This document shows, piece after piece, positions 1 to 64,000 of a stretch of DNA of 64,000 bases. The notes under the pieces were generated by a model that ran no database searches, was not told the DNA's origin, and saw nothing but the letters and a program-made list of their open reading frames with translations. The stretch's first letter is position 1. Each line of letters starts with the position of its first letter. The stretch is from Chloroflexota bacterium (GTDB lineage: Bacteria; Chloroflexota; Anaerolineae; Anaerolineales; UBA4823), in contig CP070764.1 in NCBI GenBank assembly GCA_020349245.1, positions 2,770,723 through 2,834,722 on the forward strand, in the 5' to 3' direction. The position numbers and the translations under genes were made by a program.

Positions 1-1
1 A

Positions 2-3000
2 TCGCCAGAAACAATTCGAAGTTGGTCTTATGGTGAGGTACTTAAACCTGAGACAATAAATTACCGGCGTCTCCGTCCAGAAAAGGATGGCTTGTTCTGT
101 GAGGCGATATTTGGACCTACACGCGATTGGCAATGCTATTGTGGAAAGTACAAAAATATCCGCTATAAGGGTATTGTCTGCGATAAATGTGGTGTTGAAG
201 TCACCCGATCATCTGTGCGTAGAGAGCGGATGGGGCATATCGATTTGGCGGCTCCAGTTGCTCACGTGTGGTACACCCGTCGTGTTCCCTCATATTTAGG
301 ATTGCTGCTAGATATTTCTCGGCGAAACCTTGACCGGGTCCTGTATTTTGCACAATATGTCGTCACTTACGTTGATGAAGATGCCAGGCAAAAAGCATTA
401 AATCGCTTGGAAGAAAAAATCTCGGTAGTTGAACAGGAACAGATTGGCGAGATCAACTCCAAAATAAAAGAGATCAAGATTGGCCGTGACAATAATATCC
501 AGGCGCTAAGGGATCGCAAAAAAGAGATTGAAACAAAATTTGATGAAGAGATTGCTGAAAAACTTGATCCGATATTAAAAGCAGGTCAGCGACTCGAACA
601 AAAATTGCAGGAAGACATGGGCGAGAAGCCAAAAACTGCGATTCACTTCCCAGATACCGATATTGTTATTGTTGAAGCAAATCAAGCCATAAGTAATAAG
701 CATATTTCGCAAGTTCAAAAAATTGTAAAAGACCAATTGGAAGCGTTAGAGGGCAGTTTAAATGAACAAAAACATACAGAGCTTGAACTTGTGGATAGTG
801 AACTTGAGTCTTTGCGTGCGAAAGCAGATATGGATATGGAGGCACTTCGCAATCAGCTTGAGGACGACGCAGCTCTAGCAAGAGATCAGAATACTCGTTT
901 GCGGGATGAACTTATTGAGCTGCGACCACTGACATTTATGGGTGAAAGTCGCTATCGTGAGCTGAAGTCTCGCTGGGGACAGGTTTTCCGAGCAGACATG
1001 GGTGCCGAAGCCTTTTACGATATTTTACGGCGAATTGACCTAGATAAGCTGGCGGAAGAGCTGTGGCACGAGGTACGCACATCTCGGAGCAAACAAAAAA
1101 GGAAAAAAGCGACCAAGCGGTTAAAGGTTGTGGAAGCTTTTCGCCGTTCAGGAAACCAACCAGAGTGGATGGTCCTTTCAGCTCTCCCTGTCATCCCTCC
1201 TGATCTGCGACCCATGGTGCAGCTTGATGGTGGTCGTTTTGCAACCTCTGATCTGAATGATTTGTATCGCCGGGTGATAAATCGAAATAATCGATTAAAG
1301 CGTCTCCTTGAGCTTGGTGCGCCGGATGTAATCGTTCGCAATGAAAAAAGGATGCTTCAAGAAGCTGTCGATTCATTAATCGATAATTCACAGCGCGGAA
1401 AAGCGCTTTCTCGACGGGGGCGCAGAGAACTCAAATCACTCAGTGACATGCTTAAGGGAAAGAAAGGTCGCTTCCGCAGAAACCTGCTCGGTAAACGAGT
1501 CGATTATTCGGGACGCTCAGTGATTGTAGTGGGCCCAAACCTGAAGCTCTTCCAGTGCGGGCTTCCAAAAAGCATGGCGCTCGAGCTATACAGGCCTTTT
1601 GTGATTTCCCGTTTAGTCTCGCATAATTATGCTGCGAATGTCCGCGGTGCAAAACGCTTTATCGAGCGCAATCGCCCCGAAGTCTGGGAAGTTTTGGAAG
1701 AGGTAATCAAGGAAAGACCAGTCCTGCTTAATCGTGCTCCCACTCTCCACCGGCTCGGTATTCAGGCGTTTGAACCTACGTTGATCGAGGGCAGTGCAAT
1801 CCAACTGCACCCCCTAGTTACCACGGCCTTTAACGCAGACTTTGATGGGGATCAGATGGCTGTCCATGTTCCCTTGTCCCAGAAAGCAGTTTGGGAAGCA
1901 CGGCAGTTGATGCTTTCCTCCCGGAATTTGCTCAAACCAGCAGACGGTGAACCCATTATCAGCCCCTCCAAGGACATGGTCCTCGGTGTTTACTATCTGA
2001 CTACAGAAGGTGAAGACCGAGAGCACCGCGGGGATGGACGTATCTTCGGAACCATGGACGAGGTTGAAATGGCATACCAACTCAACCAAGTTGAAGTCCA
2101 TACAAAAATCAAGTTGTATACATCAACTTGGTACGATGATGAGAATAATCGCCTTTCAGAACCCGAACACCGATTGCTTGATACAACTGTTGGGCGTGTT
2201 CTTTTCAATAATGTCCTCCCAGAAGAAGTACAGTACGTCAATTTTGTGTTGGAAAAAGGTGGACTAAAAGATCTGGTAGCTGAGCTATATGAGATCGTTG
2301 GCGAGGCAGGTACTCCAGAGGTAGCAGACAGGATTAAGGATATTGGATTTGCGTATGCAACCCAATCAGGGTATACGTTGGCAGTCTCTGATATAACAGT
2401 GCCTGAGGCAAAAAGTGAAATTATCGCCGATTCCCTACAGCAGGCAGAGGGTATCCAGCGGGATTTTCGCCGTGGTTTACTCACTGAACAAGAACAGAAT
2501 GAGCGTTTGATCGAGATCTGGCAAAAAACGACAAATGATCTATCCAATATCGTTAAAGAAACCCTGGATCCAAATGGTAATTTGGCTTCAATGGCGAACT
2601 CTGGGGCTACAAAAGGTGGCTTTCAACCGATTTCACAATTGGCTGGGATGCGCGGTTTGATGGCAGATCCTTCAGGACGAATTATTCCACTTCCGATCCG
2701 GTCTAATTTCCGTGAAGGTCTGACTGCCCTGGAATACTTCATCTCAACTCATGGTGCTCGCAAAGGTCTCGCGGACACTGCTTTGAGAACAGCCGATGCT
2801 GGTTATCTGACCCGCCGCCTGGTGGACATCGCCCAAGATGTGATCATAAATGATAATGATTGCGAGACCATGGATGGACAGATGATCAGGTCTACTGATG
2901 ATATCGCCGGACAATCCATGGGCAGCCGAATCTTTGGTCGTTATGCTGCAGCCCCAGTCATCGATCCAGAAACTGGTGAGATATTGGTTGACCGTGACGA

Positions 3001-4276
3001 GATGATCAACTTAGACCAGGTTCGGCGAATAACGAATGCCAATATTGAAACCGTGCTGGTGCGTTCGCCATTGACCTGTGAATTGAACCACGGGATTTGT
3101 GCTAAATGCTATGGTATGGATTTGGGACGAGGGAAGCTGGTCGACGTTGGTGCTGCTGTAGGGATTGTTGCTGCGCAATCGATCGGTGAACCAGGAACCC
3201 AATTGACGTTGCGTACCTTCCATACCGGTGGTGTAGCTGCAGTCGGTGACATCACCACAGGTCTGCCACGTGTTGAAGAGCTTTTTGAAGCCCGGAAAAC
3301 CCCGAAAGGTGAAGCCGTGGTTACTGAAATTGCAGGCGCGGCATTTATTGAGCAATCTGATCGTTACAGTGATTTGCGAGTTGTTCGTGTTGAACAAAGC
3401 GACATGGTCAGCGAAGAATACACGCTTCCTGCTGGATATAGCATTGCAGTTGAGGATGGTAGCGAAGTCAAGGAAGGCGAGCTTTTGGCGAGTCTTGATG
3501 ATGCACAGATCGTTGCCGAAAACGCGGGTAAGGTTCGTATTGAGCAGGCAGAGGATCAGGAAAACGAAAAAGTTATCGTCTCCTATGAAGTCCGCCAGGA
3601 GGAGGAGTACGAGATCCCAAGCAATGCCCGTTTGTTAGTAAGAAACGGTGATCATGTAGAACCCGGACAGCCTCTGACAGAAGGTTCCCTTAATCCACAC
3701 TTAATTTTGCGTATTCAGGGACGTAAAGAATGCCAGAAATACTTGCTTTCCGAGGTTCAAAAAGTTTATCGGTCGCAGGGGCAAAATATTAACGATAAAC
3801 ATTTCGAGGTCATTATCCGCAAGATGATGTCCAAGGTTCAAATAACCCGTCCCGGAGATACAGAATTTCTACCTGGAGATCTCGTGGATTACCTTGAACT
3901 GAAACGAGAAAACGAGCGCTTGCTAGGCGAGGATTTACGACCAGCTCGATTTTTGGAGGTATTGTTGGGGATTACCAAAGCCTCCTTGAGCACCGAATCT
4001 TTCCTTTCAGCCTCCTCATTCCAGCACACGATAAAGGTGCTTGCCCAAGCAGCAATTTCAGCTTCTGAAGATAACCTGTATGGTTTGAAAGAGAACGTGA
4101 TCATCGGAAAATTAATACCTGCAGGAACAGGATTTGTCCCTGGTCGCTTCACTGAGGAAGAAATGGAAGAACTAATCCAAAGTGAACAAGAGGAAGAGTT
4201 CGAAGAATCAATTCTGGCTGAAGCTCTTTCAGATGACGGTCTTGGGGCACCTCCACCACCCGTTGCTGCAGATTAA
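2..4276 (+). CDS. rpoC: DNA-directed RNA polymerase subunit beta' (5' end truncated by window edge)
   Basis: The reading frame is open from nt 2 ([22 protein letters not shown]...). It has the zinc motif [14 protein letters not shown], the catalytic NADFDGDQM motif, and conserved C-terminal blocks. TAA stop at 4274-4276. Confidence 0.97.
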
Positions 4277-4300
4277 TTGAGATACCCAATCTGGATGATA

Positions 4301-4335
4301 AATACACCAGGGATTTCCCTGGTGTATTTTTATTT
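4301..4335 (+). terminator. Rho-independent terminator after rpoC
   Basis: Perfect 10-bp stem tacaccaggg/ccctggtgta (4303-4312 / 4317-4326) with loop attt, followed by ttttTattt. Confidence 0.75.
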
Positions 4336-4372
4336 GTCTGTATTATTTCTTTGCAAGGTGAATATTGGTTGT

Positions 4373-4396
4373 GCAACTTTTCTGATTTTTCCACGT
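4373..4396 (+). promoter_or_regulatory. Candidate ECF-type promoter (GCAAC-N15-CGTA) upstream of the sigma gene
   Basis: An AAC at 4375-4377 and a CGT at 4393-4395 resemble the ECF -35/-10 pattern AAC-N16-17-CGT. The spacing is one nt short. Confidence 0.2.
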
Positions 4397-4473
4397 ATAC
4401 TTAATCAGAGTGAAGCAATAGCGATTGTCTGCGGACTAGATGATGTCCTAACAAGAAAAAGAGGAGCAATGCA

Positions 4474-5067
4474 GTGCCGGAAGTGGATTTAGATAGCCTG
4501 ATTCTGGCTCAACAAGGAGATACACAGGCATTTACGGAATTGGTTGAGGCACATCAGGTGGCTGTATATAACCTTTGCCTGCGGATGTTGGGTGATCCTT
4601 ATGAAGCTGAAGATGCAGCACAAGAGACTTTTCTCAGAGCATATAAAGCCATGAAAACGTACGATAGTAAACGATCATTTTCCACATGGTTATTGTCGAT
4701 CGCTGCTCATTATTGTATTGACCAACTTCGTAGAAACCGGCTGAGTGTGACTCATTTTGAAGAAAATCCTTATTTAGATGTCCCGGATCCAAAACCAACG
4801 CCAGAAGGCTTGATTGCCGATAGTGAGCAACAAAAAAGAGTTCGTTCCTTATTAAACGTTCTTAGCGAGACTGACAGGGCAGCGATGATTATGTTTTATT
4901 GGTACGATTTTTCTTACGAGGAGATAGCCAGAGCCTTGAATTTATCGATCAGTGCTGTGAAGAGCCGTATGCACCGAGCGCGGTTGGAACTTGCGAAAAC
5001 CTGGAATGATCAGAAACAAACCATCACAGGTTTGGAAAGGCAATCATATGGATCACAAGCCTTTTGA
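4474..5067 (+). CDS. ECF-family RNA polymerase sigma-70 factor
   Basis: GTG start, 197 aa. Region 2 (DAAQETFLRAYK, WLLSIAAHYCIDQLRR) and region 4 (YEEIARALNLSISAVKSRMHRAR) motifs are present. Confidence 0.9.
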   Translation: MPEVDLDSLILAQQGDTQAFTELVEAHQVAVYNLCLRMLGDPYEAEDAAQETFLRAYKAMKTYDSKRSFSTWLLSIAAHYCIDQLRRNRLSVTHFEENPYLDVPDPKPTPEGLIADSEQQKRVRSLLNVLSETDRAAMIMFYWYDFSYEEIARALNLSISAVKSRMHRARLELAKTWNDQKQTITGLERQSYGSQAF

Positions 5068-5599
5068 ATCAATGCTGGTTTCGGAGGAGCCCCTCTCCCA
5101 AGTTGAGAAACAGCTGTTACAGGAGCATATTGAGTCATGTGCATCTTGCCGCCAGCTATCTATTTCTTGGGGAGAGGTGAATAATTTCTTCGAAATTCAA
5201 CCCTTAGCGAAGCCATTGGCAGGATTTACCAGCCGCTGGCAGGCAAGATTAATTGTGTTCAATGCACGGGAACTCGAGATAAGGGAAAAACGGGCTTCAT
5301 GGGTCTTCTTTGCTTCTACCGCGGCAGCAGCACTTGTTGTGTTCCTAATCATGGTCGTCCAATTCTTAAATTCTTTCCAAACTCCACTCCAAGTATTTAT
5401 CACCGGTGCAGCCATGTTTGCCGGATTGGTAAACCTCGCCAGTGCAGCGCAGGTTGCTTTTATCCCAATTGTCGAGTTGGTAGTTGTCAGGGTACCAAGT
5501 GTTTGGTGGTTTGCTATCGCTGGTTCAGCATGCATATTAATTTTAGCACTTACTTTTTCTGTAAGAAGAATTCTATATCCAAGGAGGGTATCCTTATGA
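5048..5599 (+). CDS. Zinc-binding (ZAS-type) membrane anti-sigma factor
   Basis: ATG at 5048 overlaps the sigma gene stop by 20 nt. It has the H-x3-C-x2-C motif (HIESCASC) near the N-terminus, followed by several hydrophobic helices. The longer track ORF from 4991 is probably an upstream extension. Confidence 0.75.
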   Translation: MDHKPFESMLVSEEPLSQVEKQLLQEHIESCASCRQLSISWGEVNNFFEIQPLAKPLAGFTSRWQARLIVFNARELEIREKRASWVFFASTAAAALVVFLIMVVQFLNSFQTPLQVFITGAAMFAGLVNLASAAQVAFIPIVELVVVRVPSVWWFAIAGSACILILALTFSVRRILYPRRVSL

Positions 5600-6693
5600 A
5601 AAAGCAATACAAGTTACTCGTTCTTCTGGTCGTCATGGTGATTCTATCTATCCCAGGCACTGCACTGGCGAAAGAATACCAAGATGACCGCGTGGTTGCC
5701 GGAGGTACGTTCTCACTAGAAAGCGGTGAAACGCTCGATGGCAGCTTGATCGTTTTCGGCGGTACGGTATCCATTGAACAAAATGCCACCGTTAGACGAG
5801 ATGTTGTTGTTCTTGGCGGCATAGCCACTATAGAGGGAGATGTGGGGGGGAATGTTGTCGGTGTTGGTGGTGTTATTAACCTCCGAGAAACTTCAACTGT
5901 CGGAGGTGACCTAACTACTGTTGCAGCAACCTTGAACCGCGATCCTGGCTCCCAGGTGAATGGCCAGGTCATCACAAGTGTGGATATTCCGGCGCTTTCT
6001 ATGCTGCCCAGCTCAATCGACATCCCCGCCATCACGAGATTTGAGCCAAGTTTCTATAATCCTGGCGAGTACACGGTATGGAGGGTATTCTGGTTTATCT
6101 TCCGTATATTATTGTGGGGTGCATTAGCTGCCTTGGTGGCTATGTTCTTGCCGAAGCAAACTACTCGGGTGTCTCAAACGATTGTCAAAGAACCTGTCCT
6201 GTCAGGTGGGCTAGGGTTGCTAACTATAATCATTGCACCGATCGTTTTATTGTTACTGGCGATCACGTGCATTCTTTCCCCGGTTAGCTTGCTAGGAATC
6301 TTAGTACTGGTAATCGCTTGGGCTTTTGGAAGAATAGCAATTGGTCTCGAAATTGGGCTGCGGATTGCTAAAGCATTCAACCGAGAGTGGCCTTTGCCTC
6401 TTGCGGCTGGTGTCGGTACATTCGGATTAGCACTCGTTGTCGACGGCCTCGGAACATTCATTTTCTGTGTTGGTTGGTTGATCCCAACAATTGTGGGAAT
6501 GTTCGGACTCGGTGGTGTTCTCCTCACACGCTTTGGTACACAATCACATCCCAAAGAAAGCCAGCTTGCTGAAACAGGTGAGGCAGATTTCCCAGCCGAG
6601 CTCATCGACAGCCCTGAACCCGCCTCCCTGGAGGATCAGGCATCAGACGCTGATCCAGCTGATGAGATTCCGGATCCGTCAGGAGAAAAATAA
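5596..6693 (+). CDS. Secreted beta-helix repeat (bactofilin/CcmA-like) domain fused to a polytopic membrane domain; hypothetical
   Basis: AAGGAGGG RBS upstream of ATG 5596. Signal peptide MKKQYKLLVLLVVMVILSIPGTALA. Gly/Val-rich repeats (GGTVSIEQNATVRRDVVVLGGIATIEGDVGGNVVGVGG). About 5 TM helices and an acidic tail. Track ORF 5299.. is an out-of-context extension. Confidence 0.7.
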   Translation: MKKQYKLLVLLVVMVILSIPGTALAKEYQDDRVVAGGTFSLESGETLDGSLIVFGGTVSIEQNATVRRDVVVLGGIATIEGDVGGNVVGVGGVINLRETSTVGGDLTTVAATLNRDPGSQVNGQVITSVDIPALSMLPSSIDIPAITRFEPSFYNPGEYTVWRVFWFIFRILLWGALAALVAMFLPKQTTRVSQTIVKEPVLSGGLGLLTIIIAPIVLLLLAITCILSPVSLLGILVLVIAWAFGRIAIGLEIGLRIAKAFNREWPLPLAAGVGTFGLALVVDGLGTFIFCVGWLIPTIVGMFGLGGVLLTRFGTQSHPKESQLAETGEADFPAELIDSPEPASLEDQASDADPADEIPDPSGEK

Positions 6694-6752
6694 AGATGGA
6701 GAATCGATGAGATAAAAAAATTCTTCTTCAACAATTGAATAAAAAAGAATAT

Positions 6753-6807
6753 CCCTCCCCGGAATACTGATTGAATTTCATTCAAAAAAACAGGGAGGGG
6801 TATTTTT
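6753..6807. terminator. Compound hairpin / possible bidirectional terminator between convergent genes
   Basis: An imperfect ccctcccc ... gggagggg outer stem encloses a tgaat-ttc-attca hairpin and is followed by tattttt. The outer-stem pairing is imperfect. Confidence 0.35.
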
Positions 6808-6999
6808 GTTATTAGTGATCTTTTCAGCTGGGATAATTGATAGTTATAGAAAATGAAATCAAGTAAGGATTGATTTGTATAGAGAGACTTGATCCCGCTG
6901 TTGAATATACCCGATTCAGAACAATTTACACCAGAAAATTGAGAGCTTGGGATAGATTGTTGAGATTGCGTATTTAATTAATAGAGTGAGCGTGAAATT

Positions 7000-7020
7000 C
7001 AATGGGGAATTAATTAATAT
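7000..7020 (+). repeat. Left copy of an imperfect direct repeat flanking era
   Basis: caatggggaattaattaatat matches 8072-8092 at 18/21 positions. Weaker similarity continues for about 25 nt (..ttttcac.gg). Confidence 0.5.
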
Positions 7021-7062
7021 TGAACTAATCTATTTTTCACAGGTAGCATGAGGAAATCGAAT

Positions 7063-7971
7063 TTAGTATTTAAAACCAAATAGATTAAGGGCTGCATCAT
7101 CATTTCGCCAATTCTTGCGCACTTTTACACGGAGCTGCAAATACACCTTGCGCCCCAGTAATTCTTCAATTTTCAAGCGTGCATCGATTCCAATCTTCTT
7201 CAGCCTTTCTCCACCCTGACCAATAACGATTCCCTTCTGGGAATCGCGTTCAACAAACAAGGTCGCAGCAATATAAGTTGTTCTTTCGTCTCTATCTTTA
7301 AATTCATCAATACGCACAGCAATGCTATGCGGAATTTCTGCGCGCAAATTAAACAATATTGATTCGCGAATGAGATCTGCAGCGATTTCTCGCTCATAAA
7401 GATCGGTTAACTGGTCTTCGGGGAAGAAAGGTGGTCCTTCTGGGAGTAATACGATCATTTGTTGAACCAATTGATCAAGATTCATTCCCAGGGTTGATGA
7501 AATTAAAAGTGTGTCTGCGTGAGGAAGTAATTCCTGGTACAAAAATGTGTGTTTCTTATTGATCTCCTCAGATTCGATATCAGCTTTATTCAAGGCCATC
7601 AGGATAGGAATAGATCTCTTGATGCCAGACAGCGCGTTGGCTAGCAAACGATCTTCTTCGTGTGGTGGTTGACTGATATCGACCAAGAATAAGATAATGT
7701 CACTTTCTTCCAGCACTTGGAGTGCTTCCTGGTTCATCCTTTCACCAAGTTTATGAATAGGATTGTGAAATCCCGGTGTATCAACAAAAACAATCTGCGC
7801 TTTCTCAAGGGTAAGAATGCCCATTTGGGCTTTGCGGGTTGTCTGCGGCCAGGGTGAAGTTGCCGCGATCTTTGTGCCTAATAGCTGATTAATTAATGTC
7901 GATTTGCCTACATTTGGGCGTCCCATGACCGCCACAAACCCGGACTTAAAATTTGAAGGATATTGGTCCAT
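7063..7971 (-). CDS. era: GTPase Era
   Basis: G1 GRPNVGKST, G3 DTPG, G4 NKAD, and a C-terminal KH domain (FVERDSQKGIVIGQGG). 302 aa. Confidence 0.95.
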   Translation of the reverse strand: MDQYPSNFKSGFVAVMGRPNVGKSTLINQLLGTKIAATSPWPQTTRKAQMGILTLEKAQIVFVDTPGFHNPIHKLGERMNQEALQVLEESDIILFLVDISQPPHEEDRLLANALSGIKRSIPILMALNKADIESEEINKKHTFLYQELLPHADTLLISSTLGMNLDQLVQQMIVLLPEGPPFFPEDQLTDLYEREIAADLIRESILFNLRAEIPHSIAVRIDEFKDRDERTTYIAATLFVERDSQKGIVIGQGGERLKKIGIDARLKIEELLGRKVYLQLRVKVRKNWRNDDAALNLFGFKY

Positions 7972-8071
7972 AGCACTATTCTATCATTGGGAAATGAATA
8001 AGAGTAACCCTTGATGATAAGAGTGGATTGGATGTCAACAGCTGGGCAAGAAAGCTGGTGATGGCTAGATG

Positions 8072-8092
8072 CAACGGGGAATTAACCAATAT
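8072..8092 (+). repeat. Right copy of an imperfect direct repeat flanking era
   Basis: caacggggaattaaccaatat matches 7000-7020 at 18/21 positions. Confidence 0.5.
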
Positions 8093-8190
8093 CATGCAGA
8101 TTTTCACCGGGAACAGTTAGAATTGCTCGAATAATTGCTGTGCAGAGTGAATTTTCATGTTAGTTTTCTGACTACATAAGCATAATTAGC

Positions 8191-8220
8191 TTGACTTTAA
8201 ATAAATATTTCTGCTATAAT
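8191..8220 (+). promoter_or_regulatory. Sigma-70-like promoter upstream of rpoB (TTGACT-18-TATAAT)
   Basis: ttgact at 8191-8196 and tataat at 8215-8220. A ~160-nt leader follows and contains a long hairpin (attgcgta 8294-8301 / tacgcaat 8331-8338). Confidence 0.5.
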
Positions 8221-8383
8221 TATCTCTTGTCTATTCGGTTAAACACACGTTAGCGAAGATATTGATCGAAAATTTATTATAAAGCAAATCAAGATTGCGT
8301 AGAACGCTTGGTGATTCAGCCATCGCGTTGTACGCAATACGCGTGTTAGTAACAAAAGAAGTTGGATTTATTAGGAGCAACTT

Positions 8384-11300
8384 ATGGCATCCTCTGTAGC
8401 AAGTAAATCTTATGCTCGCATAGATGTAACGATTCCACTCCCTGATCTGATTGAAGTACAGATTGAGTCATTCCAGAGGTTAAAATCGGAGGGTTTGGCG
8501 GATCTCTTCCACGAGATCTCACCCATTGAATCGTATAACAAGGGCATGAAGCTTTACTTTCCAAGCCGGACACCCGAGTCCGAAGAATGGGGACTCAAAT
8601 ACTGGTTTGATGAGCCGAAATATTCAATCGAAGATTGCGTTGAGCGTGATTTGACATACGCTTCGCCACTGTATGTGTCGGTCCTGCTCGCAGGACCGGA
8701 TGTCCCTGAACCAATTAAGCAGGACATATTCCTAGGCGACTTCCCAGAGATGACTGAAAAAGGCACTTTCATTATTAATGGTACTGAACGGGTTGTCGTT
8801 TCGCAGTTAATCAGGTCTCCTGGCGTTTACTTCGAAGCACCTATTGATCGCTCGACAGGACGCCCATTGGCTATTGCAAAGTTAATTCCAGATCGCGGCG
8901 CGTGGATGGAATTTGAAACGCGCAAGAGTGATTACCTGACTCTCCGATTTAACCGCAAGCGTATCGTGCCAGTGACCATTTTCTTACGAGCACTTGCAAC
9001 CGTGGATGATGGATTGCCTGATCCACCATTAAAGGAAGGTACCGACGAGGAGCTTCTCGAAATCTTCAGCGATGTCGATAACAATCCAGACCGGATGTTT
9101 ATCGCCTCCACACTTGCTCAAGAACCTGAGTGGGATCTGACTCAAGGACATTCGATCGCAGAAGAGGCACTCCTCGAGTTCTTCAGGCGGATGCGTCCGG
9201 GTGATCCTGCAACCTTGGATAACGCCCGTGAATTCCTTGAAGAGCAGCTTTTTGATCAGCGCCATTACGATTTGGAACGCGTGGGTCGTTATAAACTCAA
9301 CCAGAAACTGCAGCTTTACGAGCACGTGAATATTAACCACCGCATGATCACCAAGTGGGATCTTATTTTCCTGGTGCGGCGGATGATTGCAATTAATAAT
9401 GGCATCCAGTCAGCGGATGACATTGACCATCTAGGTAATCGCCGCGCAAAAACCGTGGGAGAACTGATACAGAACAAGCTGCGGATCGGTATGCGCCGTA
9501 TGGAGCGGGTAATCAAGGAACGTATGTCAATCCGTGATCAAGATCAGCTTTCACCAATCACGCTGATAAATATCCGTCCGGTTGTTGCTGCCCTGCGGGA
9601 ATTTTTCGGTTCGAGCCAGTTATCCCAATTCATGGATCAAACGAACCCGCTTGCCGAATTACGACACAAGCGAACCTTATCAGCCCTAGGTCCAGGCGGT
9701 CTGCGGCGAGAACGGGCTGGTTTCGATGTGCGGGATGTCCATCATTCCCACTATGGTCGAATTTGCCCGATCGAGACACCGGAAGGACCAAATATCGGTC
9801 TAATCGGTCGCTTAGCCTCATTTGCCCGAGTAAACCAATACGGGTTTATCGAGACTCCATACCGAAAAGTTTTGAAATCTTTGCCAGCCAGGGATGATCG
9901 GCTGGTTGACAGGGTTCTACGAGAAGACCTCGAACACGAGAAAACCGGAAAAGCGATAGGCAAAGCCGGGGAGCGTATCACAAAGCAGATGGCTCGATCG
10001 ATTCCCTCCTCCGGAAAGGAAGAAATTCTTATAGTTCCCTTCGTTTCCGATGAACGCGAGTATTTGTCTGCAGATGAGGAGGATAAATTTGTCATCGCCC
10101 AGGCAAACACTCCTTTAACAGATAATAATGAATTTGTCCGGGGTCGCGTTTCAGGGCGATTGCATTCAGGATTCGATTTCTTTGCCCCTGAAAATATCGA
10201 TTATATGGATGTGGCTCCCAACCAAACAGTTGGGATCAGTGCTGGCTTGATACCTTTCCTGGAACATGACGATGCCAACCGTGCCTTGATGGGATCGAAT
10301 ATGCAAGCACAGGCAGTTCCCCTGGTAAAACCAGATATTCCCCAAGTTTCAACCGGTATGGAATTCCATGCTGCCAGAGATTCTGGGCAGGTGATTGTCG
10401 CTGAGGAAGATGGCGAAGTCGTATCTGTGACTGGCAAGCATGTGCTGGTCAGGAACGGTGATGGCGATCACCTATATCAATTACGGAAATATCAACGATC
10501 AAATCAGAGCACCTGTATCGATCAGCGTCCCGCGGTGGTAAAAGGTCAACGGATCCATCGGGGGGATGTAATCGCAGATTCTTCTTCTACAGATGCTGGA
10601 GAGCTGGCTCTTGGTCAAAATGTAACCGTGGCATTTCTTTCATGGGAGGGGGCAAATTTCGAAGATGCCATCGTTATCTCCGAACGGCTTGTCCAGGATG
10701 ATTTATATACCTCTGTGCACATCGAAAAATACGAAGTTGAATCACGGGACACCAGGTTAGGTCCTGAGGAGATCACCCGCGATATTCCAAATGTCGGAGA
10801 AGATGCGATTAAAGATTTGGACGAACAGGGAATTATTCGCATCGGAGCAGAAGTTGGTCCGAATGATATCCTGGTGGGAAAAATTTCCCCGAAGGGTGAA
10901 AGGGAACTGTCTCCAGAAGAAAGATTACTCCGGGCAATTTTTGGGGAGAAATCACGCGATGTTAAAGATACCTCATTGCGGATGCCGCATGGTGAACGAG
11001 GAAAAGTTGTCGATGTGAAAGTATTCACCAGAGAGGACAATTCGGACCTATCCGCGGGTGTGGATATGATGGTCCGCGTGTCTGTTGCACAGCGGAGAAA
11101 AATTACCGCTGGTGATAAGATGGCTGGCCGTCATGGCAATAAAGGGGTTGTCTCCCGCGTCGTTCCTGCAGAGGATATGCCATTCCTGGAGGATGGAACA
11201 CCGATCGATATCATTCTCAACCCAACAGGTATCCCGGGGCGAATGAACCTGGGACAGGTTCTTGAAACTCATCTAGGCTGGGCAGCCAGCCGACTCGGAT

Positions 11301-12289
11301 TCAGGGCAATTTCACCCGTATTCGACGGTGCCAAGGAATCGGAGATCGAAGCTGAACTTGCTCGAGCATGGATGATTGAAGAAGCTTGGAAAGAAGCCGG
11401 GGAAAAAGCCTGGGAGTGGTTAAATGGGTTTGAATACGATCCAGAATCGATCAAAGATGATGTTGAAGTCCGCAACTTGTACCTCGAAGCCTGGCTAGGT
11501 GAACGAGATTACGATGTTTACAAGATCGTTTCAGATTATCAATATTCACGGCGAGCTGTATTGAAAGAATGGTTAAAGGATCAAGGATTCGATCCTGAAA
11601 AAATCTTAGATTTTGAGGACATGGAAATACCGGAAAGTGAAGGTCCTGCCCAGGATGAGAGAGCTTTATATGCCTGCTTACGACTCTGGATGCTCGATTT
11701 GGGATACAAAGTGGATAGAACTCCAGAAAACAAGTTGTGGGAACGCGCTAAGAAGGTGATGATGGAAACCAGCCTGCCAATTCCAGTTTTAGGAAAGCAG
11801 AAGGTGCGAGATGGCAAAACAGGTATGCCTTATGATCAACCGGTGACAGTCGGGATCATGTCCATCATGAAGCTTCACCACCTTGTGGAAGACAAGGTAC
11901 ATGCTCGCTCAACAGGCCCATACAGCTTGGTTTCTCAACAACCTTTAGGTGGTAAAGCGCAGTTTGGTGGTCAACGATTCGGTGAGATGGAAGTATGGGC
12001 GCTCGAAGCCTATGGTGCTGCTTATACTCTGCAAGAAATGCTTACTGTGAAATCGGATGATGTCCAGGGTCGCGTGAAGACGTATGAAGCGATTGTAAAA
12101 GGCGAACCGATCGAAGAGCCGAGTATCCCAGCATCTTTTCGAGTCTTGGTTAAGGAGTTGCAGAGCTTGGGGCTGGCTGTTGAAGCGGTGAATGAAACTG
12201 GTGAGATCATTCGCTTTGGAAAGGATGAGGAGCGTTCTCGTCCGCCAAGAGTAAGTACAGGATTGCTTGGCCTTGGAGAGGATTTCTGA
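8384..12289 (+). CDS. rpoB: DNA-directed RNA polymerase subunit beta
   Basis: 1301 aa. Motifs: [66 protein letters not shown]. Confidence 0.98.
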
Positions 12290-12314
12290 TTACAAATATT
12301 CGATATAAGATAGC

Positions 12315-12343
12315 TTGACGCTCACTGGTGAGCGTGGTAAAAT
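12315..12343 (+). promoter_or_regulatory. Sigma-70-like promoter upstream of rpsL (TTGACG-17-TAAAAT)
   Basis: ttgacg at 12315-12320, a 17-nt spacer, then taaaat at 12338-12343. Confidence 0.5.
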
Positions 12344-12411
12344 CCCAGATCGTTGCCCATTTTCATAATGGTAGGGAATTACCTGCCTATATCGATGTCG
12401 GATAGAATTGC

Positions 12412-12439
12412 GAGGCCATCGCGCACGACCGATGGCCTC
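12412..12439 (+). promoter_or_regulatory. Perfect 10-bp hairpin in the rpsL 5' leader
   Basis: gaggccatcg (12412-12421) and cgatggcctc (12430-12439) pair around an 8-nt loop. No clean U-tract follows, so function (attenuator or protein-binding site) is unknown. Confidence 0.4.
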
Positions 12440-12521
12440 CCTTTATGAAAAAATTAGATACCTTCTGGTTTGAAACAAGTGAAGGCAGGTATTTCTAACA
12501 GAAAGAGAATTGGAGGCACAG

Positions 12522-12941
12522 GTGCCAACGATCAATCAGTTAGTCCGCAAGGGACGTAAATCGAAGAAAGTGAAAAGCAAAGCTCCCGCGCTGTTGTACA
12601 CATTAAATACGAACAAACAGCGCCGAGTTCGTCAGCCGATGGGTGCGCCTCAAAAGCGGGGTGTTTGCACAATCGTCCGTACGATGACTCCCAAGAAGCC
12701 GAACTCCGCCTTACGCAAGATCGCTCGTGTCCGTTTAACAAACGGAATCGAAGTAACGGCTTACATCCCTGGAGAAGGGCATACACTCCAGGAGCACTCT
12801 GTTGTTCTGGTGCGTGGTGGTCGCGTTAAAGACCTGCCAGGTGTACGCTATCACATTGTGCGTGGAACTTTGGATACAGGTGGTGTTTCGGATCGCCGCC
12901 AGGGGAGATCTAAATACGGTTCAAAACGTCCCAAGGAATAG
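12522..12941 (+). CDS. rpsL: 30S ribosomal protein S12
   Basis: GTG at 12522 gives the canonical [13 protein letters not shown]-terminus, with GGAGG 6 nt upstream. [10 protein letters not shown] motif present. Confidence 0.95.
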
Positions 12942-13011
12942 GATGTGATCGAAAAGTTATTCTGTTGATGAGTTGCAGATTAACTCTTGAATCATAGTTT
13001 GGAGAATTGGA

Positions 13012-13488
13012 ATGCCAAGACGCTATCGACCAGAGAAGAGAAAGATTGAACCAGATGTACGCTTTCATAACGTGCAGGTTCAATCATTTATTAACCGGGT
13101 GATGAAACGCGGAAAGAAAAGCACCGCGACTCGCTTGGTGTACAAGACTTTCGATATTATTGAGAAGGATTCGAAGAAAGATCCATTGGAGGTCTTCCTT
13201 CAAGCGCTTAAAAATGTTTCCCCGGTGATGGAAGTAAAACCCCGCCGGGTTGGTGGTGCCACCTACCAGGTGCCAATGGAAGTTTCCACAGATCGACAGT
13301 TTGCCCTTGCCACCCGCTGGATATTGGCAGCAACCCGATCGCGCTCCGGCAGGTCTTTCCCAGAAAAGTTGGCTGGCGAATTAATGGATGCCTACAATAA
13401 TACTGGGTCTTCGATCCGCAAGAGAGATGAGACACACAAGATGGCGGAAGCGAACCGCGCATTTTCACATTATCGGATTGGGAGATAA
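13012..13488 (+). CDS. rpsG: 30S ribosomal protein S7
   Basis: MPRR... start, 158 aa, and conserved position between rpsL and fusA. Confidence 0.95.
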
Positions 13489-13497
13489 TTCATCATA

Positions 13498-15567
13498 ATG
13501 GATCGTCAGCACCCAATCGAACGGTATAGGAATATAGGCATCATTGCCCATATTGACGCTGGTAAGACAACCACTACCGAGCGTATTTTGTACTATACCG
13601 GAAAGACTCACCGAATTGGCTCTGTCGATGATGGGACAACGGTCACTGATTGGATGGAGCAGGAAAGGGAACGCGGTATTACGATTGTATCAGCTGCTGT
13701 ATCAGCAGTATGGAAAGATTACCAGATCAACATCATCGATACACCAGGACATATTGATTTCACAGCTGAAGTCCAACGATCCTTGCGCGTATTAGATGGC
13801 GGAATTGTCATCTTCGATGCTGTCCAGGGGGTTGAACCGCAAAGCGAAACAGTCTGGCGACAGGCGGATAGGTACCATGTTCCACGGATTTGTTTTGTAA
13901 ACAAGATGGATCGGCTGGGGGCATCTTACGAAAGAACAATGAAGATGATAAAAGACAGATTGGGTGCAAACCCGATCGCTGTTCAAGTCCCCATTGGCTC
14001 AGAAGCTGGATTCAAGGGAGTTGTTGATCTCCTCGCGCAGAAAGCAATTTATTGGGATGAGGGCTTGGGGGATATTCCCCGCGAGGCTGATATCCCATCT
14101 GATATGCAAACTGCTATCGACGAAATGCGTGACCGCATGGTTGAACAAATCGCTGAGACGGATGATGATTTAACGGTCAAGTTCCTTGAAGGGGAGTTCA
14201 TCTCGGTTGAGGAATTAAAGTCTGCTCTGCGAAAGGCAGTTATTGCCAACCTGGCCACGCCGGTTTTCTGTGGTAGTTCGTTAAGGAATAAAGGCGTTCA
14301 ACCGCTTCTTGATGCAATTATCGATTATCTTCCCTCCCCAACGGAAGTCCCCCCGGTGAAGGGATTTGTCCCAGATAAAGACAAGGAAATTGAACGTTAC
14401 CCAGATGATGAAGCACCCTTAAGTGCCTTGGTTTTCAAGATCGTCACTGATCCTTACGTGGGTAGATTGGCGTATTTGCGGGTATATTCAGGCAAAATAA
14501 AACAAGGCACAATGGTTTATAACTCGACCAAGGAGAAGAAGGAACGCATCGGACGCTTGCTCCGCATGTATGCAGATCGCAGGGAAGATGTTGAGGAAGT
14601 CCTGGCTGGCGATATCGGTGCCACCTTAGGTCTTAAGAACTCATTCACAGGCGATACGTTGTGCATATCTTCGGATCAAATCTTGCTCGAAGCCATTTCC
14701 TTCCCAGAACCGGTCATCTCGGTGGCGATTGAACCTAAGACAACTGCAGACCAGGATAAGATGGGTGAGGCTTTACATAAACTGGCGGAAGAAGATCCTA
14801 CTTTCCATGTTCGCCAGGATCCAGATACGGGTCAAACGATTATTTCAGGCATGGGCGAACTGCATCTGGAAATTCTCGTCGACCGCATGCTCCGGGAATT
14901 CAGGGTCCAGGCTAGGGTAGGTCGACCACAGGTCGCCTATCGCGAATCGATCACCCGACCTGTCGAGAAAGCGGAGTTCCGCTATGTTAAGCAAACTGGT
15001 GGAAGAGGCCAATACGGCCATGTTGTCTTGGAGATAGAACCAGGAGAAATCGGATCAGGTATAGAATTCGAAAATGATATTGTTGGTGGTATTATCCCCA
15101 GGGAGTATTTCAACGCAATTGAAAAAGGAATCGTGGAGTCGGCAGAGGCAGGCGTCTTGGCTGGCTACCCTGTGGTAGATGTCAGGGTCAGGCTGTATGA
15201 TGGTTCATATCACGAGGTTGATTCGAGTGAAATGGCATTCAAGATGGCAGCTTCCCTAGCATTTAAAGAAGGGATACAAAAAGCACACCCAGTCTTGTTG
15301 GAACCGATCATGAAAGTAGAAGTTGTCTTACCTGAAGAATATTTAGGTGACACCATTGGTCAGTTAAACGCTCGCCGTGGAGAAATCATGGGAACTGAAA
15401 TGCGACCGGGCAATTCGCAAGCAGTTAAAGCGATGGTTCCACTGGCAGAGATGTTTGGATATGCGACTGACCTGAGGTCAGCTACTCAGGGTAGAGGCGC
15501 ATTTACCATGGAATTCGATCATTACGCCCAAGTGTCTGAGAGCGTAGCAAAATTGGTTATAGCATAG
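13498..15567 (+). CDS. fusA: Elongation factor G
   Basis: [28 protein letters not shown]. 689 aa. Confidence 0.97.
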
Positions 15568-15603
15568 AAGTTATCACAATGAATTATTCGCAGGAGAGGA
15601 ATT

Positions 15604-16806
15604 ATGGCCAAGCAGAAATTTGAGCGGACGAAGCCACACATGAATGTGGGCACGATGGGACACATCGACCATGGCAAAACGACGCTGACGGCAGCAATCA
15701 CCAAGTATTGTTCCTTTTCGGGTTATGGTGACTACCGGCCGTTTGAATCGATCGACAATGCCCCGGAAGAGAAAGAGCGCGGCATCACGATCAACATTGC
15801 CCACGTGGAGTATGAGACGGAAAAGCGTCACTATGCCCACGTAGACATGCCCGGACACCGGGACTATATCAAGAACATGATCACCGGTGCGGCGCAGGTG
15901 GATGGGGCGATCCTGGTGGTTGCGGCCCCTGAAGGTGCCATGCCGCAGACCCGTGAGCATGTATTGCTGGCCCGGCAGGTGGAAGTGCCAGCCATTGTGG
16001 TCTACCTGAACAAGGTCGACATGATGGATGACCCGGAACTGCTGGAGCTGGTCGAGTTGGAACTGCGCGAACTGCTCAACGAGTATGGTTTCCCTGGGGA
16101 CGAGACCCCGATCGTGCGGGGCAGCGCCCTGGAGGCACTGCAGAGCACTTCGACTGACCCGGACGCTGAAGAGTATGCCAGCATCAAGGAACTGCTGCGG
16201 GTCGTGGATGAGTACATCCCTGAGCCGGTGCGTGAGGTAGACAAACCCTTCATGATGTCTGTGGAGGATGTATTCTCGATCAAGGGTCGTGGCACGGTGG
16301 TGACCGGACGTGTGGACCGCGGCAAGGTCAAAACCAGCGACCCGGTTGAGATCGTTGGCCTGCAGGAAGAGATCCCCAGCTCGGTGGTGACCGGTGTGGA
16401 GATGTTCCACAAGACCCTGGACCAGGGTCAGGCAGGGGACAACCTGGGCCTGCTGCTGCGGGGTATTGACCGGGACGAAGTGGAGCGCGGCATGGTGATC
16501 GCCGCCCCGGGGAGCATCACACCCCACACCAAGTTCATGAGCGAGGTCTACGTGTTGAAGCGGGATGAAGGTGGGCGGCACAAAGCCTTCTTCAGTGGCT
16601 ACCGACCGCAGTTTTTCGTCCGCACAATGGATGTGACCGGGACCATCCAGCTGCCGGAAGGCGTGGAGATGGTGATGCCCGGGGACAATGTGAACCTGGA
16701 AGTGGAGTTGATCGTGCCGGTGGCGCTGGAGCAGGGCTCCAAGTTCGCCATCCGTGAAGGCGGTCTGACCGTCGGCGCTGGTGTGATCACTAAGATCATT
16801 AAATAG
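15604..16806 (+). CDS. tuf: Elongation factor Tu
   Basis: [37 protein letters not shown]. 400 aa. Visibly more G/C-rich than neighbouring genes. Confidence 0.98.
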
Positions 16807-16822
16807 TAACTGGTAATCGATT

Positions 16823-16984
16823 ATGGCTAAAGACATCAGACCTGTCATAACCTTGGCATGCACCGAGTGTAAAGAACGCAACTATACCTCGGAGAAGAAC
16901 CGCCGAAATGATCCGGGTCGTTTAGAATTAAATAAGTATTGCCCACGGTGTAGAACTCATAGATTACACCGGGAGACAAAGTAG
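16823..16984 (+). CDS. rpmG: 50S ribosomal protein L33 (not in the ORF track, below the 60-aa cutoff)
   Basis: Hand translation gives [53 protein letters not shown] (53 aa), with the Cys4 zinc-ribbon pattern. It sits in the classical position before tRNA-Trp/secE/nusG. Confidence 0.9.
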
Positions 16985-17045
16985 TCACCTTGGCTGGCGG
17001 CATCTGGCGAATGGCCATGAATTTCTTGCCACCAGCCTTGAACAA

Positions 17046-17118
17046 AGGCCAGTAGCTCAACTGGAAGAGCACTCGTCTCCAAAACGAGCGGTTGTGGGTT
17101 CAAGTCCTACCTGGCCTG
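17046..17118 (+). tRNA. trnW: tRNA-Trp (anticodon CCA)
   Basis: Cloverleaf folded by hand. Acceptor AGGCCAG/CTGGCCT, D stem GCTC/GAGC, anticodon stem CTCGT/ACGAG with loop CTCCAAA, T stem GTGGG/CCTAC with loop TTCAAGT. No 3' CCA is encoded. Confidence 0.9.
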
Positions 17119-17131
17119 CCTGAAGGAAGGC

Positions 17132-17157
17132 AACGCCGTCCATAGAGGCGGCGTTTT
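17132..17157 (+). terminator. Hairpin after tRNA-Trp (weak terminator or processing signal)
   Basis: aacgccgtc / gaggcggcgtt form a ~9-bp stem followed by only TTTT. Confidence 0.3.
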
Positions 17158-17231
17158 GCCCGTAACTTGCAGTGCCTGGTCACTGTAAATCATGTTCGTA
17201 AGCCGAACAGAAATGCCAGAAGGAGAATTCT

Positions 17232-17453
17232 GTGGCAAAAGCTGATAAAAAACCTGCTCGCAAACAACAAAATTTTGTGACGCGATATTTCCGCGAGACT
17301 ACCGGTGAATTGCGTAAAGTAACCTGGCCAACCCGCCAGGAGGCTACCAGCTTGACCATCGTTGTGTTAATTGTTATCGCCCTGATGAGCACATTTCTCG
17401 GTCTTTTAGATTTTGTGTATTCACGATTCTTCATCACGATTTTGGGATCTTGA
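17232..17453 (+). CDS. secE: Preprotein translocase subunit SecE
   Basis: GTG start, 73 aa. It has the RYFRETTGELRKVTWPTRQE motif, a single C-terminal TM helix, and sits before nusG. Confidence 0.9.
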   Translation: MAKADKKPARKQQNFVTRYFRETTGELRKVTWPTRQEATSLTIVVLIVIALMSTFLGLLDFVYSRFFITILGS

Positions 17454-17514
17454 ACATCGCTGGAAAGTCTTGAGGAATTATCAGTCTTTTGGTCGCACTT
17501 GTTAGAATGTAGGA

Positions 17515-18582
17515 ATGGAAGCTATGGTATTTTCCGAACAGGAAGAAAAAACTTTTAACTCTGCAGAAACTCCCGATGCAGGCGAGGTCGAATCAACATC
17601 GGTCGAAGCCGAGATGGCCGCTGATGAAGTTGAGGCACCTGCTGAAGGAGAAGTGGTACCTGCTGCAGAAGAAGAAACTGAAGCGCTTTCCGATCAAAGC
17701 AGACAGAGTGATTCGGAGTCAACCACCCAGCCTGAAGAGGCGCAGGAAGTTGAAACAACCGAAGCTGAGCTGCCTGATTTGGAGACCGATCTCACCTCAG
17801 GTGAACTGCAGGAAAATGAACAGATTGAAACGCCATCTGCGATGGTAGAAGATGATATTCAAGAGACAATCGCAGAACCCAATGGTGATGAGCTGGCAGA
17901 AAGCGAGCTGGATGAGCAGGAACCAGGCGTCGAAGCGGATGATTTGCTGCCTGAGGCAGTCCAGGAATCCGACACAACCCCAGATGAGGCAGACTCCGCG
18001 GATATGTCCTTCGATTTCCTTGATGAAGATCAGATGGAAGTGGTCGAAGGTGAAGAAGACGGTCGCTCATGGTATGTTGTACACTGCTACTCCGGATACG
18101 AAAACAAAGTGCGCCATAACCTTGAACAGCGAATCGAGACGATGGGCATGAAAGATAAAATTTTCGATATCGTTGTACCTACCGAAGAGGAAATTGAAGT
18201 TCGCGAAGGTAAACGGCGAACGGTTGAGCGCCGTGTATTTCCGGGATACATCCTGGTGAACATGGTAATGACCGAAGAATCCTGGTACGTTGTCCGCAAT
18301 ACCCCTGGAGTAACTGGGTTTGTTGGTATGGGCAATACACCGACACCGCTGCGCCCTGAAGAGGTATCCCAGATTATTAAGCGCATGGAGGCAGAAGCTC
18401 CCCGGATCAAGGTTACCTTTAAATCTGGTGAAAGAGTGCGGATTGTCGATGGTCCTTTCAACGACTTTCGCGGGACGGTATCCGAAATCGATATGGAACG
18501 AGCAAAAGTTCGGGTCATGGTCAATTTCTTCGGGCGCGAAACACCGGTAGAATTAGATTTTCTTCAGGTTGAAAAAACCTGA
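17515..18582 (+). CDS. nusG: Transcription termination/antitermination factor NusG with a ~183-aa acidic N-terminal extension
   Basis: The NGN domain starts at RSWYVVHCYSGYENKV (about aa 184) and a KOW domain (GERVRIVDGPFNDFRGTVSEI) follows. The N-terminal 183 aa are Glu/Asp/Thr-rich with almost no basic residues. Confidence 0.9.
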   Translation: MEAMVFSEQEEKTFNSAETPDAGEVESTSVEAEMAADEVEAPAEGEVVPAAEEETEALSDQSRQSDSESTTQPEEAQEVETTEAELPDLETDLTSGELQENEQIETPSAMVEDDIQETIAEPNGDELAESELDEQEPGVEADDLLPEAVQESDTTPDEADSADMSFDFLDEDQMEVVEGEEDGRSWYVVHCYSGYENKVRHNLEQRIETMGMKDKIFDIVVPTEEEIEVREGKRRTVERRVFPGYILVNMVMTEESWYVVRNTPGVTGFVGMGNTPTPLRPEEVSQIIKRMEAEAPRIKVTFKSGERVRIVDGPFNDFRGTVSEIDMERAKVRVMVNFFGRETPVELDFLQVEKT

Positions 18583-18598
18583 GTAATATTTCATTTTT

Positions 18599-18634
18599 AG
18601 TGGGAGGGTGAGCGCATCTCGCCCGATAAAACCA
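18599..18634 (+). promoter_or_regulatory. Candidate L1-binding leader element upstream of rplK
   Basis: GTGGGAGGGTGAGCGCATCTCGCCCGATAA contains a 7-bp hairpin (gggtgag/ctcgccc). The motif GTGGGAGGG..CTCGCC.GATAA recurs upstream of rplA. Confidence 0.45.
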
Positions 18635-18648
18635 CGAAGGAGAAAAGA

Positions 18649-19077
18649 GTGGCAAAGAAAATACAAGCAATCGTACGTTTACAGATTGAGGCGGGAAAAG
18701 CAAACCCGGCTCCCCCCATCGGCCCTGCATTGGCAGGACATGGGATCAACTTGATGGCATTTTGTAAAGAATATAATGCCCGCACTTCAAATCGCCCGGG
18801 TGAGATTATTCCTGCTGAGATCAGCGTTTACACCGATGGATCTTTTTCTTTTATTCTGAAAACCCCACCAGCTTCCGTTCTATTGAGGAAAGCCGCGGGG
18901 ATTGAAAAAGGATCTGCGAACCCTCCGCGAGAGAAAGTTGGTACTGTCACTCGCAGCCAGGTGAAAGAGATCGCAGAGATCAAAATGAAAGATCTAAACG
19001 CCAACGATATTGAAAGTGCAATGCGCCAGATTGAAGGCACTGCCCGCAATATGGGATTGGATGTAGTCGAAAAATAA
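18649..19077 (+). CDS. rplK: 50S ribosomal protein L11
   Basis: GTG start. [22 protein letters not shown] motif. 142 aa. Confidence 0.95.
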
Positions 19078-19080
19078 CCT

Positions 19081-19110
19081 GTGGGAGGGCATCACCTCGC
19101 CAGATAATCC
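19081..19110 (+). promoter_or_regulatory. Second copy of the candidate L1-binding element, upstream of rplA
   Basis: GTGGGAGGGCATCACCTCGCCAGATAA shares GTGGGAGGG and CTCGCC-N-GATAA with 18600-18630. Confidence 0.45.
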
Positions 19111-19149
19111 AATCTGCGGTGAGCCCATTTGAACCACCAAGGAGATAGT

Positions 19150-19869
19150 ATGGGAAAGCATGGAAAAAAATACCTGGCGGCAGTCGATAAAATTGACCGC
19201 CAAAAAGATTACGAACCACAAGAGGCAATAAAATTAGCCAAGGATACTTCAACCACGAACTTCGATGCTACTGTTGAAGTACACATCCGCCTAGGCGTGG
19301 ATCCCAGACATGCGGATCAGCAGGTACGTGACGTGGCTGTTCTCCCCCATGGACTTGGGAAATCTGTGCGGGTGTTAGTCTTCGCCCAAGGCGAAGGGGC
19401 ATCCCTGGCCCGTGAAGCCGGCGCAGATATTGTCGCTGATGACGAGGAAACGCTGAATAGAATTCAAAATGGCTGGACAGAATTCGATGTCGCCATCGCC
19501 ACCCCAGACATGATGGGCAAAGTTGGTCGCCTCGGAAGGGTTCTAGGACCACGCGGCTTGATGCCAAACCCCAAAGCAGGAACCGTTGTCCCTGAAGAAC
19601 ACCTACCGCGAGTGATTGAAGAATCCAAAGCAGGCAGGGTTGAATTCCGAGTGGATAAAACGGCTAATCTGCATGTCCCAATTGGCAAGGTGTCGTTCTC
19701 AGATGATGCATTGTATGATAATATGGCTGTGCTCATGGATTCGATCAAGAAATCCAAGCCCCCTGCAGCAAAAGGCACTTATATTCGCCGCGTGACCTTG
19801 ACGACCACGATGGGACCTGGCATTAAGGTTGATGCAAACCAAGCACAAATGATGGAGGCAAGCGAGTAA
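19150..19869 (+). CDS. rplA: 50S ribosomal protein L1
   Basis: ATG at 19150 is preceded by AAGGAG. The sequence [16 protein letters not shown]... is L1-like. The track ORF start at 19129 is probably too early. Confidence 0.93.
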
Positions 19870-20066
19870 CAACTACTTAGATTTCCTGCTACCGGTTTAA
19901 TCCGGATAACAAACTGCTTCGCCAGAGACAGCAGGTGCATTGGGTATTGACTCCCAACGCTTAATCCCCTGCCGAGGTGGAGACAACTCCTGCAAATATA
20001 TGCAAATCCCGATTCCAGGGAGAGGAGAGTCTTTGCCCGGCAAGTTGCGAGGCAAAGATTTTTTTT
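19870..20066 (+). promoter_or_regulatory. rplJ 5' leader (L10-leader-like structured region)
   Basis: A 195-nt untranslated spacer between rplA and rplJ ends in a terminator-like hairpin. This position corresponds to the L10(L12)4 autoregulatory leaders known in many bacteria. The fold was not verified. Confidence 0.45.
20030..20066 (+). terminator. Attenuator-type intrinsic terminator at the end of the rplJ leader
   Basis: tctttgcc (20030-20037) pairs with ggcaaaga (20051-20058) and is followed by an 8-T run (20059-20066), immediately before the rplJ RBS. Confidence 0.65.
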
Positions 20067-20085
20067 GAAAGGAGGCAAGAAACCA

Positions 20086-20622
20086 TTGGCTGTATCAAAA
20101 GAACGTAAAAAAGATATTGTGGCTACCTATCAAGATTGGTTAGGAAATAGTCAGGCAGTCTTTCTGGCTGAATACACAGGCTTAACCATGAAAGATATGG
20201 ACGCCTTGCGGGACAAGGTACGCGAGGCTGGTGGAGAGTTTCACGTGATAAAGAACACTCTCGCCAAGCTGGCATTCGAAGGTGAGGGCTATGAAGTTCC
20301 CCTAGATTTCTTCTCGGGAAGCACTGCAGCCGGATTCGCTTTTGAGGATGCACCTGGAATGGCAAAAGCAATTGCGGATTATTCTAAATCCGTCGGGTTC
20401 CTCAAGGTAAAAGGCGGTTTTCTAGAGAAAAACTTTCTCAGCGCCGAAGAAGTCCAGGCTTTTGCTGAACTGCCACCCCTACCTATCGTACAAGCCCAGC
20501 TGCTCGGTACCCTGATGGCACCCGCGACCAAACTGGTTCGCACAATAATCGAACCAGCCCGCCAGTTAGCTTCTGTTATGCAGGCACGTGTGGATTCAGA
20601 AGCTGTCCCCGCGGAAAGCTGA
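20086..20622 (+). CDS. rplJ: 50S ribosomal protein L10
   Basis: L10-like sequence (AVSKERKKDIV..., AVFLAEYTGLTMKDMDALRDKVR). TTG at 20086 lies 10 nt after AAAGGAGG. The track start TTG 20065 lies inside the T-run/RBS, so the start is uncertain by 7 codons. Confidence 0.9.
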   Translation: MAVSKERKKDIVATYQDWLGNSQAVFLAEYTGLTMKDMDALRDKVREAGGEFHVIKNTLAKLAFEGEGYEVPLDFFSGSTAAGFAFEDAPGMAKAIADYSKSVGFLKVKGGFLEKNFLSAEEVQAFAELPPLPIVQAQLLGTLMAPATKLVRTIIEPARQLASVMQARVDSEAVPAES

Positions 20623-20679
20623 ACATGAATCAATCAAATATTCAATATAAATTATTATTTACTAGGAGAAAGAATTAAA

Positions 20680-21063
20680 ATGGCTAATGTAGAAAAAATC
20701 CTCGACCAACTGAATGAACTCACCGTACTCGAAATGGCAGAGTTGGTTAAGAAAGCTGAAGAACTTTGGGGTGTTTCTGCGGCTGCACCAGTCGCTGTCG
20801 CCGCGGCAGCAGGTCCAGCTGCGGCTGCCGCGGCTGAACCAGAAGAAGAGAAAACCGAATTCGATGTGGTTATCAAGGATGCCGGACCGAAGAAGATCGA
20901 GGTCATCAAAGCTATCCGCCAGATGACCAGTCTCGGTTTGAAGGAAGCGAAAGAATTGGCAGAAACACCGGATGCGAAAGTGCTCGAGGCTGTTGGTAAA
21001 GAAGCTGCCAGCGATGCGAAATCCAAGCTGGAAGCGGCCGGCGCGACTGTTGAAGTTGCTTAA
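20680..21063 (+). CDS. rplL: 50S ribosomal protein L7/L12
   Basis: Ala-rich hinge plus C-terminal domain [39 protein letters not shown]. Confidence 0.96.
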
Positions 21064-21082
21064 TTTACCTACATGAAGGCTC

Positions 21083-21112
21083 AGGCCGCCTGGAACCAGG
21101 CGGCCTTTTTTC
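21083..21112 (+). terminator. Rho-independent terminator after rplL
   Basis: aggccgcctgg / ccaggcggcct form an 11-bp stem with a 2-nt loop, then tttttt. Confidence 0.8.
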
Positions 21113-21252
21113 TTTGCCCATGGTGTGGTATATTGATGAGAATTCAATTAATCCCTGATCGATGGATTAATTATGATCAGACCTTAATGGGATAATAAGA
21201 TCACCTTAACAAATACTTCAGGTTAATTGACATCGATTAGTCAGGAGGGCAT

Positions 21253-21930
21253 ATGAGCGCTCGAATTTTAGTGATTGAAGATGATGAGGCGATTCTAAAA
21301 TTTCTCCGTCGCGGCTTGGCTTACGAAGGTTATCAAGTAGATATTGCCACAGATGGGCAAATGGGATTGGGTTTAGCCAGGGATAATCCCCCCGATCTGG
21401 TGGTTTTGGACTTAATGCTACCTGGTATTGATGGTCTCGAAGTCTGCCGCCGTTTGCGTGCTGGCGGACCAGTACCAATCCTTATCCTTACAGCAAAAGA
21501 TTCAGTGAATGACCGCGTGCTTGGCCTGGACATGGGCGCCGATGACTACATGGTCAAGCCATTTAACCTGGATGAAGTCTTGGCACGTATCCGCGCATTA
21601 CTGCGCCGGGCACAGCCCAGCCGTCCCCAAGTTCTCCGCTTTGCTGACCTTTCTCTGGATACAGGCACTCGCCAGGCATATCGCGGTGATAGGACAATTT
21701 CCCTTACCGCGAAAGAATATGAACTCCTAGAGCTCTTCATGCGCCATCCGCGTCAGGTTTTAACTCGGGATGTGATCTTTGATCGTGTTTGGGGATATGA
21801 CTTTGGAGGGGAAAGCAACATCATTGAAGTCTATATCCGCTACTTACGCCAGAAATTAGAAGTCGACGAAGAATCCCGCTTGATTCATACTGTTCGTGGA
21901 ATGGGTTACGTTCTGAGAGAACCCGCTTAA
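21253..21930 (+). CDS. OmpR-family response regulator
   Basis: Receiver domain ([26 protein letters not shown]) plus winged-helix output domain (VRGMGYVL). Confidence 0.92.
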
Positions 21931-21939
21931 ACTCTCAGA

Positions 21940-23322
21940 ATGTCCCTGCGCGCCCGGCTAACCCTCCTTTACACATCACTTCTTGGTGGCATCCTGCTGC
22001 TCTTCGGAGTTGCAGTCTACCTTATCATTAGCTTTCTTCTTATCGCCCAGGTCGATCTGGCTTTACAACAAGCCTTTGATGAGATTCGCGCCGCAAATGT
22101 CCAGGCGGTCGGGAACATGGAAATCCTTTCACTCCCACCACTGGATTTAACCGGCAGCGTCTATGTCCAGGCCTGGGATCGGAGAGGTGAACTCCAGGAT
22201 AAGAATTACACGGGAGAATTTAGCCATCCCTTTGATCCGCTTGGGTTGCAATCTTCCATCCCAGTTTACCGGAACGTCTATATCGAAGATATCCATCTTC
22301 GGGTGCTCAGTGTACCCCTGGTTATTGGAAATCGTCCCATTGGAACCCTGCAGCTGGCAGCCAACCTCGTGCTTGTCGATCGAACACTCAATTTACTGGT
22401 TACTGTCTTGCTGATGAGCTCCATTATTGCCATGGCTGTCGCTGCGGTCGTCGGATGGCTGACAACTCGCAGAGCATTGGCACCCCTGGAAGCGGTCACC
22501 CAAACTGCGCTTCGTATTACCAGGGCGGATGACCTCTCTCGGAGGATTTCCTACCAAGGCCCGCCAGATGATGAAGTCGGCCAGTTAATCCTTGCTTTCA
22601 ATCAAACACTTCTCCGTCTTGAGAACCTCTTCAATACCCAGAGACGATTCTTGGCGGATGTCGGGCACGAGCTGCGTACCCCACTGACAGTGATCAAAGG
22701 GAATGTCGACCTGATGCAGCGGTTCGGCAGCTTCGATGAGGAATCCTTAACCAGTATCGAGAACGAAGTCGACCGGCTGACCCGCATGGTGGGAGACCTG
22801 CTCCTTCTTGCCCAAGCTGAATCGGGAAAACTTCCCCTCGATATCCACCTAGTTGAGCTGGATACTCTGGTTTTGGAGGTTCTCAACCAGATGGGCGTTC
22901 TGGCCAGAGAAAAGCTAACCCTGCGCCTTGGAGAGATGGACCAAGTATTAGTTTGCGGTGATCAGGACAGGCTGAAACAGGTCCTGGTTAATTTAGTCGG
23001 GAATGCCATCAACTATACGCCGAGTGGCGGCACTGTAACGATCAGCCTTGGAAAAGTTGATCATCAGTCAAGGTTAACCATCCACGATACTGGCCCCGGG
23101 ATTCCCAGCGAAGATCTGCCTCACGTCTTTGAACGATTCTACAGGGGTGAAAAATCGCGTACCCGCTCACCGGATGGCAAGGGTTTTGGTCTTGGGTTAT
23201 CGATTGCTTATTGGATTATTCGTAACCATGGGGGCAGTATAGAAGTCGAATCACCGGAAGGTGAAGGAACAACTTTCTTCGTCTGGTTACCTCTTGCCAA
23301 GGAAGACTGCCAATCGGCATAA
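21940..23322 (+). CDS. Sensor histidine kinase (2 TM, HAMP, HisKA, HATPase_c)
   Basis: H-box FLADVGHELRTPLT, N-box LVGNAINYTP, G1 DTGPGI, G2 GFGLGLSIA. Confidence 0.92.
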   Translation: MSLRARLTLLYTSLLGGILLLFGVAVYLIISFLLIAQVDLALQQAFDEIRAANVQAVGNMEILSLPPLDLTGSVYVQAWDRRGELQDKNYTGEFSHPFDPLGLQSSIPVYRNVYIEDIHLRVLSVPLVIGNRPIGTLQLAANLVLVDRTLNLLVTVLLMSSIIAMAVAAVVGWLTTRRALAPLEAVTQTALRITRADDLSRRISYQGPPDDEVGQLILAFNQTLLRLENLFNTQRRFLADVGHELRTPLTVIKGNVDLMQRFGSFDEESLTSIENEVDRLTRMVGDLLLLAQAESGKLPLDIHLVELDTLVLEVLNQMGVLAREKLTLRLGEMDQVLVCGDQDRLKQVLVNLVGNAINYTPSGGTVTISLGKVDHQSRLTIHDTGPGIPSEDLPHVFERFYRGEKSRTRSPDGKGFGLGLSIAYWIIRNHGGSIEVESPEGEGTTFFVWLPLAKEDCQSA

Positions 23323-23342
23323 TTAATAACCCATTGCTTCTA

Positions 23343-23381
23343 AATAAATCCCCAGGCAAAATTGATGCCTGGGGATTTATT
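23343..23381. terminator. Bidirectional terminator between convergent genes
   Basis: Perfect 15-bp stem aataaatccccaggc / gcctggggatttatt with a 9-nt loop, A/T-rich on both sides. Confidence 0.8.
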
Positions 23382-23433
23382 AATTTAGCACTTTTGATTC
23401 CTACCAAACAAACTTGTTCAGGTTTTAGGAGGA

Positions 23434-24150
23434 TTATCGAGAGCTGTTGCTCCTGTTCCTTCCAGATGCGCTCATTGAAAGCGGGTGGTAAGTCGGTTCC
23501 GTCCGGGAGTAGGATTGTTCCGGTTGTGGGGTTGGTTTGTAACCAGTACGTGTTGCAGGTTTTCTGGCCTGAACGGGGGTGCTGTTATCGCGCATATTTT
23601 GGGGTCTTGAGGGGAGAGTGCTTGGGCGATATTGCGAAGACTGGCTGAATAGGCGATCACCAGCGACAGAAAACGTCCCGATGATCAATACCCGGATTAA
23701 CCAAACCAGGATTGCCACGAACAGTGGGACCACCTTCAAAAGCGTTTGCCGGTCAACTACAGCATTACCCAGACTTTCATGGTTGAGCAGTGCTATGGAG
23801 ACACCCCACCAAGTCAGCATGGCATTCATCGTGGCAGCCAGCAACCAAGCACCAAATAAGTACCACACCTCGTTGGCATCTTTTGACCCTTCCTCAGGAG
23901 TAAACAGCCTGGCGATTCCTGCAAAATCGATCCCGCAAAAGGCAAGTGCCAAGATCGTTGCCCAGCTGATCCCCAGGAAATCCAGGTCGCCAAGCAAGTC
24001 AGACAGGGCAAATTCGGTTGTACTGTAATTGAATAATTCAAAGGCCAGCAATGCGGAAATTATCATCAAACCGAATGCCAAGCCACGCCGAAAGCTGAAG
24101 CGGGTGAGGGCTGTATTGATTTTTTGATTTCTAGCAATTGATAAATTCAT
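23434..24150 (-). CDS. Hypothetical membrane protein (about 4 TM plus a Pro/Ser/Thr/Arg-rich tail), putatively LexA-regulated
   Basis: ATG at 24150 lies 6 nt after GGAGG (the track start 24165 is a TTG). Hydrophobic helices are followed by a low-complexity C-terminus. No recognisable family. Confidence 0.6.
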   Translation of the reverse strand: MNLSIARNQKINTALTRFSFRRGLAFGLMIISALLAFELFNYSTTEFALSDLLGDLDFLGISWATILALAFCGIDFAGIARLFTPEEGSKDANEVWYLFGAWLLAATMNAMLTWWGVSIALLNHESLGNAVVDRQTLLKVVPLFVAILVWLIRVLIIGTFSVAGDRLFSQSSQYRPSTLPSRPQNMRDNSTPVQARKPATRTGYKPTPQPEQSYSRTEPTYHPLSMSASGRNRSNSSR

Positions 24151-24240
24151 TTCGTACCTCCTCAAACCTTTTCACAATAGGGATCTAATTTGAGCGTTAT
24201 TAGGAAGATTTTCTTCCAGGATAATGCCAATCTAGCTTAT

Positions 24241-24269
24241 AATATAGAACATATGTTCTTATTTGTCAA
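24241..24269 (-). promoter_or_regulatory. Sigma-70-like promoter (TTGACA-17-TATATT) for the 23434-24150 gene
   Basis: The minus strand reads ttgaca aataagaacatatgttc tatatt. The 17-nt spacer contains LexA box 1. Confidence 0.6.
24246..24259. promoter_or_regulatory. LexA (SOS) box 1, Cheo-type AGAAC-N4-GTTCT
   Basis: AGAACATATGTTCT is a perfect 14-nt palindrome matching the Gram-positive/Chloroflexi GAAC-N4-GTTC consensus. Confidence 0.65.
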
Positions 24270-24294
24270 GAGGCAATTTCCGCCCGCTGCGGTA

Positions 24295-24323
24295 TTGACG
24301 GAATAGAACATATGTGCTATTTT
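24295..24323 (+). promoter_or_regulatory. Sigma-70-like promoter (TTGACG-17-TATTTT) for the SLT gene
   Basis: ttgacg at 24295-24300, a 17-nt spacer containing LexA box 2, then tatttt at 24318-24323. Confidence 0.5.
24305..24318. promoter_or_regulatory. LexA (SOS) box 2, one mismatch
   Basis: AGAACATATGTGCT matches box 1 at 13/14 positions. The flanking TAGAACATATGT is identical in both copies. Confidence 0.55.
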
Positions 24324-24377
24324 AATCAGGACCCAGAATTATGTCAACCCGAGAATATATTGGTCTAGGAGCAGCAA

Positions 24378-24998
24378 ATGAATAATGTCAGACAATTTCT
24401 CATCCCCGGGGCTATTTTTGGCAGTCTTGCTTTAGCTTCATTTGGTTATTCTGTGATGGCTAGCGTTCCAGCAAGCGACTTACCTGCTGGAGAAGTTCAG
24501 CTCTTCACCCTATCTGATAGCGAACAGGACATGGTGGACCCCGAAATTGATTCCGAAGAAAATCCGGGCGATCAATCAAGCTGCAAGATCAGCCAATCAT
24601 TCCCCCATGAAATACGGAAATGGTGCAATCAAATCATGCGCCATTCAGCAAAGAACAATTTGGATCCCAACCTGGTTGCCGCCCTGATCTGGCAGGAAAG
24701 CGGAGGCAACCCATCCGCCTACTCCAGGAGCGGCGCGGTTGGATTAATGCAGGTCATGCCCCGGGATGGAATTGCCGCTTCTTTTCAGTGTATTAATGGC
24801 CCCTGTTTTACGAACCGCCCGACCATCCGCGAACTAGAAAGGCCAAATTTTAATATCAAGTATGGAACTGGTATGCTGGCTGGATTGTTGAACAAATATG
24901 GCAACCTCAGAGAGGCATTGAAATATTATGGCCCAATGGATGTTGGCTACAGCTACGCAGACAAGGTGCTGCAAATTTTCAAGGCAAATGGCGGCTAA
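24378..24998 (+). CDS. Secreted/membrane-anchored SLT-domain lytic transglycosylase
   Basis: N-terminal hydrophobic anchor. SLT catalytic motif LVAALIWQESGGNPSAYSRSGAVGLMQVMP. Confidence 0.8.
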   Translation: MNNVRQFLIPGAIFGSLALASFGYSVMASVPASDLPAGEVQLFTLSDSEQDMVDPEIDSEENPGDQSSCKISQSFPHEIRKWCNQIMRHSAKNNLDPNLVAALIWQESGGNPSAYSRSGAVGLMQVMPRDGIAASFQCINGPCFTNRPTIRELERPNFNIKYGTGMLAGLLNKYGNLREALKYYGPMDVGYSYADKVLQIFKANGG

Positions 24999-25390
24999 CT
25001 CTTCTCCCCGGAAACTAAATGAAAATGCAGTTGGGGAAACTTCTGATATTCACCCCCATTAACGATCAGTCGATAACCTTGCTCGGCCAAGTTAAATTCC
25101 TGAACCAGATCGCGCACAACCATAAATACATCCTGCAAGAATTGACCCTCCTGGGGATCAAATTGGGAGATATCGCGAATTTTTAATTTGGGCACCAATA
25201 GGATATGCAGAGGATATTCTGGTTGGGGGTGATGAAAAACAAATAGCGAATCGGTTTCGCTGATCTTTCGAACTGGCAGATATTCACTCATATTAGCCAA
25301 TCCCCAGATAAATAATTTTTGAAATGGTTCACACCCCGCCATAAAGTTAATAAGGCTCGAAGAGTATAAACCTGGTCCAGACGATGCCAT
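24995..25390 (-). CDS. HIT-family (histidine triad) protein
   Basis: HILLVPK block and C-terminal histidine triad HFHLVSG. The start codon is uncertain (internal Met candidates exist). Confidence 0.75.
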   Translation of the reverse strand: MASSGPGLYSSSLINFMAGCEPFQKLFIWGLANMSEYLPVRKISETDSLFVFHHPQPEYPLHILLVPKLKIRDISQFDPQEGQFLQDVFMVVRDLVQEFNLAEQGYRLIVNGGEYQKFPQLHFHLVSGEKS

Positions 25391-25405
25391 TACGAATCCA
25401 GAGCC

Positions 25406-25894
25406 TCAATTGGAGAACTTTCCGACAGCAGGAAAAGGATAGAATACAACCTGATGATCAACGAGGCGTCCGGATTGGTAGGTGAATTTCCCGGAGAAAA
25501 ATTCCTTTCGTTCCAGCCATGGCAAGAATATTAAATCCCCCTCCCAAAGGTTGAGGCGCAACAAATCATCATCATCGATCCATTTCAAAACCCCTTCGCG
25601 GGATTCGATCAGTTGACCCGAATAACCACGGGCGACAAACAGGAATGTATACCAATCTTCATTATTAGAGAACTTTGGAAAGGTGATTATCCCTCTCAGT
25701 TGCGGTGACACAATTGTCAGCCCTGATTCCTCCCGAACCTCGCGGATTACGCATTCCTCAGGAGTCTCTCCTGGAAGTAGCTTTCCACCCAGACCGTTCC
25801 ATTTCCCCTGGTGCATGTCATTTTCCTTCTTGATGCGGTGGATCATCAGCGTTTTTCCATCCACCTTCAGGTAGCACAAGGTTGCCAGCTTCAT
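25406..25894 (-). CDS. NUDIX hydrolase (MutT-like)
   Basis: Nudix box GGKLLPGETPEECVIREVREESGL. ATG at 25894 gives MKLATLCYL... The track ORF extends to 25942. Confidence 0.85.
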   Translation of the reverse strand: MKLATLCYLKVDGKTLMIHRIKKENDMHQGKWNGLGGKLLPGETPEECVIREVREESGLTIVSPQLRGIITFPKFSNNEDWYTFLFVARGYSGQLIESREGVLKWIDDDDLLRLNLWEGDLIFLPWLERKEFFSGKFTYQSGRLVDHQVVFYPFPAVGKFSN

Positions 25895-26150
25895 CCTGTC
25901 ATATCCTGTTAACTTACATCCCATAAATTCTTTATTGCGCAAGTTTCAGGCATTCAAAACTCAGCCAGAGACTGCTGCGCTATGAATTGCAGTTGTATCC
26001 AATGAGCGAATCCTGGAATCAAACCTGGAACCCGGGGCTCACCTGGTTTTCGCAAGGGTACTGCACAAGAACCGATACCACTGCTGAATCCACGCTCGAG
26101 ACTTCCCAAGACACTCAGCACGCAATCTGAATAATTTGGGACATTCGGAT

Positions 26151-26873
26151 TCAGTGCCAAGGATTTTCCATCGTTTGAATCAATACCGGCGTCCCGATCT
26201 TTATATTTACCCTGCGGGTAACCAGCCACAAGACCAATTCTGCGATATCTTCCGGGTAGAGACATTTGCTGTGATCCAATCCAGACGATTCCTTAGTCAT
26301 CTCAGTAACAACCATACCCGGACAGATTGTATCTACCCGAATCCCAAAGTCTTGGTTCTCACGCTGAATGAACTCCCCCAGGGCATTGAGGGCGTGCTTT
26401 GCGACACCATAAGCACCATTCCCCTGGTAATATTCAAGCCCAGATTCCGAGCTGATGTTAATGATATGTCCCTGTTTTCTTTCCCGCATCATCGGCAAGA
26501 CTGCCCTTGCAGTTAAGAACGGTCCTCGCAGATTCGTAGCCAGCACCTGATCCCAGGTCTGGACATCGTGATCGTGGATATAACCCCCGCCATCAATCCC
26601 TGCGTTGTTGATTAAAATATCCACCTGCCCAAAAGTGTTTTGTGTGGTCTCTAGCAAGCGAGCGACATCCTCTTCCAAAGAGACATCCCCGGCTACCGCT
26701 AAGCATTCACCACCCCGGGCAGAAATTTCCTGCAGCGTCCTGTCCAATGGCACTCTTCGCCTCCCATTCAAGACGACTTTGCAGCCTTGTTGCGAGAGTC
26801 TCAAGGCGATACCCTGCCCAATACCTGTACCTCCACCAGTGATAATCGCTACTTTTCCAATCAAATCCAGCAT
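26151..26873 (-). CDS. Short-chain dehydrogenase/reductase (SDR)
   Basis: TGGGTGIG cofactor motif, NNAG, and catalytic YGVAKHAL (YxxxK). ATG at 26873 is preceded by GAGGTG. The track start 26885 is a TTG overlapping the upstream stop. Confidence 0.9.
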   Translation of the reverse strand: MLDLIGKVAIITGGGTGIGQGIALRLSQQGCKVVLNGRRRVPLDRTLQEISARGGECLAVAGDVSLEEDVARLLETTQNTFGQVDILINNAGIDGGGYIHDHDVQTWDQVLATNLRGPFLTARAVLPMMRERKQGHIINISSESGLEYYQGNGAYGVAKHALNALGEFIQRENQDFGIRVDTICPGMVVTEMTKESSGLDHSKCLYPEDIAELVLWLVTRRVNIKIGTPVLIQTMENPWH

Positions 26874-26881
26874 CAAGCACC

Positions 26882-27853
26882 TCAAACTTTCATGGATAAA
26901 CCTGCGACAGCGTTGATATCGTGCACTTCGGGGAGAATTTTCTGCCAGTGAATCGAATCGAGAGGCGATGAAAATAATTCTCCGTTTGATAATACTGCCA
27001 GCAGCTGCGCCCCAACCTGGGTAAAACGCTCCACCATGTGGTTGCGCCAGGGCAGATCAAGTCCCCTGGACGCGTCTTGCCAGGTAACGCCCCCATCCCA
27101 AGTCATTTCGATACGCCCATTTCGATCAACCCAATCTGCAGAGCCCACCAGCATATGGCCAGGATCCTTTGGATCCCACCATGCTGCCCGGCAATAACAA
27201 TCCGGGTAGCAGTTAACCCAAGTTTCACCGGCATCTGCGGAGATAAACAGGCCTCCACCAGTTGTTGCAGCAACCAGATCACCTGAACTGGGATGGGTGA
27301 TTATCGCGTGCACATCCGGGTGAATATTCTCATCCGCGGAAGGGCTTTTCCTGCCAAGATTCCAGGTTACTCCCCGATCCCTGGAGACTAATATCCCACC
27401 AACTTCTACTGCTGCATAGGCAACCAGTCCGCTGAAAGCAAAGCTGCGAACACACCCCGCTTCCGGTGAATAGGGCAGGTACCAACCCAGCTGCTGCCTC
27501 ATCTCAGCTACCTCTGAACAGAATTTCCAGGAGATGCCGCCATCCCGGGACAGGAAAATTCCGGCTGGTTCCGTACCTGCACATACCTTTCGAGGCTGAT
27601 CGGGATCGGCGGCGATCCAACGAATCTGGCGTATGGACAAACCCTGGTTGACTGCCCGCCAAGAAATACCCGCGTCATCTGAGCGAAAGATGCCCACTCG
27701 CGTGGCTGCTAACCAAATATCTCCATTAATCACGATACTGGTCACAGAAGCTCCTTGTAGCTCACGCTGGATAACCTGCCAACCAGCAGCTTCCTTGGCA
27801 CAAATCGCAATTCCATGGGAAGTGGCTAAACACAGTACCTTGCGATCGTTCAT
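26882..27853 (-). CDS. BNR/Asp-box repeat beta-propeller protein (Ycf48/sialidase-like fold)
   Basis: Five SxDxGxxW-type repeats (SDDAGISW, SRDGGISW, SRDRGVTW, SADAGETW, TWDGGVTW). The start ATG overlaps the HerA stop by 1 nt (TAATG). Confidence 0.8.
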   Translation of the reverse strand: MNDRKVLCLATSHGIAICAKEAAGWQVIQRELQGASVTSIVINGDIWLAATRVGIFRSDDAGISWRAVNQGLSIRQIRWIAADPDQPRKVCAGTEPAGIFLSRDGGISWKFCSEVAEMRQQLGWYLPYSPEAGCVRSFAFSGLVAYAAVEVGGILVSRDRGVTWNLGRKSPSADENIHPDVHAIITHPSSGDLVAATTGGGLFISADAGETWVNCYPDCYCRAAWWDPKDPGHMLVGSADWVDRNGRIEMTWDGGVTWQDASRGLDLPWRNHMVERFTQVGAQLLAVLSNGELFSSPLDSIHWQKILPEVHDINAVAGLSMKV

Positions 27854-29550
27854 TAAAAACCCAGTTCTTCCAAGATCTCAGCTTCACCCCTTTTCCCCCT
27901 TCCAGAACCCAACAAATCTTCCCAGAAATTCTGGTCATAGCGGCGGGAGGAAACCGGCAGCGGCATGGGGACGCCCCAACCAAGGAGGAGAACTTCCTCC
28001 TTGGGCTGGAGACGGGCCAACATACCACGCAGCGCTTCCCGCCCAGCCAGACCAGATAGCACCGCCCGAATATCATCATCATCACCCAGCCAACCAGAGA
28101 TACGGGTGCCGAGCTGCGACAGAACCTCATCATAGATTTGCGATGGTCGCTGGTCCACGATCAGCAGAGTGACGTAATATTTACGCATTTCCCTGGCGAT
28201 GGTGCTGAACGTAGTCTGCACGGCCATTTCCCGGTTGAGCAGCTTGTGGGCTTCCTCCAGCACGATCACCAGCGGTCGCGGTTCCCTATCCCCCTTTGCG
28301 CGGTACTCGTTTGTCCGTTTTTCCCATACCTGGCGGATGCGCCTGGTGAGGAGATTTGTCACCAGCAGGTAGTCCAAGTCTTTATCATGGTCACCAAACG
28401 AGAGCACGATATGCTGACCTGCATCCAGCGCTTTAATTATTTCACTCACCGTATCACTCGCTGGTTGATCAACAATGTAGGTTCTGCGGAAGAGTGGTCC
28501 CATTTTTGAATGCAGGCCTTTGGCTGCTTCAGGATGCACCCCTGCTTCCAAAGCCCAGGCTTCCACGCTATCCGGCGCGGCTATCTTTTTTCCATCTTGA
28601 TCTTCTATCACCGCTCCAGGCTTTAACCCCATGAATCTTTTATACCAGTGATCCTTGCCAAATGTCGCCACCAAAGCGTCCAATGTCGTCGGCGTGGTTT
28701 CTCGAAGGTTGAGCTCCCGGGTGAGCAGCTCGATATCTTCAGGCTGGATATCCTGCATAGCGATTTCAAGATTGAAATCCGGCGCCTGGCCGCGAATTTG
28801 AGCACCTTGCCCCAGGCCAACCACTCTCACCCGGCTGTGAAATTTCGACTTCAATCCAATGACCCGTTCGCCGGTGTCTGAGGCAGTATCATCGAAACCG
28901 TACTCATTATGCATATCAAAAACCAAGATGGATGAGCGATTGTAGTGGATCAAGCCTGCCAGCACCAGGCGGGTCAGGAAAGACTTGCCTGTACCAGTAG
29001 CCCCAAAAACGCCTGATGAACGCTGAACGAACTTCTCCAAGTTGAGACAAACTGGGTGGGCCTGTTCCCGGGTGTAGCCGATGACGAAGTTTCCTTCCTT
29101 TTCAGCTTCGCCAAATATCTCGGCAATATCTCCAGGGGTGGCCATTCGAACACCCGCATGGTGCGGGGGGATGGTCTTCACCGGTAAAGGCCTCGGTCGT
29201 GGGCGGGTGCCAGATTCGATTTCAGCCAGCCAGGTCTGGTACTCCGGGGTCTCCAGGCTTGGGCCACGCTCCAGCATCAGCGCCGGGAGGACCTCTAGAT
29301 TGGTGAATAAGGTCTGCCCGTGAAGCAGGTTAGCCAGCTCCCCGGGCAGTCGCGCCTCGCTTTGTTCATCAGCAAACCTTGGATCGGTCGCCCCAAGGAG
29401 CAAATCTGTCACCAGGCCATAAAACAGCCAATTCCCACTTTCAATGACCGCAAAGGCACCTTCTTGTATTTGGTGCGAAGGCACCGTGAGGCGAACGCTG
29501 AGGTTTTCCTTAAGACCACCCCCAACCACATAGCCAATATACTCGGTCAT
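27853..29550 (-). CDS. HerA-like (DUF87/FtsK-HerA superfamily) ATPase with N-terminal HAS-barrel
   Basis: Walker A GATGTGKSF, Walker B/DEAH-like VIVLEEAH, and the C-terminal block LLIVDQRPSQI. ATG at 29550 forms an ATGA overlap with the upstream stop. The alternative start is 29568. Confidence 0.85.
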   Translation of the reverse strand: MTEYIGYVVGGGLKENLSVRLTVPSHQIQEGAFAVIESGNWLFYGLVTDLLLGATDPRFADEQSEARLPGELANLLHGQTLFTNLEVLPALMLERGPSLETPEYQTWLAEIESGTRPRPRPLPVKTIPPHHAGVRMATPGDIAEIFGEAEKEGNFVIGYTREQAHPVCLNLEKFVQRSSGVFGATGTGKSFLTRLVLAGLIHYNRSSILVFDMHNEYGFDDTASDTGERVIGLKSKFHSRVRVVGLGQGAQIRGQAPDFNLEIAMQDIQPEDIELLTRELNLRETTPTTLDALVATFGKDHWYKRFMGLKPGAVIEDQDGKKIAAPDSVEAWALEAGVHPEAAKGLHSKMGPLFRRTYIVDQPASDTVSEIIKALDAGQHIVLSFGDHDKDLDYLLVTNLLTRRIRQVWEKRTNEYRAKGDREPRPLVIVLEEAHKLLNREMAVQTTFSTIAREMRKYYVTLLIVDQRPSQIYDEVLSQLGTRISGWLGDDDDIRAVLSGLAGREALRGMLARLQPKEEVLLLGWGVPMPLPVSSRRYDQNFWEDLLGSGRGKRGEAEILEELGF

Positions 29551-30173
29551 GATCGAATTTCCTCCCATGCTTCTGGGACTGCATCAGCCAGGGTGCTGAT
29601 CACCCGCATCAAGGTTGCATAATCATCCCGCAGCAGGATAATCAATTCCCGGGTCGCCTGCCGCGCCCAACTCTGATTTCCTGTCCGTTTCTGAGCCTCC
29701 TGCACTTGCTTCAGATGAGCCGCCAGCAGGTCGCTCACCGGTAACTCGCTACGGCTCAAGATGTGACGAAAATATCCGAATCGTCCAGTAGAGGTAAATC
29801 TCTGCACTTCTCCTTCTTCACATAAATAGATCGCGTCGAGACTCAGTGCAGGTCTGGGTGGGAGCAGGTGGGATATTTGTCCCTCCTCAAGGTAGCCCAC
29901 TGAGAGGACACTCATTTCGATGGGCACGTTCCGGTTAACCCGGTTGTCTGCGATGACTGCGTCATCGATTCTTTCCGTCGTCACCAGCTGGCGGATCAAC
30001 CCATCATCATCAATATGGATATCATAGATGAGACCATAAATCTGGTAGCTATCTTCCACCGGCACCCGGACGAGGGCACCGAAAGATGGTGCGCTAATCT
30101 GGGAAACCCGGCAACCAACCACGAAACCGGTTGTGCCTGCTCGCAATAATCGTCCAATTTCAATTGTCCTCAT
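29547..30173 (-). CDS. Standalone HAS-barrel-like protein (paralogous to the HerA N-terminus) with a helical C-terminal half; hypothetical
   Basis: By eye, the N-terminal ~100 aa align to the HerA N-terminus (IGRLL..FGALVRV...QIYGLIYDI vs IGYVV..GAFAVIE...LFYGLVTDL; MSVLSVGYLEEG vs LEVLPALMLERG). There are ATGA overlaps at both ends. Confidence 0.55.
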   Translation of the reverse strand: MRTIEIGRLLRAGTTGFVVGCRVSQISAPSFGALVRVPVEDSYQIYGLIYDIHIDDDGLIRQLVTTERIDDAVIADNRVNRNVPIEMSVLSVGYLEEGQISHLLPPRPALSLDAIYLCEEGEVQRFTSTGRFGYFRHILSRSELPVSDLLAAHLKQVQEAQKRTGNQSWARQATRELIILLRDDYATLMRVISTLADAVPEAWEEIRS

Positions 30174-31360
30174 AATGAAAATCTCGTCCTCCCAGGCACC
30201 TGCTTCGCATATTGCTTGGATGAGATCTCTCCAACATTCAAACCACGCTGGCGCAATTCCTGCGTGATCATCTGAGTCACCTGGGTCTTCTCCTCTAACC
30301 TGACTACGGCAGTTTCATGGGCCCGGTGCAGCAGGTAAGGGTAAGGACGCCCTCCCATCAAGCGGCATTGATCGATTAGTATCGCGTGCAAGGCATGTAT
30401 ATAATCTTCGTTTTCTGCCACCCAAGCGGGTATCTCGACACGCACCAGGTAAGGACGTCCGGTTTGCCCAACATTGAGATAAAAGAAATGCAGCCTCAGC
30501 GCTCCTCGATAGCTCTTTAACATTTGGGACTGCATGGCAAAAATCGGGGATCGTTCTCCAGCCTGGAGGATTTGCCGGTACAGCGCGATATCTGTCACAC
30601 CCCAAAGAGGATGTGAATCAGCAATTTCCGAGAGCTTCGCGTCTGGAACCATACTCACTTCTAAAGTGCGCACTACCAGATTTGCAGCGGGTTTATCGAT
30701 ATAACCTGCGGTTATCACGTTCAGGTCATATAACTGGTTTAATACTTCCAGATACTGTTTAAGACGTTCCTGAAAATCAGCCCGTACAGCGCTCTCTCCA
30801 CTCTTTGCACCCCACAATTCCATCGGTCCATCTGTGAAGGTCACGACTGGTGGAGCAGCGGTTTTCGCCAACTTTACTAGGATCTCTCGCTCCTTGATAT
30901 CCCGCAACAGGGCGACCTGGGCTTCAGTTAAAGTACCAGCAGCTGAATACAGCTGTTCGTCATAAAGCAATTCACTGGAGATTGATGTTTCCGGCGGATC
31001 GGCAGAACCAAACTTCATCTGGATCGCCCCGGTGTTTATCAGTGCAAAGTTGACCTCGGCATGGCGATCAGGCGTGATTTGTGAACCATCTGCTGCGATT
31101 AAGGTGGCTACCTCTGGAAGATTGGGAAGTGGAGAAGCAAGGGTTAAGGGTTCAGCAACCGGTAAAGCACAGCGTAAAGAAGGATCATAGCTGCGGACAA
31201 CCATCTCGACCTTTTGGCGCAGATCACTCAAGTTTTGAGCGTTTTCCACCAATATTTCAAGTGCTTGCTCGCGTTTGTTTTGCAGCTCTCCCGCCTGCTC
31301 GAGCGCGTTCTCACCCAGCAGCATCACCTGTTGGCGAATTGATTGAAAATCCAGGCTCAT
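30170..31360 (-). CDS. NurA-domain nuclease
   Basis: NurA signature blocks: IAADGSQ, FTDGPMEL, and C-terminal GRPYPYLLHRAHETAVV. The N-terminal ~80 aa are coiled-coil. It lies adjacent to HerA. Confidence 0.7.
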   Translation of the reverse strand: MSLDFQSIRQQVMLLGENALEQAGELQNKREQALEILVENAQNLSDLRQKVEMVVRSYDPSLRCALPVAEPLTLASPLPNLPEVATLIAADGSQITPDRHAEVNFALINTGAIQMKFGSADPPETSISSELLYDEQLYSAAGTLTEAQVALLRDIKEREILVKLAKTAAPPVVTFTDGPMELWGAKSGESAVRADFQERLKQYLEVLNQLYDLNVITAGYIDKPAANLVVRTLEVSMVPDAKLSEIADSHPLWGVTDIALYRQILQAGERSPIFAMQSQMLKSYRGALRLHFFYLNVGQTGRPYLVRVEIPAWVAENEDYIHALHAILIDQCRLMGGRPYPYLLHRAHETAVVRLEEKTQVTQMITQELRQRGLNVGEISSKQYAKQVPGRTRFSL

Positions 31361-31507
31361 CTCGGAATCAGCAATCCTCTTTCCTTTATTTTCTCAAAAA
31401 GAAATGATACCAGAACAATTGTTTTGTAATTGTAAAGCCTCAAGTCTCTGGACGCAAGTTAATCTTGAAAAACAGGGATATTTCCGCCGATCTACCAGTA
31501 ATGAGCT

Positions 31508-34500
31508 TTACTGTGCTTCTTCGATCAGATATAGCTGTCCTGTATCGGTAACTAGGTATAAACGGCCAGCTGCTAATCCACCCCCCAGGATCTCCCCCTG
31601 CTCATTTTCAAGGGTGATTTCCCAAATTGGCTTCTCTTCGCTTGGAGATAACGCAAAACATGCTATATCCGCCACATACCTGTTCGATTGACCGGACTGG
31701 CAGGCATAAACCGTGTAATCACGATCTACTGCTGGCACATCCCTTATCCACCATTTCGACAGCTGATTTGCACCCAAAGCCTGCCCGTTCGGAGCAAACC
31801 ACAGTACATCTCGGAAATAAGTCATCCAAACCACACCCTGCTCTGTGACCCCGATATGCTCCATACGTCCAAACTGGGAGATAACCCGCGCCTCCTCTAA
31901 TTCAGCTTTCCCGGCAACATAATGCCAGGCTCTGATAGTCCCTCCTGCAATCAAATAGTTCTTACCATCCTGACCAGAGATAAACTTGTCAACCTCGAAA
32001 TCGAAATCCATTTCCTGATCCAGGCGAACACCATCTTTCGCCCTGTATATCTCGTCGGCAAAAAATATCAGATCACCAGAACTACTCACCTGAAGAGAAG
32101 TGTAATATGAACGGGTTTCTACCCTTACCAACCACTCTGCGAGTCCCTGTGCAGAGACGGACTGGATGCTGGCTCTACCGGGCGTCCCGACAACATACAA
32201 AATAGAGCCTATCGGGTTGACCACCGGACCCGATATGGTTTTCATGCCGGGTTCGGATTGGAAATGCCAATATAATTCCCCGTCTGTTGAATATGCGGAC
32301 AAACCTCCCTCAACATCGGCGATATAAATTTCTCCCTGCTTGCCTACAGCTGGGTTACCAACCGCTTCAGTGGGTAAACTGACCTGCCATTTGATCTCAC
32401 CATCAGAGTTCAAGGCATAAAGGATACCTATCTTGGAAGCCAAGTAGAGCGTACCGTCCTGGCCAATTTCCAAACTACCGGAGAATCCATCTTCATCTGC
32501 GAATATCCGGTGGGCAGTTGGCGATCTTGGTCCCAAAGGTTCACCAGCCTTTTTGAGGACGGCTTCCTTTCCGGGCAGCATTTCCAGCCCTAAGGTCTCC
32601 CCACCCGAGCTGTCGCTTGGGTCTTTCTCACCAGGATCGCTTATTGCGTAAAGGAAACCTTCTTGCGTGGCGATGTACAACCTTCCAGGGACAAGACTCC
32701 CCCCTACTACCTCGCGACTCTCTTCCAGGAGCAATTTCCATATGGGTTCTTCGTATTCCGGAGAGAATGCCTGGCACTCTGGCAGACCATAGCCGTAATC
32801 CAGGTTTCCGCATAAGAAAATACGAGCTTGCTGATCGACAGCGATCACCTTGGTATTTCTTGTCTGATAATGAACATTCCCAAATACATTACCTGCTTTA
32901 TCCAACCAGATGAGCCGGGTATCAGTTCCGTAACCCCAACCGCGAGCAAATCCAGTATACAGCAGCCAAATTTTCTCATCCGGTGTCACTCCTACAGCGG
33001 CACTGGTACTTGAAATAACATACTTTTCATGATCCCAGGTAACGCTGTCTAGAATTTCAGCAGAGGGGGATTTGTCATCCCAACGGATGATCTCATGAGA
33101 AGCGACCAAGTAGCTGTTTCCATCTGCACCGGAGAAATAATTATCCGTTTTCGGATGGTCCTGTAAATACAATGTTTCCCCGTTAGCCGCATCCAGAACA
33201 ATTCCCCCTCGAAAGATCATCCTTGCGTCCGCAGATAACTGAAGCACCTCTATCGGTGACACACTTCCTGGCGGCTGCACCCGCCACAACCCGCTGCCCT
33301 CGTGAGAAACGGCTTGTATCTTCAATCCCTGCGCGTAATAAAGGACACCCGCTGGACTCACAATTGGACCAGTTGTGGCAATCAGACCGCTTTCCACAGT
33401 AAAATGCCATTCGACTTCCCCTTGAGGTGAGATGGCTGAAAGCCCACCCAAGCCATCTGAGACGTAAATCGTCCCCTCCGGACTGAGGCCAGGCGTACCC
33501 ACAGGTTTTGCGGGAAGGTCAATCTGCCAGGTTACATTCCCTTTCTGTTCGAGAGCATACAGGACACCTGCGTTTGAGGCGATATACAGCCCGCCATCAG
33601 CAGCCACAACTGGGCCACCGGAAAAACCCGAAGGATCTTTGAAGGTCCAGGCTATTTGGGCATTTCTTGGGCCCACTACCTGACTCCACTGGGTACCAAA
33701 TGGATCGTGCTGGGAGGAAACCCAATAATGCTCTTGGGGAAACGCCGATTGCAGATTATTCTCATCAAATGTAAACCCGCTCTGCAAACGCCAAAGGATC
33801 AAAATGACGGTAAGCAGGACAAGCACCAGGCTAGCGGAAAACGCTCTGTTACGTGGTCGCTTGAAAAATTCTCCTAGCGGCCAACCAAGATTCTGGTCTA
33901 TCCAAAATCGAAATCTTGAGCTCCAGCCAGTGATCAGGATTGGCCGAATCCCCTGCTGGCTGGATTGTTGCCGCAGTCCTTCTCCCAGCAAGTTGAATCC
34001 TAAGACCATGCAAAAAACACAAGCGCCGATTACGATCAGCGGCCAAGGTCTGAGAAGGCTTGCCTCCGTGGTCGCCAGCATTTGTCCCAATTCAGGCATC
34101 CCGCTGACAGCTGCTGCGGTCGCATCAGTGACTTGCACCCAAATATCCCCCCCGATATAGTAGCCAAGGAAACCCAGTGCAGCCACCACTAATAGCGTGC
34201 TGCTGATCTCGAACGCAAATAACATCCAGAGCAATGAAGTGACCTGGCGAAGAACATGCCAACGCAGGATCTGAGAGTTAGTACCGCCAAGGCTGCGGGC
34301 GGCCTCAATAAACGCCTGTCCGCGAACAACTTGAGTCTGCTCGCGAACCACACGCGCAGTTTCAACCCAACCAGTCAGCGACAGCGCAAAGACAAATGCC
34401 CATATTCCCAGATCTACCCCCACTGCCGCAATTCCCCCCAAGGCAACAATAATGACGGGAATTGAGATAGCTGCAGCAATGATACCGTCAAACATGCGTC

Positions 34501-35266
34501 CCGGCCATGCAGTTGACCAACCAGCGATCAAACCAATGAATGTGCCCAAAGCAAGACGCACGCCTGCCACGATGATCACCAGGATCATCGTTGGCCGGAT
34601 CCCCCATAATATGCGGCTAAGAAGGTCCCGCCCTTCTCCATCCGAGCCAAGCGGATACCCAGGAGTGAACATGGGATACGGGGCGGCAAAGTATTTATCA
34701 CCAGCCTTGATGATTACACTTTGTTCAAGCGGATCTCTCGGTGCCAGAAAAGGTCCGCTGATCGCAAACAAGGCGACCAGGATGACCAGCAATCCCCCGA
34801 CGATTATTGACCAATTTCGGGGCCCCTTTTGAGATAAAGTGTCGGGGCGATCTAAACGGGGTAAAGTTAGTGTTCCTTTACCCCGCTTAGCCACTTCACC
34901 TCTCTCATCGCCAGGAATAGTTGCAGCTGAAGCTGACCCATCATCCAGAGAAGGAAATTCTTTCGTTGAAGATTTAATTAATGGACTCTCTTTGGTTTTG
35001 AGGCGCTTCAATGCCTTCATCGCAGATTGATTATCAGGGTCAAGCAGAATCACTCTTTCAAGACAATCGATCGTTTGTTCTTTGCGATCAACCGCCTGCG
35101 CAAGCAGCAACCAGGCTTCCTCGCTGTGCGAATCTTGTAGAAGGACCTCCTTCAAATAGCGGCGTGCCTGTACTCTTTCACCCCTTTCAATTGCTTCCTG
35201 TGCTTTTTCGATAAGCGGTAAAATCACTGCTTTACCCACGCAATCGAGGATCAAATACTCGCACAA
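31508..35266 (-). CDS. Fusion protein: TPR repeats + OppC/DppC-type ABC permease + extra TM + duplicated PQQ/BamB-like beta-propeller (1252 aa)
   Basis: The N-terminus is TPR-like (EAWLLLAQAV...). An OppC_N-like segment (FLAPRDPLEQ) is followed by six TM helices with the EAA-type loop (IEAARSLGGTNSQILRWHVLR). Then comes an additional TM, followed by two ~350-aa modules with repeats such as DGGLYIASNAGVLYAL and DGTLYLASKIGILYAL. The start may instead be GTG at 35227. Confidence 0.8.
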   Translation of the reverse strand: MCEYLILDCVGKAVILPLIEKAQEAIERGERVQARRYLKEVLLQDSHSEEAWLLLAQAVDRKEQTIDCLERVILLDPDNQSAMKALKRLKTKESPLIKSSTKEFPSLDDGSASAATIPGDERGEVAKRGKGTLTLPRLDRPDTLSQKGPRNWSIIVGGLLVILVALFAISGPFLAPRDPLEQSVIIKAGDKYFAAPYPMFTPGYPLGSDGEGRDLLSRILWGIRPTMILVIIVAGVRLALGTFIGLIAGWSTAWPGRMFDGIIAAAISIPVIIVALGGIAAVGVDLGIWAFVFALSLTGWVETARVVREQTQVVRGQAFIEAARSLGGTNSQILRWHVLRQVTSLLWMLFAFEISSTLLVVAALGFLGYYIGGDIWVQVTDATAAAVSGMPELGQMLATTEASLLRPWPLIVIGACVFCMVLGFNLLGEGLRQQSSQQGIRPILITGWSSRFRFWIDQNLGWPLGEFFKRPRNRAFSASLVLVLLTVILILWRLQSGFTFDENNLQSAFPQEHYWVSSQHDPFGTQWSQVVGPRNAQIAWTFKDPSGFSGGPVVAADGGLYIASNAGVLYALEQKGNVTWQIDLPAKPVGTPGLSPEGTIYVSDGLGGLSAISPQGEVEWHFTVESGLIATTGPIVSPAGVLYYAQGLKIQAVSHEGSGLWRVQPPGSVSPIEVLQLSADARMIFRGGIVLDAANGETLYLQDHPKTDNYFSGADGNSYLVASHEIIRWDDKSPSAEILDSVTWDHEKYVISSTSAAVGVTPDEKIWLLYTGFARGWGYGTDTRLIWLDKAGNVFGNVHYQTRNTKVIAVDQQARIFLCGNLDYGYGLPECQAFSPEYEEPIWKLLLEESREVVGGSLVPGRLYIATQEGFLYAISDPGEKDPSDSSGGETLGLEMLPGKEAVLKKAGEPLGPRSPTAHRIFADEDGFSGSLEIGQDGTLYLASKIGILYALNSDGEIKWQVSLPTEAVGNPAVGKQGEIYIADVEGGLSAYSTDGELYWHFQSEPGMKTISGPVVNPIGSILYVVGTPGRASIQSVSAQGLAEWLVRVETRSYYTSLQVSSSGDLIFFADEIYRAKDGVRLDQEMDFDFEVDKFISGQDGKNYLIAGGTIRAWHYVAGKAELEEARVISQFGRMEHIGVTEQGVVWMTYFRDVLWFAPNGQALGANQLSKWWIRDVPAVDRDYTVYACQSGQSNRYVADIACFALSPSEEKPIWEITLENEQGEILGGGLAAGRLYLVTDTGQLYLIEEAQ

Positions 35267-36197
35267 AAATCGAAGCCGATAGATCAGTCAAAATAAACAA
35301 GACGGCAAATACGGTTAGAATGGCTGCCACAACAGGCGGGTCCAAGAATAAATTGCGCTCAAGTAACCCCCGAGTTGAAATTAATCCCGAAGGGATCAAA
35401 GTTTGGGCAAGCAAGTTTCCCAATCCCGGCCAGCGGAAGAGCCATTCCACGATGATCAATTCACCTACCAGGATGCGTACCGATGCAGCTATGGTTAATG
35501 CAACCGGGACGAGAATATTTCGGAAAACATCTCGTCGGCGGATAATTCGCCAGGTTTGGCCCAAACTGCGGGCTGCAACCACGTATTGTTTATTGAACTC
35601 GTCCGTCAGCAATCCCGCGATGACGTGGGCGAGCTGAACCGCAGGCCTGACCATTAATACCAGGACTGGAACCACAAGATGGCTATCCCATCCAAACCCG
35701 GATAGGGGAACAGGCATAACGCCTGGACCACCCCAAATCGTAAAAATAAACCAAAATGCGAAGAACAAACCCCCAATGAAAAAGGTCGGCATCGCCAATC
35801 CGGCTGTTGAAAGAGATGTCAACCACCGGGCAACTGAAGGGGGCTCGGAATTAGCAGCTCGAAATCCCAGCAGTGTTCCGATAATCACGCTCAAGAGTAA
35901 TGCAATAGAGAGTAATCCCAGGCTTGCCAGACTGGCGCTTGCGATTGCCTGGCCAATGGGTATTTCCCCGCGCAAACCCCATGGATCGATCATAGTGCCG
36001 AAATTAAATTGAGCTACCCCGCGCAGATATTCAAGATAGTTGGGAAGTAAAGGCCCGGTATCTACAGTGGCAGCCACGTATGGATTTCGAAACGCACGCA
36101 GTGGTTTCACAAGGTGCGCGTATGCATACCCCATGAAATTGATTAACAAGAGAGCAGGAGGGATGATCGCCAAGCGAAGCAGGAAAAACCGGATCAC
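35232..36197 (-). CDS. OppB/DppB-type ABC transporter permease
   Basis: 321 aa and 6 TM helices. It has the typical N-terminus MIRFFLLRLAIIPP and the conserved loop VVAARSLGQTWRIIRRRDVFRN. Confidence 0.88.
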   Translation of the reverse strand: MIRFFLLRLAIIPPALLLINFMGYAYAHLVKPLRAFRNPYVAATVDTGPLLPNYLEYLRGVAQFNFGTMIDPWGLRGEIPIGQAIASASLASLGLLSIALLLSVIIGTLLGFRAANSEPPSVARWLTSLSTAGLAMPTFFIGGLFFAFWFIFTIWGGPGVMPVPLSGFGWDSHLVVPVLVLMVRPAVQLAHVIAGLLTDEFNKQYVVAARSLGQTWRIIRRRDVFRNILVPVALTIAASVRILVGELIIVEWLFRWPGLGNLLAQTLIPSGLISTRGLLERNLFLDPPVVAAILTVFAVLFILTDLSASIFVRVFDPRLRG

Positions 36198-36262
36198 AAG
36201 TAACCTGCCTTAATGATCCCCGCTTCAATCAGGCAAACAATTGGGTCCATCTACTTACCATT

Positions 36263-37639
36263 CTATGATCGTACGATTGGAGAGGTAAAGGAAACCTTGG
36301 TGCCCACATTCACCTGGCTGTCAATTCCCACATGCCCGCCCTGGGCTTCAACCAATTGCTTGACAATTGCCAATCCAAGACCGGCTCCTCCCGTTGACCT
36401 GGCTCGAGACTGGTCAGCTCGATAAAAACGCTCAAATACATTCGGTAAGTGTTCTGCTGAAATGCCCATACCATTATCCTGAACACTTACCTCAACCTGC
36501 GAATCGATAGTACGGGCACAGATTTTGATCTCGCCACCTGAGGGAGTATTAGTGATGGCATTCTTTAAGAGGTTCCTGAGCACCTGTCCCATCCGTTCTG
36601 CGTCTGCTTCCACCAATGGCAAATCTTCCGGCAGGTGAGATTCGACCTTGACCCCCTTTTCATCTGCCTGGGCTTTGAGAGATAGGACGGCTTTATCAGC
36701 TAGCAATTTCATATCTACAGGCTGGCTAACCAGCTTCAGTTGTCCAGCTTCTGCCATGGCAAGCTCTTGGAGATCGTCAACCAGCCGGTTGAGAAGCATC
36801 GCTTCCTCATGAACGGAAGCGATTGTCTCTGGAGATGGTTCAACAACACCGTCGCGCAATGCTTCCAAGTAACCTCTCACATTGGAGAGCGGTGTCCGCA
36901 GTTCATGGGCAACATCAGTGACCATATTCTGACGCAGCTGCTCCAGGCGGGTCAAACCTTCCGCCATCGCGTTGAAAGCATTGGCCAGTTCGCCCAGCTC
37001 TCCTTTTGTCCTGACCGTCACCCGCTGACTGAGATCGCCTTTTTCCATCGCTCTTGCGGCAGAAATCAATTCATCCACTGGACGCAGGATGCTTCGTGAG
37101 AGGAAGAAGGTTAGCAACAGACCGACCATTCCAGCCACAGCGATCGCCACCAGAAGCGAACGGTTAACTGAGGAATTAAATTGCGATTCTATGGTGGCCA
37201 AGCTGTAATCTTCTACCGGTACGATATACGCCAGGACAGGTGTCTTCTCGATTAGAAAGGCGGCAAATGGTTTTGAAAGCGAAGTATTGATTTTCTCTCC
37301 AATCAAGGTCCCTGCAGAATCTACAATCACCCTGCCATCTAAATCAGCGATGACATACCTAGCGCGAGAAGTGCGCTCCATACCTTCCAGCACTCCCTGC
37401 ATATCCTGCCAAATCCCCCGCTCACCGCCGCGAGTAACCAGAAGCTTGTTGATCGTATTAATCTTGTTATCAATATTGAGGCTGGGATAGTCTAGAATAC
37501 CTTCTAAAGAGTCTTTAAACTGGCTAGATGTCGATTGGCTGGCAAGAATCGCTATCGTGCCAATCGCCACGACCAGGACTGCAATTGTGATCAGTAATAA
37601 TCGGAACCGCAAACTGTTAAACATTGAGACCATCTTCAA
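36263..37639 (-). CDS. Sensor histidine kinase (TM, extracytoplasmic domain, HAMP, HisKA, HATPase_c)
   Basis: H-box VAHELRTPLS, N-box LLKNAITNTP, G1 DNGMGI, G2 GAGLGLAIV. Alternative starts lie at 37633 and 37624, overlapping the regulator stop. Confidence 0.9.
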   Translation of the reverse strand: MKMVSMFNSLRFRLLLITIAVLVVAIGTIAILASQSTSSQFKDSLEGILDYPSLNIDNKINTINKLLVTRGGERGIWQDMQGVLEGMERTSRARYVIADLDGRVIVDSAGTLIGEKINTSLSKPFAAFLIEKTPVLAYIVPVEDYSLATIESQFNSSVNRSLLVAIAVAGMVGLLLTFFLSRSILRPVDELISAARAMEKGDLSQRVTVRTKGELGELANAFNAMAEGLTRLEQLRQNMVTDVAHELRTPLSNVRGYLEALRDGVVEPSPETIASVHEEAMLLNRLVDDLQELAMAEAGQLKLVSQPVDMKLLADKAVLSLKAQADEKGVKVESHLPEDLPLVEADAERMGQVLRNLLKNAITNTPSGGEIKICARTIDSQVEVSVQDNGMGISAEHLPNVFERFYRADQSRARSTGGAGLGLAIVKQLVEAQGGHVGIDSQVNVGTKVSFTSPIVRS

Positions 37640-38312
37640 ACTTATAACCCACCCCGTAGATAGTTTGGATATAACGAGGTTGGCTGGGGTCTGATTCGAT
37701 TTTCTTGCGCAGATTCATCACATGCACATCGACAGTTCGCTCAAAGCCTTGGTAATCAAATCCAAATACTAATTCCAACAGCTCTAACCGGGAAAAAACC
37801 CGCCCGGGTTGCTTGATCAAAATCTCTAATAATGTGAACTCCTTGGGTGTCAGATGCACCACGTCACCATCCACCCGGGCTTCATGGCGCACAAAATCCA
37901 CCTCCAGATCACCGTACAAAATTCGTTTCGGGCCGGATTTCTCTTCTGCTATCCCCCGTCGCAAAACCGCTCTCACCCTGGCCACTAGTTCACGGGGACT
38001 GAACGGCTTGGTAACATAATCGTCCGCTCCTAAATCCAATCCGATCAATTTATCATCTTCGGTTGTTTTTGCAGTCAGCATGATGATAGGAACGTCAGAT
38101 TCAGATCTCAGCACTCGGCATACATCCAGCCCATCAATTTTGGGGAGCATCAAATCCAAAATAATCAATCCTGGACGTCTATTGCGAGCGATGTCGATTG
38201 CTCCATAGCCATCATAGGCCACCAATACTTTGTAACCATCTTTTTCCAAGTATAGGCGGATCAAATCGACAGTCTTTCTATCATCGTCGACGACCAATAT
38301 TGTTGGCTTCAT
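37617..38312 (-). CDS. OmpR-family response regulator
   Basis: ILVVDDD, LIILDLMLPKIDG, LTAK, and winged helix YGVGYKF. Confidence 0.92.
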   Translation of the reverse strand: MKPTILVVDDDRKTVDLIRLYLEKDGYKVLVAYDGYGAIDIARNRRPGLIILDLMLPKIDGLDVCRVLRSESDVPIIMLTAKTTEDDKLIGLDLGADDYVTKPFSPRELVARVRAVLRRGIAEEKSGPKRILYGDLEVDFVRHEARVDGDVVHLTPKEFTLLEILIKQPGRVFSRLELLELVFGFDYQGFERTVDVHVMNLRKKIESDPSQPRYIQTIYGVGYKFEDGLNV

Positions 38313-38483
38313 AATAATTAATCAGATGTATGTTCCATGCGCCATTCTCAACCTTGAATGCACGCGATTCAGTATAACAAAAAGATATAAAGATTTGATA
38401 AAGAAAATGTTGAGGAGAATCTTGCCAGGAGGGTGATTTTCTCTGGTAGGATAGTGTAAAATGGGTAAATTACTCGGAATAAA

Positions 38484-39470
38484 ATGAGTGCTATCACCAA
38501 ACCCTTAACTGCAGCTCCCGATCAATTGCGCCAGTTTAATGTTCGCAAAGATTTGAACGCCGTCGCAGACTTAGTGGAGACTTGTTTTGCAGACACCTTG
38601 GATGAAGATGGTCGTCGCTATGTTGACCAGATGCATGCCGCTGCCCGCAATCCCAGCTATCTGCGCTGGGCTATGGCTGTTGCAGAAAACGTCCCCATGC
38701 CCTTCAGCGGCTATGTCTGGGAAGAGAATGGCTATATCGCCGGCAATCTGAGCTTGATCCCCTATAACTACCAGGGTAAGCGCTGCTACTTGATCGCTAA
38801 TGTAGCTGTCGATCCAGCTTACCGGAGGAGGGGAATCGCTAAAGCTTTGACCCAAAAAGCGATCAGACATGCCCAAATGCGGGGAATTGATGAAATTTGG
38901 TTGCACGTTCGCAGCGAGAATTCAGCAGCGATGAATCTATACCAGTCGCTTGGTTTTGTAGAGCGCGCCCAGAGAACAACCTGGGAGATCAAACCGAGGG
39001 CACATAAGCGAGATCTTCCCAACAATAATGCCGAGGTAACTGGCATAAAAATAACACAACCCAGCAGACGATATTGGGAGCGATACCGTGAATGGCTGCA
39101 GCTGATCTATCCTCCCGAATTGACCTGGCACCAGCCATTTCAAGTGACCGCGTTGCGACCAGGCTGGACGGGGGGGATTTACCGCTTTATCACGGGTAAC
39201 CACATTCGACAGTGGGCTGCTAAGCAAGGACCGAACCATATTGGCCTGTTGACCTGGCAGCTGCGGAGCAGGCACGCCGACCATTTATGGCTGGCATCCG
39301 CTCCTGAGAACGAATCACGCGTGATCACCGCCTTGATGCCTGTCGCCCTTGAGCAGCTCAATAACCGCCGCCGCATCTTGTTGGATTACCCTGCGGGGCG
39401 TGCGATATTAGCCCTCCATGATCAGGGATTCCGCATCCAGCAGACCCTGGTGTGGATGCGCTTAACTTGA
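38484..39470 (+). CDS. GNAT-family N-acetyltransferase with a C-terminal extension
   Basis: Acetyl-CoA binding motif VAVDPAYRRRGIAKALTQKAI plus NSAAMNLYQSLGF. 328 aa. Confidence 0.8.
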   Translation: MSAITKPLTAAPDQLRQFNVRKDLNAVADLVETCFADTLDEDGRRYVDQMHAAARNPSYLRWAMAVAENVPMPFSGYVWEENGYIAGNLSLIPYNYQGKRCYLIANVAVDPAYRRRGIAKALTQKAIRHAQMRGIDEIWLHVRSENSAAMNLYQSLGFVERAQRTTWEIKPRAHKRDLPNNNAEVTGIKITQPSRRYWERYREWLQLIYPPELTWHQPFQVTALRPGWTGGIYRFITGNHIRQWAAKQGPNHIGLLTWQLRSRHADHLWLASAPENESRVITALMPVALEQLNNRRRILLDYPAGRAILALHDQGFRIQQTLVWMRLT

Positions 39471-39603
39471 ACGATCACCAAGGAAGGTAATCATCCCTTC
39501 AGCAGCTGAAACTTTCCACCCGACGACCGCCATCCCTAAAAATGAATCGCACAAATCACAATGGGATCTGACTCCTGAAGAAGCTAGGCAGATCCAAGAG
39601 AGG

Positions 39604-40233
39604 TTGAGAGAAAAAGTTCGCCCAGAACCTTTGCCCTTGGATGAAATTCACAGAGTTGCTGGAGTCGATGCCAGTCATAAAAATAATCTTGCTTGTGCTG
39701 CAGTAGTTGTGTTTGATTTCCCCAGCCTTGAGCCAATCGAACAATCTATTGTCGATTTTCAGCTTTCATTTCCATACATACCTGGCTTGTTATCATTTCG
39801 CGAAGCACCTGGTATGCTCAAGGCGATCGAACGCTTAACCCAGCTGCCCGACGTGCTCATAGTAGATGGACACGGGCAAGCTCATCCAAGGCGCTTTGGA
39901 CTCGCCTGCCACCTGGGCGTTTGCCTTGATTTACCAGCCATTGGTTGTGCAAAATCAATCCTGGTTGGCAGATTAGCACCATTAGGATTGAAAAGCGGCA
40001 GTACTGCCGCGCTTTCCCTGGAGAAAGAGGTTCTTGGCATCGGTCTGCGGACCAGGACGAATGTCAAACCAGTTTATCTTTCAACCGGCCACCGCATGGA
40101 TTTGATCTCAGCCCAGCAGATAATTCTCGCTTGCAGTAGGGGTTACCGCCTCCCAGAACCAATCCGCCTCGCCCACCACCTGGCAAAGTCAGCTAGCAAT
40201 GCTCTGCCCGACGAATCTGTACGGATCGGTTGA
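39604..40233 (+). CDS. nfi: Endonuclease V (N-terminus probably extends upstream of the first canonical start)
   Basis: GVDASH, PYIPGLLSFREAP, VDGHGQAHPRRFGLACHLG, IGCAKS. The in-frame upstream codons encode the conserved WDLTPEEARQIQERL block (39562-39603) but contain no ATG, GTG or TTG. Confidence 0.85.
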   Translation: MREKVRPEPLPLDEIHRVAGVDASHKNNLACAAVVVFDFPSLEPIEQSIVDFQLSFPYIPGLLSFREAPGMLKAIERLTQLPDVLIVDGHGQAHPRRFGLACHLGVCLDLPAIGCAKSILVGRLAPLGLKSGSTAALSLEKEVLGIGLRTRTNVKPVYLSTGHRMDLISAQQIILACSRGYRLPEPIRLAHHLAKSASNALPDESVRIG

Positions 40234-40312
40234 CGAATCAAGCAAGTCGGCTTATACTCTGAACACTGGAGAGATACTGTTATGGGAGTTCTCGATACAG
40301 GTAAAACTAATG

Positions 40313-40346
40313 CAGGCACGCGTTCTTGACGCGTGCCTGTTTCGTT
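40313..40346 (+). terminator. Rho-independent terminator after nfi
   Basis: caggcacgcg / cgcgtgcctg form a perfect 10-bp stem with a 7-nt loop, followed by tttcgtt. Confidence 0.65.
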
Positions 40347-40377
40347 ATCTATCTCACCTTTAAGGAGGTAATATACG

Positions 40378-40617
40378 ATGGATTATGGGATGATCGGCAA
40401 GCTGGAAAAAGCGAAGCGGTATGCCAATCAACGAGAGCGAATACATTTCGAAACGTTCAAAGTGACTTTTGAGGGAGAAAACAACCCTCACACAGTTAAT
40501 TACGAAGTAGGTGAATGGCGTTGTGATTGCGATTTCTTTCAGACCCGGGGACGCTGCAGCCACACGATCGCACTCGAGATGATCCTTGAGGAGATGATTC
40601 CCGAGCCCGTTCCCTGA
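40378..40617 (+). CDS. Small SWIM zinc-finger protein
   Basis: AAGGAGG RBS. CxC-x(n)-CxH pattern (WRCDCDFFQTRGRCSH). 79 aa. Confidence 0.65.
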   Translation: MDYGMIGKLEKAKRYANQRERIHFETFKVTFEGENNPHTVNYEVGEWRCDCDFFQTRGRCSHTIALEMILEEMIPEPVP

Positions 40618-40661
40618 AAGAATGATGAAGAAAGAAACCTTTTACAGGTTGCCAGAAAGAT

Positions 40662-40687
40662 GAGCCCATTCCGGGCTCTTTTTTTTA
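40662..40687 (+). terminator. Rho-independent terminator
   Basis: gagccc attcc gggctc followed by an 8-T run. Confidence 0.7.
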
Positions 40688-41030
40688 TGCTTCTTCCGCA
40701 TGTCCAGGGGAACGTTTTACTGCTGGCTCCATGCTTATCGTCACATATCTTCAGGGACTCTGATTATTGGAAATAGGATTTTTCAATGCTCAAATCCCCA
40801 AGGGTCATTGCACCTTAATTTCTCTTACTTACATAAATGGGTCGATCAACCGCATGAAAATTTAAATAACAGGCAAAAATAAAAGCTAACTAGCGACTAG
40901 TTATCCCGGTAAATTGGTGCATTATTATCCCTGCAGCAACCCGGGAATCAGTTGAGGAACTTCAAAATAGCATTTATACTGCTACAATAGAGTCCATTCT
41001 TATCAGATTCAAAATTCAGGAGAAAAATAT

Positions 41031-42641
41031 ATGGTTCAAGAATGCTCACCTCGTCCACATAGCCCTGTTGATCTGGACACGCATAATTTACGAAACCTGA
41101 AAATAATGAATTGGAACCTGCCCACGCCTTCTCTTTACGAGGAGTCCTTGAAGCGTAATGAAGCCATCATGGCTCATCTTGGCCCGTTGGTAGTTCGCAC
41201 TGGCCAATTTACCGGTCGATCACCAAATGACAAGTTCATCGTCGATGAGCCCACCAGCCGCGGCTGTGTCTGGTGGGGAGATGTCAACCGGCCAATAAGT
41301 GAAGAACGTTTTGAGGAACTTCACCGCCGGATGGCATCTTATCTACAAGGAAAAGATGTGTTTGTTCAGGATTGTTATGCAGGTGCGGATCCAGATTATC
41401 GATTGTCGGTACGCATCATCACCCAATATGCATGGCACAGCCTGTTCGCCCGCAATATGTTCATCATACCCAGCCAAGACGAGCTGGCCACCTTTGAACC
41501 TGAATTTGTCGTTATCGATTGTCCTGGTTTCCACGCCTTCCCAGAAGTGGATAAGACAAATTCGGATGCCTTTATATTGGTAAATTTTGCCAAGAAACTA
41601 GTCCTGATCGGGGGCACCGAATATGCTGGTGAGATTAAGAAGTCTGTCTTCACCGCGATGAATTATTTCCTGCCATTTGAAGATGTATTACCCATGCACT
41701 GTTCTGCAAATTATGGAGCAGAGGGTGATGTGGCTTTATTCTTCGGCCTCAGTGGTACAGGCAAAACAACGCTTTCTGCCGATAAAAGCCGCACCCTGAT
41801 CGGGGATGATGAGCACGGCTGGAGCAAGAATGGAGTCTTTAATTTCGAGGGGGGTTGTTATGCCAAGGTAATCAAGTTGTCGCCTGAGGCCGAGCCTGAA
41901 ATTTACCAGACGACCCGCCGTTTCGGAACAATCCTCGAAAATGTCGGCATTGATGTTGATAACCGGCGACTCGACCTGGACGATGCCTCCCTGACCGAAA
42001 ACACGCGCGCTGCATATCCCATCTCACACATCCCCAATGCGACCCGGACAGGAATGGGCGATCATCCCCAGAACATTATCCTCCTCACTGCAGATGCCTT
42101 CGGCATACTGCCGCCTATATCCAGGTTGAATGCTGATCAAACCATGTACCATTTCATCTCTGGCTATACGGCAAAGGTCGCCGGAACCGAGCGGGGGGTC
42201 ACTGAACCAAAAGCGACCTTCAGCGCCTGCTTCGGAGCACCCTTCATGGCTCAACACCCAGCCGTCTATGCTGATTTACTGGGCAGCTTGATCGACCAAC
42301 ATAATGTCAAATGCTGGCTGGTCAATACCGGTTGGACCGGCGGTTCCTTCGGCGTGGGGGAGCGGATCAAGCTCGCTTACACCCGGGCCATGGTCAATGC
42401 TGCCTTGAGTGGAAAACTCGATCAGGTTGAATATATCCAGGATCCCATTTTCGGTGTCCAGGTGCCGACAAGCTGTCCGGAAGTGCCTGAATCCATTCTC
42501 CAACCGCGCCACACCTGGCAAGATTCAGAAGCATATGACCGCCAGGCTCAAAAATTAGCCAAAATGTTTTCTGACAATTTCACCCAATTTGCAGATCAGG
42601 TCTCCGGACCGATAAAGGATTCTGGTCCTCGGACTAACTAG
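41031..42641 (+). CDS. pckA: Phosphoenolpyruvate carboxykinase (ATP)
   Basis: Kinase-1a motif GLSGTGKTTLS, IGDDEHGW, and overall PckA-like sequence. 536 aa. Confidence 0.93.
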   Translation: MVQECSPRPHSPVDLDTHNLRNLKIMNWNLPTPSLYEESLKRNEAIMAHLGPLVVRTGQFTGRSPNDKFIVDEPTSRGCVWWGDVNRPISEERFEELHRRMASYLQGKDVFVQDCYAGADPDYRLSVRIITQYAWHSLFARNMFIIPSQDELATFEPEFVVIDCPGFHAFPEVDKTNSDAFILVNFAKKLVLIGGTEYAGEIKKSVFTAMNYFLPFEDVLPMHCSANYGAEGDVALFFGLSGTGKTTLSADKSRTLIGDDEHGWSKNGVFNFEGGCYAKVIKLSPEAEPEIYQTTRRFGTILENVGIDVDNRRLDLDDASLTENTRAAYPISHIPNATRTGMGDHPQNIILLTADAFGILPPISRLNADQTMYHFISGYTAKVAGTERGVTEPKATFSACFGAPFMAQHPAVYADLLGSLIDQHNVKCWLVNTGWTGGSFGVGERIKLAYTRAMVNAALSGKLDQVEYIQDPIFGVQVPTSCPEVPESILQPRHTWQDSEAYDRQAQKLAKMFSDNFTQFADQVSGPIKDSGPRTN

Positions 42642-42712
42642 CAGCGAAGACCGCATCAGAGGAGGTTTTCAAGTGGGATTGGGCTACCCAGCGGCTCTAG
42701 CGAAGGTCGATT

Positions 42713-44959
42713 ATGTCGAAAATCAAATTGAGTAATATCGCTGTTCTCACCAGTGGTGGTGACGCCCCTGGGATGAATGCTGCTATCCGGGCTGTGATCA
42801 GGACAGCCTTGACCCGGGGTATTGCGGTCTATGCCATCCATGATGGCTACCGCGGGATGGTTGCAGGCGGGGATAATATCATGATGATGGACTGGGATTC
42901 CGTTGGGGGAATCCTGCAGCAGGGGGGAACGGTGATCGGCACTGCTCGCTCGGATGAGTTTCGCACCCGGGAGGGAAGGCGGAAAGCTGCGTTGAACTTG
43001 ATCCGGGAGCACATTGACCGATTGGTGGTGATCGGGGGCGATGGCAGCTTGACCGGCGCAAATCTCTTTCGCCAGGAATGGCCGGATCTGATAAAGGAAT
43101 TGGTAGACCAGAATTTAATCGACCAGGAAACAGCTGAAAGTCATCCCCATCTGTTGATCGTTGGCCTGGTCGGTTCGATCGACAACGATATGTTCGGGAC
43201 CGATATGACTATCGGGGCGGATACCGCGCTGCACCGCATCACGGAAGCCATCGACGCCCTATCTAGCACAGCTGCCAGCCACAACCGCACCTTTGTTGTA
43301 GAAGTCATGGGGCGCCATTGCGGCTATTTAGCCTTGATGGGTGCAATCGCCACTGGCGCTGATTGGGTGCTGATCCCAGAAAATCCCCCTGAGGAAAATT
43401 GGGAAGACGAGTTGTGCCGGGCATTGGAATCTGGTCGGGATATCGGTCGCCAGCATGGGATCGTTGTCATTGCTGAAGGTGCGCATGACAGGAATGGGAA
43501 TCCAATCACCAGCACCTACACAAAACAGGTTTTAGAAACGCGATTGGGCGAAGAAGTCCGGGTCACTATTTTGGGTCATGTGCAGAGAGGAGGGGCGCCC
43601 AGCGCCTTCGATCGCTACCTGGGCACGGTCCAGGGATATGCCGCGCTGGAGGAGCTGCTGAATCAGCAACCTGATCAAGAACCACAGCTGGTTGGCATCC
43701 GCCAGCACGGCGTTGTCCGCTCCTCCCTGGTGGAATGTGTTGCCCAAACCCAGGAAGTTGCCAGGGTGATCCAAGCCCAGGATTTTGATACTGCCCTAAA
43801 GATGCGCGGGGGGAGCTTCGCAGAATCTTATCGCATCTTCCGCACCATCCTGCGCTCGCACCCGAATCCCGCAAAGCCCGGTGAACGTCAACATAATTTT
43901 GCCATCTTACATGCAGGGGGACTCGCGCCAGGGATGAACACCGCGGTCCGCGCCGCCGTTAGGCTCGGTATGGACAAAGGCCACAGGCTGCTGTCGATTG
44001 GGGGTGGTTTTCCTGGTCTGATCAGCGGCGATGTCAGTGAGCTGGGCTGGATGAGCATCAGCGGTTGGGTATCCAGGGGCGGAGCTGGGTTAGGGACAAG
44101 CCGTCATATCCCTGCAGGACGAGACTTTTACGCCATCGCCAAGAACCTTGAAGCGCACCAGGTGGATGGCTTGTTGATCATCGGCGGTTGGGCTGCTTAT
44201 CAAGGTGCATACGAGCTGTTCAACCGGCGGAATGATTTCCCCTCATTTAATATACCAATTATCTGTCTGCCTGCTTCGATTGATAACAACTTGCCCGGCA
44301 CCGAGCTGAGTATTGGTGCGGATACCGCCCTCAACAATATCGTCACCAACGTGGATAAAATCAAGCAGTCCGCAGTTGCTTCCCGGCGTTGTTTCGTGGT
44401 GGAGGTCATGGGGCGCGATTGTGGCTATCTCGCCCTGCTCAGCGGTATGGCCACAGGCGCGGAAAAAGCTTATCTACCAGAAGAACCAATTACCCTCGCC
44501 GATCTGCAGGGCGATGTTGCAGAGCTGAGCGCAGGATTCAGGGGGGGTAAACGATTGGGTTTGATGATCCGCAACGAATATGCCGGAGGTTTATACGATA
44601 CCAAATTCATGTCCACCCTCTTCGAACAAGAAGGAGGGGGTCTCTTCGATGTTCGCCAGGCAATTCTAGGGCATGTCCAACAGGGTGGTAATCCGTCTCC
44701 CTTTGACCGTATACAAGCGACCCGTCTTGCCTCCCAATGCATTGATTTTCTGCATGCTGAAGTTGGCAAGCCAACACCGGCTGCTTCCATGATCGGCTTG
44801 AAGGGGGGAGAAATCCAATTTACTAGTATTTATGATTTTCCCCGGTTGATCGAACCAGGTTTCCAAAGACCCAAGGAACAATGGTGGTTGAAGCTCTGCC
44901 CGATCGCGGCAACGATGGATCAACCACCAACAAAAGAAAATTCGAGCTCGATCAAATAA
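42713..44959 (+). CDS. pfk: Tandem-duplicated (eukaryote-type, ~750 aa) ATP-dependent 6-phosphofructokinase
   Basis: The N-half has SGGDAPGMNAAIRAV, GGDGSLTGA, GSIDNDMFGTDMTIGADTAL, MGRHCGYLAL and GHVQRGGAPSAFDR. The C-half (from about 43895) has GGLAPGMNTAVRAAV, GGWAAYQGA, ASIDNNLPGTELSIGADTAL, MGRDCGYLAL and GHVQQGGNPSPFDR. Confidence 0.9.
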   Translation: MSKIKLSNIAVLTSGGDAPGMNAAIRAVIRTALTRGIAVYAIHDGYRGMVAGGDNIMMMDWDSVGGILQQGGTVIGTARSDEFRTREGRRKAALNLIREHIDRLVVIGGDGSLTGANLFRQEWPDLIKELVDQNLIDQETAESHPHLLIVGLVGSIDNDMFGTDMTIGADTALHRITEAIDALSSTAASHNRTFVVEVMGRHCGYLALMGAIATGADWVLIPENPPEENWEDELCRALESGRDIGRQHGIVVIAEGAHDRNGNPITSTYTKQVLETRLGEEVRVTILGHVQRGGAPSAFDRYLGTVQGYAALEELLNQQPDQEPQLVGIRQHGVVRSSLVECVAQTQEVARVIQAQDFDTALKMRGGSFAESYRIFRTILRSHPNPAKPGERQHNFAILHAGGLAPGMNTAVRAAVRLGMDKGHRLLSIGGGFPGLISGDVSELGWMSISGWVSRGGAGLGTSRHIPAGRDFYAIAKNLEAHQVDGLLIIGGWAAYQGAYELFNRRNDFPSFNIPIICLPASIDNNLPGTELSIGADTALNNIVTNVDKIKQSAVASRRCFVVEVMGRDCGYLALLSGMATGAEKAYLPEEPITLADLQGDVAELSAGFRGGKRLGLMIRNEYAGGLYDTKFMSTLFEQEGGGLFDVRQAILGHVQQGGNPSPFDRIQATRLASQCIDFLHAEVGKPTPAASMIGLKGGEIQFTSIYDFPRLIEPGFQRPKEQWWLKLCPIAATMDQPPTKENSSSIK

Positions 44960-45024
44960 AGATATTATTCAGATTCAGCGTAGATATTATGGACACAGCG
45001 CTCAGATAGATTATTTGTGCACCT

Positions 45025-45882
45025 TTATATGGCTTGGCGGCGAAAATATTCCCAGATCATCCCCCGCTGCGGGGCAAAAAGAAAAGCCAGTAGAAATATG
45101 ATCGTGGTTGTCAGCACAATCGCAGCCCCTGAAACCACGTTGAGATGATAGCTGGCAAATAATCCAATCAGGCTGGAAAATCCCCCGATCAATCCAGATA
45201 GTAGCATCATGGCTGGCAAACGGCGCACGAATAAAAATGCTGTCGCAGCTGGCGTCACCAGCATAGCCGCCACCAATCCAACGCCCACGGTTTGGATGGA
45301 TATCACGATCGTCATCGCCAGGAGCACCAGCAGCAGGTTGTTCAACAGCCCGACCCGCATGCGCAAGGTTGCTGCCAGCACTGGATCAAACGAGATCACC
45401 AAGAATGGCTTATAGAAAACCAAGATAGAGAGAAGGATCACTGCCCCCAGGCCGGCGGTCAACCACAGATCAAGGTCGCTGACTCCCAGCACGTTGCCAA
45501 ACAGGATATGGCTCAAGTCGACTGCATAGGTACGAATGCTGCTGATCAGCACCACCCCCAGGGAAAGAGCCGCCGCAAAAAGCACTCCGATCGCAGTATC
45601 TTGCTTGATCATCCCTCTCCGTGAGAAAAGTCCCACACCTAGGGCTACCACCAATGCCGCAGCCAGCGCGCCGACGGTCAGGTTTCTACCGATCAGGTAA
45701 GCCACTGCAACTCCAGGCAGCACCGCGTGGGCCATGGCATCTCCAAGAAATGCCATTGAACGCAGGACTACATAACAACCGATCACCGAGCAGAGCACAC
45801 CAACCATCAAGGCGGCCAGCAGTCCACGCTGCATGAAGCCATAGCTCAGGGGAGTTAACAGCAATTCAAGGATCTCAACCAT
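45025..45882 (-). CDS. Metal (Zn/Mn) ABC transporter permease, ABC-3 family
   Basis: Polytopic membrane protein with ZnuB/MntB-like sequence. The ATG at 45882 overlaps the upstream stop (TGATG). Confidence 0.88.
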   Translation of the reverse strand: MVEILELLLTPLSYGFMQRGLLAALMVGVLCSVIGCYVVLRSMAFLGDAMAHAVLPGVAVAYLIGRNLTVGALAAALVVALGVGLFSRRGMIKQDTAIGVLFAAALSLGVVLISSIRTYAVDLSHILFGNVLGVSDLDLWLTAGLGAVILLSILVFYKPFLVISFDPVLAATLRMRVGLLNNLLLVLLAMTIVISIQTVGVGLVAAMLVTPAATAFLFVRRLPAMMLLSGLIGGFSSLIGLFASYHLNVVSGAAIVLTTTIIFLLAFLFAPQRGMIWEYFRRQAI

Positions 45883-46721
45883 CAGCCGATCTCCTCTTCT
45901 GGGGGACAGCATTGATCCACGACAGCAACGCCATCCAAGAATAAGACCTGGCTTCCAAATGCCTGGCTGAGATTGGCGGGCGTGAACACCTCCTGCGGGG
46001 AGCCATACGCAATCATGCGCTTATTAAGCAGCAGAACCTGATCAAATCGCTCCGAGGCCAGGGTCAGATCATGCGTGGAAACCATTGCAGTTACCTGCTG
46101 GACTTGCAGGTGCTCCAGAAGATCCAGCGCCGCTTCCTGGGTAGTAAAATCCACACCGGTAAAAGGTTCATCCATCAGCAAGATATGTGGTTCCTGGGCC
46201 AGGGAACGGGCAAGGAAAGCCCGCTGTTGCTGGCCGCCAGAGAGCTCCCCGATGGGGCGATATGCCAGATCTGCAATGCCCAGCTGTTCGAGGGAGTGGA
46301 AGACAATTTCCCTGTCGACCTTGCTGGCACGCTTGAACCAGCCCTGCCGGCCGAAGCGCCCCATCATGACCACATCGAAAACGGTGACTGGAAAACGCCA
46401 ATCGACCTCTTCGCGCTGCGGAACATAAGCCACACAATCCCGGTGATGGCCTAGAGGTTGCCCATGAATTTGTATCTGGCCTGAACTCAGCTGCACCAGT
46501 CCTACCAGCGCTTTGAATAGCGTTGTTTTTCCAGCGGCATTTGGACCGACAACTGCCAGGCGCGCTCCATGGGCCACTTGGAAGGTCAGATCCTGCAGTG
46601 CTGCATGACCATTGTAGCTTACCCGTACATTGCTGATATCCAAGCGCGCCGGTTCGTCCGGTATAGGTTGGGGAAATCCTGCAGGAATATCGCTGTTTTC
46701 CATGCGAATTGTAGACTCCAT
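45882..46721 (-). CDS. Metal ABC transporter ATP-binding protein
   Basis: Walker A GPNAAGKTT, signature LSGGQQQR, Walker B ILLMDEP. The start may be the internal Met at 46703. Confidence 0.9.
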   Translation of the reverse strand: MESTIRMENSDIPAGFPQPIPDEPARLDISNVRVSYNGHAALQDLTFQVAHGARLAVVGPNAAGKTTLFKALVGLVQLSSGQIQIHGQPLGHHRDCVAYVPQREEVDWRFPVTVFDVVMMGRFGRQGWFKRASKVDREIVFHSLEQLGIADLAYRPIGELSGGQQQRAFLARSLAQEPHILLMDEPFTGVDFTTQEAALDLLEHLQVQQVTAMVSTHDLTLASERFDQVLLLNKRMIAYGSPQEVFTPANLSQAFGSQVLFLDGVAVVDQCCPPEEEIG

Positions 46722-46742
46722 GTTTCCAAAATCTGCGCCCAG

Positions 46743-47654
46743 CTACCTGAGTGCTTCCACGATTAACTGCGTATTGTACTTCATCATCTCAATATAGCCA
46801 CCCGGTGGGACCACCGAATGCGTGAGCAGATCTCCTACCACTTTTACACCTGCCTCCCGGGCTACCTGGTCTGCCAGCTCGGGATTGGTACCAGACTCGA
46901 GAAAAATCGCACCCGTACCTGAGTTCTTGATGGCTTCGATCAATTCAACCAGCTGTTGAGCTGTCGGAGAAGATCCTGTGCTTACACTGGGGATAATCGT
47001 CCCAACAACTTCGAAACCATATCGCTCAGCGAAGTAGCCAAAACTCTCGTGGTTAGTGACCAGATTGCGCTTCTGTTTCGGGATTTGTGCAACCTGGTTG
47101 TCGATCCAGGCATCCAATTCCTTCAACTCAAGCACGTAGTCATCAGTATATTGAATATATTCAGCTTTACCGGCTGGATCCAAAGTGATATATCCATCCC
47201 GGATCGACTCCGCATAATGGATCACGTAATTTGGATCTAGCCAAAAGTGAGGGTCACCCGGGCGGGTGGATCTCTCTGCAAGGCCTTGGGCCGCTTCGAT
47301 GACCAGCTGCTCACCTCCTGCGTTATCAATGACCTCCTGCAGCCACTCCTCCAGACCGGCACCATTGATAATTACGACATCGCTCTCCACAATCTTGGCT
47401 ACATCCTGGGGAGTCGGTTGAAAAGTATGTGGATCCTTACTCCCTTGAACCAATACTTCTACAGTAAACCGTTCCCCGGCCACAGCCTGGGCGATATCGC
47501 CCAGAAATGATTCAACTGCTAGTACGTGCAAGCCGTCTTCTGCTGCACTCCGGCTACTGGATTGGGCGGTTGGCAACTCGCTCGTTTGGCAGGAAGCGAG
47601 AAACAAGCTCCCCAGCACGAGTAGCGCTTCTAGAAAAATTCGCCTTCTGTCCAT
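46743..47654 (-). CDS. Metal-binding lipoprotein, TroA/ZnuA family substrate-binding protein
   Basis: Lipobox LFLASC. It has the DPHTF and DPHFWLDP motifs typical of cluster A-I SBPs. No long His-rich loop is present. Confidence 0.88.
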   Translation of the reverse strand: MDRRRIFLEALLVLGSLFLASCQTSELPTAQSSSRSAAEDGLHVLAVESFLGDIAQAVAGERFTVEVLVQGSKDPHTFQPTPQDVAKIVESDVVIINGAGLEEWLQEVIDNAGGEQLVIEAAQGLAERSTRPGDPHFWLDPNYVIHYAESIRDGYITLDPAGKAEYIQYTDDYVLELKELDAWIDNQVAQIPKQKRNLVTNHESFGYFAERYGFEVVGTIIPSVSTGSSPTAQQLVELIEAIKNSGTGAIFLESGTNPELADQVAREAGVKVVGDLLTHSVVPPGGYIEMMKYNTQLIVEALR

Positions 47655-47700
47655 GGGATCATTCCCGAAAGTACAATTATTCAGCCCAACCTCAACAGGG

Positions 47701-48171
47701 TCATTTCATAAATTCTAAGTCAGGCGAAGCTTGACAATTAGTGCAGTATCCAAAGAACTGCAGCCAGTGTTCCTTAATCTGAAAACCGCTCTTTTCAGCA
47801 GTCTTGTTGATCAAAACAGACAAATCATCCCCGCTGAAATACTCTACCTGTCCACAGGTTTTGCACAACAGCAAGTGTTCATGACCTTCGGGAGATCGCA
47901 GGTACATGTTGCATCCGCCCGGCTGGTGGACCCGCTGGATCAGGTCTAATTGCTCCAGCTTTTCAAGCGTCCGGTAAACTGTAACCAGACCCAGTTGAGG
48001 ATGCATTTTGCGACCCAGATCGAATATCGCGGTAGCATCCAGGGCCTGAGGGGCACGGGCGACGATTGAGACTATCGCCCGGCGGGGGGCGGTAAGACGA
48101 TAGCCGCTCTCCTGCAGGCTTTGAAGCCACGATTCTTCCAAGACATTCTCTGAGTGAATTGACATCTGCAT
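47701..48171 (-). CDS. Fur-family metalloregulator (Zur-like)
   Basis: Winged-helix N-terminus (YRLTAPRRAIVSIV) and two CxxC pairs (CKTCG, CTNC). ATG at 48171 or 48165 gives about 155 aa. The track ORF 48330 extension runs through the promoter. Confidence 0.85.
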   Translation of the reverse strand: MQMSIHSENVLEESWLQSLQESGYRLTAPRRAIVSIVARAPQALDATAIFDLGRKMHPQLGLVTVYRTLEKLEQLDLIQRVHQPGGCNMYLRSPEGHEHLLLCKTCGQVEYFSGDDLSVLINKTAEKSGFQIKEHWLQFFGYCTNCQASPDLEFMK

Positions 48172-48176
48172 ATTAT

Positions 48177-48191
48177 TGAAAATGATTTTCA
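48177..48191. promoter_or_regulatory. Fur/Zur-type 7-1-7 operator
   Basis: TGAAAATGATTTTCA is a perfect 7-1-7 palindrome. It lies between the -10 element and the ATG of the Fur-family gene. Confidence 0.65.
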
Positions 48192-48196
48192 ATTTC

Positions 48197-48224
48197 ATTA
48201 TATACTTACCCAAGCTTTTGTCAA
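48197..48224 (-). promoter_or_regulatory. Sigma-70 promoter TTGACA-16-TATAAT of the fur-family/metal uptake operon
   Basis: The minus strand reads ttgaca aaagcttgggtaagta tataat. Only about 25 nt separate the -10 from the ATG at 48171. Confidence 0.6.
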
Positions 48225-48401
48225 GCCGTTTCATCTTGGAAATAATATCCGTCCACGCTGCTTCCCAACCAGTGATCTGAAGGGTCCCTCCTGAAACAGT
48301 CGCTCCAGAAGAGGTTGGTATTGACTGCATTCCACCGTGAGCGAAGGGAATTCCACTCGAATGAGGCGTCGTCTATCGAGAATAATAAATCCCAGAAACT
48401 C

Positions 48402-48451
48402 TGTTACAGATTTGTAACCTATCAGACATCCGGGTGTTACAGATTTATAAG
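48402..48451. repeat. Direct repeat TGTTACAGATTT (x2); first copy within the palindrome GTTACA-N4-TGTAAC
   Basis: 48402-48413 and 48435-48446 are identical 12-mers. 48403-48418 is an inverted repeat. This is a likely operator in the 390-nt region upstream of the oxidoreductase operon. Confidence 0.45.
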
Positions 48452-48720
48452 ATACTATTTACCAAATTCAATTTGACTCTGATTACTTTACAAGGTTTCG
48501 ATTCTTCAAATGCGGTTTAAACCCAAATACACTTCAATTGGTATATTAATCGACCTGCAGAGAGTAAGACTTTTATCTTGGCGAAATTAACTACTCGGTG
48601 CAATTAGGCGCAAGAGTAAAGGGAATTATTTTCCTTCATGAATAGAAGACAAAAGCATTAACCACCAAATTCAATGAAGCAATTCCTTAATCTCACAAAC
48701 CCTTCATTCAGCAAAAGGCG

Positions 48721-49191
48721 GTGCACATGCCATCTATACCGTTAAACGTCAATGGGGGAATCAACCAGATTGAAGTCAATCCCGAAATGCCCCTGCTTTG
48801 GGTGCTCCGCGACATGCTCAATTTGACCGGTACAAAATACAGCTGCGGGAAAGGACTTTGCGGTTCTTGCACTGTGCACCTGGATGGCGAAGCGGTGCGT
48901 TCCTGTATTACCCGGGTTGGCGACGTGGGTCCAAGAGCGATAACCACCATTGAAGGACTCGACCCAGCAGGCAGACATCCGCTACAGCTGGCGTGGATCT
49001 CTGCAAGGGTGCCCCAATGCGGCTACTGCCAACCAGGCCAGATCATGACCGCGGCAGCCATGCTGATTAAAAATCCTCAGCCTAGTGAGGCGGAGATCGT
49101 TGCTGCCATGTCTGGGAACCTGTGCCGCTGCGGAACATACCAGAGAATCAAGTTGGCGATTCAATCAGCAGCTGCGGAGGGAAGCAGATGA
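48721..49191 (+). CDS. (2Fe-2S)-binding small subunit of a molybdopterin oxidoreductase (IorA/aldehyde dehydrogenase small-subunit type)
   Basis: Two 2Fe-2S cysteine clusters: [11 protein letters not shown] and QCGYCQPG...CRCGTY. 156 aa. The start is GTG 48721 or ATG 48727. Confidence 0.9.
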
Positions 49192-51245
49192 TGAAGAAAT
49201 CAGCCGAATTAACTCGCCGCGAGTTTCTCAAGTCATTTGCCACCAGCGGGGCAGGTTTGTTCATCGGGGTATACCTTTCCGGTTGTGGAGAAAACCCAAC
49301 GCAATCGCCCACGCTCTTTCCCACATCCACTATCACTGTCACCCCCGTACCTACTGGCGAGCCTACCGAAACACCAAGACCAACCCCCAACCCTGAGGCT
49401 GTCCTTGCGGCAGGGATATACATTCAGGTCCTGGGAACCGGGATGGTAATTGTGTATCTCCCACGCACTGAATTAGGCCAGGGAGCGCTGACTTCTCTGG
49501 CCATGGTCGTCGCGGAGGAGCTGGATCTGCCACTCGAGAACATCCAGATCGAACACAGCCCCCTCGAACGCGCCTATGGTGAATTGCGCACTGGTGGAAG
49601 TGACAGCATCAGTTCTCACCATCGCCAGCTAAGCCAGGCAAGTGCCACAGCTCGCGCCCTGCTCCTCAGCGCTGCAGCACAAATTTGGCAGGTCCCCTAC
49701 GAGTCTTGCCGCCTGGAAAATGGAGGCGTGATCCACGACGATAGCGGGGAGGTGCTCACCTTCGCCGAGCTGGTTGAAACTGCAGCCTATATCCCGGTGG
49801 AAGAGATCGCAGATTTGGCTGAGGTCAAGGAATCTGAAGACTATAAAATCATCGGTACACCTGTTGGCCATCTGGATAACCTGGGAATTGTGGAAGGCAG
49901 CACAATTTATGCTCTTGATTTGAACCTGCCTGGTATGCTGTTCGCCACGCTTCTGCGCTGTCCGGTGTTGAGAGGCAGGGTCTCCGACTTTGATGCCAGC
50001 CAGGCTTTAGCCATTCCTGGTGTCCGACAAGTTTTCACCATCGACAGCGGGATAGCCGTGGTTGCTGACAACACCTGGGCTGCCCTGCAAGGCCAGCTTG
50101 CTGTACAAGCGACCTGGGAGGAGGGGGGAAATGCACTCCTGAATAGCTCCTCCTTGCGGGATCAATTTCAGGAAAGGTTATTAGCTGAGGCCAGCACAGG
50201 CGGCACAATTCTGGAATCCATCTATGAAGTACCATTCTTTACCCACGCGCCTCAAGAACCGATGAATTGCATAGCCGACGTACGCCCGGATCATTGTGAG
50301 GTCTGGGCACCGACTCAAAATCCCGGTGAAGCACTGTCAAGGATCCGCAGTTTCACAGGCCTTCCAGCTGAGAATATCCAGATTCACATCCCCCGGGTAG
50401 GAGGAGGCTTTGGCCGCCGCTTACAGGTCGATTACGTCTTGCAGGCAGTTCAAATTTCCGCCAAGGCTGGGGCACCGATAAAACTGATGTGGACTCGCGA
50501 AGAAGATATCCAGCAGGGATTTTTTCACCCCTTGAGTCTCCACTTCGCCAGGGCAAATTTATCCAATCCGACCATGCCGCAAATCAGCTCGAGCACTTTT
50601 CAATCCTGGGATAAACTGACCTACGCCTGGCGCTCGGTGACAAATTTTACCGATGCCTTTGTACGAGAATGCTTCCTGGATGAGATGGCAACGGCGCTCA
50701 ATCAGGACCCACTGGATTTAAGACTGGAGATTGCACCAGCTTCACTGCACGAAGTACTCCGGGTAGCGGCAAGCGCAGCTGGCTGGGGAGAACCGCTGCC
50801 AGCGGGATGGGGACGGGGGATCGCCAGCTGGTCCACCTGGGACGTGACTCCTGTTGCCCAGGTCGCGGAAGTATCTGTCTCACCTCAGGGAGAGGTGCAA
50901 GTACAGCGTGTCGTCTGTGCTATCGATTGCGGTTTGGCCCTCAATCCAGACATGGTGGCAGCCCAGATGGAAGGCGGTATCGTCTGGGGTTTAACTGCAG
51001 CACTCAAGGAAGCCATAGACATCGAAAACGGGCGAGTCTTGCAGAGCAATTTTGATAATTATCCCCTCTTGAGGATGGATGAGATGCCCAATGTGGAGGT
51101 GCACATCCTCCCCAGCAGCAGGCATCCCACCGGCGTAGGTGAGATGGGCGTTCCGCCTGCGGCTCCCGCAGTTTTTAATGCCATCTTTAACGCCACTGGC
51201 AAGCGCCTGAGGCGCTTGCCGTTCCACCCAGATGATCTTCTTTAA
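49188..51245 (+). CDS. Molybdopterin-binding large subunit (IorB / xanthine dehydrogenase family) with a Tat signal
   Basis: ATGA overlap with the upstream stop. Twin-arginine signal [17 protein letters not shown]. Aldehyde oxidase/xanthine dehydrogenase-like blocks ([21 protein letters not shown]). Confidence 0.88.
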
Positions 51246-51316
51246 GACTTCAGGAGCAGCAAATTAACGAGCTGGCATAGATAATTTTTTCAAGCCAACA
51301 ATCCCAGAAACAGAAT

Positions 51317-51344
51317 TTCATAATACAATACGGATATTCATAAT
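51317..51344 (+). repeat. Direct repeat TTCATAAT (x2, 20-nt phasing) upstream of the response regulator gene
   Basis: TTCATAAT occurs at 51317-51324 and 51337-51344. This is a possible OmpR-type binding site. Confidence 0.3.
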
Positions 51345-51384
51345 CAAAATTAATCAGTCTGGAGATAACCGAGGCGACGGGGCA

Positions 51385-52107
51385 GTGGAGATGGATAAAA
51401 AGACACACATTTTACTTGTAGATGACGAGGAAGCCATTACCAGCAACCTCGCCTCTTATCTAAACCGCTCCGGATTCGAAACTTCGGTCGCCGGGGATGG
51501 TGAGCAGGCATTAAGCCGGGTTCGTAGCAAACCTCCAGATTTAATCGTCCTAGATGTCCTGATGCCGAAAGTAGACGGGCGGGAAGTCTTGCGCCAGCTG
51601 CGCCAGGCTGGAGACTGGACACCGGTAATCCTGCTCACTCAGGTGGGGGAAGCCAGCGAACGTGCAATGGCCCTCGAAGAAGGGGCGGATGACTACCTGA
51701 ACAAGCCTTTTGACCCCCATGAGCTGATCGCGCGGATGCGGGCGGTACTGCGCCGCGCCAGGCCTGGACGACCTCCTCTCAGCGCTGCCTGGATCCTGGT
51801 AAGCGGAGAGCTGCGTTTCGACCGCCATTCCCGGCGGGCTTTCCTGCAGGATACAGAGCTCAACCTTACCCCGAAAGCGCTGCTGCTGCTCGAGTACCTG
51901 ATGACCCATCCGGATGAATTGCTCAACCGGGAACGTCTCCTCGATGTTGTCTGGGGCTGGGAATATCCCGTCGGTTCTCGAGCAGTCGATACCCGCATCG
52001 CCGAGCTGCGGCGTGAACTGGGCGATGATGCCGGGGACCCGGTTTACATCGAAACCGTTCCAAGCCTGGGATACAGATTCATTCAACCTGTGGAAGGCGC
52101 AAAATGA
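51385..52107 (+). CDS. OmpR-family response regulator
   Basis: ILLVDDEE, LIVLDVLMPKVDG, and winged helix PSLGYRF. The start is GTG 51385 or ATG 51391. Confidence 0.92.
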   Translation: MEMDKKTHILLVDDEEAITSNLASYLNRSGFETSVAGDGEQALSRVRSKPPDLIVLDVLMPKVDGREVLRQLRQAGDWTPVILLTQVGEASERAMALEEGADDYLNKPFDPHELIARMRAVLRRARPGRPPLSAAWILVSGELRFDRHSRRAFLQDTELNLTPKALLLLEYLMTHPDELLNRERLLDVVWGWEYPVGSRAVDTRIAELRRELGDDAGDPVYIETVPSLGYRFIQPVEGAK

Positions 52108-53015
52108 AGCGTATCTGGATCCTGCTGTTTCTGCCAATAGTCTTTGGCATGGTATTCAAAATTACCTTCGAACGCGGTTGGCTGGAGAACTCCATCCTTT
52201 ATCTGCGCATTGATCTGGGTACACTGGCTCTTCTATTTGGTTTTATGCTTTCCACCTTGCTGTTCATCATCTGGGGGATTTTCCTGTGGCAGGATCATCA
52301 ATTTAACCAGGAATTCCTCAATTTCCAGGCTAAAACCGCCGAAGAACACCGCCAGTTCCTGCAGCGCCTGGATCACGAGCTGAAAAATCCGCTCACCGCA
52401 ATACAGGCTGGTTTGGTGAATTTAAATGAGGATGCAAACGAACCTACTATTGAGAGCATCAAAGCACAGACGCAGCGTCTCAGCCGATTGGTCGCAGATT
52501 TGCGCAAACTGTCTGACCTGGAGACTCGCCCGATTGAGCGTTCTCCGGTCAATCTTTCCGAAGTTCTACTGGAATCTGTAGAAATAGTGGAGGATGAACC
52601 AGAAGCTGCAGAGCGTTCGATCAACTTGCGCTTACCTCAAGCACCCTGGCCGCTGCCAGATGTCCAAGGCGATGAGGATCTGCTCCTGCTTGCCATACTC
52701 AATTTGTTGGGCAACGCGGTCAAATTCTCTCAACCAGGAGCAACCGTTGAGGTACGGGCCTTTGAGGACGCAGATATGGTAATTATCGAAGTGGCGGACA
52801 CCGGACCAGGGATTCCGGAGAGTGAAGTACCATTTGTTTGGCAGGAGCTCTATCGCGGGCAGGGTGCACGGGGAGTTCCAGGCAGCGGTTTGGGCTTGGC
52901 TTTAGTGCGCGCCATCACCGAAAGACATGGGGGTCAGGTAACCATTCGCAGCCGGGTCAAGCAGGGCACCGTTGTCACGATGAAACTCCCGATCAAAGAA
53001 GTTACCAAACTGTAA
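52104..53015 (+). CDS. Sensor histidine kinase (2 TM, HisKA, HATPase_c)
   Basis: ATGA overlap with the regulator. H-box LDHELKNPLT, N-box LLGNAVKFS, G1 DTGPGI, G2 GSGLGLALV. Confidence 0.9.
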   Translation: MKRIWILLFLPIVFGMVFKITFERGWLENSILYLRIDLGTLALLFGFMLSTLLFIIWGIFLWQDHQFNQEFLNFQAKTAEEHRQFLQRLDHELKNPLTAIQAGLVNLNEDANEPTIESIKAQTQRLSRLVADLRKLSDLETRPIERSPVNLSEVLLESVEIVEDEPEAAERSINLRLPQAPWPLPDVQGDEDLLLLAILNLLGNAVKFSQPGATVEVRAFEDADMVIIEVADTGPGIPESEVPFVWQELYRGQGARGVPGSGLGLALVRAITERHGGQVTIRSRVKQGTVVTMKLPIKEVTKL

Positions 53016-53128
53016 CAGCTCTCAACAAGACCGTCACAAGACCACCTCCGATCTGAAACAAATATCCTTTATCCTGTAGTCACCTTGACCTTAACGTGTT
53101 AACGGTATTCTTGTATAAGGTGACTAAC

Positions 53129-55486
53129 ATGAGACTCAGAAAACCTGCATTTCCGATATACATCCTGTGTGTTTCCCCATTATTAATGTTACTGGCTGCC
53201 TGTGCAGCTCTTCCGGGAACATTGGAGGTAAGCCTTCAGCCTGAGTCCCAGACCAGTTCGCAAACATTATTCCTGGAAGAACTCTCGCCCGTGCTGGAGG
53301 CCATTATATTCGGCACCATGGACGAGCGCAAGGATTTAGTCAGCTATACAACTATCGCCTGCACAAACGCTGATGGCCTGGGGGGACCCCCCAAGTGCGA
53401 ACCAGGGCAGGATGAGGGAACTTTGCTAGAAGTTCTTCCCATATTAAGCGGGGAGGGAACGTTTGCAAGTCCCCAGGAAATCGATACTGCATTGGATTTC
53501 GTCGTGATGGGGTTATACAGTATCTACCGGGTCCCAGAGGATGCATTCAAGGCAGATTATTGGCCCCCTGCTGAGTATGGATTGGTGTTCACCCGGGAAA
53601 TGAACGCTGTTCCTTTTCCATTAACGGTATATGTCGATGATGGTCGCATTGTCAGCATCGTTCATCATTTCGGCACCGCACCAGAGGAATTGATCAAACA
53701 GCTTCCTCTGGAGGCGATCCTGCTACCCCCAGACAAAGCCCAAGTCTGGACGGCAGAACATACTCCCAAGGAACCTGATATTGTTGATCTTGATAACGGT
53801 ATTGTGACGGGTTCCGTATGTTTTCCAAGTGAAACTATCCCGGAGATGACATTGTATTTTCAAGAATTAACCCGCGGCGATCTATCGTACCAAAATCTTC
53901 CCCAGGGCCAATCTTCCTATTCAATTAATCTGGCACCGGGAACCTATATCGCTTTTGCTTACCCGGTCAATTCCGCAGGGGAAGTCACCGGCGGCAGTTA
54001 CTCTCAGGCTGTTCCCTGCGGTTTGGGGAATGATTGCACGGATCACACCCCAGTGGAATTCGAAGTCAAACCTGGCGCGGAAGTCAAGGAGGTCGATATT
54101 TGCGATTGGTATTCACCGGCAGACGTTCCCGCGAACCCGGAAGCCGCTCAAGGAACAGAGTCAGCCAAGCCAACCGGGAGTATCAGCGGTAGGATTTGCT
54201 ATCCAAGTGAATTCATTCCTGAAATGACGCTGTTCTTTGAAGACTTATCAACCCTTCAGATAACCGAGCTGCTCATTGCTGAAAATCAAACCGGCTACAC
54301 CATGCAGCTCTCCCCGGGAACTTATATCGCTTTTGCGTACTTGAACAGCGGAGCTCTTTTGGGTGGCTCATATTCGAGAGCAGTGCCCTGTGGATTGGGC
54401 ACAGATTGCAATGATCACTCGCTGATTGAATTCGAAGTTGTCCCTGGAAAGTCCTTGGATAATATCGACATCTGTGACTGGTACTCACAAGAAGATATAC
54501 CCCCAGATCCAAGGGCTGGGTTGTCTTCTCTTTCAGGGATGATCTACAGAACCAAGGAAGGCGTGTATTACCGGGTTGAATCGAATGGTGCTTCCCTTTA
54601 TATCTTCGATGGAGACAACCTGGCAGTTCCCTATTCAGGTCCGTATGGCGTCTATTCGAAAGAAAATGATCTCTACAAGCTAGACTTATTTACAGGTGAG
54701 GGCTACCAGCTGACAGACACCCCTGAGCTGCGAGAGACCAGCTTCCATTTTGAGGTTGGCTTACCAGAGCAATTATTGTTCAGTGCTTTACCTGCTGATG
54801 CGGAAATCTGGCCCGGTTATACCGGCGGGTTATACATAATGAATATGGATGGCACGGATCAGCGCACGATAGACAATGAAAACAACGCGGGCAATTTTGC
54901 AGCCTCCCCCGATGGCCAATTGATCGCCTACGGAGCTGGAGAAACCGCCTTTCTATACAACTGGGATACTGGTGTTGAGATTTTTAATCCCCGGGAATAC
55001 GGCATGGATAGTCCGAAAGGACAAAGTATAACCAGCCCATCCTGGTCATGGAATACAGAGCAGCTGGCTTGGGTGGTAAACGGTTTTTTCAGCGATGGTA
55101 ACACACAGGGGATCGGCATCTTCAATTTGACCGATAAGACCTTCCAGATACTTCATCCATACAAAGCACTGGGGATTGACGTAACCCCTCCCGGAGCGGT
55201 GTGGAGTCCAGATGGCGAGTGGCTGGCTTTTACAACCATCGACGAAGATCCCGCCCGTAGCGGCGTGTGGTTGATAAATCTGCTCAACCCCCAGCAGGAA
55301 TTTTTCATGGGAACATCGAGCAGCAACCCCGTGTTTGGACCCTGGAACAACGAGGGGAAAATCCTGACATATTTCAGGTTTGACGAATCACGAGGGGAGA
55401 GCAGGACCTGGATATTTGATTTAGCCAGCGGAGAACAGCAGTTGAGTCCTTTACCTGCAGAAGCGCAAGTGATCGCCTGGCGGTAA
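53129..55486 (+). CDS. Lipoprotein: unknown N-domain + 2 copies of a Cys-containing ~105-aa domain + TolB/PD40-like beta-propeller
   Basis: Lipobox LLAAC. Repeat copies lie at 53798-54112 and 54176-54484. The C-terminus has SPDG-type PD40 motifs (SPDGQLIAYG, SPDGEWLAFT). Confidence 0.75.
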   Translation: MRLRKPAFPIYILCVSPLLMLLAACAALPGTLEVSLQPESQTSSQTLFLEELSPVLEAIIFGTMDERKDLVSYTTIACTNADGLGGPPKCEPGQDEGTLLEVLPILSGEGTFASPQEIDTALDFVVMGLYSIYRVPEDAFKADYWPPAEYGLVFTREMNAVPFPLTVYVDDGRIVSIVHHFGTAPEELIKQLPLEAILLPPDKAQVWTAEHTPKEPDIVDLDNGIVTGSVCFPSETIPEMTLYFQELTRGDLSYQNLPQGQSSYSINLAPGTYIAFAYPVNSAGEVTGGSYSQAVPCGLGNDCTDHTPVEFEVKPGAEVKEVDICDWYSPADVPANPEAAQGTESAKPTGSISGRICYPSEFIPEMTLFFEDLSTLQITELLIAENQTGYTMQLSPGTYIAFAYLNSGALLGGSYSRAVPCGLGTDCNDHSLIEFEVVPGKSLDNIDICDWYSQEDIPPDPRAGLSSLSGMIYRTKEGVYYRVESNGASLYIFDGDNLAVPYSGPYGVYSKENDLYKLDLFTGEGYQLTDTPELRETSFHFEVGLPEQLLFSALPADAEIWPGYTGGLYIMNMDGTDQRTIDNENNAGNFAASPDGQLIAYGAGETAFLYNWDTGVEIFNPREYGMDSPKGQSITSPSWSWNTEQLAWVVNGFFSDGNTQGIGIFNLTDKTFQILHPYKALGIDVTPPGAVWSPDGEWLAFTTIDEDPARSGVWLINLLNPQQEFFMGTSSSNPVFGPWNNEGKILTYFRFDESRGESRTWIFDLASGEQQLSPLPAEAQVIAWR

Positions 55487-55536
55487 AACAGACCATCAGA
55501 ATATTTAATGATTATTTGACAAGGCATTCATACCCC

Positions 55537-57036
55537 ATGAAAAAAATCTGGTCTACTGCAATCATTTTATTCGGTGTATTGACCACAGCCTGTGCCCCTC
55601 TCCTGGGCACACTGGAAACTGAAAATGTTGCCAAGACCCAGGAGACGATCCACTCTCCCAGTGCAACCATCATCCAATCCAGCGAAACGGCTGTAGCGGT
55701 TGATGAAACAGGAACAATCTCCGGAAAAATATGCTTTTCAGGTGAAGTCATTCCCAGCATGATAGCCTATTTTATTAATCAGGATACAAAGGCAATAAAC
55801 CAACTGGCAATTACCGAAAACCAGACCAGCTATACCCTGCAAATTGAACCTGGAGATTATGTTGCTTTCGCTTACCGGGATGACTCACAGGGAGGCATGT
55901 ACTCGGAAGCAGTTGCTTGTGGATTGTCCGCAGAATGCACGGACCACTCCCTGCGGGTTTTCACGGTCCTTCCTGGGCAGAAAACCGAAGGCATAGACAT
56001 TTGCGACTGGTATGCCCAGGACCAGCTCCCCCCTCTCCCGGGGGAGACTTTCCAAAATGGTCCATACTTGGACATCGCTGGCTTGGTTTATAGCGACATC
56101 AACGCAGAAGAAACCTGGTGGATCGCCGCAAACGGCTTCCCGCAACGGTTATATCCTGAACGGGAGGCGAAACCATCACCGGGAGGCAGTCAGCTTCTTA
56201 TCGATCGTGAAGATGATATCTGGCTGGTGGATTTGATCAGCGGCGAAGAGATAAACCTGACCGCGGACAGCGATCGACTTGCAGGTGGTAGTCAGTGGTG
56301 GCCAGCCAATCCGGAGGTGATCGTTTTCAATTCAACGGACAGTGCGGATGGCTGGGGGATGAGTTTTGGTCAGGCCTCCATCATGCACCAGGACGGCAGC
56401 GATTTCCAGGTATTGGATGAATCTTCCTCATTATGGGCTCCCGCACCTTCACCAGATGGCAAGACTATTGCCTATGATACTGGCGTTGCAGCCTGGTTAT
56501 ATCACCTGGACACTGGTAGACAGCTTTTCGATGTCCGGGCATATGGATTGGATGCCCCTGAGGATTTTAAGATCGGCAGTCCCGCCTGGTCCCCGGATGG
56601 AAAACAGATAACCTGGTGGGTTGGCGGCTCTTTCCCTCCCAGTGGTGAATGGATAATCGCCCTTGCATTATTCGACTTGCAAACTCGAGAAGTCCAGTTC
56701 ATCCACCAATATCAACCCCTGGGAGGTTCGGGTGGCTGGAAGCCACCCGCCCAATGGAGTCCAGATGGACAATGGTTGGTCTTCACCACCCAAGGCCAGG
56801 GACGGGTACCTGAATTGATCGCCATGCGCGTCGATGGCAGCGAGGTGATTCCATTAGGCAGCGGAACTTTACCACTCTGGTCTCCGGACAGCCGCAAGCT
56901 GGTTTTTATCCGTTACGACGCCCAGGGCAGTTCTTATTTGGACAGCCAGATCCTGCTGGTTGAGCGGGATGATTGGCAGCCGGTTCCGCTCGAATTATCC
57001 CGCGGCAGCCTGCAAATACAATGGTCCGGTCAATAG
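55537..57036 (+). CDS. Lipoprotein: 1 copy of the Cys-containing domain + TolB/PD40-like beta-propeller
   Basis: Lipobox LTTAC. The domain copy lies at 55711-56013. PD40 motifs: SPDGKTIAYD, SPDGKQITWW, SPDGQWLVFT, SPDSRKLVFI. Confidence 0.75.
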   Translation: MKKIWSTAIILFGVLTTACAPLLGTLETENVAKTQETIHSPSATIIQSSETAVAVDETGTISGKICFSGEVIPSMIAYFINQDTKAINQLAITENQTSYTLQIEPGDYVAFAYRDDSQGGMYSEAVACGLSAECTDHSLRVFTVLPGQKTEGIDICDWYAQDQLPPLPGETFQNGPYLDIAGLVYSDINAEETWWIAANGFPQRLYPEREAKPSPGGSQLLIDREDDIWLVDLISGEEINLTADSDRLAGGSQWWPANPEVIVFNSTDSADGWGMSFGQASIMHQDGSDFQVLDESSSLWAPAPSPDGKTIAYDTGVAAWLYHLDTGRQLFDVRAYGLDAPEDFKIGSPAWSPDGKQITWWVGGSFPPSGEWIIALALFDLQTREVQFIHQYQPLGGSGGWKPPAQWSPDGQWLVFTTQGQGRVPELIAMRVDGSEVIPLGSGTLPLWSPDSRKLVFIRYDAQGSSYLDSQILLVERDDWQPVPLELSRGSLQIQWSGQ

Positions 57037-57148
57037 CAATGTTGCACAGCGCAAATAATCCACTGTTGCTCTCCAGCAGCTTTTTTGCCAAAGCAGGATT
57101 ATCGTGAAACGCTGAAAAAATGGAATTTTGAGTAGATGAGCGGTTATC

Positions 57149-57760
57149 ATGGATGAAAACGAGTTGATCCAATCTGCCAGAAAAGGAGACCTGGATTCCT
57201 TCAACCAGGTTATCCTAAAATACCAGGATTTGGTTTTCCAGCGTGCCTTCTGGATACTGGGTGAGGCAGAATCAGCCGATGACGCTGCCCAGGAGACATT
57301 TATCAAGGCATACCGCAACCTCTCACGATACCGCAACGGCTCTTTCCGCGCCTGGTTGCTGCGAATCGCAACCAATACCTGTTACGACGAGTTGCGCCGC
57401 AGAAAGCGCAGCCAAGATATCTCCTTTATCCAGCATGACGCGCACGGAGAGCAGATCGACCTTCTGGATTACCTTGCTGATCCGGAGTCATCCATTGAGC
57501 GGGCCATCGATGAGCTCGAACTGCAGGCAGATATCATCACCCACATCAAGGGGCTTTCATCCGAATTCAGGGAAACACTGATCCTGGTCGATATTCTCGA
57601 TTCGACTTACGAGGAGGCCGCGCAGGTACTTGGCGTTCCGATGGGGACAGTAAAGAGTCGGCTTGCCCGGGCACGCCTGCAGCTGAGAGCATTAATCGAC
57701 CCCCTTCAAGATGTGACACCACACAGCCATCTCCCAAGCTCGATCAGCATCGGCTACTAA
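57149..57760 (+). CDS. ECF-family RNA polymerase sigma-70 factor
   Basis: Region 2 (DDAAQETFIKAYRNL, WLLRIATNTCYDELRRR) and region 4 (YEEAAQVLGVPMGTVKSRLARAR). 203 aa. Confidence 0.9.
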   Translation: MDENELIQSARKGDLDSFNQVILKYQDLVFQRAFWILGEAESADDAAQETFIKAYRNLSRYRNGSFRAWLLRIATNTCYDELRRRKRSQDISFIQHDAHGEQIDLLDYLADPESSIERAIDELELQADIITHIKGLSSEFRETLILVDILDSTYEEAAQVLGVPMGTVKSRLARARLQLRALIDPLQDVTPHSHLPSSISIGY

Positions 57761-58059
57761 TAGCCAGCTACCCTTTGTATTCACAATTTTCCCGATAAAT
57801 CAGACGATGAACAAGCTGACAGAACTCTTCTGCTGGAAACTGTGCCGACGCTGTAAATCCTAAAATAACCACATTGGGGGTAGTTAATCGACAGGGGGGA
57901 AGCTGCCATTACTTGTACATCCTGATCCCAAATTCCTGTAACGAAATCATCACAACTCGTGACCTAGCTGCTACACCTTTGAAATCATCCCGCCACATTG
58001 GAAGTTTATTATCTCCATAGATGACAATGATCATTTGATCAGTAAATACGGAGGTAAAC

Positions 58060-59082
58060 ATGTTACGCAATAAAAGAAACGTCCTAATCGGTACAGCACT
58101 ATCTTTGATAATCGCCTTGATTTCACTCTTCAATATGACACCGGTGAATGTCAGCGCCAAAACAAGCCGTCTGTACGACAGCCCTACCAGGCCCAAGCTG
58201 GTGAATATCCAATCCTCGGTGAACAGCCGCACCGCTGCTACCGGATTGATCACTGGAAGACTGGCATATCCAAGCGAATATATTCCATCCTTAACTATCT
58301 TTGCCGTGCGGATTGACAATCAGCAGGGAACCTTCTACTCGACCCAAACTTCTACCAACCAAGATTCCTATGCTATCAGGGTCGACCCGGGTGTTTACCA
58401 GGTCATGGCTTACCATGGCGACTTTGCAGGAGGGTACACAAAATTTGCAACCTGCAACCTGGGTTCTGATTGCCGCGAGCACACACTTTTGCCTGTCGTC
58501 CTCGAAGCTGGAGACATCGTCAGTGATATCGACCTGCTGGATTGGTATGCACCCGTCGGGACTTTTCCACCTCGGCCAGATCATTCCTCCTTTTCCAGGA
58601 CGTCTCCGGTTTGCTCGACTTATCACACGGTGCGCTGGGGAGAAAGCCTGTTCCGGATTGGAATGCAATATAACCTGACCTGGAAACCGATAGCCGATGC
58701 AAACGAGATCTCAGATCCGGATTTGATCTATGCGGGACAGGTGCTCTGCATCCCGAAATCTACTTCCACCAGTTCCGTGAAAGACCAACCTTCCAGTATT
58801 CCGACCATTGAAATTCTCAGTGTTGTCAAGGATAAACGGGTCACCATCCAGACTGAAAACTATCCCGCCAATAAAACCTTTGTCGTGACGATGGGAAAAT
58901 ACGGCACAAAAGGCATCAATGGCTTCCAGGTCGCTGAAACGCAATCGGGTGGCGGCGGATCGTTTACCGCTACCTACTCAATCCCCAATGCCCTGCGCGG
59001 GGAAAGCCAGATCGCTATCCGGCTGCAAAGTTCCTCTGGTTATTACAGCTACAACTGGTTTTACAACAACAGCACCGAGTAA
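58060..59082 (+). CDS. Membrane-anchored/secreted protein: 1 copy of the Cys-containing domain + LysM + unknown C-terminal domain
   Basis: GGAGG RBS and an N-terminal TM/signal anchor. The domain copy lies at 58243-58548. LysM (YHTVRWGESLFRIGMQYNLTWKPIADANEISDPDLIYAGQVLCIP) lies at 58618-58755. Confidence 0.75.
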   Translation: MLRNKRNVLIGTALSLIIALISLFNMTPVNVSAKTSRLYDSPTRPKLVNIQSSVNSRTAATGLITGRLAYPSEYIPSLTIFAVRIDNQQGTFYSTQTSTNQDSYAIRVDPGVYQVMAYHGDFAGGYTKFATCNLGSDCREHTLLPVVLEAGDIVSDIDLLDWYAPVGTFPPRPDHSSFSRTSPVCSTYHTVRWGESLFRIGMQYNLTWKPIADANEISDPDLIYAGQVLCIPKSTSTSSVKDQPSSIPTIEILSVVKDKRVTIQTENYPANKTFVVTMGKYGTKGINGFQVAETQSGGGGSFTATYSIPNALRGESQIAIRLQSSSGYYSYNWFYNNSTE

Positions 59083-59116
59083 GCCAATATCACCGCAGAA
59101 AAATCCAACAATATTG

Positions 59117-59152
59117 GTCCGCTCCTTGATAACGGAGCGGACTTTCTTATTT
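59117..59152 (+). terminator. Rho-independent terminator
   Basis: gtccgctcc / ggagcggac form a 9-bp stem with an 8-nt loop, followed by tttcttattt. Confidence 0.65.
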
Positions 59153-59324
59153 CAACAGACCATCAGGTGAACAACTAGAGAGCGAGGAGGGATCCGCACT
59201 TTGCGACATAAATTATTAGGGTCTCTTTTTGTTGATTTCTGAATCTATGCTAGTTTCATCCAGGGGTTTTCTCACCAACCGATGTCCCTTCTGGCACCTG
59301 CCTGGGCGATGGGGAAATTCACCC

Positions 59325-59352
59325 TTGACATCCTCCAATATCCGGTTATAAT
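59325..59352 (+). promoter_or_regulatory. Sigma-70 promoter TTGACA-16-TATAAT
   Basis: ttgaca at 59325-59330 and tataat at 59347-59352, about 50 nt upstream of the 59404 start. Confidence 0.55.
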
Positions 59353-59403
59353 TTTGACAAAATATAGACAATATAATGATAATTCGTCGGGGACGATTTC
59401 CAA

Positions 59404-60153
59404 ATGAGACTTTTGCGGTTTTACCTGCTGTTCACCAGTATTTTTTCGATATTCTTCATCGTACCAATGGCTTCCGCTCACCGTCCGGATGAGGGAAACG
59501 AGACCGGGGTGACACAGATACAAGACCCAAACACCTCATTCGCTTATTACCGCGAGCTGGACAGCAATTCCCCGGTTCATGTGTACACCTTCGAAGGTCA
59601 GGCTGGACAGTTTTTCCATGCCGGGATCAACATCCCCCAAATAGAAGGTTTAGAGGACTACCAGGTTTCTTTTGCGATACTCGGACCTGGCTTGCCTAAA
59701 CTTGATAACCATACTCAAAACGATCAAACACCTACCCACGGCGAGCTAACAAGTGTTGAACATAAACCTGGGCTGGTGACCACCAACCTCCCCGTACCGG
59801 ATAATCTTAGCCTGGAGCAGATCGGCGGGTTGATCCTAGAAAACCGGATTGGGGAGGATTTTTTTGAGCCCTTCACCCAAACCCGTTACTGGGGACGGCA
59901 GGAACTGGATATCGATTTACCAGAGACCGGTAGATATTACCTGCTGGTATGGAATCCTGAAGGTTTAGCAGGAAAATATGTTCTTGATACGGGTACGCAG
60001 GAAGTATTTTCCCCCGCCGATCTGCTCCGTTTCCCCATCTGGTGGCTCAACACCAGGCTGTACTTCGAGCAAGGCCTTATCCTGATCGGCACCGCTTCAC
60101 TTTTGCTTATGTTTATTGCTGGTTTGGTGATTGTCCGGTCTCGCAAGGATTAA
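59404..60153 (+). CDS. Hypothetical secreted protein with a C-terminal TM anchor
   Basis: Signal peptide ending MASA followed by HRPDEG. The C-terminal helix is LILIGTASLLLMFIAGLVIV, followed by RSRKD. No family recognised. Confidence 0.6.
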   Translation: MRLLRFYLLFTSIFSIFFIVPMASAHRPDEGNETGVTQIQDPNTSFAYYRELDSNSPVHVYTFEGQAGQFFHAGINIPQIEGLEDYQVSFAILGPGLPKLDNHTQNDQTPTHGELTSVEHKPGLVTTNLPVPDNLSLEQIGGLILENRIGEDFFEPFTQTRYWGRQELDIDLPETGRYYLLVWNPEGLAGKYVLDTGTQEVFSPADLLRFPIWWLNTRLYFEQGLILIGTASLLLMFIAGLVIVRSRKD

Positions 60154-60594
60154 CTACTTTCTCTCAAATAAGCGTACGGTAATCCAGCAACATCCCCCAG
60201 CAATCTTCCCCAGAATCTTAGAAGGTATCAAGCACCCTGCGAAGAATAAAGATGGATCTAACCTAAGACAGCGCTGATTGCCAGCAAGCCCTGATACTTA
60301 TCCAACCATTGACAAAAATGTTTCTTGAGGTAACCCTGGAAACAAGCCTCTCCGGCTGTTTTTTGATCGCTGAACACATTAAATTGACCGAGAAAATACT
60401 CGCAAAATCTTATTTTGTCATAACTTATTTCACCCTGACTGTACAGATTGTCACTGATTATCGCGACCCGTAAAAATCAATTTCCAAAACATATACCTCC
60501 AAAGGTGTTAAATTTCTCGATCGAGGATATTTATCACTTGCGCAACCTCATGTTCTCCGCTATTCTTGATAAAGTTTTGCCAAGGAGGAGACCA

Positions 60595-61671
60595 ATGCCA
60601 CCTAACCCATACCAATTGCTTGCCCAGCGCCTCGACAGCCTGCCGAACGGCTTTCCACCCAGCCCAGATGGCCTGGAGATAAGATTGCTGGAGAGACTCT
60701 ACACCCCAGAAGAAGCAGCGCTGACTGCACTGCTTCGTTTAACCCTGGAGAATTCTCACCAGATCACGGCGAGGATCGGCGGTGATCATAAGCAGATTCG
60801 CGAGATGCTCAAAAGCATGGCAAAACGCGGCCTGATCAACGCTGGTCGGGTCGAAGGAGGCATAGGGTACGGGTTGCTGCCATTTGTCGTCGGAATTTAT
60901 GAATTGCAGGTGAACAATCTGGATGCAGAGCTGGCACAGCTCTTTGAACAGTATTACCAGCAATCCTTCGGACAGATGCTCAAAATCGAACCCGCTGTCC
61001 ACCGGGTCATCCCGGTTGGCGAGAGTGTCCAGGTGGATATGGAAATCCGCCCATATGAAAGTGCAGCAGACATCGTTCGCAATGCGAATGCCTGGGGAGT
61101 AGTGGAATGCATCTGCCGTAAACAAAAAACGCTGATTGGTGACCCCTGCGATCACCCGCTGGAAGTCTGCATGATGTTAAATAACCAACCCGGCGCTTTT
61201 GACAGCAGTTCCTACATCCGGGCCCTAACCCTGGATGAAGCGCTTCAGACCCTGCAAGTTGCCGCGGAAGCAGGTCTGGTGCACACGGTCAGCAACAATC
61301 AGCACGGCGAATCATATATCTGCAACTGCTGCACCTGCTCCTGTGGCATTCTGCGCGGAATCAGTGAGCTGGGCATCGCCAATGCTGTCGCACACTCGGC
61401 ATTTGTCAATTCAGTGGACGAAGAGCTGTGCCTGGCTTGTGAAGATTGCCTGGCATACTGCCAATTTGAAGCCTTGAGTATCGACTTGATCGCCCAGGTA
61501 GATCAACTTCGCTGTGTCGGCTGCGGCGTCTGTGTCCAGGCTTGCCCTGAAGATGCATTGATCCTCGTCCGCCGTCAAGAACCGGATGTCCTGCCTGTTC
61601 CTCGATCGAAATCCGAGTGGCTGCAGCAGCGTGCGTCTTTCCGGCAGATCGACCTGAACGAGGTTTTATAA
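60595..61671 (+). CDS. 4Fe-4S dicluster domain protein with an N-terminal winged-helix-like region
   Basis: AAGGAGG RBS before ATG 60595. Cys clusters: CICRKQ..C, CNCCTCSCG, CLACEDCLAYC, CVGCGVCVQACP. The track start 60448 is probably too early. Confidence 0.7.
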   Translation: MPPNPYQLLAQRLDSLPNGFPPSPDGLEIRLLERLYTPEEAALTALLRLTLENSHQITARIGGDHKQIREMLKSMAKRGLINAGRVEGGIGYGLLPFVVGIYELQVNNLDAELAQLFEQYYQQSFGQMLKIEPAVHRVIPVGESVQVDMEIRPYESAADIVRNANAWGVVECICRKQKTLIGDPCDHPLEVCMMLNNQPGAFDSSSYIRALTLDEALQTLQVAAEAGLVHTVSNNQHGESYICNCCTCSCGILRGISELGIANAVAHSAFVNSVDEELCLACEDCLAYCQFEALSIDLIAQVDQLRCVGCGVCVQACPEDALILVRRQEPDVLPVPRSKSEWLQQRASFRQIDLNEVL

Positions 61672-62242
61672 CGATAGCTGTAGATCATATCGTGAGTGGA
61701 GCAGTTCTTTAACGGCCTGGATAGATTTGGCAAGACCCTATTCAAAATCTCCGGTTTCCACAAATCCATATCCGTTGACGAGTTATGCATCCTGGCTGTG
61801 ATGCTCACTGTTCAGCTGTTTCATGATCTTGCTGGAAAATTTTCAAACCGTTCCAGCAGAAAAAGACGTTCAACGATCTTCGCCTTCGAAAGCCTGGGTT
61901 CCAATCATTTGAGACCATCCCAGCAGCAGTTAGCGTACCGGCTGCGATCCAGCCTGCCCGCGAAACACCCTCAACACACTTTGGAGAACAGAGAAAGGTT
62001 TCTCGGTCCAATGATTCGCAGACAGCCTTGCTGCAAATTTACCTTGCCTCTTTGTTCTCAACATAAGGAGAGTCCCAACTGTAGATCCAGGAGATCAGCA
62101 AATATTTCGGCTCCCTTGCGGCTCCTTTAGATTCATGCTGGACTTTGCCATAAATTCAGCCAATCTGGATTCTTATAAACTATTTACCTCGCACATGGTC
62201 CAGATATTCTATAATGGTAAGTTGCGTGAGAGAATAAGTGCA

Positions 62243-63808
62243 ATGTCAAGAATGAAGAAATCAGTTTATTTCGTCACCGCAGTCGTTATTCTACTGGTAC
62301 TGGTCGGGATTGTTTATTTCCTCTCCAATCCGAGACCGGTTGTAGATTCTGCACCAATGGGTGCTGAAAATACACCGCAGAGTACAAGATCGTTGGGTGA
62401 AACCATCGGCGCAACGGGAACTGTCAGCAGTAACCAATCTGCAGACCTTTCATGGAAGACTTCTGGCGTTGTCGGTGAAATTTACTTTAATGTAGGTGAC
62501 GTTGTGAAAGCAGGTGAGGTATTAGCCCACCTAGAACAGAATTCTCTATCGCCAATGGATATTCTTGCCCAGGCAGATCTCGTCGAAGCTCAAAAAGCTT
62601 TCGATGACCTCATCGAATCACATACCCAGCGTGCCAGTGCTCTGAAGGCTGTTGAGACTGCCCAGGAAGCACTCGATGATGCACTCAATCCCGAGCTGGC
62701 ACAAGCAGCTGCGCTTCAAGCGCTAAGCGAAGCAGAGAAAGATGTTGAGGAAGCCGAAAATAAGTTGGGAATTTTAACAGCCCCGGTATCCCAAGCAGTG
62801 CTTGACCAGGCCCAGGCAAATTTAGTACTTCTGGAAAAGAAGATCAATGACAACCAGGGGATGATCGATCGCATCCAGAAGAAATTAAATCGCCGTGATG
62901 AGCAGTTCAAGCCCTGGGAAAGCCGGAGCAGGTATAAAAAGCTTTTGGAGGTCTTGGAGATTCAGCACCTTCAACTGCACAATTCCTACGAGGACTCGAA
63001 GCAGAAATTCCTTGATTTGCAGAACCCCCCAGATCCGATTGATGCCACCCTGGCAGAAGCGAATTTACAAAATGCCCAGGCCGAACTTCTCGAAGCAAAA
63101 AGAGAATGGGAACGCATCAAGGATGGGCCGAGCTCGGCAGATATCGCCTTGCTAGAAGCCCAATTGACTGACGCCCGGCGTGAATGGGAACGGGTAAAGG
63201 ACGGTCCCGCTGAGGAGGACCTTGCAATAGCACAGGCACGTATAGCTGCTGCAAAGGCTGCTCTTGAGAGGATAGTGATCGTGGCACCTTTTTCCGGTAC
63301 AATCACCGAAGTTTACATCCAGGTAAATGACCAGGTAGGCCCTGGAACACCTGCTTTCCGCCTGGATGACTTATCTCAGCTCTGGGTAGAAGTTGGCGTC
63401 TCCGAAATTGATATCAATCGAGTCAAGATTGGACAACCAGTCTTCTTAACTTTTGACGGTATCCTGGCCAAGGAATATCAAGGAGAGGTTGCAGAGGTAT
63501 CCCCGGTTGGCACGATAAGCCTCGGGGTGGTTGACTTCGAGGTAAAGGTCGTACTATCAAATGCAGATAGAGATGTCCGCCCGGGAATGACCGCCGCGGT
63601 AGAGATCCAGGCAAGCCAGGATCGTGAAGCACTGCTTGACTCCAGCAAAGAAGCTGTTTCTATGGTTGGTCAAAACATACTGAATCCACATGGAAGCTTG
63701 AAACTTGGGGAACACACCTCCCTTGTGGTTTCAAAAATATACTCCTTGCGTTTGGATAACCATCTCTCTGCTGGGAATTCAGGTTTCGCTAATCCAACCT
63801 GGTTATGA
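62243..63808 (+). CDS. HlyD/MacA-family periplasmic adaptor (membrane fusion protein) with a long coiled coil
   Basis: N-terminal TM (VYFVTAVVILLVLVGIVYF), biotinyl-lipoyl-like halves (GEIYFNVGDVVKAGEVLAHLE ... APFSGTITEVYIQVNDQV), an extended coiled coil, and a beta-barrel (RPGMTAAVEI). The start is 62243 or 62252. Confidence 0.8.
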   Translation: MSRMKKSVYFVTAVVILLVLVGIVYFLSNPRPVVDSAPMGAENTPQSTRSLGETIGATGTVSSNQSADLSWKTSGVVGEIYFNVGDVVKAGEVLAHLEQNSLSPMDILAQADLVEAQKAFDDLIESHTQRASALKAVETAQEALDDALNPELAQAAALQALSEAEKDVEEAENKLGILTAPVSQAVLDQAQANLVLLEKKINDNQGMIDRIQKKLNRRDEQFKPWESRSRYKKLLEVLEIQHLQLHNSYEDSKQKFLDLQNPPDPIDATLAEANLQNAQAELLEAKREWERIKDGPSSADIALLEAQLTDARREWERVKDGPAEEDLAIAQARIAAAKAALERIVIVAPFSGTITEVYIQVNDQVGPGTPAFRLDDLSQLWVEVGVSEIDINRVKIGQPVFLTFDGILAKEYQGEVAEVSPVGTISLGVVDFEVKVVLSNADRDVRPGMTAAVEIQASQDREALLDSSKEAVSMVGQNILNPHGSLKLGEHTSLVVSKIYSLRLDNHLSAGNSGFANPTWL

Positions 63809-63886
63809 ATTAAAAATCGAACTACCTGTTCTGTAAATCCTCAATGATGAATAGAGCAGGGGAAGTCATGAGGTGAAGTAAAAAAG

Positions 63887-64000
63887 ATGAAAAGAGCAAT
63901 ATGGATTATCGGAATCCTTGTCATTTTGATTGGTGCGTTCTTCGCCTACCGCGCCTATTCAGCTTCGAGGAGTGCCCAAGCTGCCAAAGAAAATCTACAA
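63887..64000 (+). CDS. Second membrane-fusion-protein-like gene (3' end truncated by the window)
   Basis: MKRAIWIIGILVILIGAFFAYRAYSASRSAQAAKENLQ is an N-terminal TM anchor typical of HlyD-family adaptors. Only 38 codons are visible. Confidence 0.4.
   Translation, partial: MKRAIWIIGILVILIGAFFAYRAYSASRSAQAAKENLQ

Follow-up and report, generated by a model that had tools for sequence, protein, structure and literature searches.

An HAS-barrel-like protein encoded between NurA and HerA: a candidate three-subunit DNA end-processing module of Anaerolineae

Introduction

Resection of DNA ends in archaea and bacteria is powered by HerA hexamers, and so are several anti-phage systems whose structures were recently solved. 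In every solved HerA case known to us, the partner enzyme docks on the HAS-barrel crown of HerA itself. A further pair of interest is TdpAB, which we take to be a defence module with a NurA-like TdpB. As regards the class Anaerolineae, we know of no previous study of DNA end resection.

In archaea, the HerA-NurA end-resection complex is encoded in a herA-mre11-rad50-nurA operon (PMC3326311, PMC3300031, PMC12977600). A two-gene version is present in Deinococcus radiodurans (DR0837/DR0836; PMC9960219) and in Thermus (nurA-hepA; PMC5448004), where nurA precedes herA with overlapping stop and start codons and the pair resides on the chromosome among metabolic genes. The HerA proteins of these bacteria comprise HAS-barrel, RecA-like and helix-bundle parts, and NurA docks on the HAS-barrel face, which in D. 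radiodurans is acidic (D78/E80/D81) and binds NurA according to cryo-EM (PMC9960219). The same face serves as docking platform for the effectors of the anti-phage systems SIR2-HerA (Nezha) and DUF4297-HerA (PMC11472057, PMC11514289, PMC11291478). TdpA, which is HerA-like judging by the matches described below, was deposited as part of a two-protein 'TdpAB complex' (cryo-EM entries 8wet and 8wfd), the entry descriptions of which contain no separate HAS-barrel subunit.

A different arrangement is found in a Chloroflexota bacterium (GCA_020349245.1), in a stretch of 64,000 nucleotides (CP070764.1:2770723-2834722) that was analysed as a whole and is referred to as the window. [quoted passage not shown] However, whereas no third gene was described for Deinococcus and Thermus, a gene for an HAS-barrel-like protein of 208 amino acids, here termed P208, lies between nurA and herA. 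Compared with the archaeal operon, the window has this additional gene and lacks a linkage to mre11/rad50, and it stems from a lineage of bacteria that are largely mesophilic. The three-part NurA-P208-HerA version seems to be undescribed: a full-text literature search retrieved no paper on a NurA-HerA module with a separate HAS-barrel subunit. This agrees with the lack of precedent claimed in an earlier note, which had been made from the DNA sequence alone, and so do the lack of matches of the window P208 in Pfam, NCBIfam and PADLOC and the annotation of its relatives as 'hypothetical protein'.

Gene arrangement of the locus

The three genes are co-directional on the minus strand and encode, in order of transcription, a NurA-family nuclease of 396 amino acids (30170..31360; assigned by Pfam PF09376), the unannotated P208 (208 amino acids, 29547..30173; an open reading frame devoid of any curated family match) and a HerA-type hexameric ATPase/translocase of 565 amino acids (27853..29550; assigned by DUF87 and HerA_C). 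The proposed NurA / HAS-barrel / HerA operon is thus borne out in its layout, and all peptide blocks quoted for it were recovered in the translations (IAADGSQ, FTDGPMEL and GRPYPYLLHRAHETAVV as well as QIYGLIYDI, LFYGLVTDL, GATGTGKSF and VLEEAH). Both junctions had been described as 4-nt ATGA overlaps of stop and start codons, and can be read as such on the minus strand: tcattATGAgg between NurA and P208 (30170..30173) and cgatcATGAcc between P208 and HerA (29547..29550), the latter being preceded by a GGGAGG motif resembling a Shine-Dalgarno sequence. The second overlap holds if HerA starts at MTEYIG, i.e. at the ATG at 29550, which yields the 565-residue protein; starting from another ATG further upstream, at 29568, the protein would have 571 residues (27853..29568). 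The shorter form is preferred because homologues begin at MTEYIG.

The gene following HerA encodes a BNR/Asp-box propeller (26882..27853) and overlaps the HerA stop codon by 1 nt (TAATG). Together with the SDR genes further downstream it was rejected as part of the module, since their synteny is confined to the closest relatives. A scan for promoters and terminators returned counts at chance level.

The NurA and HerA enzymes

The assignment of the 396-residue protein to NurA holds above the curated threshold, the match to PF09376 reaching 75.2 bits (E 7.6e-21) against a cut-off of 21. The domain spans residues 86-353 and covers positions 2-254 of the 254 positions of the profile, and is preceded by a helical extension of about 85 residues. 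Loss of the catalytic Asp/Glu/His residues had been named as an observation that would speak against the proposal. The putative catalytic residues D91, E157, D177 and H348/E349 are conserved among 25 relatives, with D91, E157, D177 and E349 invariant and H348 retained in at least 90%. The Asp/Glu/Asp/His set of the archaeal enzymes appears to be retained; in Pyrococcus furiosus NurA this RNase-H-like set comprises D51, E105, D126 and H411 (PMC3300031), and the spacing between Glu and the following Asp is 20 residues in the window protein versus 21 in the archaeal one. This equivalence is one of motif and spacing rather than of an alignment to a solved NurA, as searches of the PDB sequences with the window NurA, by sequence or by profile, matched no solved NurA. 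One divergent homologue (locus L087) carries Asp in place of His, a replacement that also occurs in other NurA/Ago proteins.

In Pfam, HerA is recognised by DUF87 (E 1.3e-25) and by HerA_C (E 3e-6), and it possesses the Walker A motif GATGTGKSF and the Walker B motif VLEEAH, in line with its initial description as a HerA/DUF87 ATPase. It matched nine HerA sequences of the PDB, the closest of which by sequence stems from a SIR2-HerA system. The similarity to D. radiodurans HerA is remote, this protein being absent from the matches at E <= 0.001, and that to TdpA is weak (E 3.3e-7); TdpA is also present among the fold matches of P208.

Of particular relevance is the N-terminus of HerA. Residues 11-69 show a weak match to the Pfam HAS-barrel (E 0.16), and residues 5-69 align in register with residues 3-62 of S. 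solfataricus HerA, at 2.5 bits, which alone is not significant. In addition, weak precomputed HAS-barrel matches exist for the orthologues of Thermoflexus and Caldilineae, and a divergent orthologue can be aligned with this N-terminus over its full length. Judged from these alignments, HerA retains its own barrel, and P208 is therefore read as an additional HAS-barrel protein and not as a piece of a split HerA.

The intervening protein P208

P208 of the window has no match in Pfam, NCBIfam or PADLOC, and its relatives, which group into 5726 clusters when the identity cut-off is 90% and into 543 when it is 50%, are annotated as 'hypothetical protein' in every source. The family is characterised by the conserved motifs DDDG-x-xRQL (55-63), DNRxNRN (76-82), LLPPRPxLSLD (103-113), GYFRH (133-137) and LLRDDY (180-185). 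The barrel region is acidic (pI 4.8) and its DDDG motif is invariant.

The first hundred or so residues had been proposed to be a diverged copy of the HerA N-terminal HAS-barrel, and this proposal gains support from several sides, although pairwise BLASTP of P208 against HerA gave no significant similarity. Profile-profile comparison by hhalign placed residues 28-55 in register with residues 27-53 of HerA, the very segment that the earlier note had singled out. Moreover, a co-linear match to the Pfam HAS-barrel (PF09378) is seen in 11 of 29 members compared, the best with E 6.9e-5; residues ~7-74 correspond to profile positions 1-59, and no other Pfam family is matched recurrently. The scores seen lie between 13 and 16.5 bits, and all matches fall short of the 25.2 bits at which the gathering threshold is set. 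Profile searches with P208 against the PDB sequences matched no HerA.

At the level of predicted structure, the AlphaFold model (pLDDT 81, pTM 0.82) shows an HAS-barrel-like beta-barrel for residues ~1-117, followed by a helical domain (~118-208) for which no relative could be recognised. A Foldseek comparison, which had been suggested as a check, returned only HerA chains among the best 50 PDB matches, all with a probability of 1.00, E-values of 5e-5 to 6e-3 (best 5.2e-5) and 125-161 aligned columns, the best ones superimposing with an rmsd of 2.5-2.7 A over ~130 columns; foremost among them are the HerA chains of the anti-phage SIR2-HerA and DUF4297-HerA systems. The TM-scores reach only ~0.4, normalised to the whole query. 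Since the C-terminal domain modelled alone (pLDDT 71) found nothing better than E 3 in Foldseek, with designed or TPR-like helical repeats only, the fold signal is attributed to the barrel. In a search of viral folds (BFVD), P208 retrieved nothing at E <= 0.001. In the model, the N-terminal fold of P208 corresponds to the barrel with which the solved HerA structures begin.

It might be argued that P208 is an unrelated small beta-barrel, for instance a DNA-binding or regulatory one, and that its likeness to HAS is convergent or generic. The modest TM-scores and the lack of a significant sequence match of the window protein to HerA or to the Pfam HAS-barrel are compatible with such a view, which we nevertheless consider highly improbable: not a single other barrel family occurs among the best 50 fold matches, HAS-barrel is the sole recurrent and co-linear Pfam match of the family, and the adjacency to NurA and HerA persists where P208 identity has dropped to ~30%.

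Two other similarities were discarded. A segment shared by P208 (144-193) and HerA (401-449, beside Walker B) in BLASTP (E 0.055) received no support from profile comparison, and with it the idea of the C-terminal domain as a remnant of a RecA domain was rejected. Weak matches to family-1 uracil-DNA glycosylases in the region of the Pro-rich loop (best E 0.015), which the profile searches of the PDB sequences had returned, were treated as chance, because the glycosylase strand at this position is at odds with the helices predicted for P208.

Conservation and linkage of the triad

A search for the triad in other genomes was another check proposed at the outset, and its outcome is positive. P208 is encoded in at least 397 GTDB species genomes of the class Anaerolineae in the broad sense. 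Among 80 Anaerolineales loci, NurA lies immediately upstream of P208 in 78, and HerA follows downstream in most. The triad is also present in Thermoflexus hugenholtzii, in Caldilineae and in deep metagenomic branches, where P208 identity falls to 28-35%; the conservation of HerA across triads is high (65-83% identity). A search with the profile of a divergent P208 subfamily matched only seven unnamed metagenomic proteins.

The tightest linkage within the triad is that of NurA and P208. In relatives, their junction is most often the 4-nt overlap (35 of 77 loci), whereas the P208-HerA junction is much less conserved. Its length varies between -4 and over 4000 nt, it is often split by unrelated inserted genes, and a small number of genomes have no HerA within 6 kb of the NurA-P208 pair. 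A mirror-tree comparison points in the same direction, the partial correlation of distance matrices being 0.46 for P208 and NurA given HerA but 0.14 for P208 and HerA given NurA, values which derive from non-independent pairs and have no neutral control. The inserted genes themselves (PDDEXK_3, CpdA-like phosphoesterase, DNA methylases, DinB, 23S-rRNA-IVP) were rejected as fourth components on account of their heterogeneity. Likewise, the sole apparent NurA-P208 fusion frame, in locus L023, was dismissed as Rosetta-stone evidence, as it results from a 1-nt indel in a long-read metagenome-assembled genome. Once the frame is corrected, NurA regains its usual C-terminus and the ATGA overlap reappears. 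Artefacts of this kind seem to account also for the chimeric representatives P0146, P0153 and P0222.

This pattern bears on the question of what P208 does to NurA. It may mimic the HAS docking surface of HerA and act as a decoy or safety catch on the HerA-binding face of NurA, i.e. as a negative regulator or chaperone and not as a stable subunit. NurA would thereby be kept inactive or soluble, and P208 would give way only to a HerA hexamer that has loaded onto a DNA end. The HAS-like fold of P208 is that of the NurA-docking domain of HerA (PMC9960219), its genetic coupling is tightest with NurA, and NurA and P208 remain together in those genomes where HerA is kilobases away or outside the locus. 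On the other hand, the conserved C-terminal helical domain and the many invariant surface motifs suggest more than one interaction surface, and the same observations fit a stable adaptor just as well; the decoy role is regarded as rather unlikely.

Genomic context

The earlier note had left open a repair or a defence variant. Conservation and context favour a housekeeping or repair role, while the defence part of the proposal is disfavoured. In the window, the triad is surrounded by genes such as rpoB/C, fusA, PEPCK, PFK, ABC permeases and two-component systems. The immediate neighbours of herA are NurA, P208 and the BNR propeller, with no SIR2 or DUF4297 effector beside it. Links to recombination genes are scarce: SbcD/Mre11 directly follows HerA in one of 88 related loci (L084, Caldilineae), no other recombination gene is linked to the triad among these 88, and tblastn detected no SbcD-like gene in the whole window.

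A role of the triad as anti-phage or anti-plasmid system, with NurA as effector nuclease and P208 as sensor or adaptor, would be in keeping with other HerA-plus-effector modules. The HerA protein scores best against the anti-phage HerA model of PADLOC (PDLC04105, 2.2e-31), with a comparable score for HerA_antiphage of NCBIfam, and its nearest solved relative, as noted, comes from a defence system. Furthermore, restriction-modification methylases and PD-(D/E)XK genes reside inside the operon in other genomes, one divergent triad adjoins a Tn7-like element and another a DNA methylase. However, HerA is the only member of the triad matched by PADLOC, and P208 has no homologue among 72,556 plasmid and 50,697 phage records. 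The operon inserts vary from genome to genome, which argues against them being components of the system, and the spread over no fewer than 397 species of a single class, with well-conserved HerA and housekeeping neighbours, is the pattern of a vertically inherited core function as opposed to the patchiness of a defence island. The triad thus differs from SIR2-HerA and DUF4297-HerA in its effector, in the presence of a third, HAS-like protein and in its core-gene-like distribution, and a defence function is deemed quite unlikely.

Proposed function of the triad

With somewhat more confidence than doubt, the triad is interpreted as a version of the bacterial NurA-HerA end-processing machine that has three subunits, is encoded on the chromosome, is passed on vertically and is characteristic of the Anaerolineae in the broad sense. 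Herein, HerA would operate as the usual ATP-driven hexameric DNA translocase, and NurA as an RNase-H-fold nuclease degrading the DNA fed by HerA. P208 may have originated as an ancient, by now highly diverged copy of the N-terminal HAS barrel of HerA, fused to a novel helical domain. It would be produced together with NurA, bind it via the acidic HAS-like barrel, and couple NurA to the HerA ring, or gate this coupling, as an adaptor or regulatory subunit. Complex formation, binding partner and stoichiometry, as well as a role in end resection or repair, are put forward here as proposals, with P208 as a probable adaptor or regulator that binds NurA. Stoichiometric co-translation and a capping or bridging role of P208, as suggested in the earlier note, have the same standing.

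A more far-reaching version, which we advance only tentatively and hold to be doubtful, assumes that P208 forms an HAS-type crown or partial ring of its own, with hexameric HerA on one side and dimeric NurA on the other, giving rise to a three-tier machine. If so, the docking of NurA, in all known complexes the task of the N-terminal domain of HerA, would have been delegated to a separately evolving subunit. P208 would be the first ring protein with a free-standing HAS barrel, and the HerA motor could be regulated or re-targeted in a novel manner.

For the end-processing variant as such, the retention of a separate HAS-barrel protein alongside NurA and HerA throughout a large and abundant class of bacteria suggests that assembly or control in this motor family has a level so far unrecognised. 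The triad bears on DNA end resection in Anaerolineae and offers a testable role for a large family of 'hypothetical proteins'. Among the carriers of the triad, Thermoflexus hugenholtzii is a cultured organism.

Organization of the operon

Three consecutive open reading frames on the minus strand of the window encode, in order of transcription, a NurA of 396 aa (31360..30170), a protein of 208 aa termed P208 (30173..29547) and a HerA of 571 or 565 aa, which starts at 29568 or 29550, respectively, and ends at 27853. This arrangement had been claimed in the earlier note, and all of the peptide blocks cited there are found in the translations. The 4-nt ATGA stop/start overlaps described for both junctions are likewise seen, namely tcattATGAgg at the NurA/P208 and cgatcATGAcc at the P208/HerA junction, given that HerA starts at MTEYIG, the N-terminal residues of its 565-aa version. 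This start is preceded by GGGAGG and coincides with the point at which the homologues start. The next gene (27853..26882, minus), which shares 1 nt with the HerA stop (TAATG), encodes a BNR/Asp-box propeller with an F510_1955-like glycosylhydrolase match under the cut-off, and overlaps by 4 nt with a subsequent SDR gene (26151-26885, minus). Since both genes are syntenic with the NurA-P208-HerA triad in the closest relatives only, they are not counted as part of the module.

The closest known arrangements are the NurA-HerA operons of Deinococcus and Thermus, which comprise two genes with the nurA stop overlapping the herA start (PMC9960219, PMC5448004); the third gene present here is undescribed there. 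In agreement with the claim that the module lacks a precedent, full-text literature searches yielded no description of a middle gene or of a free-standing HAS-barrel partner.

NurA and HerA

NurA and HerA are ordinary members of their families. The 396-aa protein matches the whole Pfam NurA profile (E 7.6e-21), and D91, E157, D177 and E349 never vary among 25 relatives, with H348 almost as constant. The order of these residues and the 20-residue spacing from Glu to Asp would correspond to the catalytic set of Pyrococcus furiosus NurA, D51/E105/D126/H411 (PMC3300031), a mapping that rests on motifs because none of the solved NurA structures is detectable from the window NurA by sequence or profile search. 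The Pfam domain is preceded by a helical N-terminal extension of ~85 residues (residues 1-85; gene at 30170-31360, minus), which is conserved in relatives and mostly absent from the alignment with the divergent NurA of locus L087, which begins at residue 51.

In the 565-aa protein, DUF87 (E 1.3e-25) and HerA_C domains are recognized along with both Walker motifs, A and B, and its sequence matches nine solved HerA sequences. All NCBIfam HerA equivalogs score far under their cut-offs (about 80 bits versus 800), and hence the window HerA represents a distinct HerA clade. It retains its own N-terminal HAS barrel: the Pfam HAS-barrel model matches weakly at residues 11-69, HAS-barrel matches are on record for HerA orthologues, and a weak in-register alignment with Sulfolobus solfataricus HerA, alone not significant, runs from residue 3.

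P208 as a diverged HAS-barrel protein

The element that appears to be new is the conserved third subunit, with its assignment as a HerA-derived docking domain. P208 is named "hypothetical protein" in every source and has no match in Pfam, NCBIfam or PADLOC. Its family comprises 5726 clusters at 90% identity, or 543 representatives at 50% identity, and displays many invariant positions, including those in DDDG, DNRxNRN, LLPPRPxLSLD, GYxRH and LLRDDY. An AlphaFold2 model built from 36 sequences (pLDDT 81, pTM 0.82) consists of two parts, a beta-barrel (about residues 1-117) and, C-terminal to it, a helical domain. In a Foldseek search of this model against the PDB, the best 50 matches were all HerA chains, originating from DUF4297-HerA, SIR2-HerA, S. 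solfataricus HerA, Thermococcus kodakarensis HerA-NurA and TdpA (probability 1.00, best E 5e-5, rmsd 2.5-2.7 Å over about 130 columns). The helical domain modelled alone found nothing in a fold search, and therefore the fold signal comes from the barrel.

The suggestion that the P208 N-terminus is a diverged HerA HAS barrel also finds support in a profile-profile comparison, which aligned P208 residues 28-55 with HerA residues 27-53, the very segment noticed earlier, whereas pairwise BLASTP of P208 against HerA gave no significant similarity. Moreover, the Pfam HAS-barrel model matches 11 of 29 family members (best E 6.9e-5, all below the gathering score); these matches are co-linear, and no other Pfam family recurs. 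By predicted fold and profile comparison, P208 is a HAS-barrel protein that is encoded on its own and has diverged strongly, extended by a helical domain devoid of recognizable kin. At P208 residues ~98-179 (29637-29882, minus), the family profile matches family-1 uracil-DNA glycosylases weakly (best E 0.015) around the proline-rich loop of these enzymes, where LPPRPPLSL aligns with PPSL...GYL; since the predicted secondary structures disagree, the resemblance is probably due to chance.

Conservation of the triad

According to a pattern scan covering one genome per GTDB species, P208 is encoded in at least 397 genomes, the best 80 of which all belong to Anaerolineales or unclassified Chloroflexota. 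NurA lies directly upstream in 78 of these 80 loci and HerA downstream in all but nine, among which several contigs stop just past P208. Named distant members occur in Caldilineae, Thermoflexus hugenholtzii and Pelolinea, and the triad remains intact in Caldilineae, in the complete genome of Thermoflexus and in metagenomic branches whose P208 is no more than 28-35% identical. There, identity amounts to 39% for the orthologous HerA, aligned over its full length, and to 28% for NurA.

Of 77 loci, 35 have NurA and P208 overlapping by 4 nt, and more than 30 nt seldom separate the two genes; distances between P208 and HerA vary from -4 to >4000 nt. Mirror-tree partial correlations across 45 loci (P208-NurA given HerA 0.46, versus 0.14 for P208-HerA given NurA) provide weak evidence that agrees with a tighter NurA-P208 coupling.

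In other Anaerolineales, the P208-HerA spacer is a hot spot for insertions (loci L005, L007, L019, L023, L036; L021, L042, L050, L070; L014, L045, L044, L061), and its contents are unrelated and vary by genome: PDDEXK_3 proteins (GxxExxY-type) in five loci, CpdA-like metallophosphoesterases in four, as well as an Eco57I-like plus an N6_N4 DNA methylase, a DinB-family protein and 23S-rRNA-intervening-sequence (IVP) proteins. An apparent 592-aa NurA-P208 fusion in the long-read MAG locus L023 (4822-6600) is a 1-nt indel artefact, since NurA regains its normal C-terminus, and the junction its ATGA overlap, when the other frame is read; the chimeric database representatives P0146, P0153 and P0222 look like artefacts of a similar kind.

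Proposed role of P208

The solved structures of HerA bound to NurA show the NurA dimer seated on the crown that the HAS barrels form on the HerA hexamer. In Deinococcus radiodurans, basic motifs of NurA and an acidic patch on HAS, D78/E80/D81, mediate this docking (PMC9960219), and the SIR2 and DUF4297 effectors dock on the same HerA face (PMC11472057, PMC11291478). Because the P208 barrel is acidic (pI 4.8) with an invariant DDDG loop, and because the gene is coupled most tightly with nurA, this known mode of docking suggests that P208 would bind NurA in the manner of the HerA HAS domain. P208 could then act as an adaptor or regulator that connects NurA with the ring of HerA within a chromosomally encoded machine for DNA end processing, a reading towards which we lean slightly, and may do so as a stable bridge, a separate crown or a decoy.

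That the triad is instead a defence system, as the anti-phage models among the best family scores of HerA and the methylase or Tn7-like element adjoining some divergent triads might suggest, is less likely, given a distribution resembling that of a core gene, high sequence conservation and the lack of PADLOC matches for NurA and P208. The finding is relevant to structural biologists of HerA and end resection and does not overturn current understanding, while a large family of hypothetical proteins would gain an assigned role.

Genomic neighborhood

The neighbors of the triad in the window are housekeeping genes (rpoC, rpoB, fusA, PEPCK, PFK, ABC permeases and two-component systems), and tblastn of P208 against 72,556 plasmid and 50,697 phage records gave no match. 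The usual rpoB-rpoC order is reversed, with rpoC (beta', 92-4276, plus) upstream of rpoB (beta, 8384-12289, plus) across a gap of ~4 kb containing three ORFs (4991-5599, plus; 5299-6693, plus; 7063-7971, minus). Directly upstream of the operon, an ORF of 1252 aa (31508-35266, minus) combines a BPD_transp_1 ABC-permease domain with two PQQ/BamB-like beta-propeller blocks, an unusual architecture.

In the divergent locus L087 (1-4324), a NurA-P199-HerA triad is located ~2.6 kb from a Tn7-like tnsA/tnsB/tniB/tniQ set and, judged by gene orientation, apparently flanks the element on the tnsA side rather than belonging to it. Of 88 loci, L084 from a Caldilineae MAG alone has an SbcD/Mre11-family nuclease gene (7234-8496; TIGR00619, E 1.6e-36, above cut-off) after HerA, 10 nt downstream and without an adjacent SbcC, an arrangement that recalls the archaeal herA-mre11 linkage.

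Follow-up and report, generated by a model that had tools for sequence, protein, structure and literature searches.

The carboxypeptidase-regulatory-like domain (CarboxypepD_reg; PF13620) belongs to the transthyretin-like/prealbumin-like clan and represents a compact seven-strand form of about 80 residues without long insertions. A second β-sandwich of relevance here is fn3_3 (PF14686), domain II of the polysaccharide lyase family 4. Among envelope lipoproteins, LpqB is encoded in the actinobacterial mtrA-mtrB-lpqB operon, in which a response regulator, a histidine kinase and a lipoprotein with a TolB-like β-propeller follow each other in that order, a likeness that is shared by the locus described in the following.

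The window analyzed here is a stretch of 64,000 nucleotides from the genome of an Anaerolineales (Chloroflexota) bacterium. Three neighboring exported proteins encoded in it (ORF1, ORF2, ORF3) contain four in-frame copies of a domain of about 103 residues (about 115 when the conserved Pro-rich tail is included), and these are the only copies present in the whole 4.5-Mb genome. The relevant features are as follows.

51385..52107, + strand: OmpR/PhoB-family response regulator, first gene of a probable operon (sub-threshold NCBIfam matches to PhoB, RpaB, OmpR and MtrA)
52104..53015, + strand: histidine kinase with two N-terminal TM helices and a loop of ~20 aa (HisKA and HATPase core)
53129..55486, + strand: ORF1, 785-aa lipoprotein with an NTF2-like domain, two domain copies and a weak PD40/TolB-like propeller
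53201..53794, + strand: N-terminal alpha+beta domain of ORF1, NTF2-like by predicted fold (AF2 pLDDT 80.4)
53798..54112, + strand: domain copy 1, four-Cys type (alignment, BLASTP)
54176..54484, + strand: domain copy 2, four-Cys type, the sequence used for the AF2 model
54600..55483, + strand: C-terminal PD40/TolB-like β-propeller region of ORF1, approximate bounds (PD40 E 3e-5)
55537..57036, + strand: ORF2, 499-aa lipoprotein with one domain copy and a PD40 propeller (lipobox LTTAC)
55711..56013, + strand: domain copy 3, four-Cys type (alignment, BLASTP)
56083..57033, + strand: PD40 β-propeller of ORF2, approximate bounds (PD40 E 9e-16 in 4 stretches; DPPIV_N E 4e-7)
57063..57088, + strand: terminator-like hairpin and T-run, 3' of ORF2
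57149..57760, + strand: ECF sigma factor (Sigma70_r2 and r4 domains)
58060..59082, + strand: ORF3, 340-aa exported protein with a domain copy, LysM and an unassigned C-terminal domain
58243..58548, + strand: domain copy 4, two-Cys type (alignment, BLASTP)
58624..58755, + strand: LysM peptidoglycan-binding domain of ORF3 (PF01476 E 7e-13, residues 189-232)
59116..59143, + strand: strong terminator-like hairpin 3' of ORF3 (10-bp stem with 7 GC pairs, T-rich tail)

A preliminary description of this DNA had placed four copies of an unrecognized domain at these positions, and non-circular pairwise BLASTP comparisons corroborate this, with E values ranging from 7e-22 (copy 1 versus copy 4) to 1e-40 (copy 2 versus copy 3). 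Copy 1 is 34-53% identical to the other copies, and 24 alignment columns are invariant. The consensus proposed at the time does not fit all four copies, since copy 4 has lost the first and the last cysteine (C8 to A and C100 to L, in the segments RLAYPSE and IDLLDWY) while retaining the C-x5-C loop. What had been viewed as a Pro-rich linker behind the D-W-Y motif begins in many relatives as a conserved tail, A-P-x-G-x-F-P-x-x-P, that frequently forms the C-terminus of the protein. ORF1 carries the lipobox LLAAC, and the N-terminus of ORF3 is either a signal peptide or an anchor; a set of 27 ORF1 orthologues of similar length (~785 aa) was identified. The N-terminal domain of ORF1 is without a match in Pfam or NCBIfam, and the top Foldseek matches in the PDB, while all NTF2-like, are weak (best E 2.6e-3).

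At the domain, neither the whole ORF1-ORF3 proteins nor the isolated copies matched any Pfam or NCBIfam family at threshold. When 111 copies of the domain were compared with Pfam, only sub-threshold matches to fn3_3, CarboxypepD_reg, Mfa2 and SdrD_B were obtained, all within residues ~3-57. The best match in a sequence search of the PDB, a collagenase collagen-binding domain (E 0.013 over ~40 residues), is not significant. Foldseek searches of the PDB and BFVD returned nothing at E<1e-3; the best matches were generic Ig, transthyretin or fn3 sandwiches at TM 0.4-0.58, those at TM 0.4-0.55 and E 0.011-0.3 including the transthyretin 9h7g_B (E 0.097). A full-text literature search yielded nothing on this domain. 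The earlier statement that it cannot be assigned to a named family is thus upheld for Pfam-A, NCBIfam, the PDB and BFVD, relative to which the domain is new; InterPro, CDD, ECOD or AlphaFold DB may name a family. Some homologues bear the labels PF26549 and PF26550, but the presence of these labels does not follow the domain: PF26549 is assigned to protein P0042, which contains 28% of the domain, but not to P0030, which contains 91% of it, and ORF3-type and two-domain proteins have neither of the two.

The AF2 model of copy 2 (111 sequences; pLDDT 96.7, pTM 0.87) is all β, with residues 66-85 devoid of regular structure. The family alignment (A2) was compared by hhalign with 23 genuine CarboxypepD_reg domains taken from related genomes, and this gave a probability of 94.4% (E 9.4e-8) over only residues 2-59 of 103. 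By this profile comparison, residues 2-59 are homologous to CarboxypepD_reg, and the carboxypeptidase-regulatory-like start noticed in the preliminary description is correct for that portion; no alignment was obtained for the C-terminal 45 residues. The C-x5-C-x-D-H loop and the D-W-Y motif lie in residues 60-103, which are family-specific. Judging from the model and the pattern of conservation, this C-terminal part has been rebuilt through the insertion of a loop of ~20 residues (Y-S-x-A-V-x-C-G-L-x-x-[DE]-C-T-D-H) before the penultimate strand, and the last strand finishes in D-W-Y. Relatives with loop-less domain variants of ~92 residues exist.

The distribution of the four cysteines is informative with respect to their probable function. 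Among 378 unique copies, the patterns at positions C8, C72, C78 and C100 are.CC. (190 copies), CCCC (172), .... (12), C..C (3) and ..C. (1). Hence, C8 with C100, and C72 with C78, are each present or absent as pairs in 377 of the 378 copies, and the 111-copy set shows the same pairing. This strict co-occurrence argues for two disulfides, C8-C100 and C72-C78. The near-universal Cys72-Cys78 bond would close the loop, and the Cys8-Cys100 bond, predicted for about half of all copies and for three of the four studied here, would tie the first strand to the last. The genome also encodes a VKOR protein (E 2e-28, above cut-off) and has six above-cut-off matches to Thioredoxin_4 (DsbA-like), so that the dependence on disulfides considered in the preliminary description has gained support.

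With 1,731 clusters at 50% identity (E<=1e-3; 888 clusters at E<=1e-10), the family is large. Its hosts are mainly Anaerolineales, plus some bacteria of the candidate phyla radiation (CPR), and it is widespread in metagenomes. One to three copies of the domain follow a lipobox or membrane anchor, from which a long linker rich in Pro, Thr and Ala separates them; the domain stands alone or is followed toward the C-terminus by PD40 propellers, LysM, PA14 with SH3, β-helix or Ig-like domains. Lipoboxes and signal peptides occur throughout the family proteins, in agreement with the envelope location put forward earlier. In 96 of 190 sampled proteins, fewer than 170 residues lie outside the domain copies, and these are mostly lipobox and low-complexity linker; apart from 1-3 copies of the domain, about half of the sampled proteins thus have nothing but a lipoprotein signal and a linker.

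With so many of these proteins lacking other domains, a binding role is probably inherent to the domain itself, as predicted from architecture and conservation. The explanation that we favor, with reasonable though by no means full confidence, is an autonomous, extracytoplasmic, disulfide-stapled β-sandwich domain with such a role. It would act as a rigid, oxidation-stabilized surface module whose target would probably be a polymer of the envelope or else a partner protein, contacted through conserved Tyr, Trp, Asp and His residues, and it would position attached domains within the wall of monoderm-type filaments.

Alternatively, the domain might be an inert structural spacer, a disulfide-stiffened stalk that binds no ligand and merely keeps the propeller or LysM domain at a distance from the anchor. 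Behind lipobox and linker, no other folded unit usually precedes it, and it also occurs in tandem; relatives in its fold class (CarboxypepD_reg, SdrD_B, Big, fn3) often serve as stalks, and the gene neighborhoods yield no binding partner. However, in the half of the sampled proteins that contain this domain alone, there would be nothing for a spacer to hold apart. Furthermore, residues Y41, Y50, Y66, D80, H81, D101, W102 and Y103 are kept in 80% (Y41, 89 of 111 copies) to 100% (Y50) of the sequences, beyond the usual needs of a fold. Between orthologues, the domain (62-68% identity) is as well conserved as the propeller and LysM (67-71%), with linkers at 23-44%, although it should be noted that a folded but inert spacer would likewise be better conserved than disordered linkers. 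Taken together, we regard the spacer explanation as rather unlikely and retain that of a binding module.

The preliminary description further pointed out that the cluster surrounds an ECF sigma gene. This is true for the genome studied here, but it does not extend to its relatives: a phmmer search with the sigma factor of the window as query found a homologue within 6 kb at just one of 76 related loci, none was present at the syntenic loci L005 and L008, and in L005 the orthologues of ORF2 and ORF3 have no such gene between them. In the window itself, a terminator-like hairpin stands between ORF2 and the sigma gene, and no anti-sigma factor was recognized in the 300-nt gap between the sigma gene and ORF3, which contains only ORFs of <=48 aa. 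We therefore reject an association with ECF sigma factors as a feature of the family. A Pfam tally of 119 flanking genes was led by mfd and uvrB, whose dominance is due to synteny in one subgroup, and also included histidine kinases; this survey pointed to no transporter, peptidase or glycan enzyme as a partner, nor to any consistent functional partner.

The two-component system directly upstream of ORF1 is a better conserved neighbor than the sigma factor, and the sensing function suggested in the preliminary description is speculative. The histidine kinase gene overlaps the stop codon of the response-regulator gene by 4 nt, and the kinase, to which PhoR-like models match only from residue ~80 onward, has no recognizable sensor domain, as read from its N-terminal sequence and its Pfam/NCBIfam profile matches. 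This sensor-less system seems to share a transcript with ORF1 and ORF2, an arrangement that would fit either regulated envelope remodeling or an accessory role in sensing.

The latter has been considered in a specific form, in which the domain lipoproteins would be accessory sensors of the upstream kinase, by analogy with LpqB and MtrAB, and the new domain would contact the kinase or its signal. The order response regulator, histidine kinase, lipoprotein on a single strand, uninterrupted by terminator-like sites up to the end of ORF2, is suggestive of this, as is a kinase with just two TM helices and so short a loop. Orthologues of the response regulator lie directly upstream of domain-protein genes at six related loci with the same gene order (L005, L007, L008, L009, L028, L029); in L012, the orthologous two-component system lies on the downstream side of the domain gene, and other such systems precede single-domain lipoproteins in L030 and L037. 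In addition, ORF1 faintly matches the LpqB propeller family Gmad1. Yet about 65 of the 76 loci have no adjacent two-component system, and the known cases derive from about three lineages and hence reflect few independent events. A response regulator within 12 kb was seen at 19 of the 76 loci, near the genomic background of 0.17 per segment of that size (62 response regulators and 32 histidine kinases per 4.5 Mb). An enrichment of such genes anywhere within 12 kb is consequently to be discarded, and direct upstream adjacency alone stands out. Moreover, co-transcription fits lipoproteins that are targets of the regulator equally well, and the Gmad1 match is not significant, with no GerMN domains found. 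An accessory-sensor role is, in our view, improbable. A more far-reaching proposal, that the domain is the head by which membrane-anchored proteins of Anaerolineales and CPR bacteria bind a ligand or partner, and that these proteins provide, in lineages such as the present one, the missing extracellular sensor of a sensor-less kinase in an LpqB-like manner, through a new fold variant that depends on disulfides and might respond to the redox state of the envelope, is speculative, and we give it little credence.

Equally little credence is due to the C-x5-C-x-D-H loop as a metal site (Zn, Cu or Fe) that would use Cys72, Cys78, His81 and possibly Asp80 in an extracytoplasmic metal-binding, chaperone or redox module: C72, C78, D80 and H81 are each retained in 94-99% of 111 copies, the formation of disulfides in exported proteins is less assured in anaerobes, to which many hosts of the domain belong, and weak fold and Pfam resemblances to FetP and CzcE occur far down the match lists, but these resemblances are not significant, His81 persists in 10 of the 12 copies that lack both loop cysteines (so that the His and the Cys residues do not form one co-evolving site), the outer cysteine pair behaves like a classic optional disulfide, the genome possesses the VKOR and DsbA-like genes, and the neighborhood survey revealed no conserved metal transporter or resistance genes nearby.

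The domain is worth cataloguing. Neither Pfam-A nor NCBIfam detects this family of 1,731 or more clusters (50% identity), which is why thousands of surface proteins of Anaerolineales and CPR bacteria bear the label 'hypothetical' or the misleading one of 'TolB family'; with a family model derived from alignment A2, these labels would be corrected. In the poorly understood envelope of filamentous Chloroflexota, the domain is a marker for a set of lipoproteins, and its putative paired disulfides offer a clean, testable case in exported proteins of these bacteria. It is nevertheless one more uncharacterized β-sandwich module with a predicted function rather than new biology, and it opens no long-standing question.

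When compared with known systems, the likeness to LpqB lies in the order of the genes and in the TolB-like propeller of the lipoprotein. The response regulator and histidine kinase score under the cut-offs of the MtrA and MtrB models, the kinase is without an extracellular domain, unlike that of the mtrA-mtrB-lpqB system, GerMN is unmatched, Gmad1 reaches only E 0.062 (13.6 bits versus a cut-off of 20.5), and LpqB contains nothing that corresponds to the new domain. ORF1 and ORF2 share PD40 repeats with TolB, and their homologues are sometimes named 'TolB family protein', but both stay far below the 343-bit cut-off of the TolB model (TIGR02800; 26.2 and 47.8 bits, respectively), the new β-sandwich takes the place of the TolB N-terminal domain, and no Tol-Pal genes are seen beside ORF1-ORF3 in the 50-62 kb stretch. 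The commonest weak Pfam match, fn3_3 (52 of 111 copies, best E 1.2e-8), spans profile positions ~14-54 of 75 and hence the central strands only; among the copies of the window it is found in that of ORF3 alone (16.4 bits versus a cut-off of 24.4), and the lyase context is absent around the new domain.

The closest relative is CarboxypepD_reg, with which the domain has in common the G-x-I-x-G first strand, the L-P-P-G-x-Y-x-V strand, a predicted all-β sandwich and the occurrence in exported multidomain proteins. PF13620 is found below threshold in 46 of 111 copies (best E 9.6e-6) and attains at best 17-18 bits with divergent relatives scanned singly, against a gathering cut-off of 32.3 bits; none of the four window copies is listed at E<=1. 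Canonical members from the same genomes have ~80 residues and are Cys-free, whereas the new domain has 103 residues, departs from the compact form through an additional loop of ~20 residues that is probably closed by a disulfide, and possesses an invariant D-H pair, an extra last strand that ends in D-W-Y, and a tail rich in Pro. It appears to be a derived variant of the carboxypeptidase-regulatory-like (transthyretin-like) β-sandwich, and its novelty is real at the level of the family.

Three adjacent genes of the window encode exported proteins that share a repeated domain of about 103 residues, and they lie in the following cluster:

51385-52107, same strand as the rest of the cluster, response regulator
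52104-53015, same strand, histidine kinase
53129-55486, same strand, ORF1, propeller lipoprotein of 785 aa, lipobox LLAAC
55537-57036, same strand, ORF2, propeller lipoprotein of 499 aa, lipobox LTTAC
57149-57760, same strand, ECF sigma factor
58060-59082, same strand, ORF3, LysM protein of 340 aa with a signal peptide or anchor

The preliminary description had placed two copies of the domain in ORF1 (53798-54112 and 54176-54484), one in ORF2 (55711-56013) and one in ORF3 (58243-58548). When translated and aligned, these intervals yield 107 columns with few gaps and 24 invariant columns, and copies 2-4 are 34-53% identical to copy 1. Pairwise BLASTP, which is independent of any profile derived from the copies, gave E-values of 7e-22 between the two least similar copies and 1e-40 for copy 2 versus copy 3, and a profile search of the entire 4.5 Mb genome found the four window copies and no others; their number and positions are thus confirmed. 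The consensus originally proposed does not fit all four copies, since Ala and Leu replace the first and last Cys in the ORF3 copy.

Two further segments of these proteins lack a Pfam or NCBIfam match. Residues 25-222 of ORF1 (53201-53794) form an N-terminal domain of about 200 residues (AlphaFold2 pLDDT 80) with two invariant Cys (C-x11-C, 'ACTNADGLGGPPKC'), whose top Foldseek PDB matches are all NTF2-like or cystatin-like cones, albeit weak (best E 2.6e-3); a diverged version is fused to a single copy of the new domain in the homologue P0041. The C-terminal 90 or so residues of ORF3 (residues ~251-340; 58810-59079) are 67% conserved among orthologues and have four homologues in the genome, itself included.

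The domain family is real and widespread, and it is missing from the libraries searched. Pfam-A and NCBIfam recognized PD40 repeats, LysM and sigma domains in the window proteins, while none of their models covered the repeat itself. When 111 diverse copies were scanned singly, only sub-threshold matches to fn3_3 (52 copies), CarboxypepD_reg (46 copies), Mfa2 and SdrD_B were obtained, all limited to about residues 3-57. In labels precomputed with a more recent Pfam version, domain-only homologues have no family, and ORF1- and ORF3-type proteins have nothing beyond propeller families and LysM; a profile search of PDB sequences reached a best E-value of 0.013. AlphaFold2, using the 111-sequence alignment, predicts an all-beta fold (pLDDT 96.7, pTM 0.87) with strands at residues 2-7, 17-23, 29-34, 40-44, 48-56, 63-65 and 86-88; short bridges lie towards the C-terminus, and residues 66-85 are irregular. 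Foldseek found no match to this model below an E-value of 1e-3 in PDB or BFVD, the best being generic Ig, transthyretin or fn3 sandwiches (TM 0.4-0.58).

The resemblance of the start of the domain to carboxypeptidase-regulatory modules, noted at the outset, was borne out for its N-terminal half. A profile of 23 bona fide CarboxypepD_reg domains (84 columns), taken from this genome and related ones, was matched by hhalign with 94.4% probability (E 9e-8), the match covering domain residues 2-59 and profile positions 1-60 and no more. The N-terminal half thus shares its ancestry with the carboxypeptidase-regulatory-like family; the last 45 residues are peculiar to the new family. The Cys loop would be an insertion into a simpler sandwich, a reading with which copies of about 92 residues that miss the entire loop in some relatives agree. 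Such Cys-free versions (e.g., L020:6355-6630, second copy of P0034) occur as the second copy after a four-Cys first copy, a combination found in nine proteins; they may be ancestral in form, or else partner copies that have degenerated.

Among the 111 aligned copies, C72 and C78 (domain numbering) are present in 110, while C8 and C100 occur together in 32, are both missing from 78, and are never found one without the other. In 378 unique copies, both pairs are present in 172, only C72/C78 in 190, only C8/C100 in three, none of the four in 12, and C78 singly (pattern ..C.) in one. Because the pairs come and go independently of one another and yet stay whole, they strongly suggest two disulfides: a C8-C100 bond would tie the first strand to the last, and a C72-C78 bond would close the loop. 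Exported disulfides are plausible in this host, whose genome has a VKOR homologue together with six DsbA-like thioredoxin-fold matches. The disulfide dependence initially envisaged is hence supported, as judged from sequence patterns, whereas retention of His81 in 10 of the 12 copies without loop cysteines makes a metal site formed jointly by Cys2 and His less likely. Elsewhere in the same genome, outside the window, a DsbA-like Thioredoxin_4 match (G000:C1:2694684-2695181; E 6e-18) falls within an open frame of 478 codons that one in-frame TGA interrupts; the gene could be a selenoprotein gene or a pseudogene, or the TGA could stem from a sequencing error.

Among 1.84 billion cluster representatives, a four-copy profile matched 1,731 proteins with E<=1e-3, of which 888 reach E<=1e-10. 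Among GTDB species representatives, 76 loci carry the domain; nearly all are Anaerolineae/Anaerolineales MAGs (Anaerolinea, Longilinea and Brevefilum among them), a minority are CPR bacteria (Roizmanbacteria, Microgenomates, Patescibacteria), and some are bins with unlikely taxonomic labels. Loci L041 and L045 (labelled Pseudomonadales, Gammaproteobacteria) and L040 and L054 (unclassified) encode TM-anchored single-domain proteins whose architecture is almost that of the CPR versions (L031, L047, L059), and these bins are probably mislabelled. In an even sample of 301 Chloroflexota genomes, 18 possess the domain, the window's own included; 12 of the other 17 belong to the same order. Most carry one or two copies, so that four copies across three adjacent genes are unusual.

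Family proteins mostly contain one or two copies, occasionally three. PD40 propellers are the commonest partners, next to LysM, PA14 with SH3_3, beta-helix, fn3, Big_7 and N_BRCA1_IG. Among orthologues, the domain is conserved to 62-68%, the propeller or LysM part to 67-71%, and the linkers to 23-44%. One might regard the domain as an inert spacer; however, 96 of 190 sampled members are domain-only proteins (<170 residues beyond the domain copies, as a rule a lipobox plus a linker rich in Pro, Thr and Ala), and the Tyr, Trp, Asp and His positions are strongly conserved across the 111 copies. As a hypothesis, an autonomous binding role therefore appears more likely than a spacer. CPR versions consist of a membrane anchor and one copy that ends in the conserved tail D-W-Y-A-P-x-G-x-F-P-x-x-P. 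The structural description of the domain as a derivative of a CarboxypepD_reg-like sandwich is well supported, and the disulfides that would staple it are strongly suggested by sequence. Anaerolineales and some CPR bacteria deploy the domain at the cell surface. It merits a family model and simple biochemistry, even though a specialist would find no surprise in it.

The proposed association with the ECF sigma gene fails. A sigma homologue lies within 6 kb of only one of the 76 loci; in the syntenic locus L005, about 200 bp separate the ORF2 and ORF3 orthologues and the sigma gene is absent; a terminator-like hairpin follows ORF2; and no anti-sigma ORF is adjacent to or follows the sigma gene in the interval 57149-58059. 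The absence of the sigma gene from L005 suggests either that it was inserted in the present lineage or that relatives have lost it.

Common neighbours besides the two-component genes are mfd and uvrB, whose proximity is synteny and nothing more. In one Anaerolineae subgroup (L038, L046, L050, L063, L068, L070, L072, L074 and others), the gene of a two-copy family lipoprotein has mfd (TRCF) on one side and uvrB on the other, an order that is conserved yet says nothing about function.

The conserved element of the context is the two-component system upstream. Orthologues of the window's response regulator/histidine kinase pair are found directly upstream of domain-protein genes in L005, L007, L008, L009, L028 and L029, and downstream in L012; in L030 and L037, the gene of a single-domain lipoprotein comes after a different pair. 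With only two TM helices and an outside loop of about 20 residues, and lacking HAMP, PAS or any further sensor domain, the kinase looks like an intramembrane-sensing type for which an accessory partner would be needed. Since response regulators anywhere in the 12-kb loci are near genomic background, and the adjacent cases stem from about three lineages, we retain a signalling link between the domain lipoproteins and the two-component system as a minority hypothesis. The order of response regulator, histidine kinase and propeller lipoprotein recalls mtrA-mtrB-lpqB, but the window's cluster does not qualify as a member of that system.
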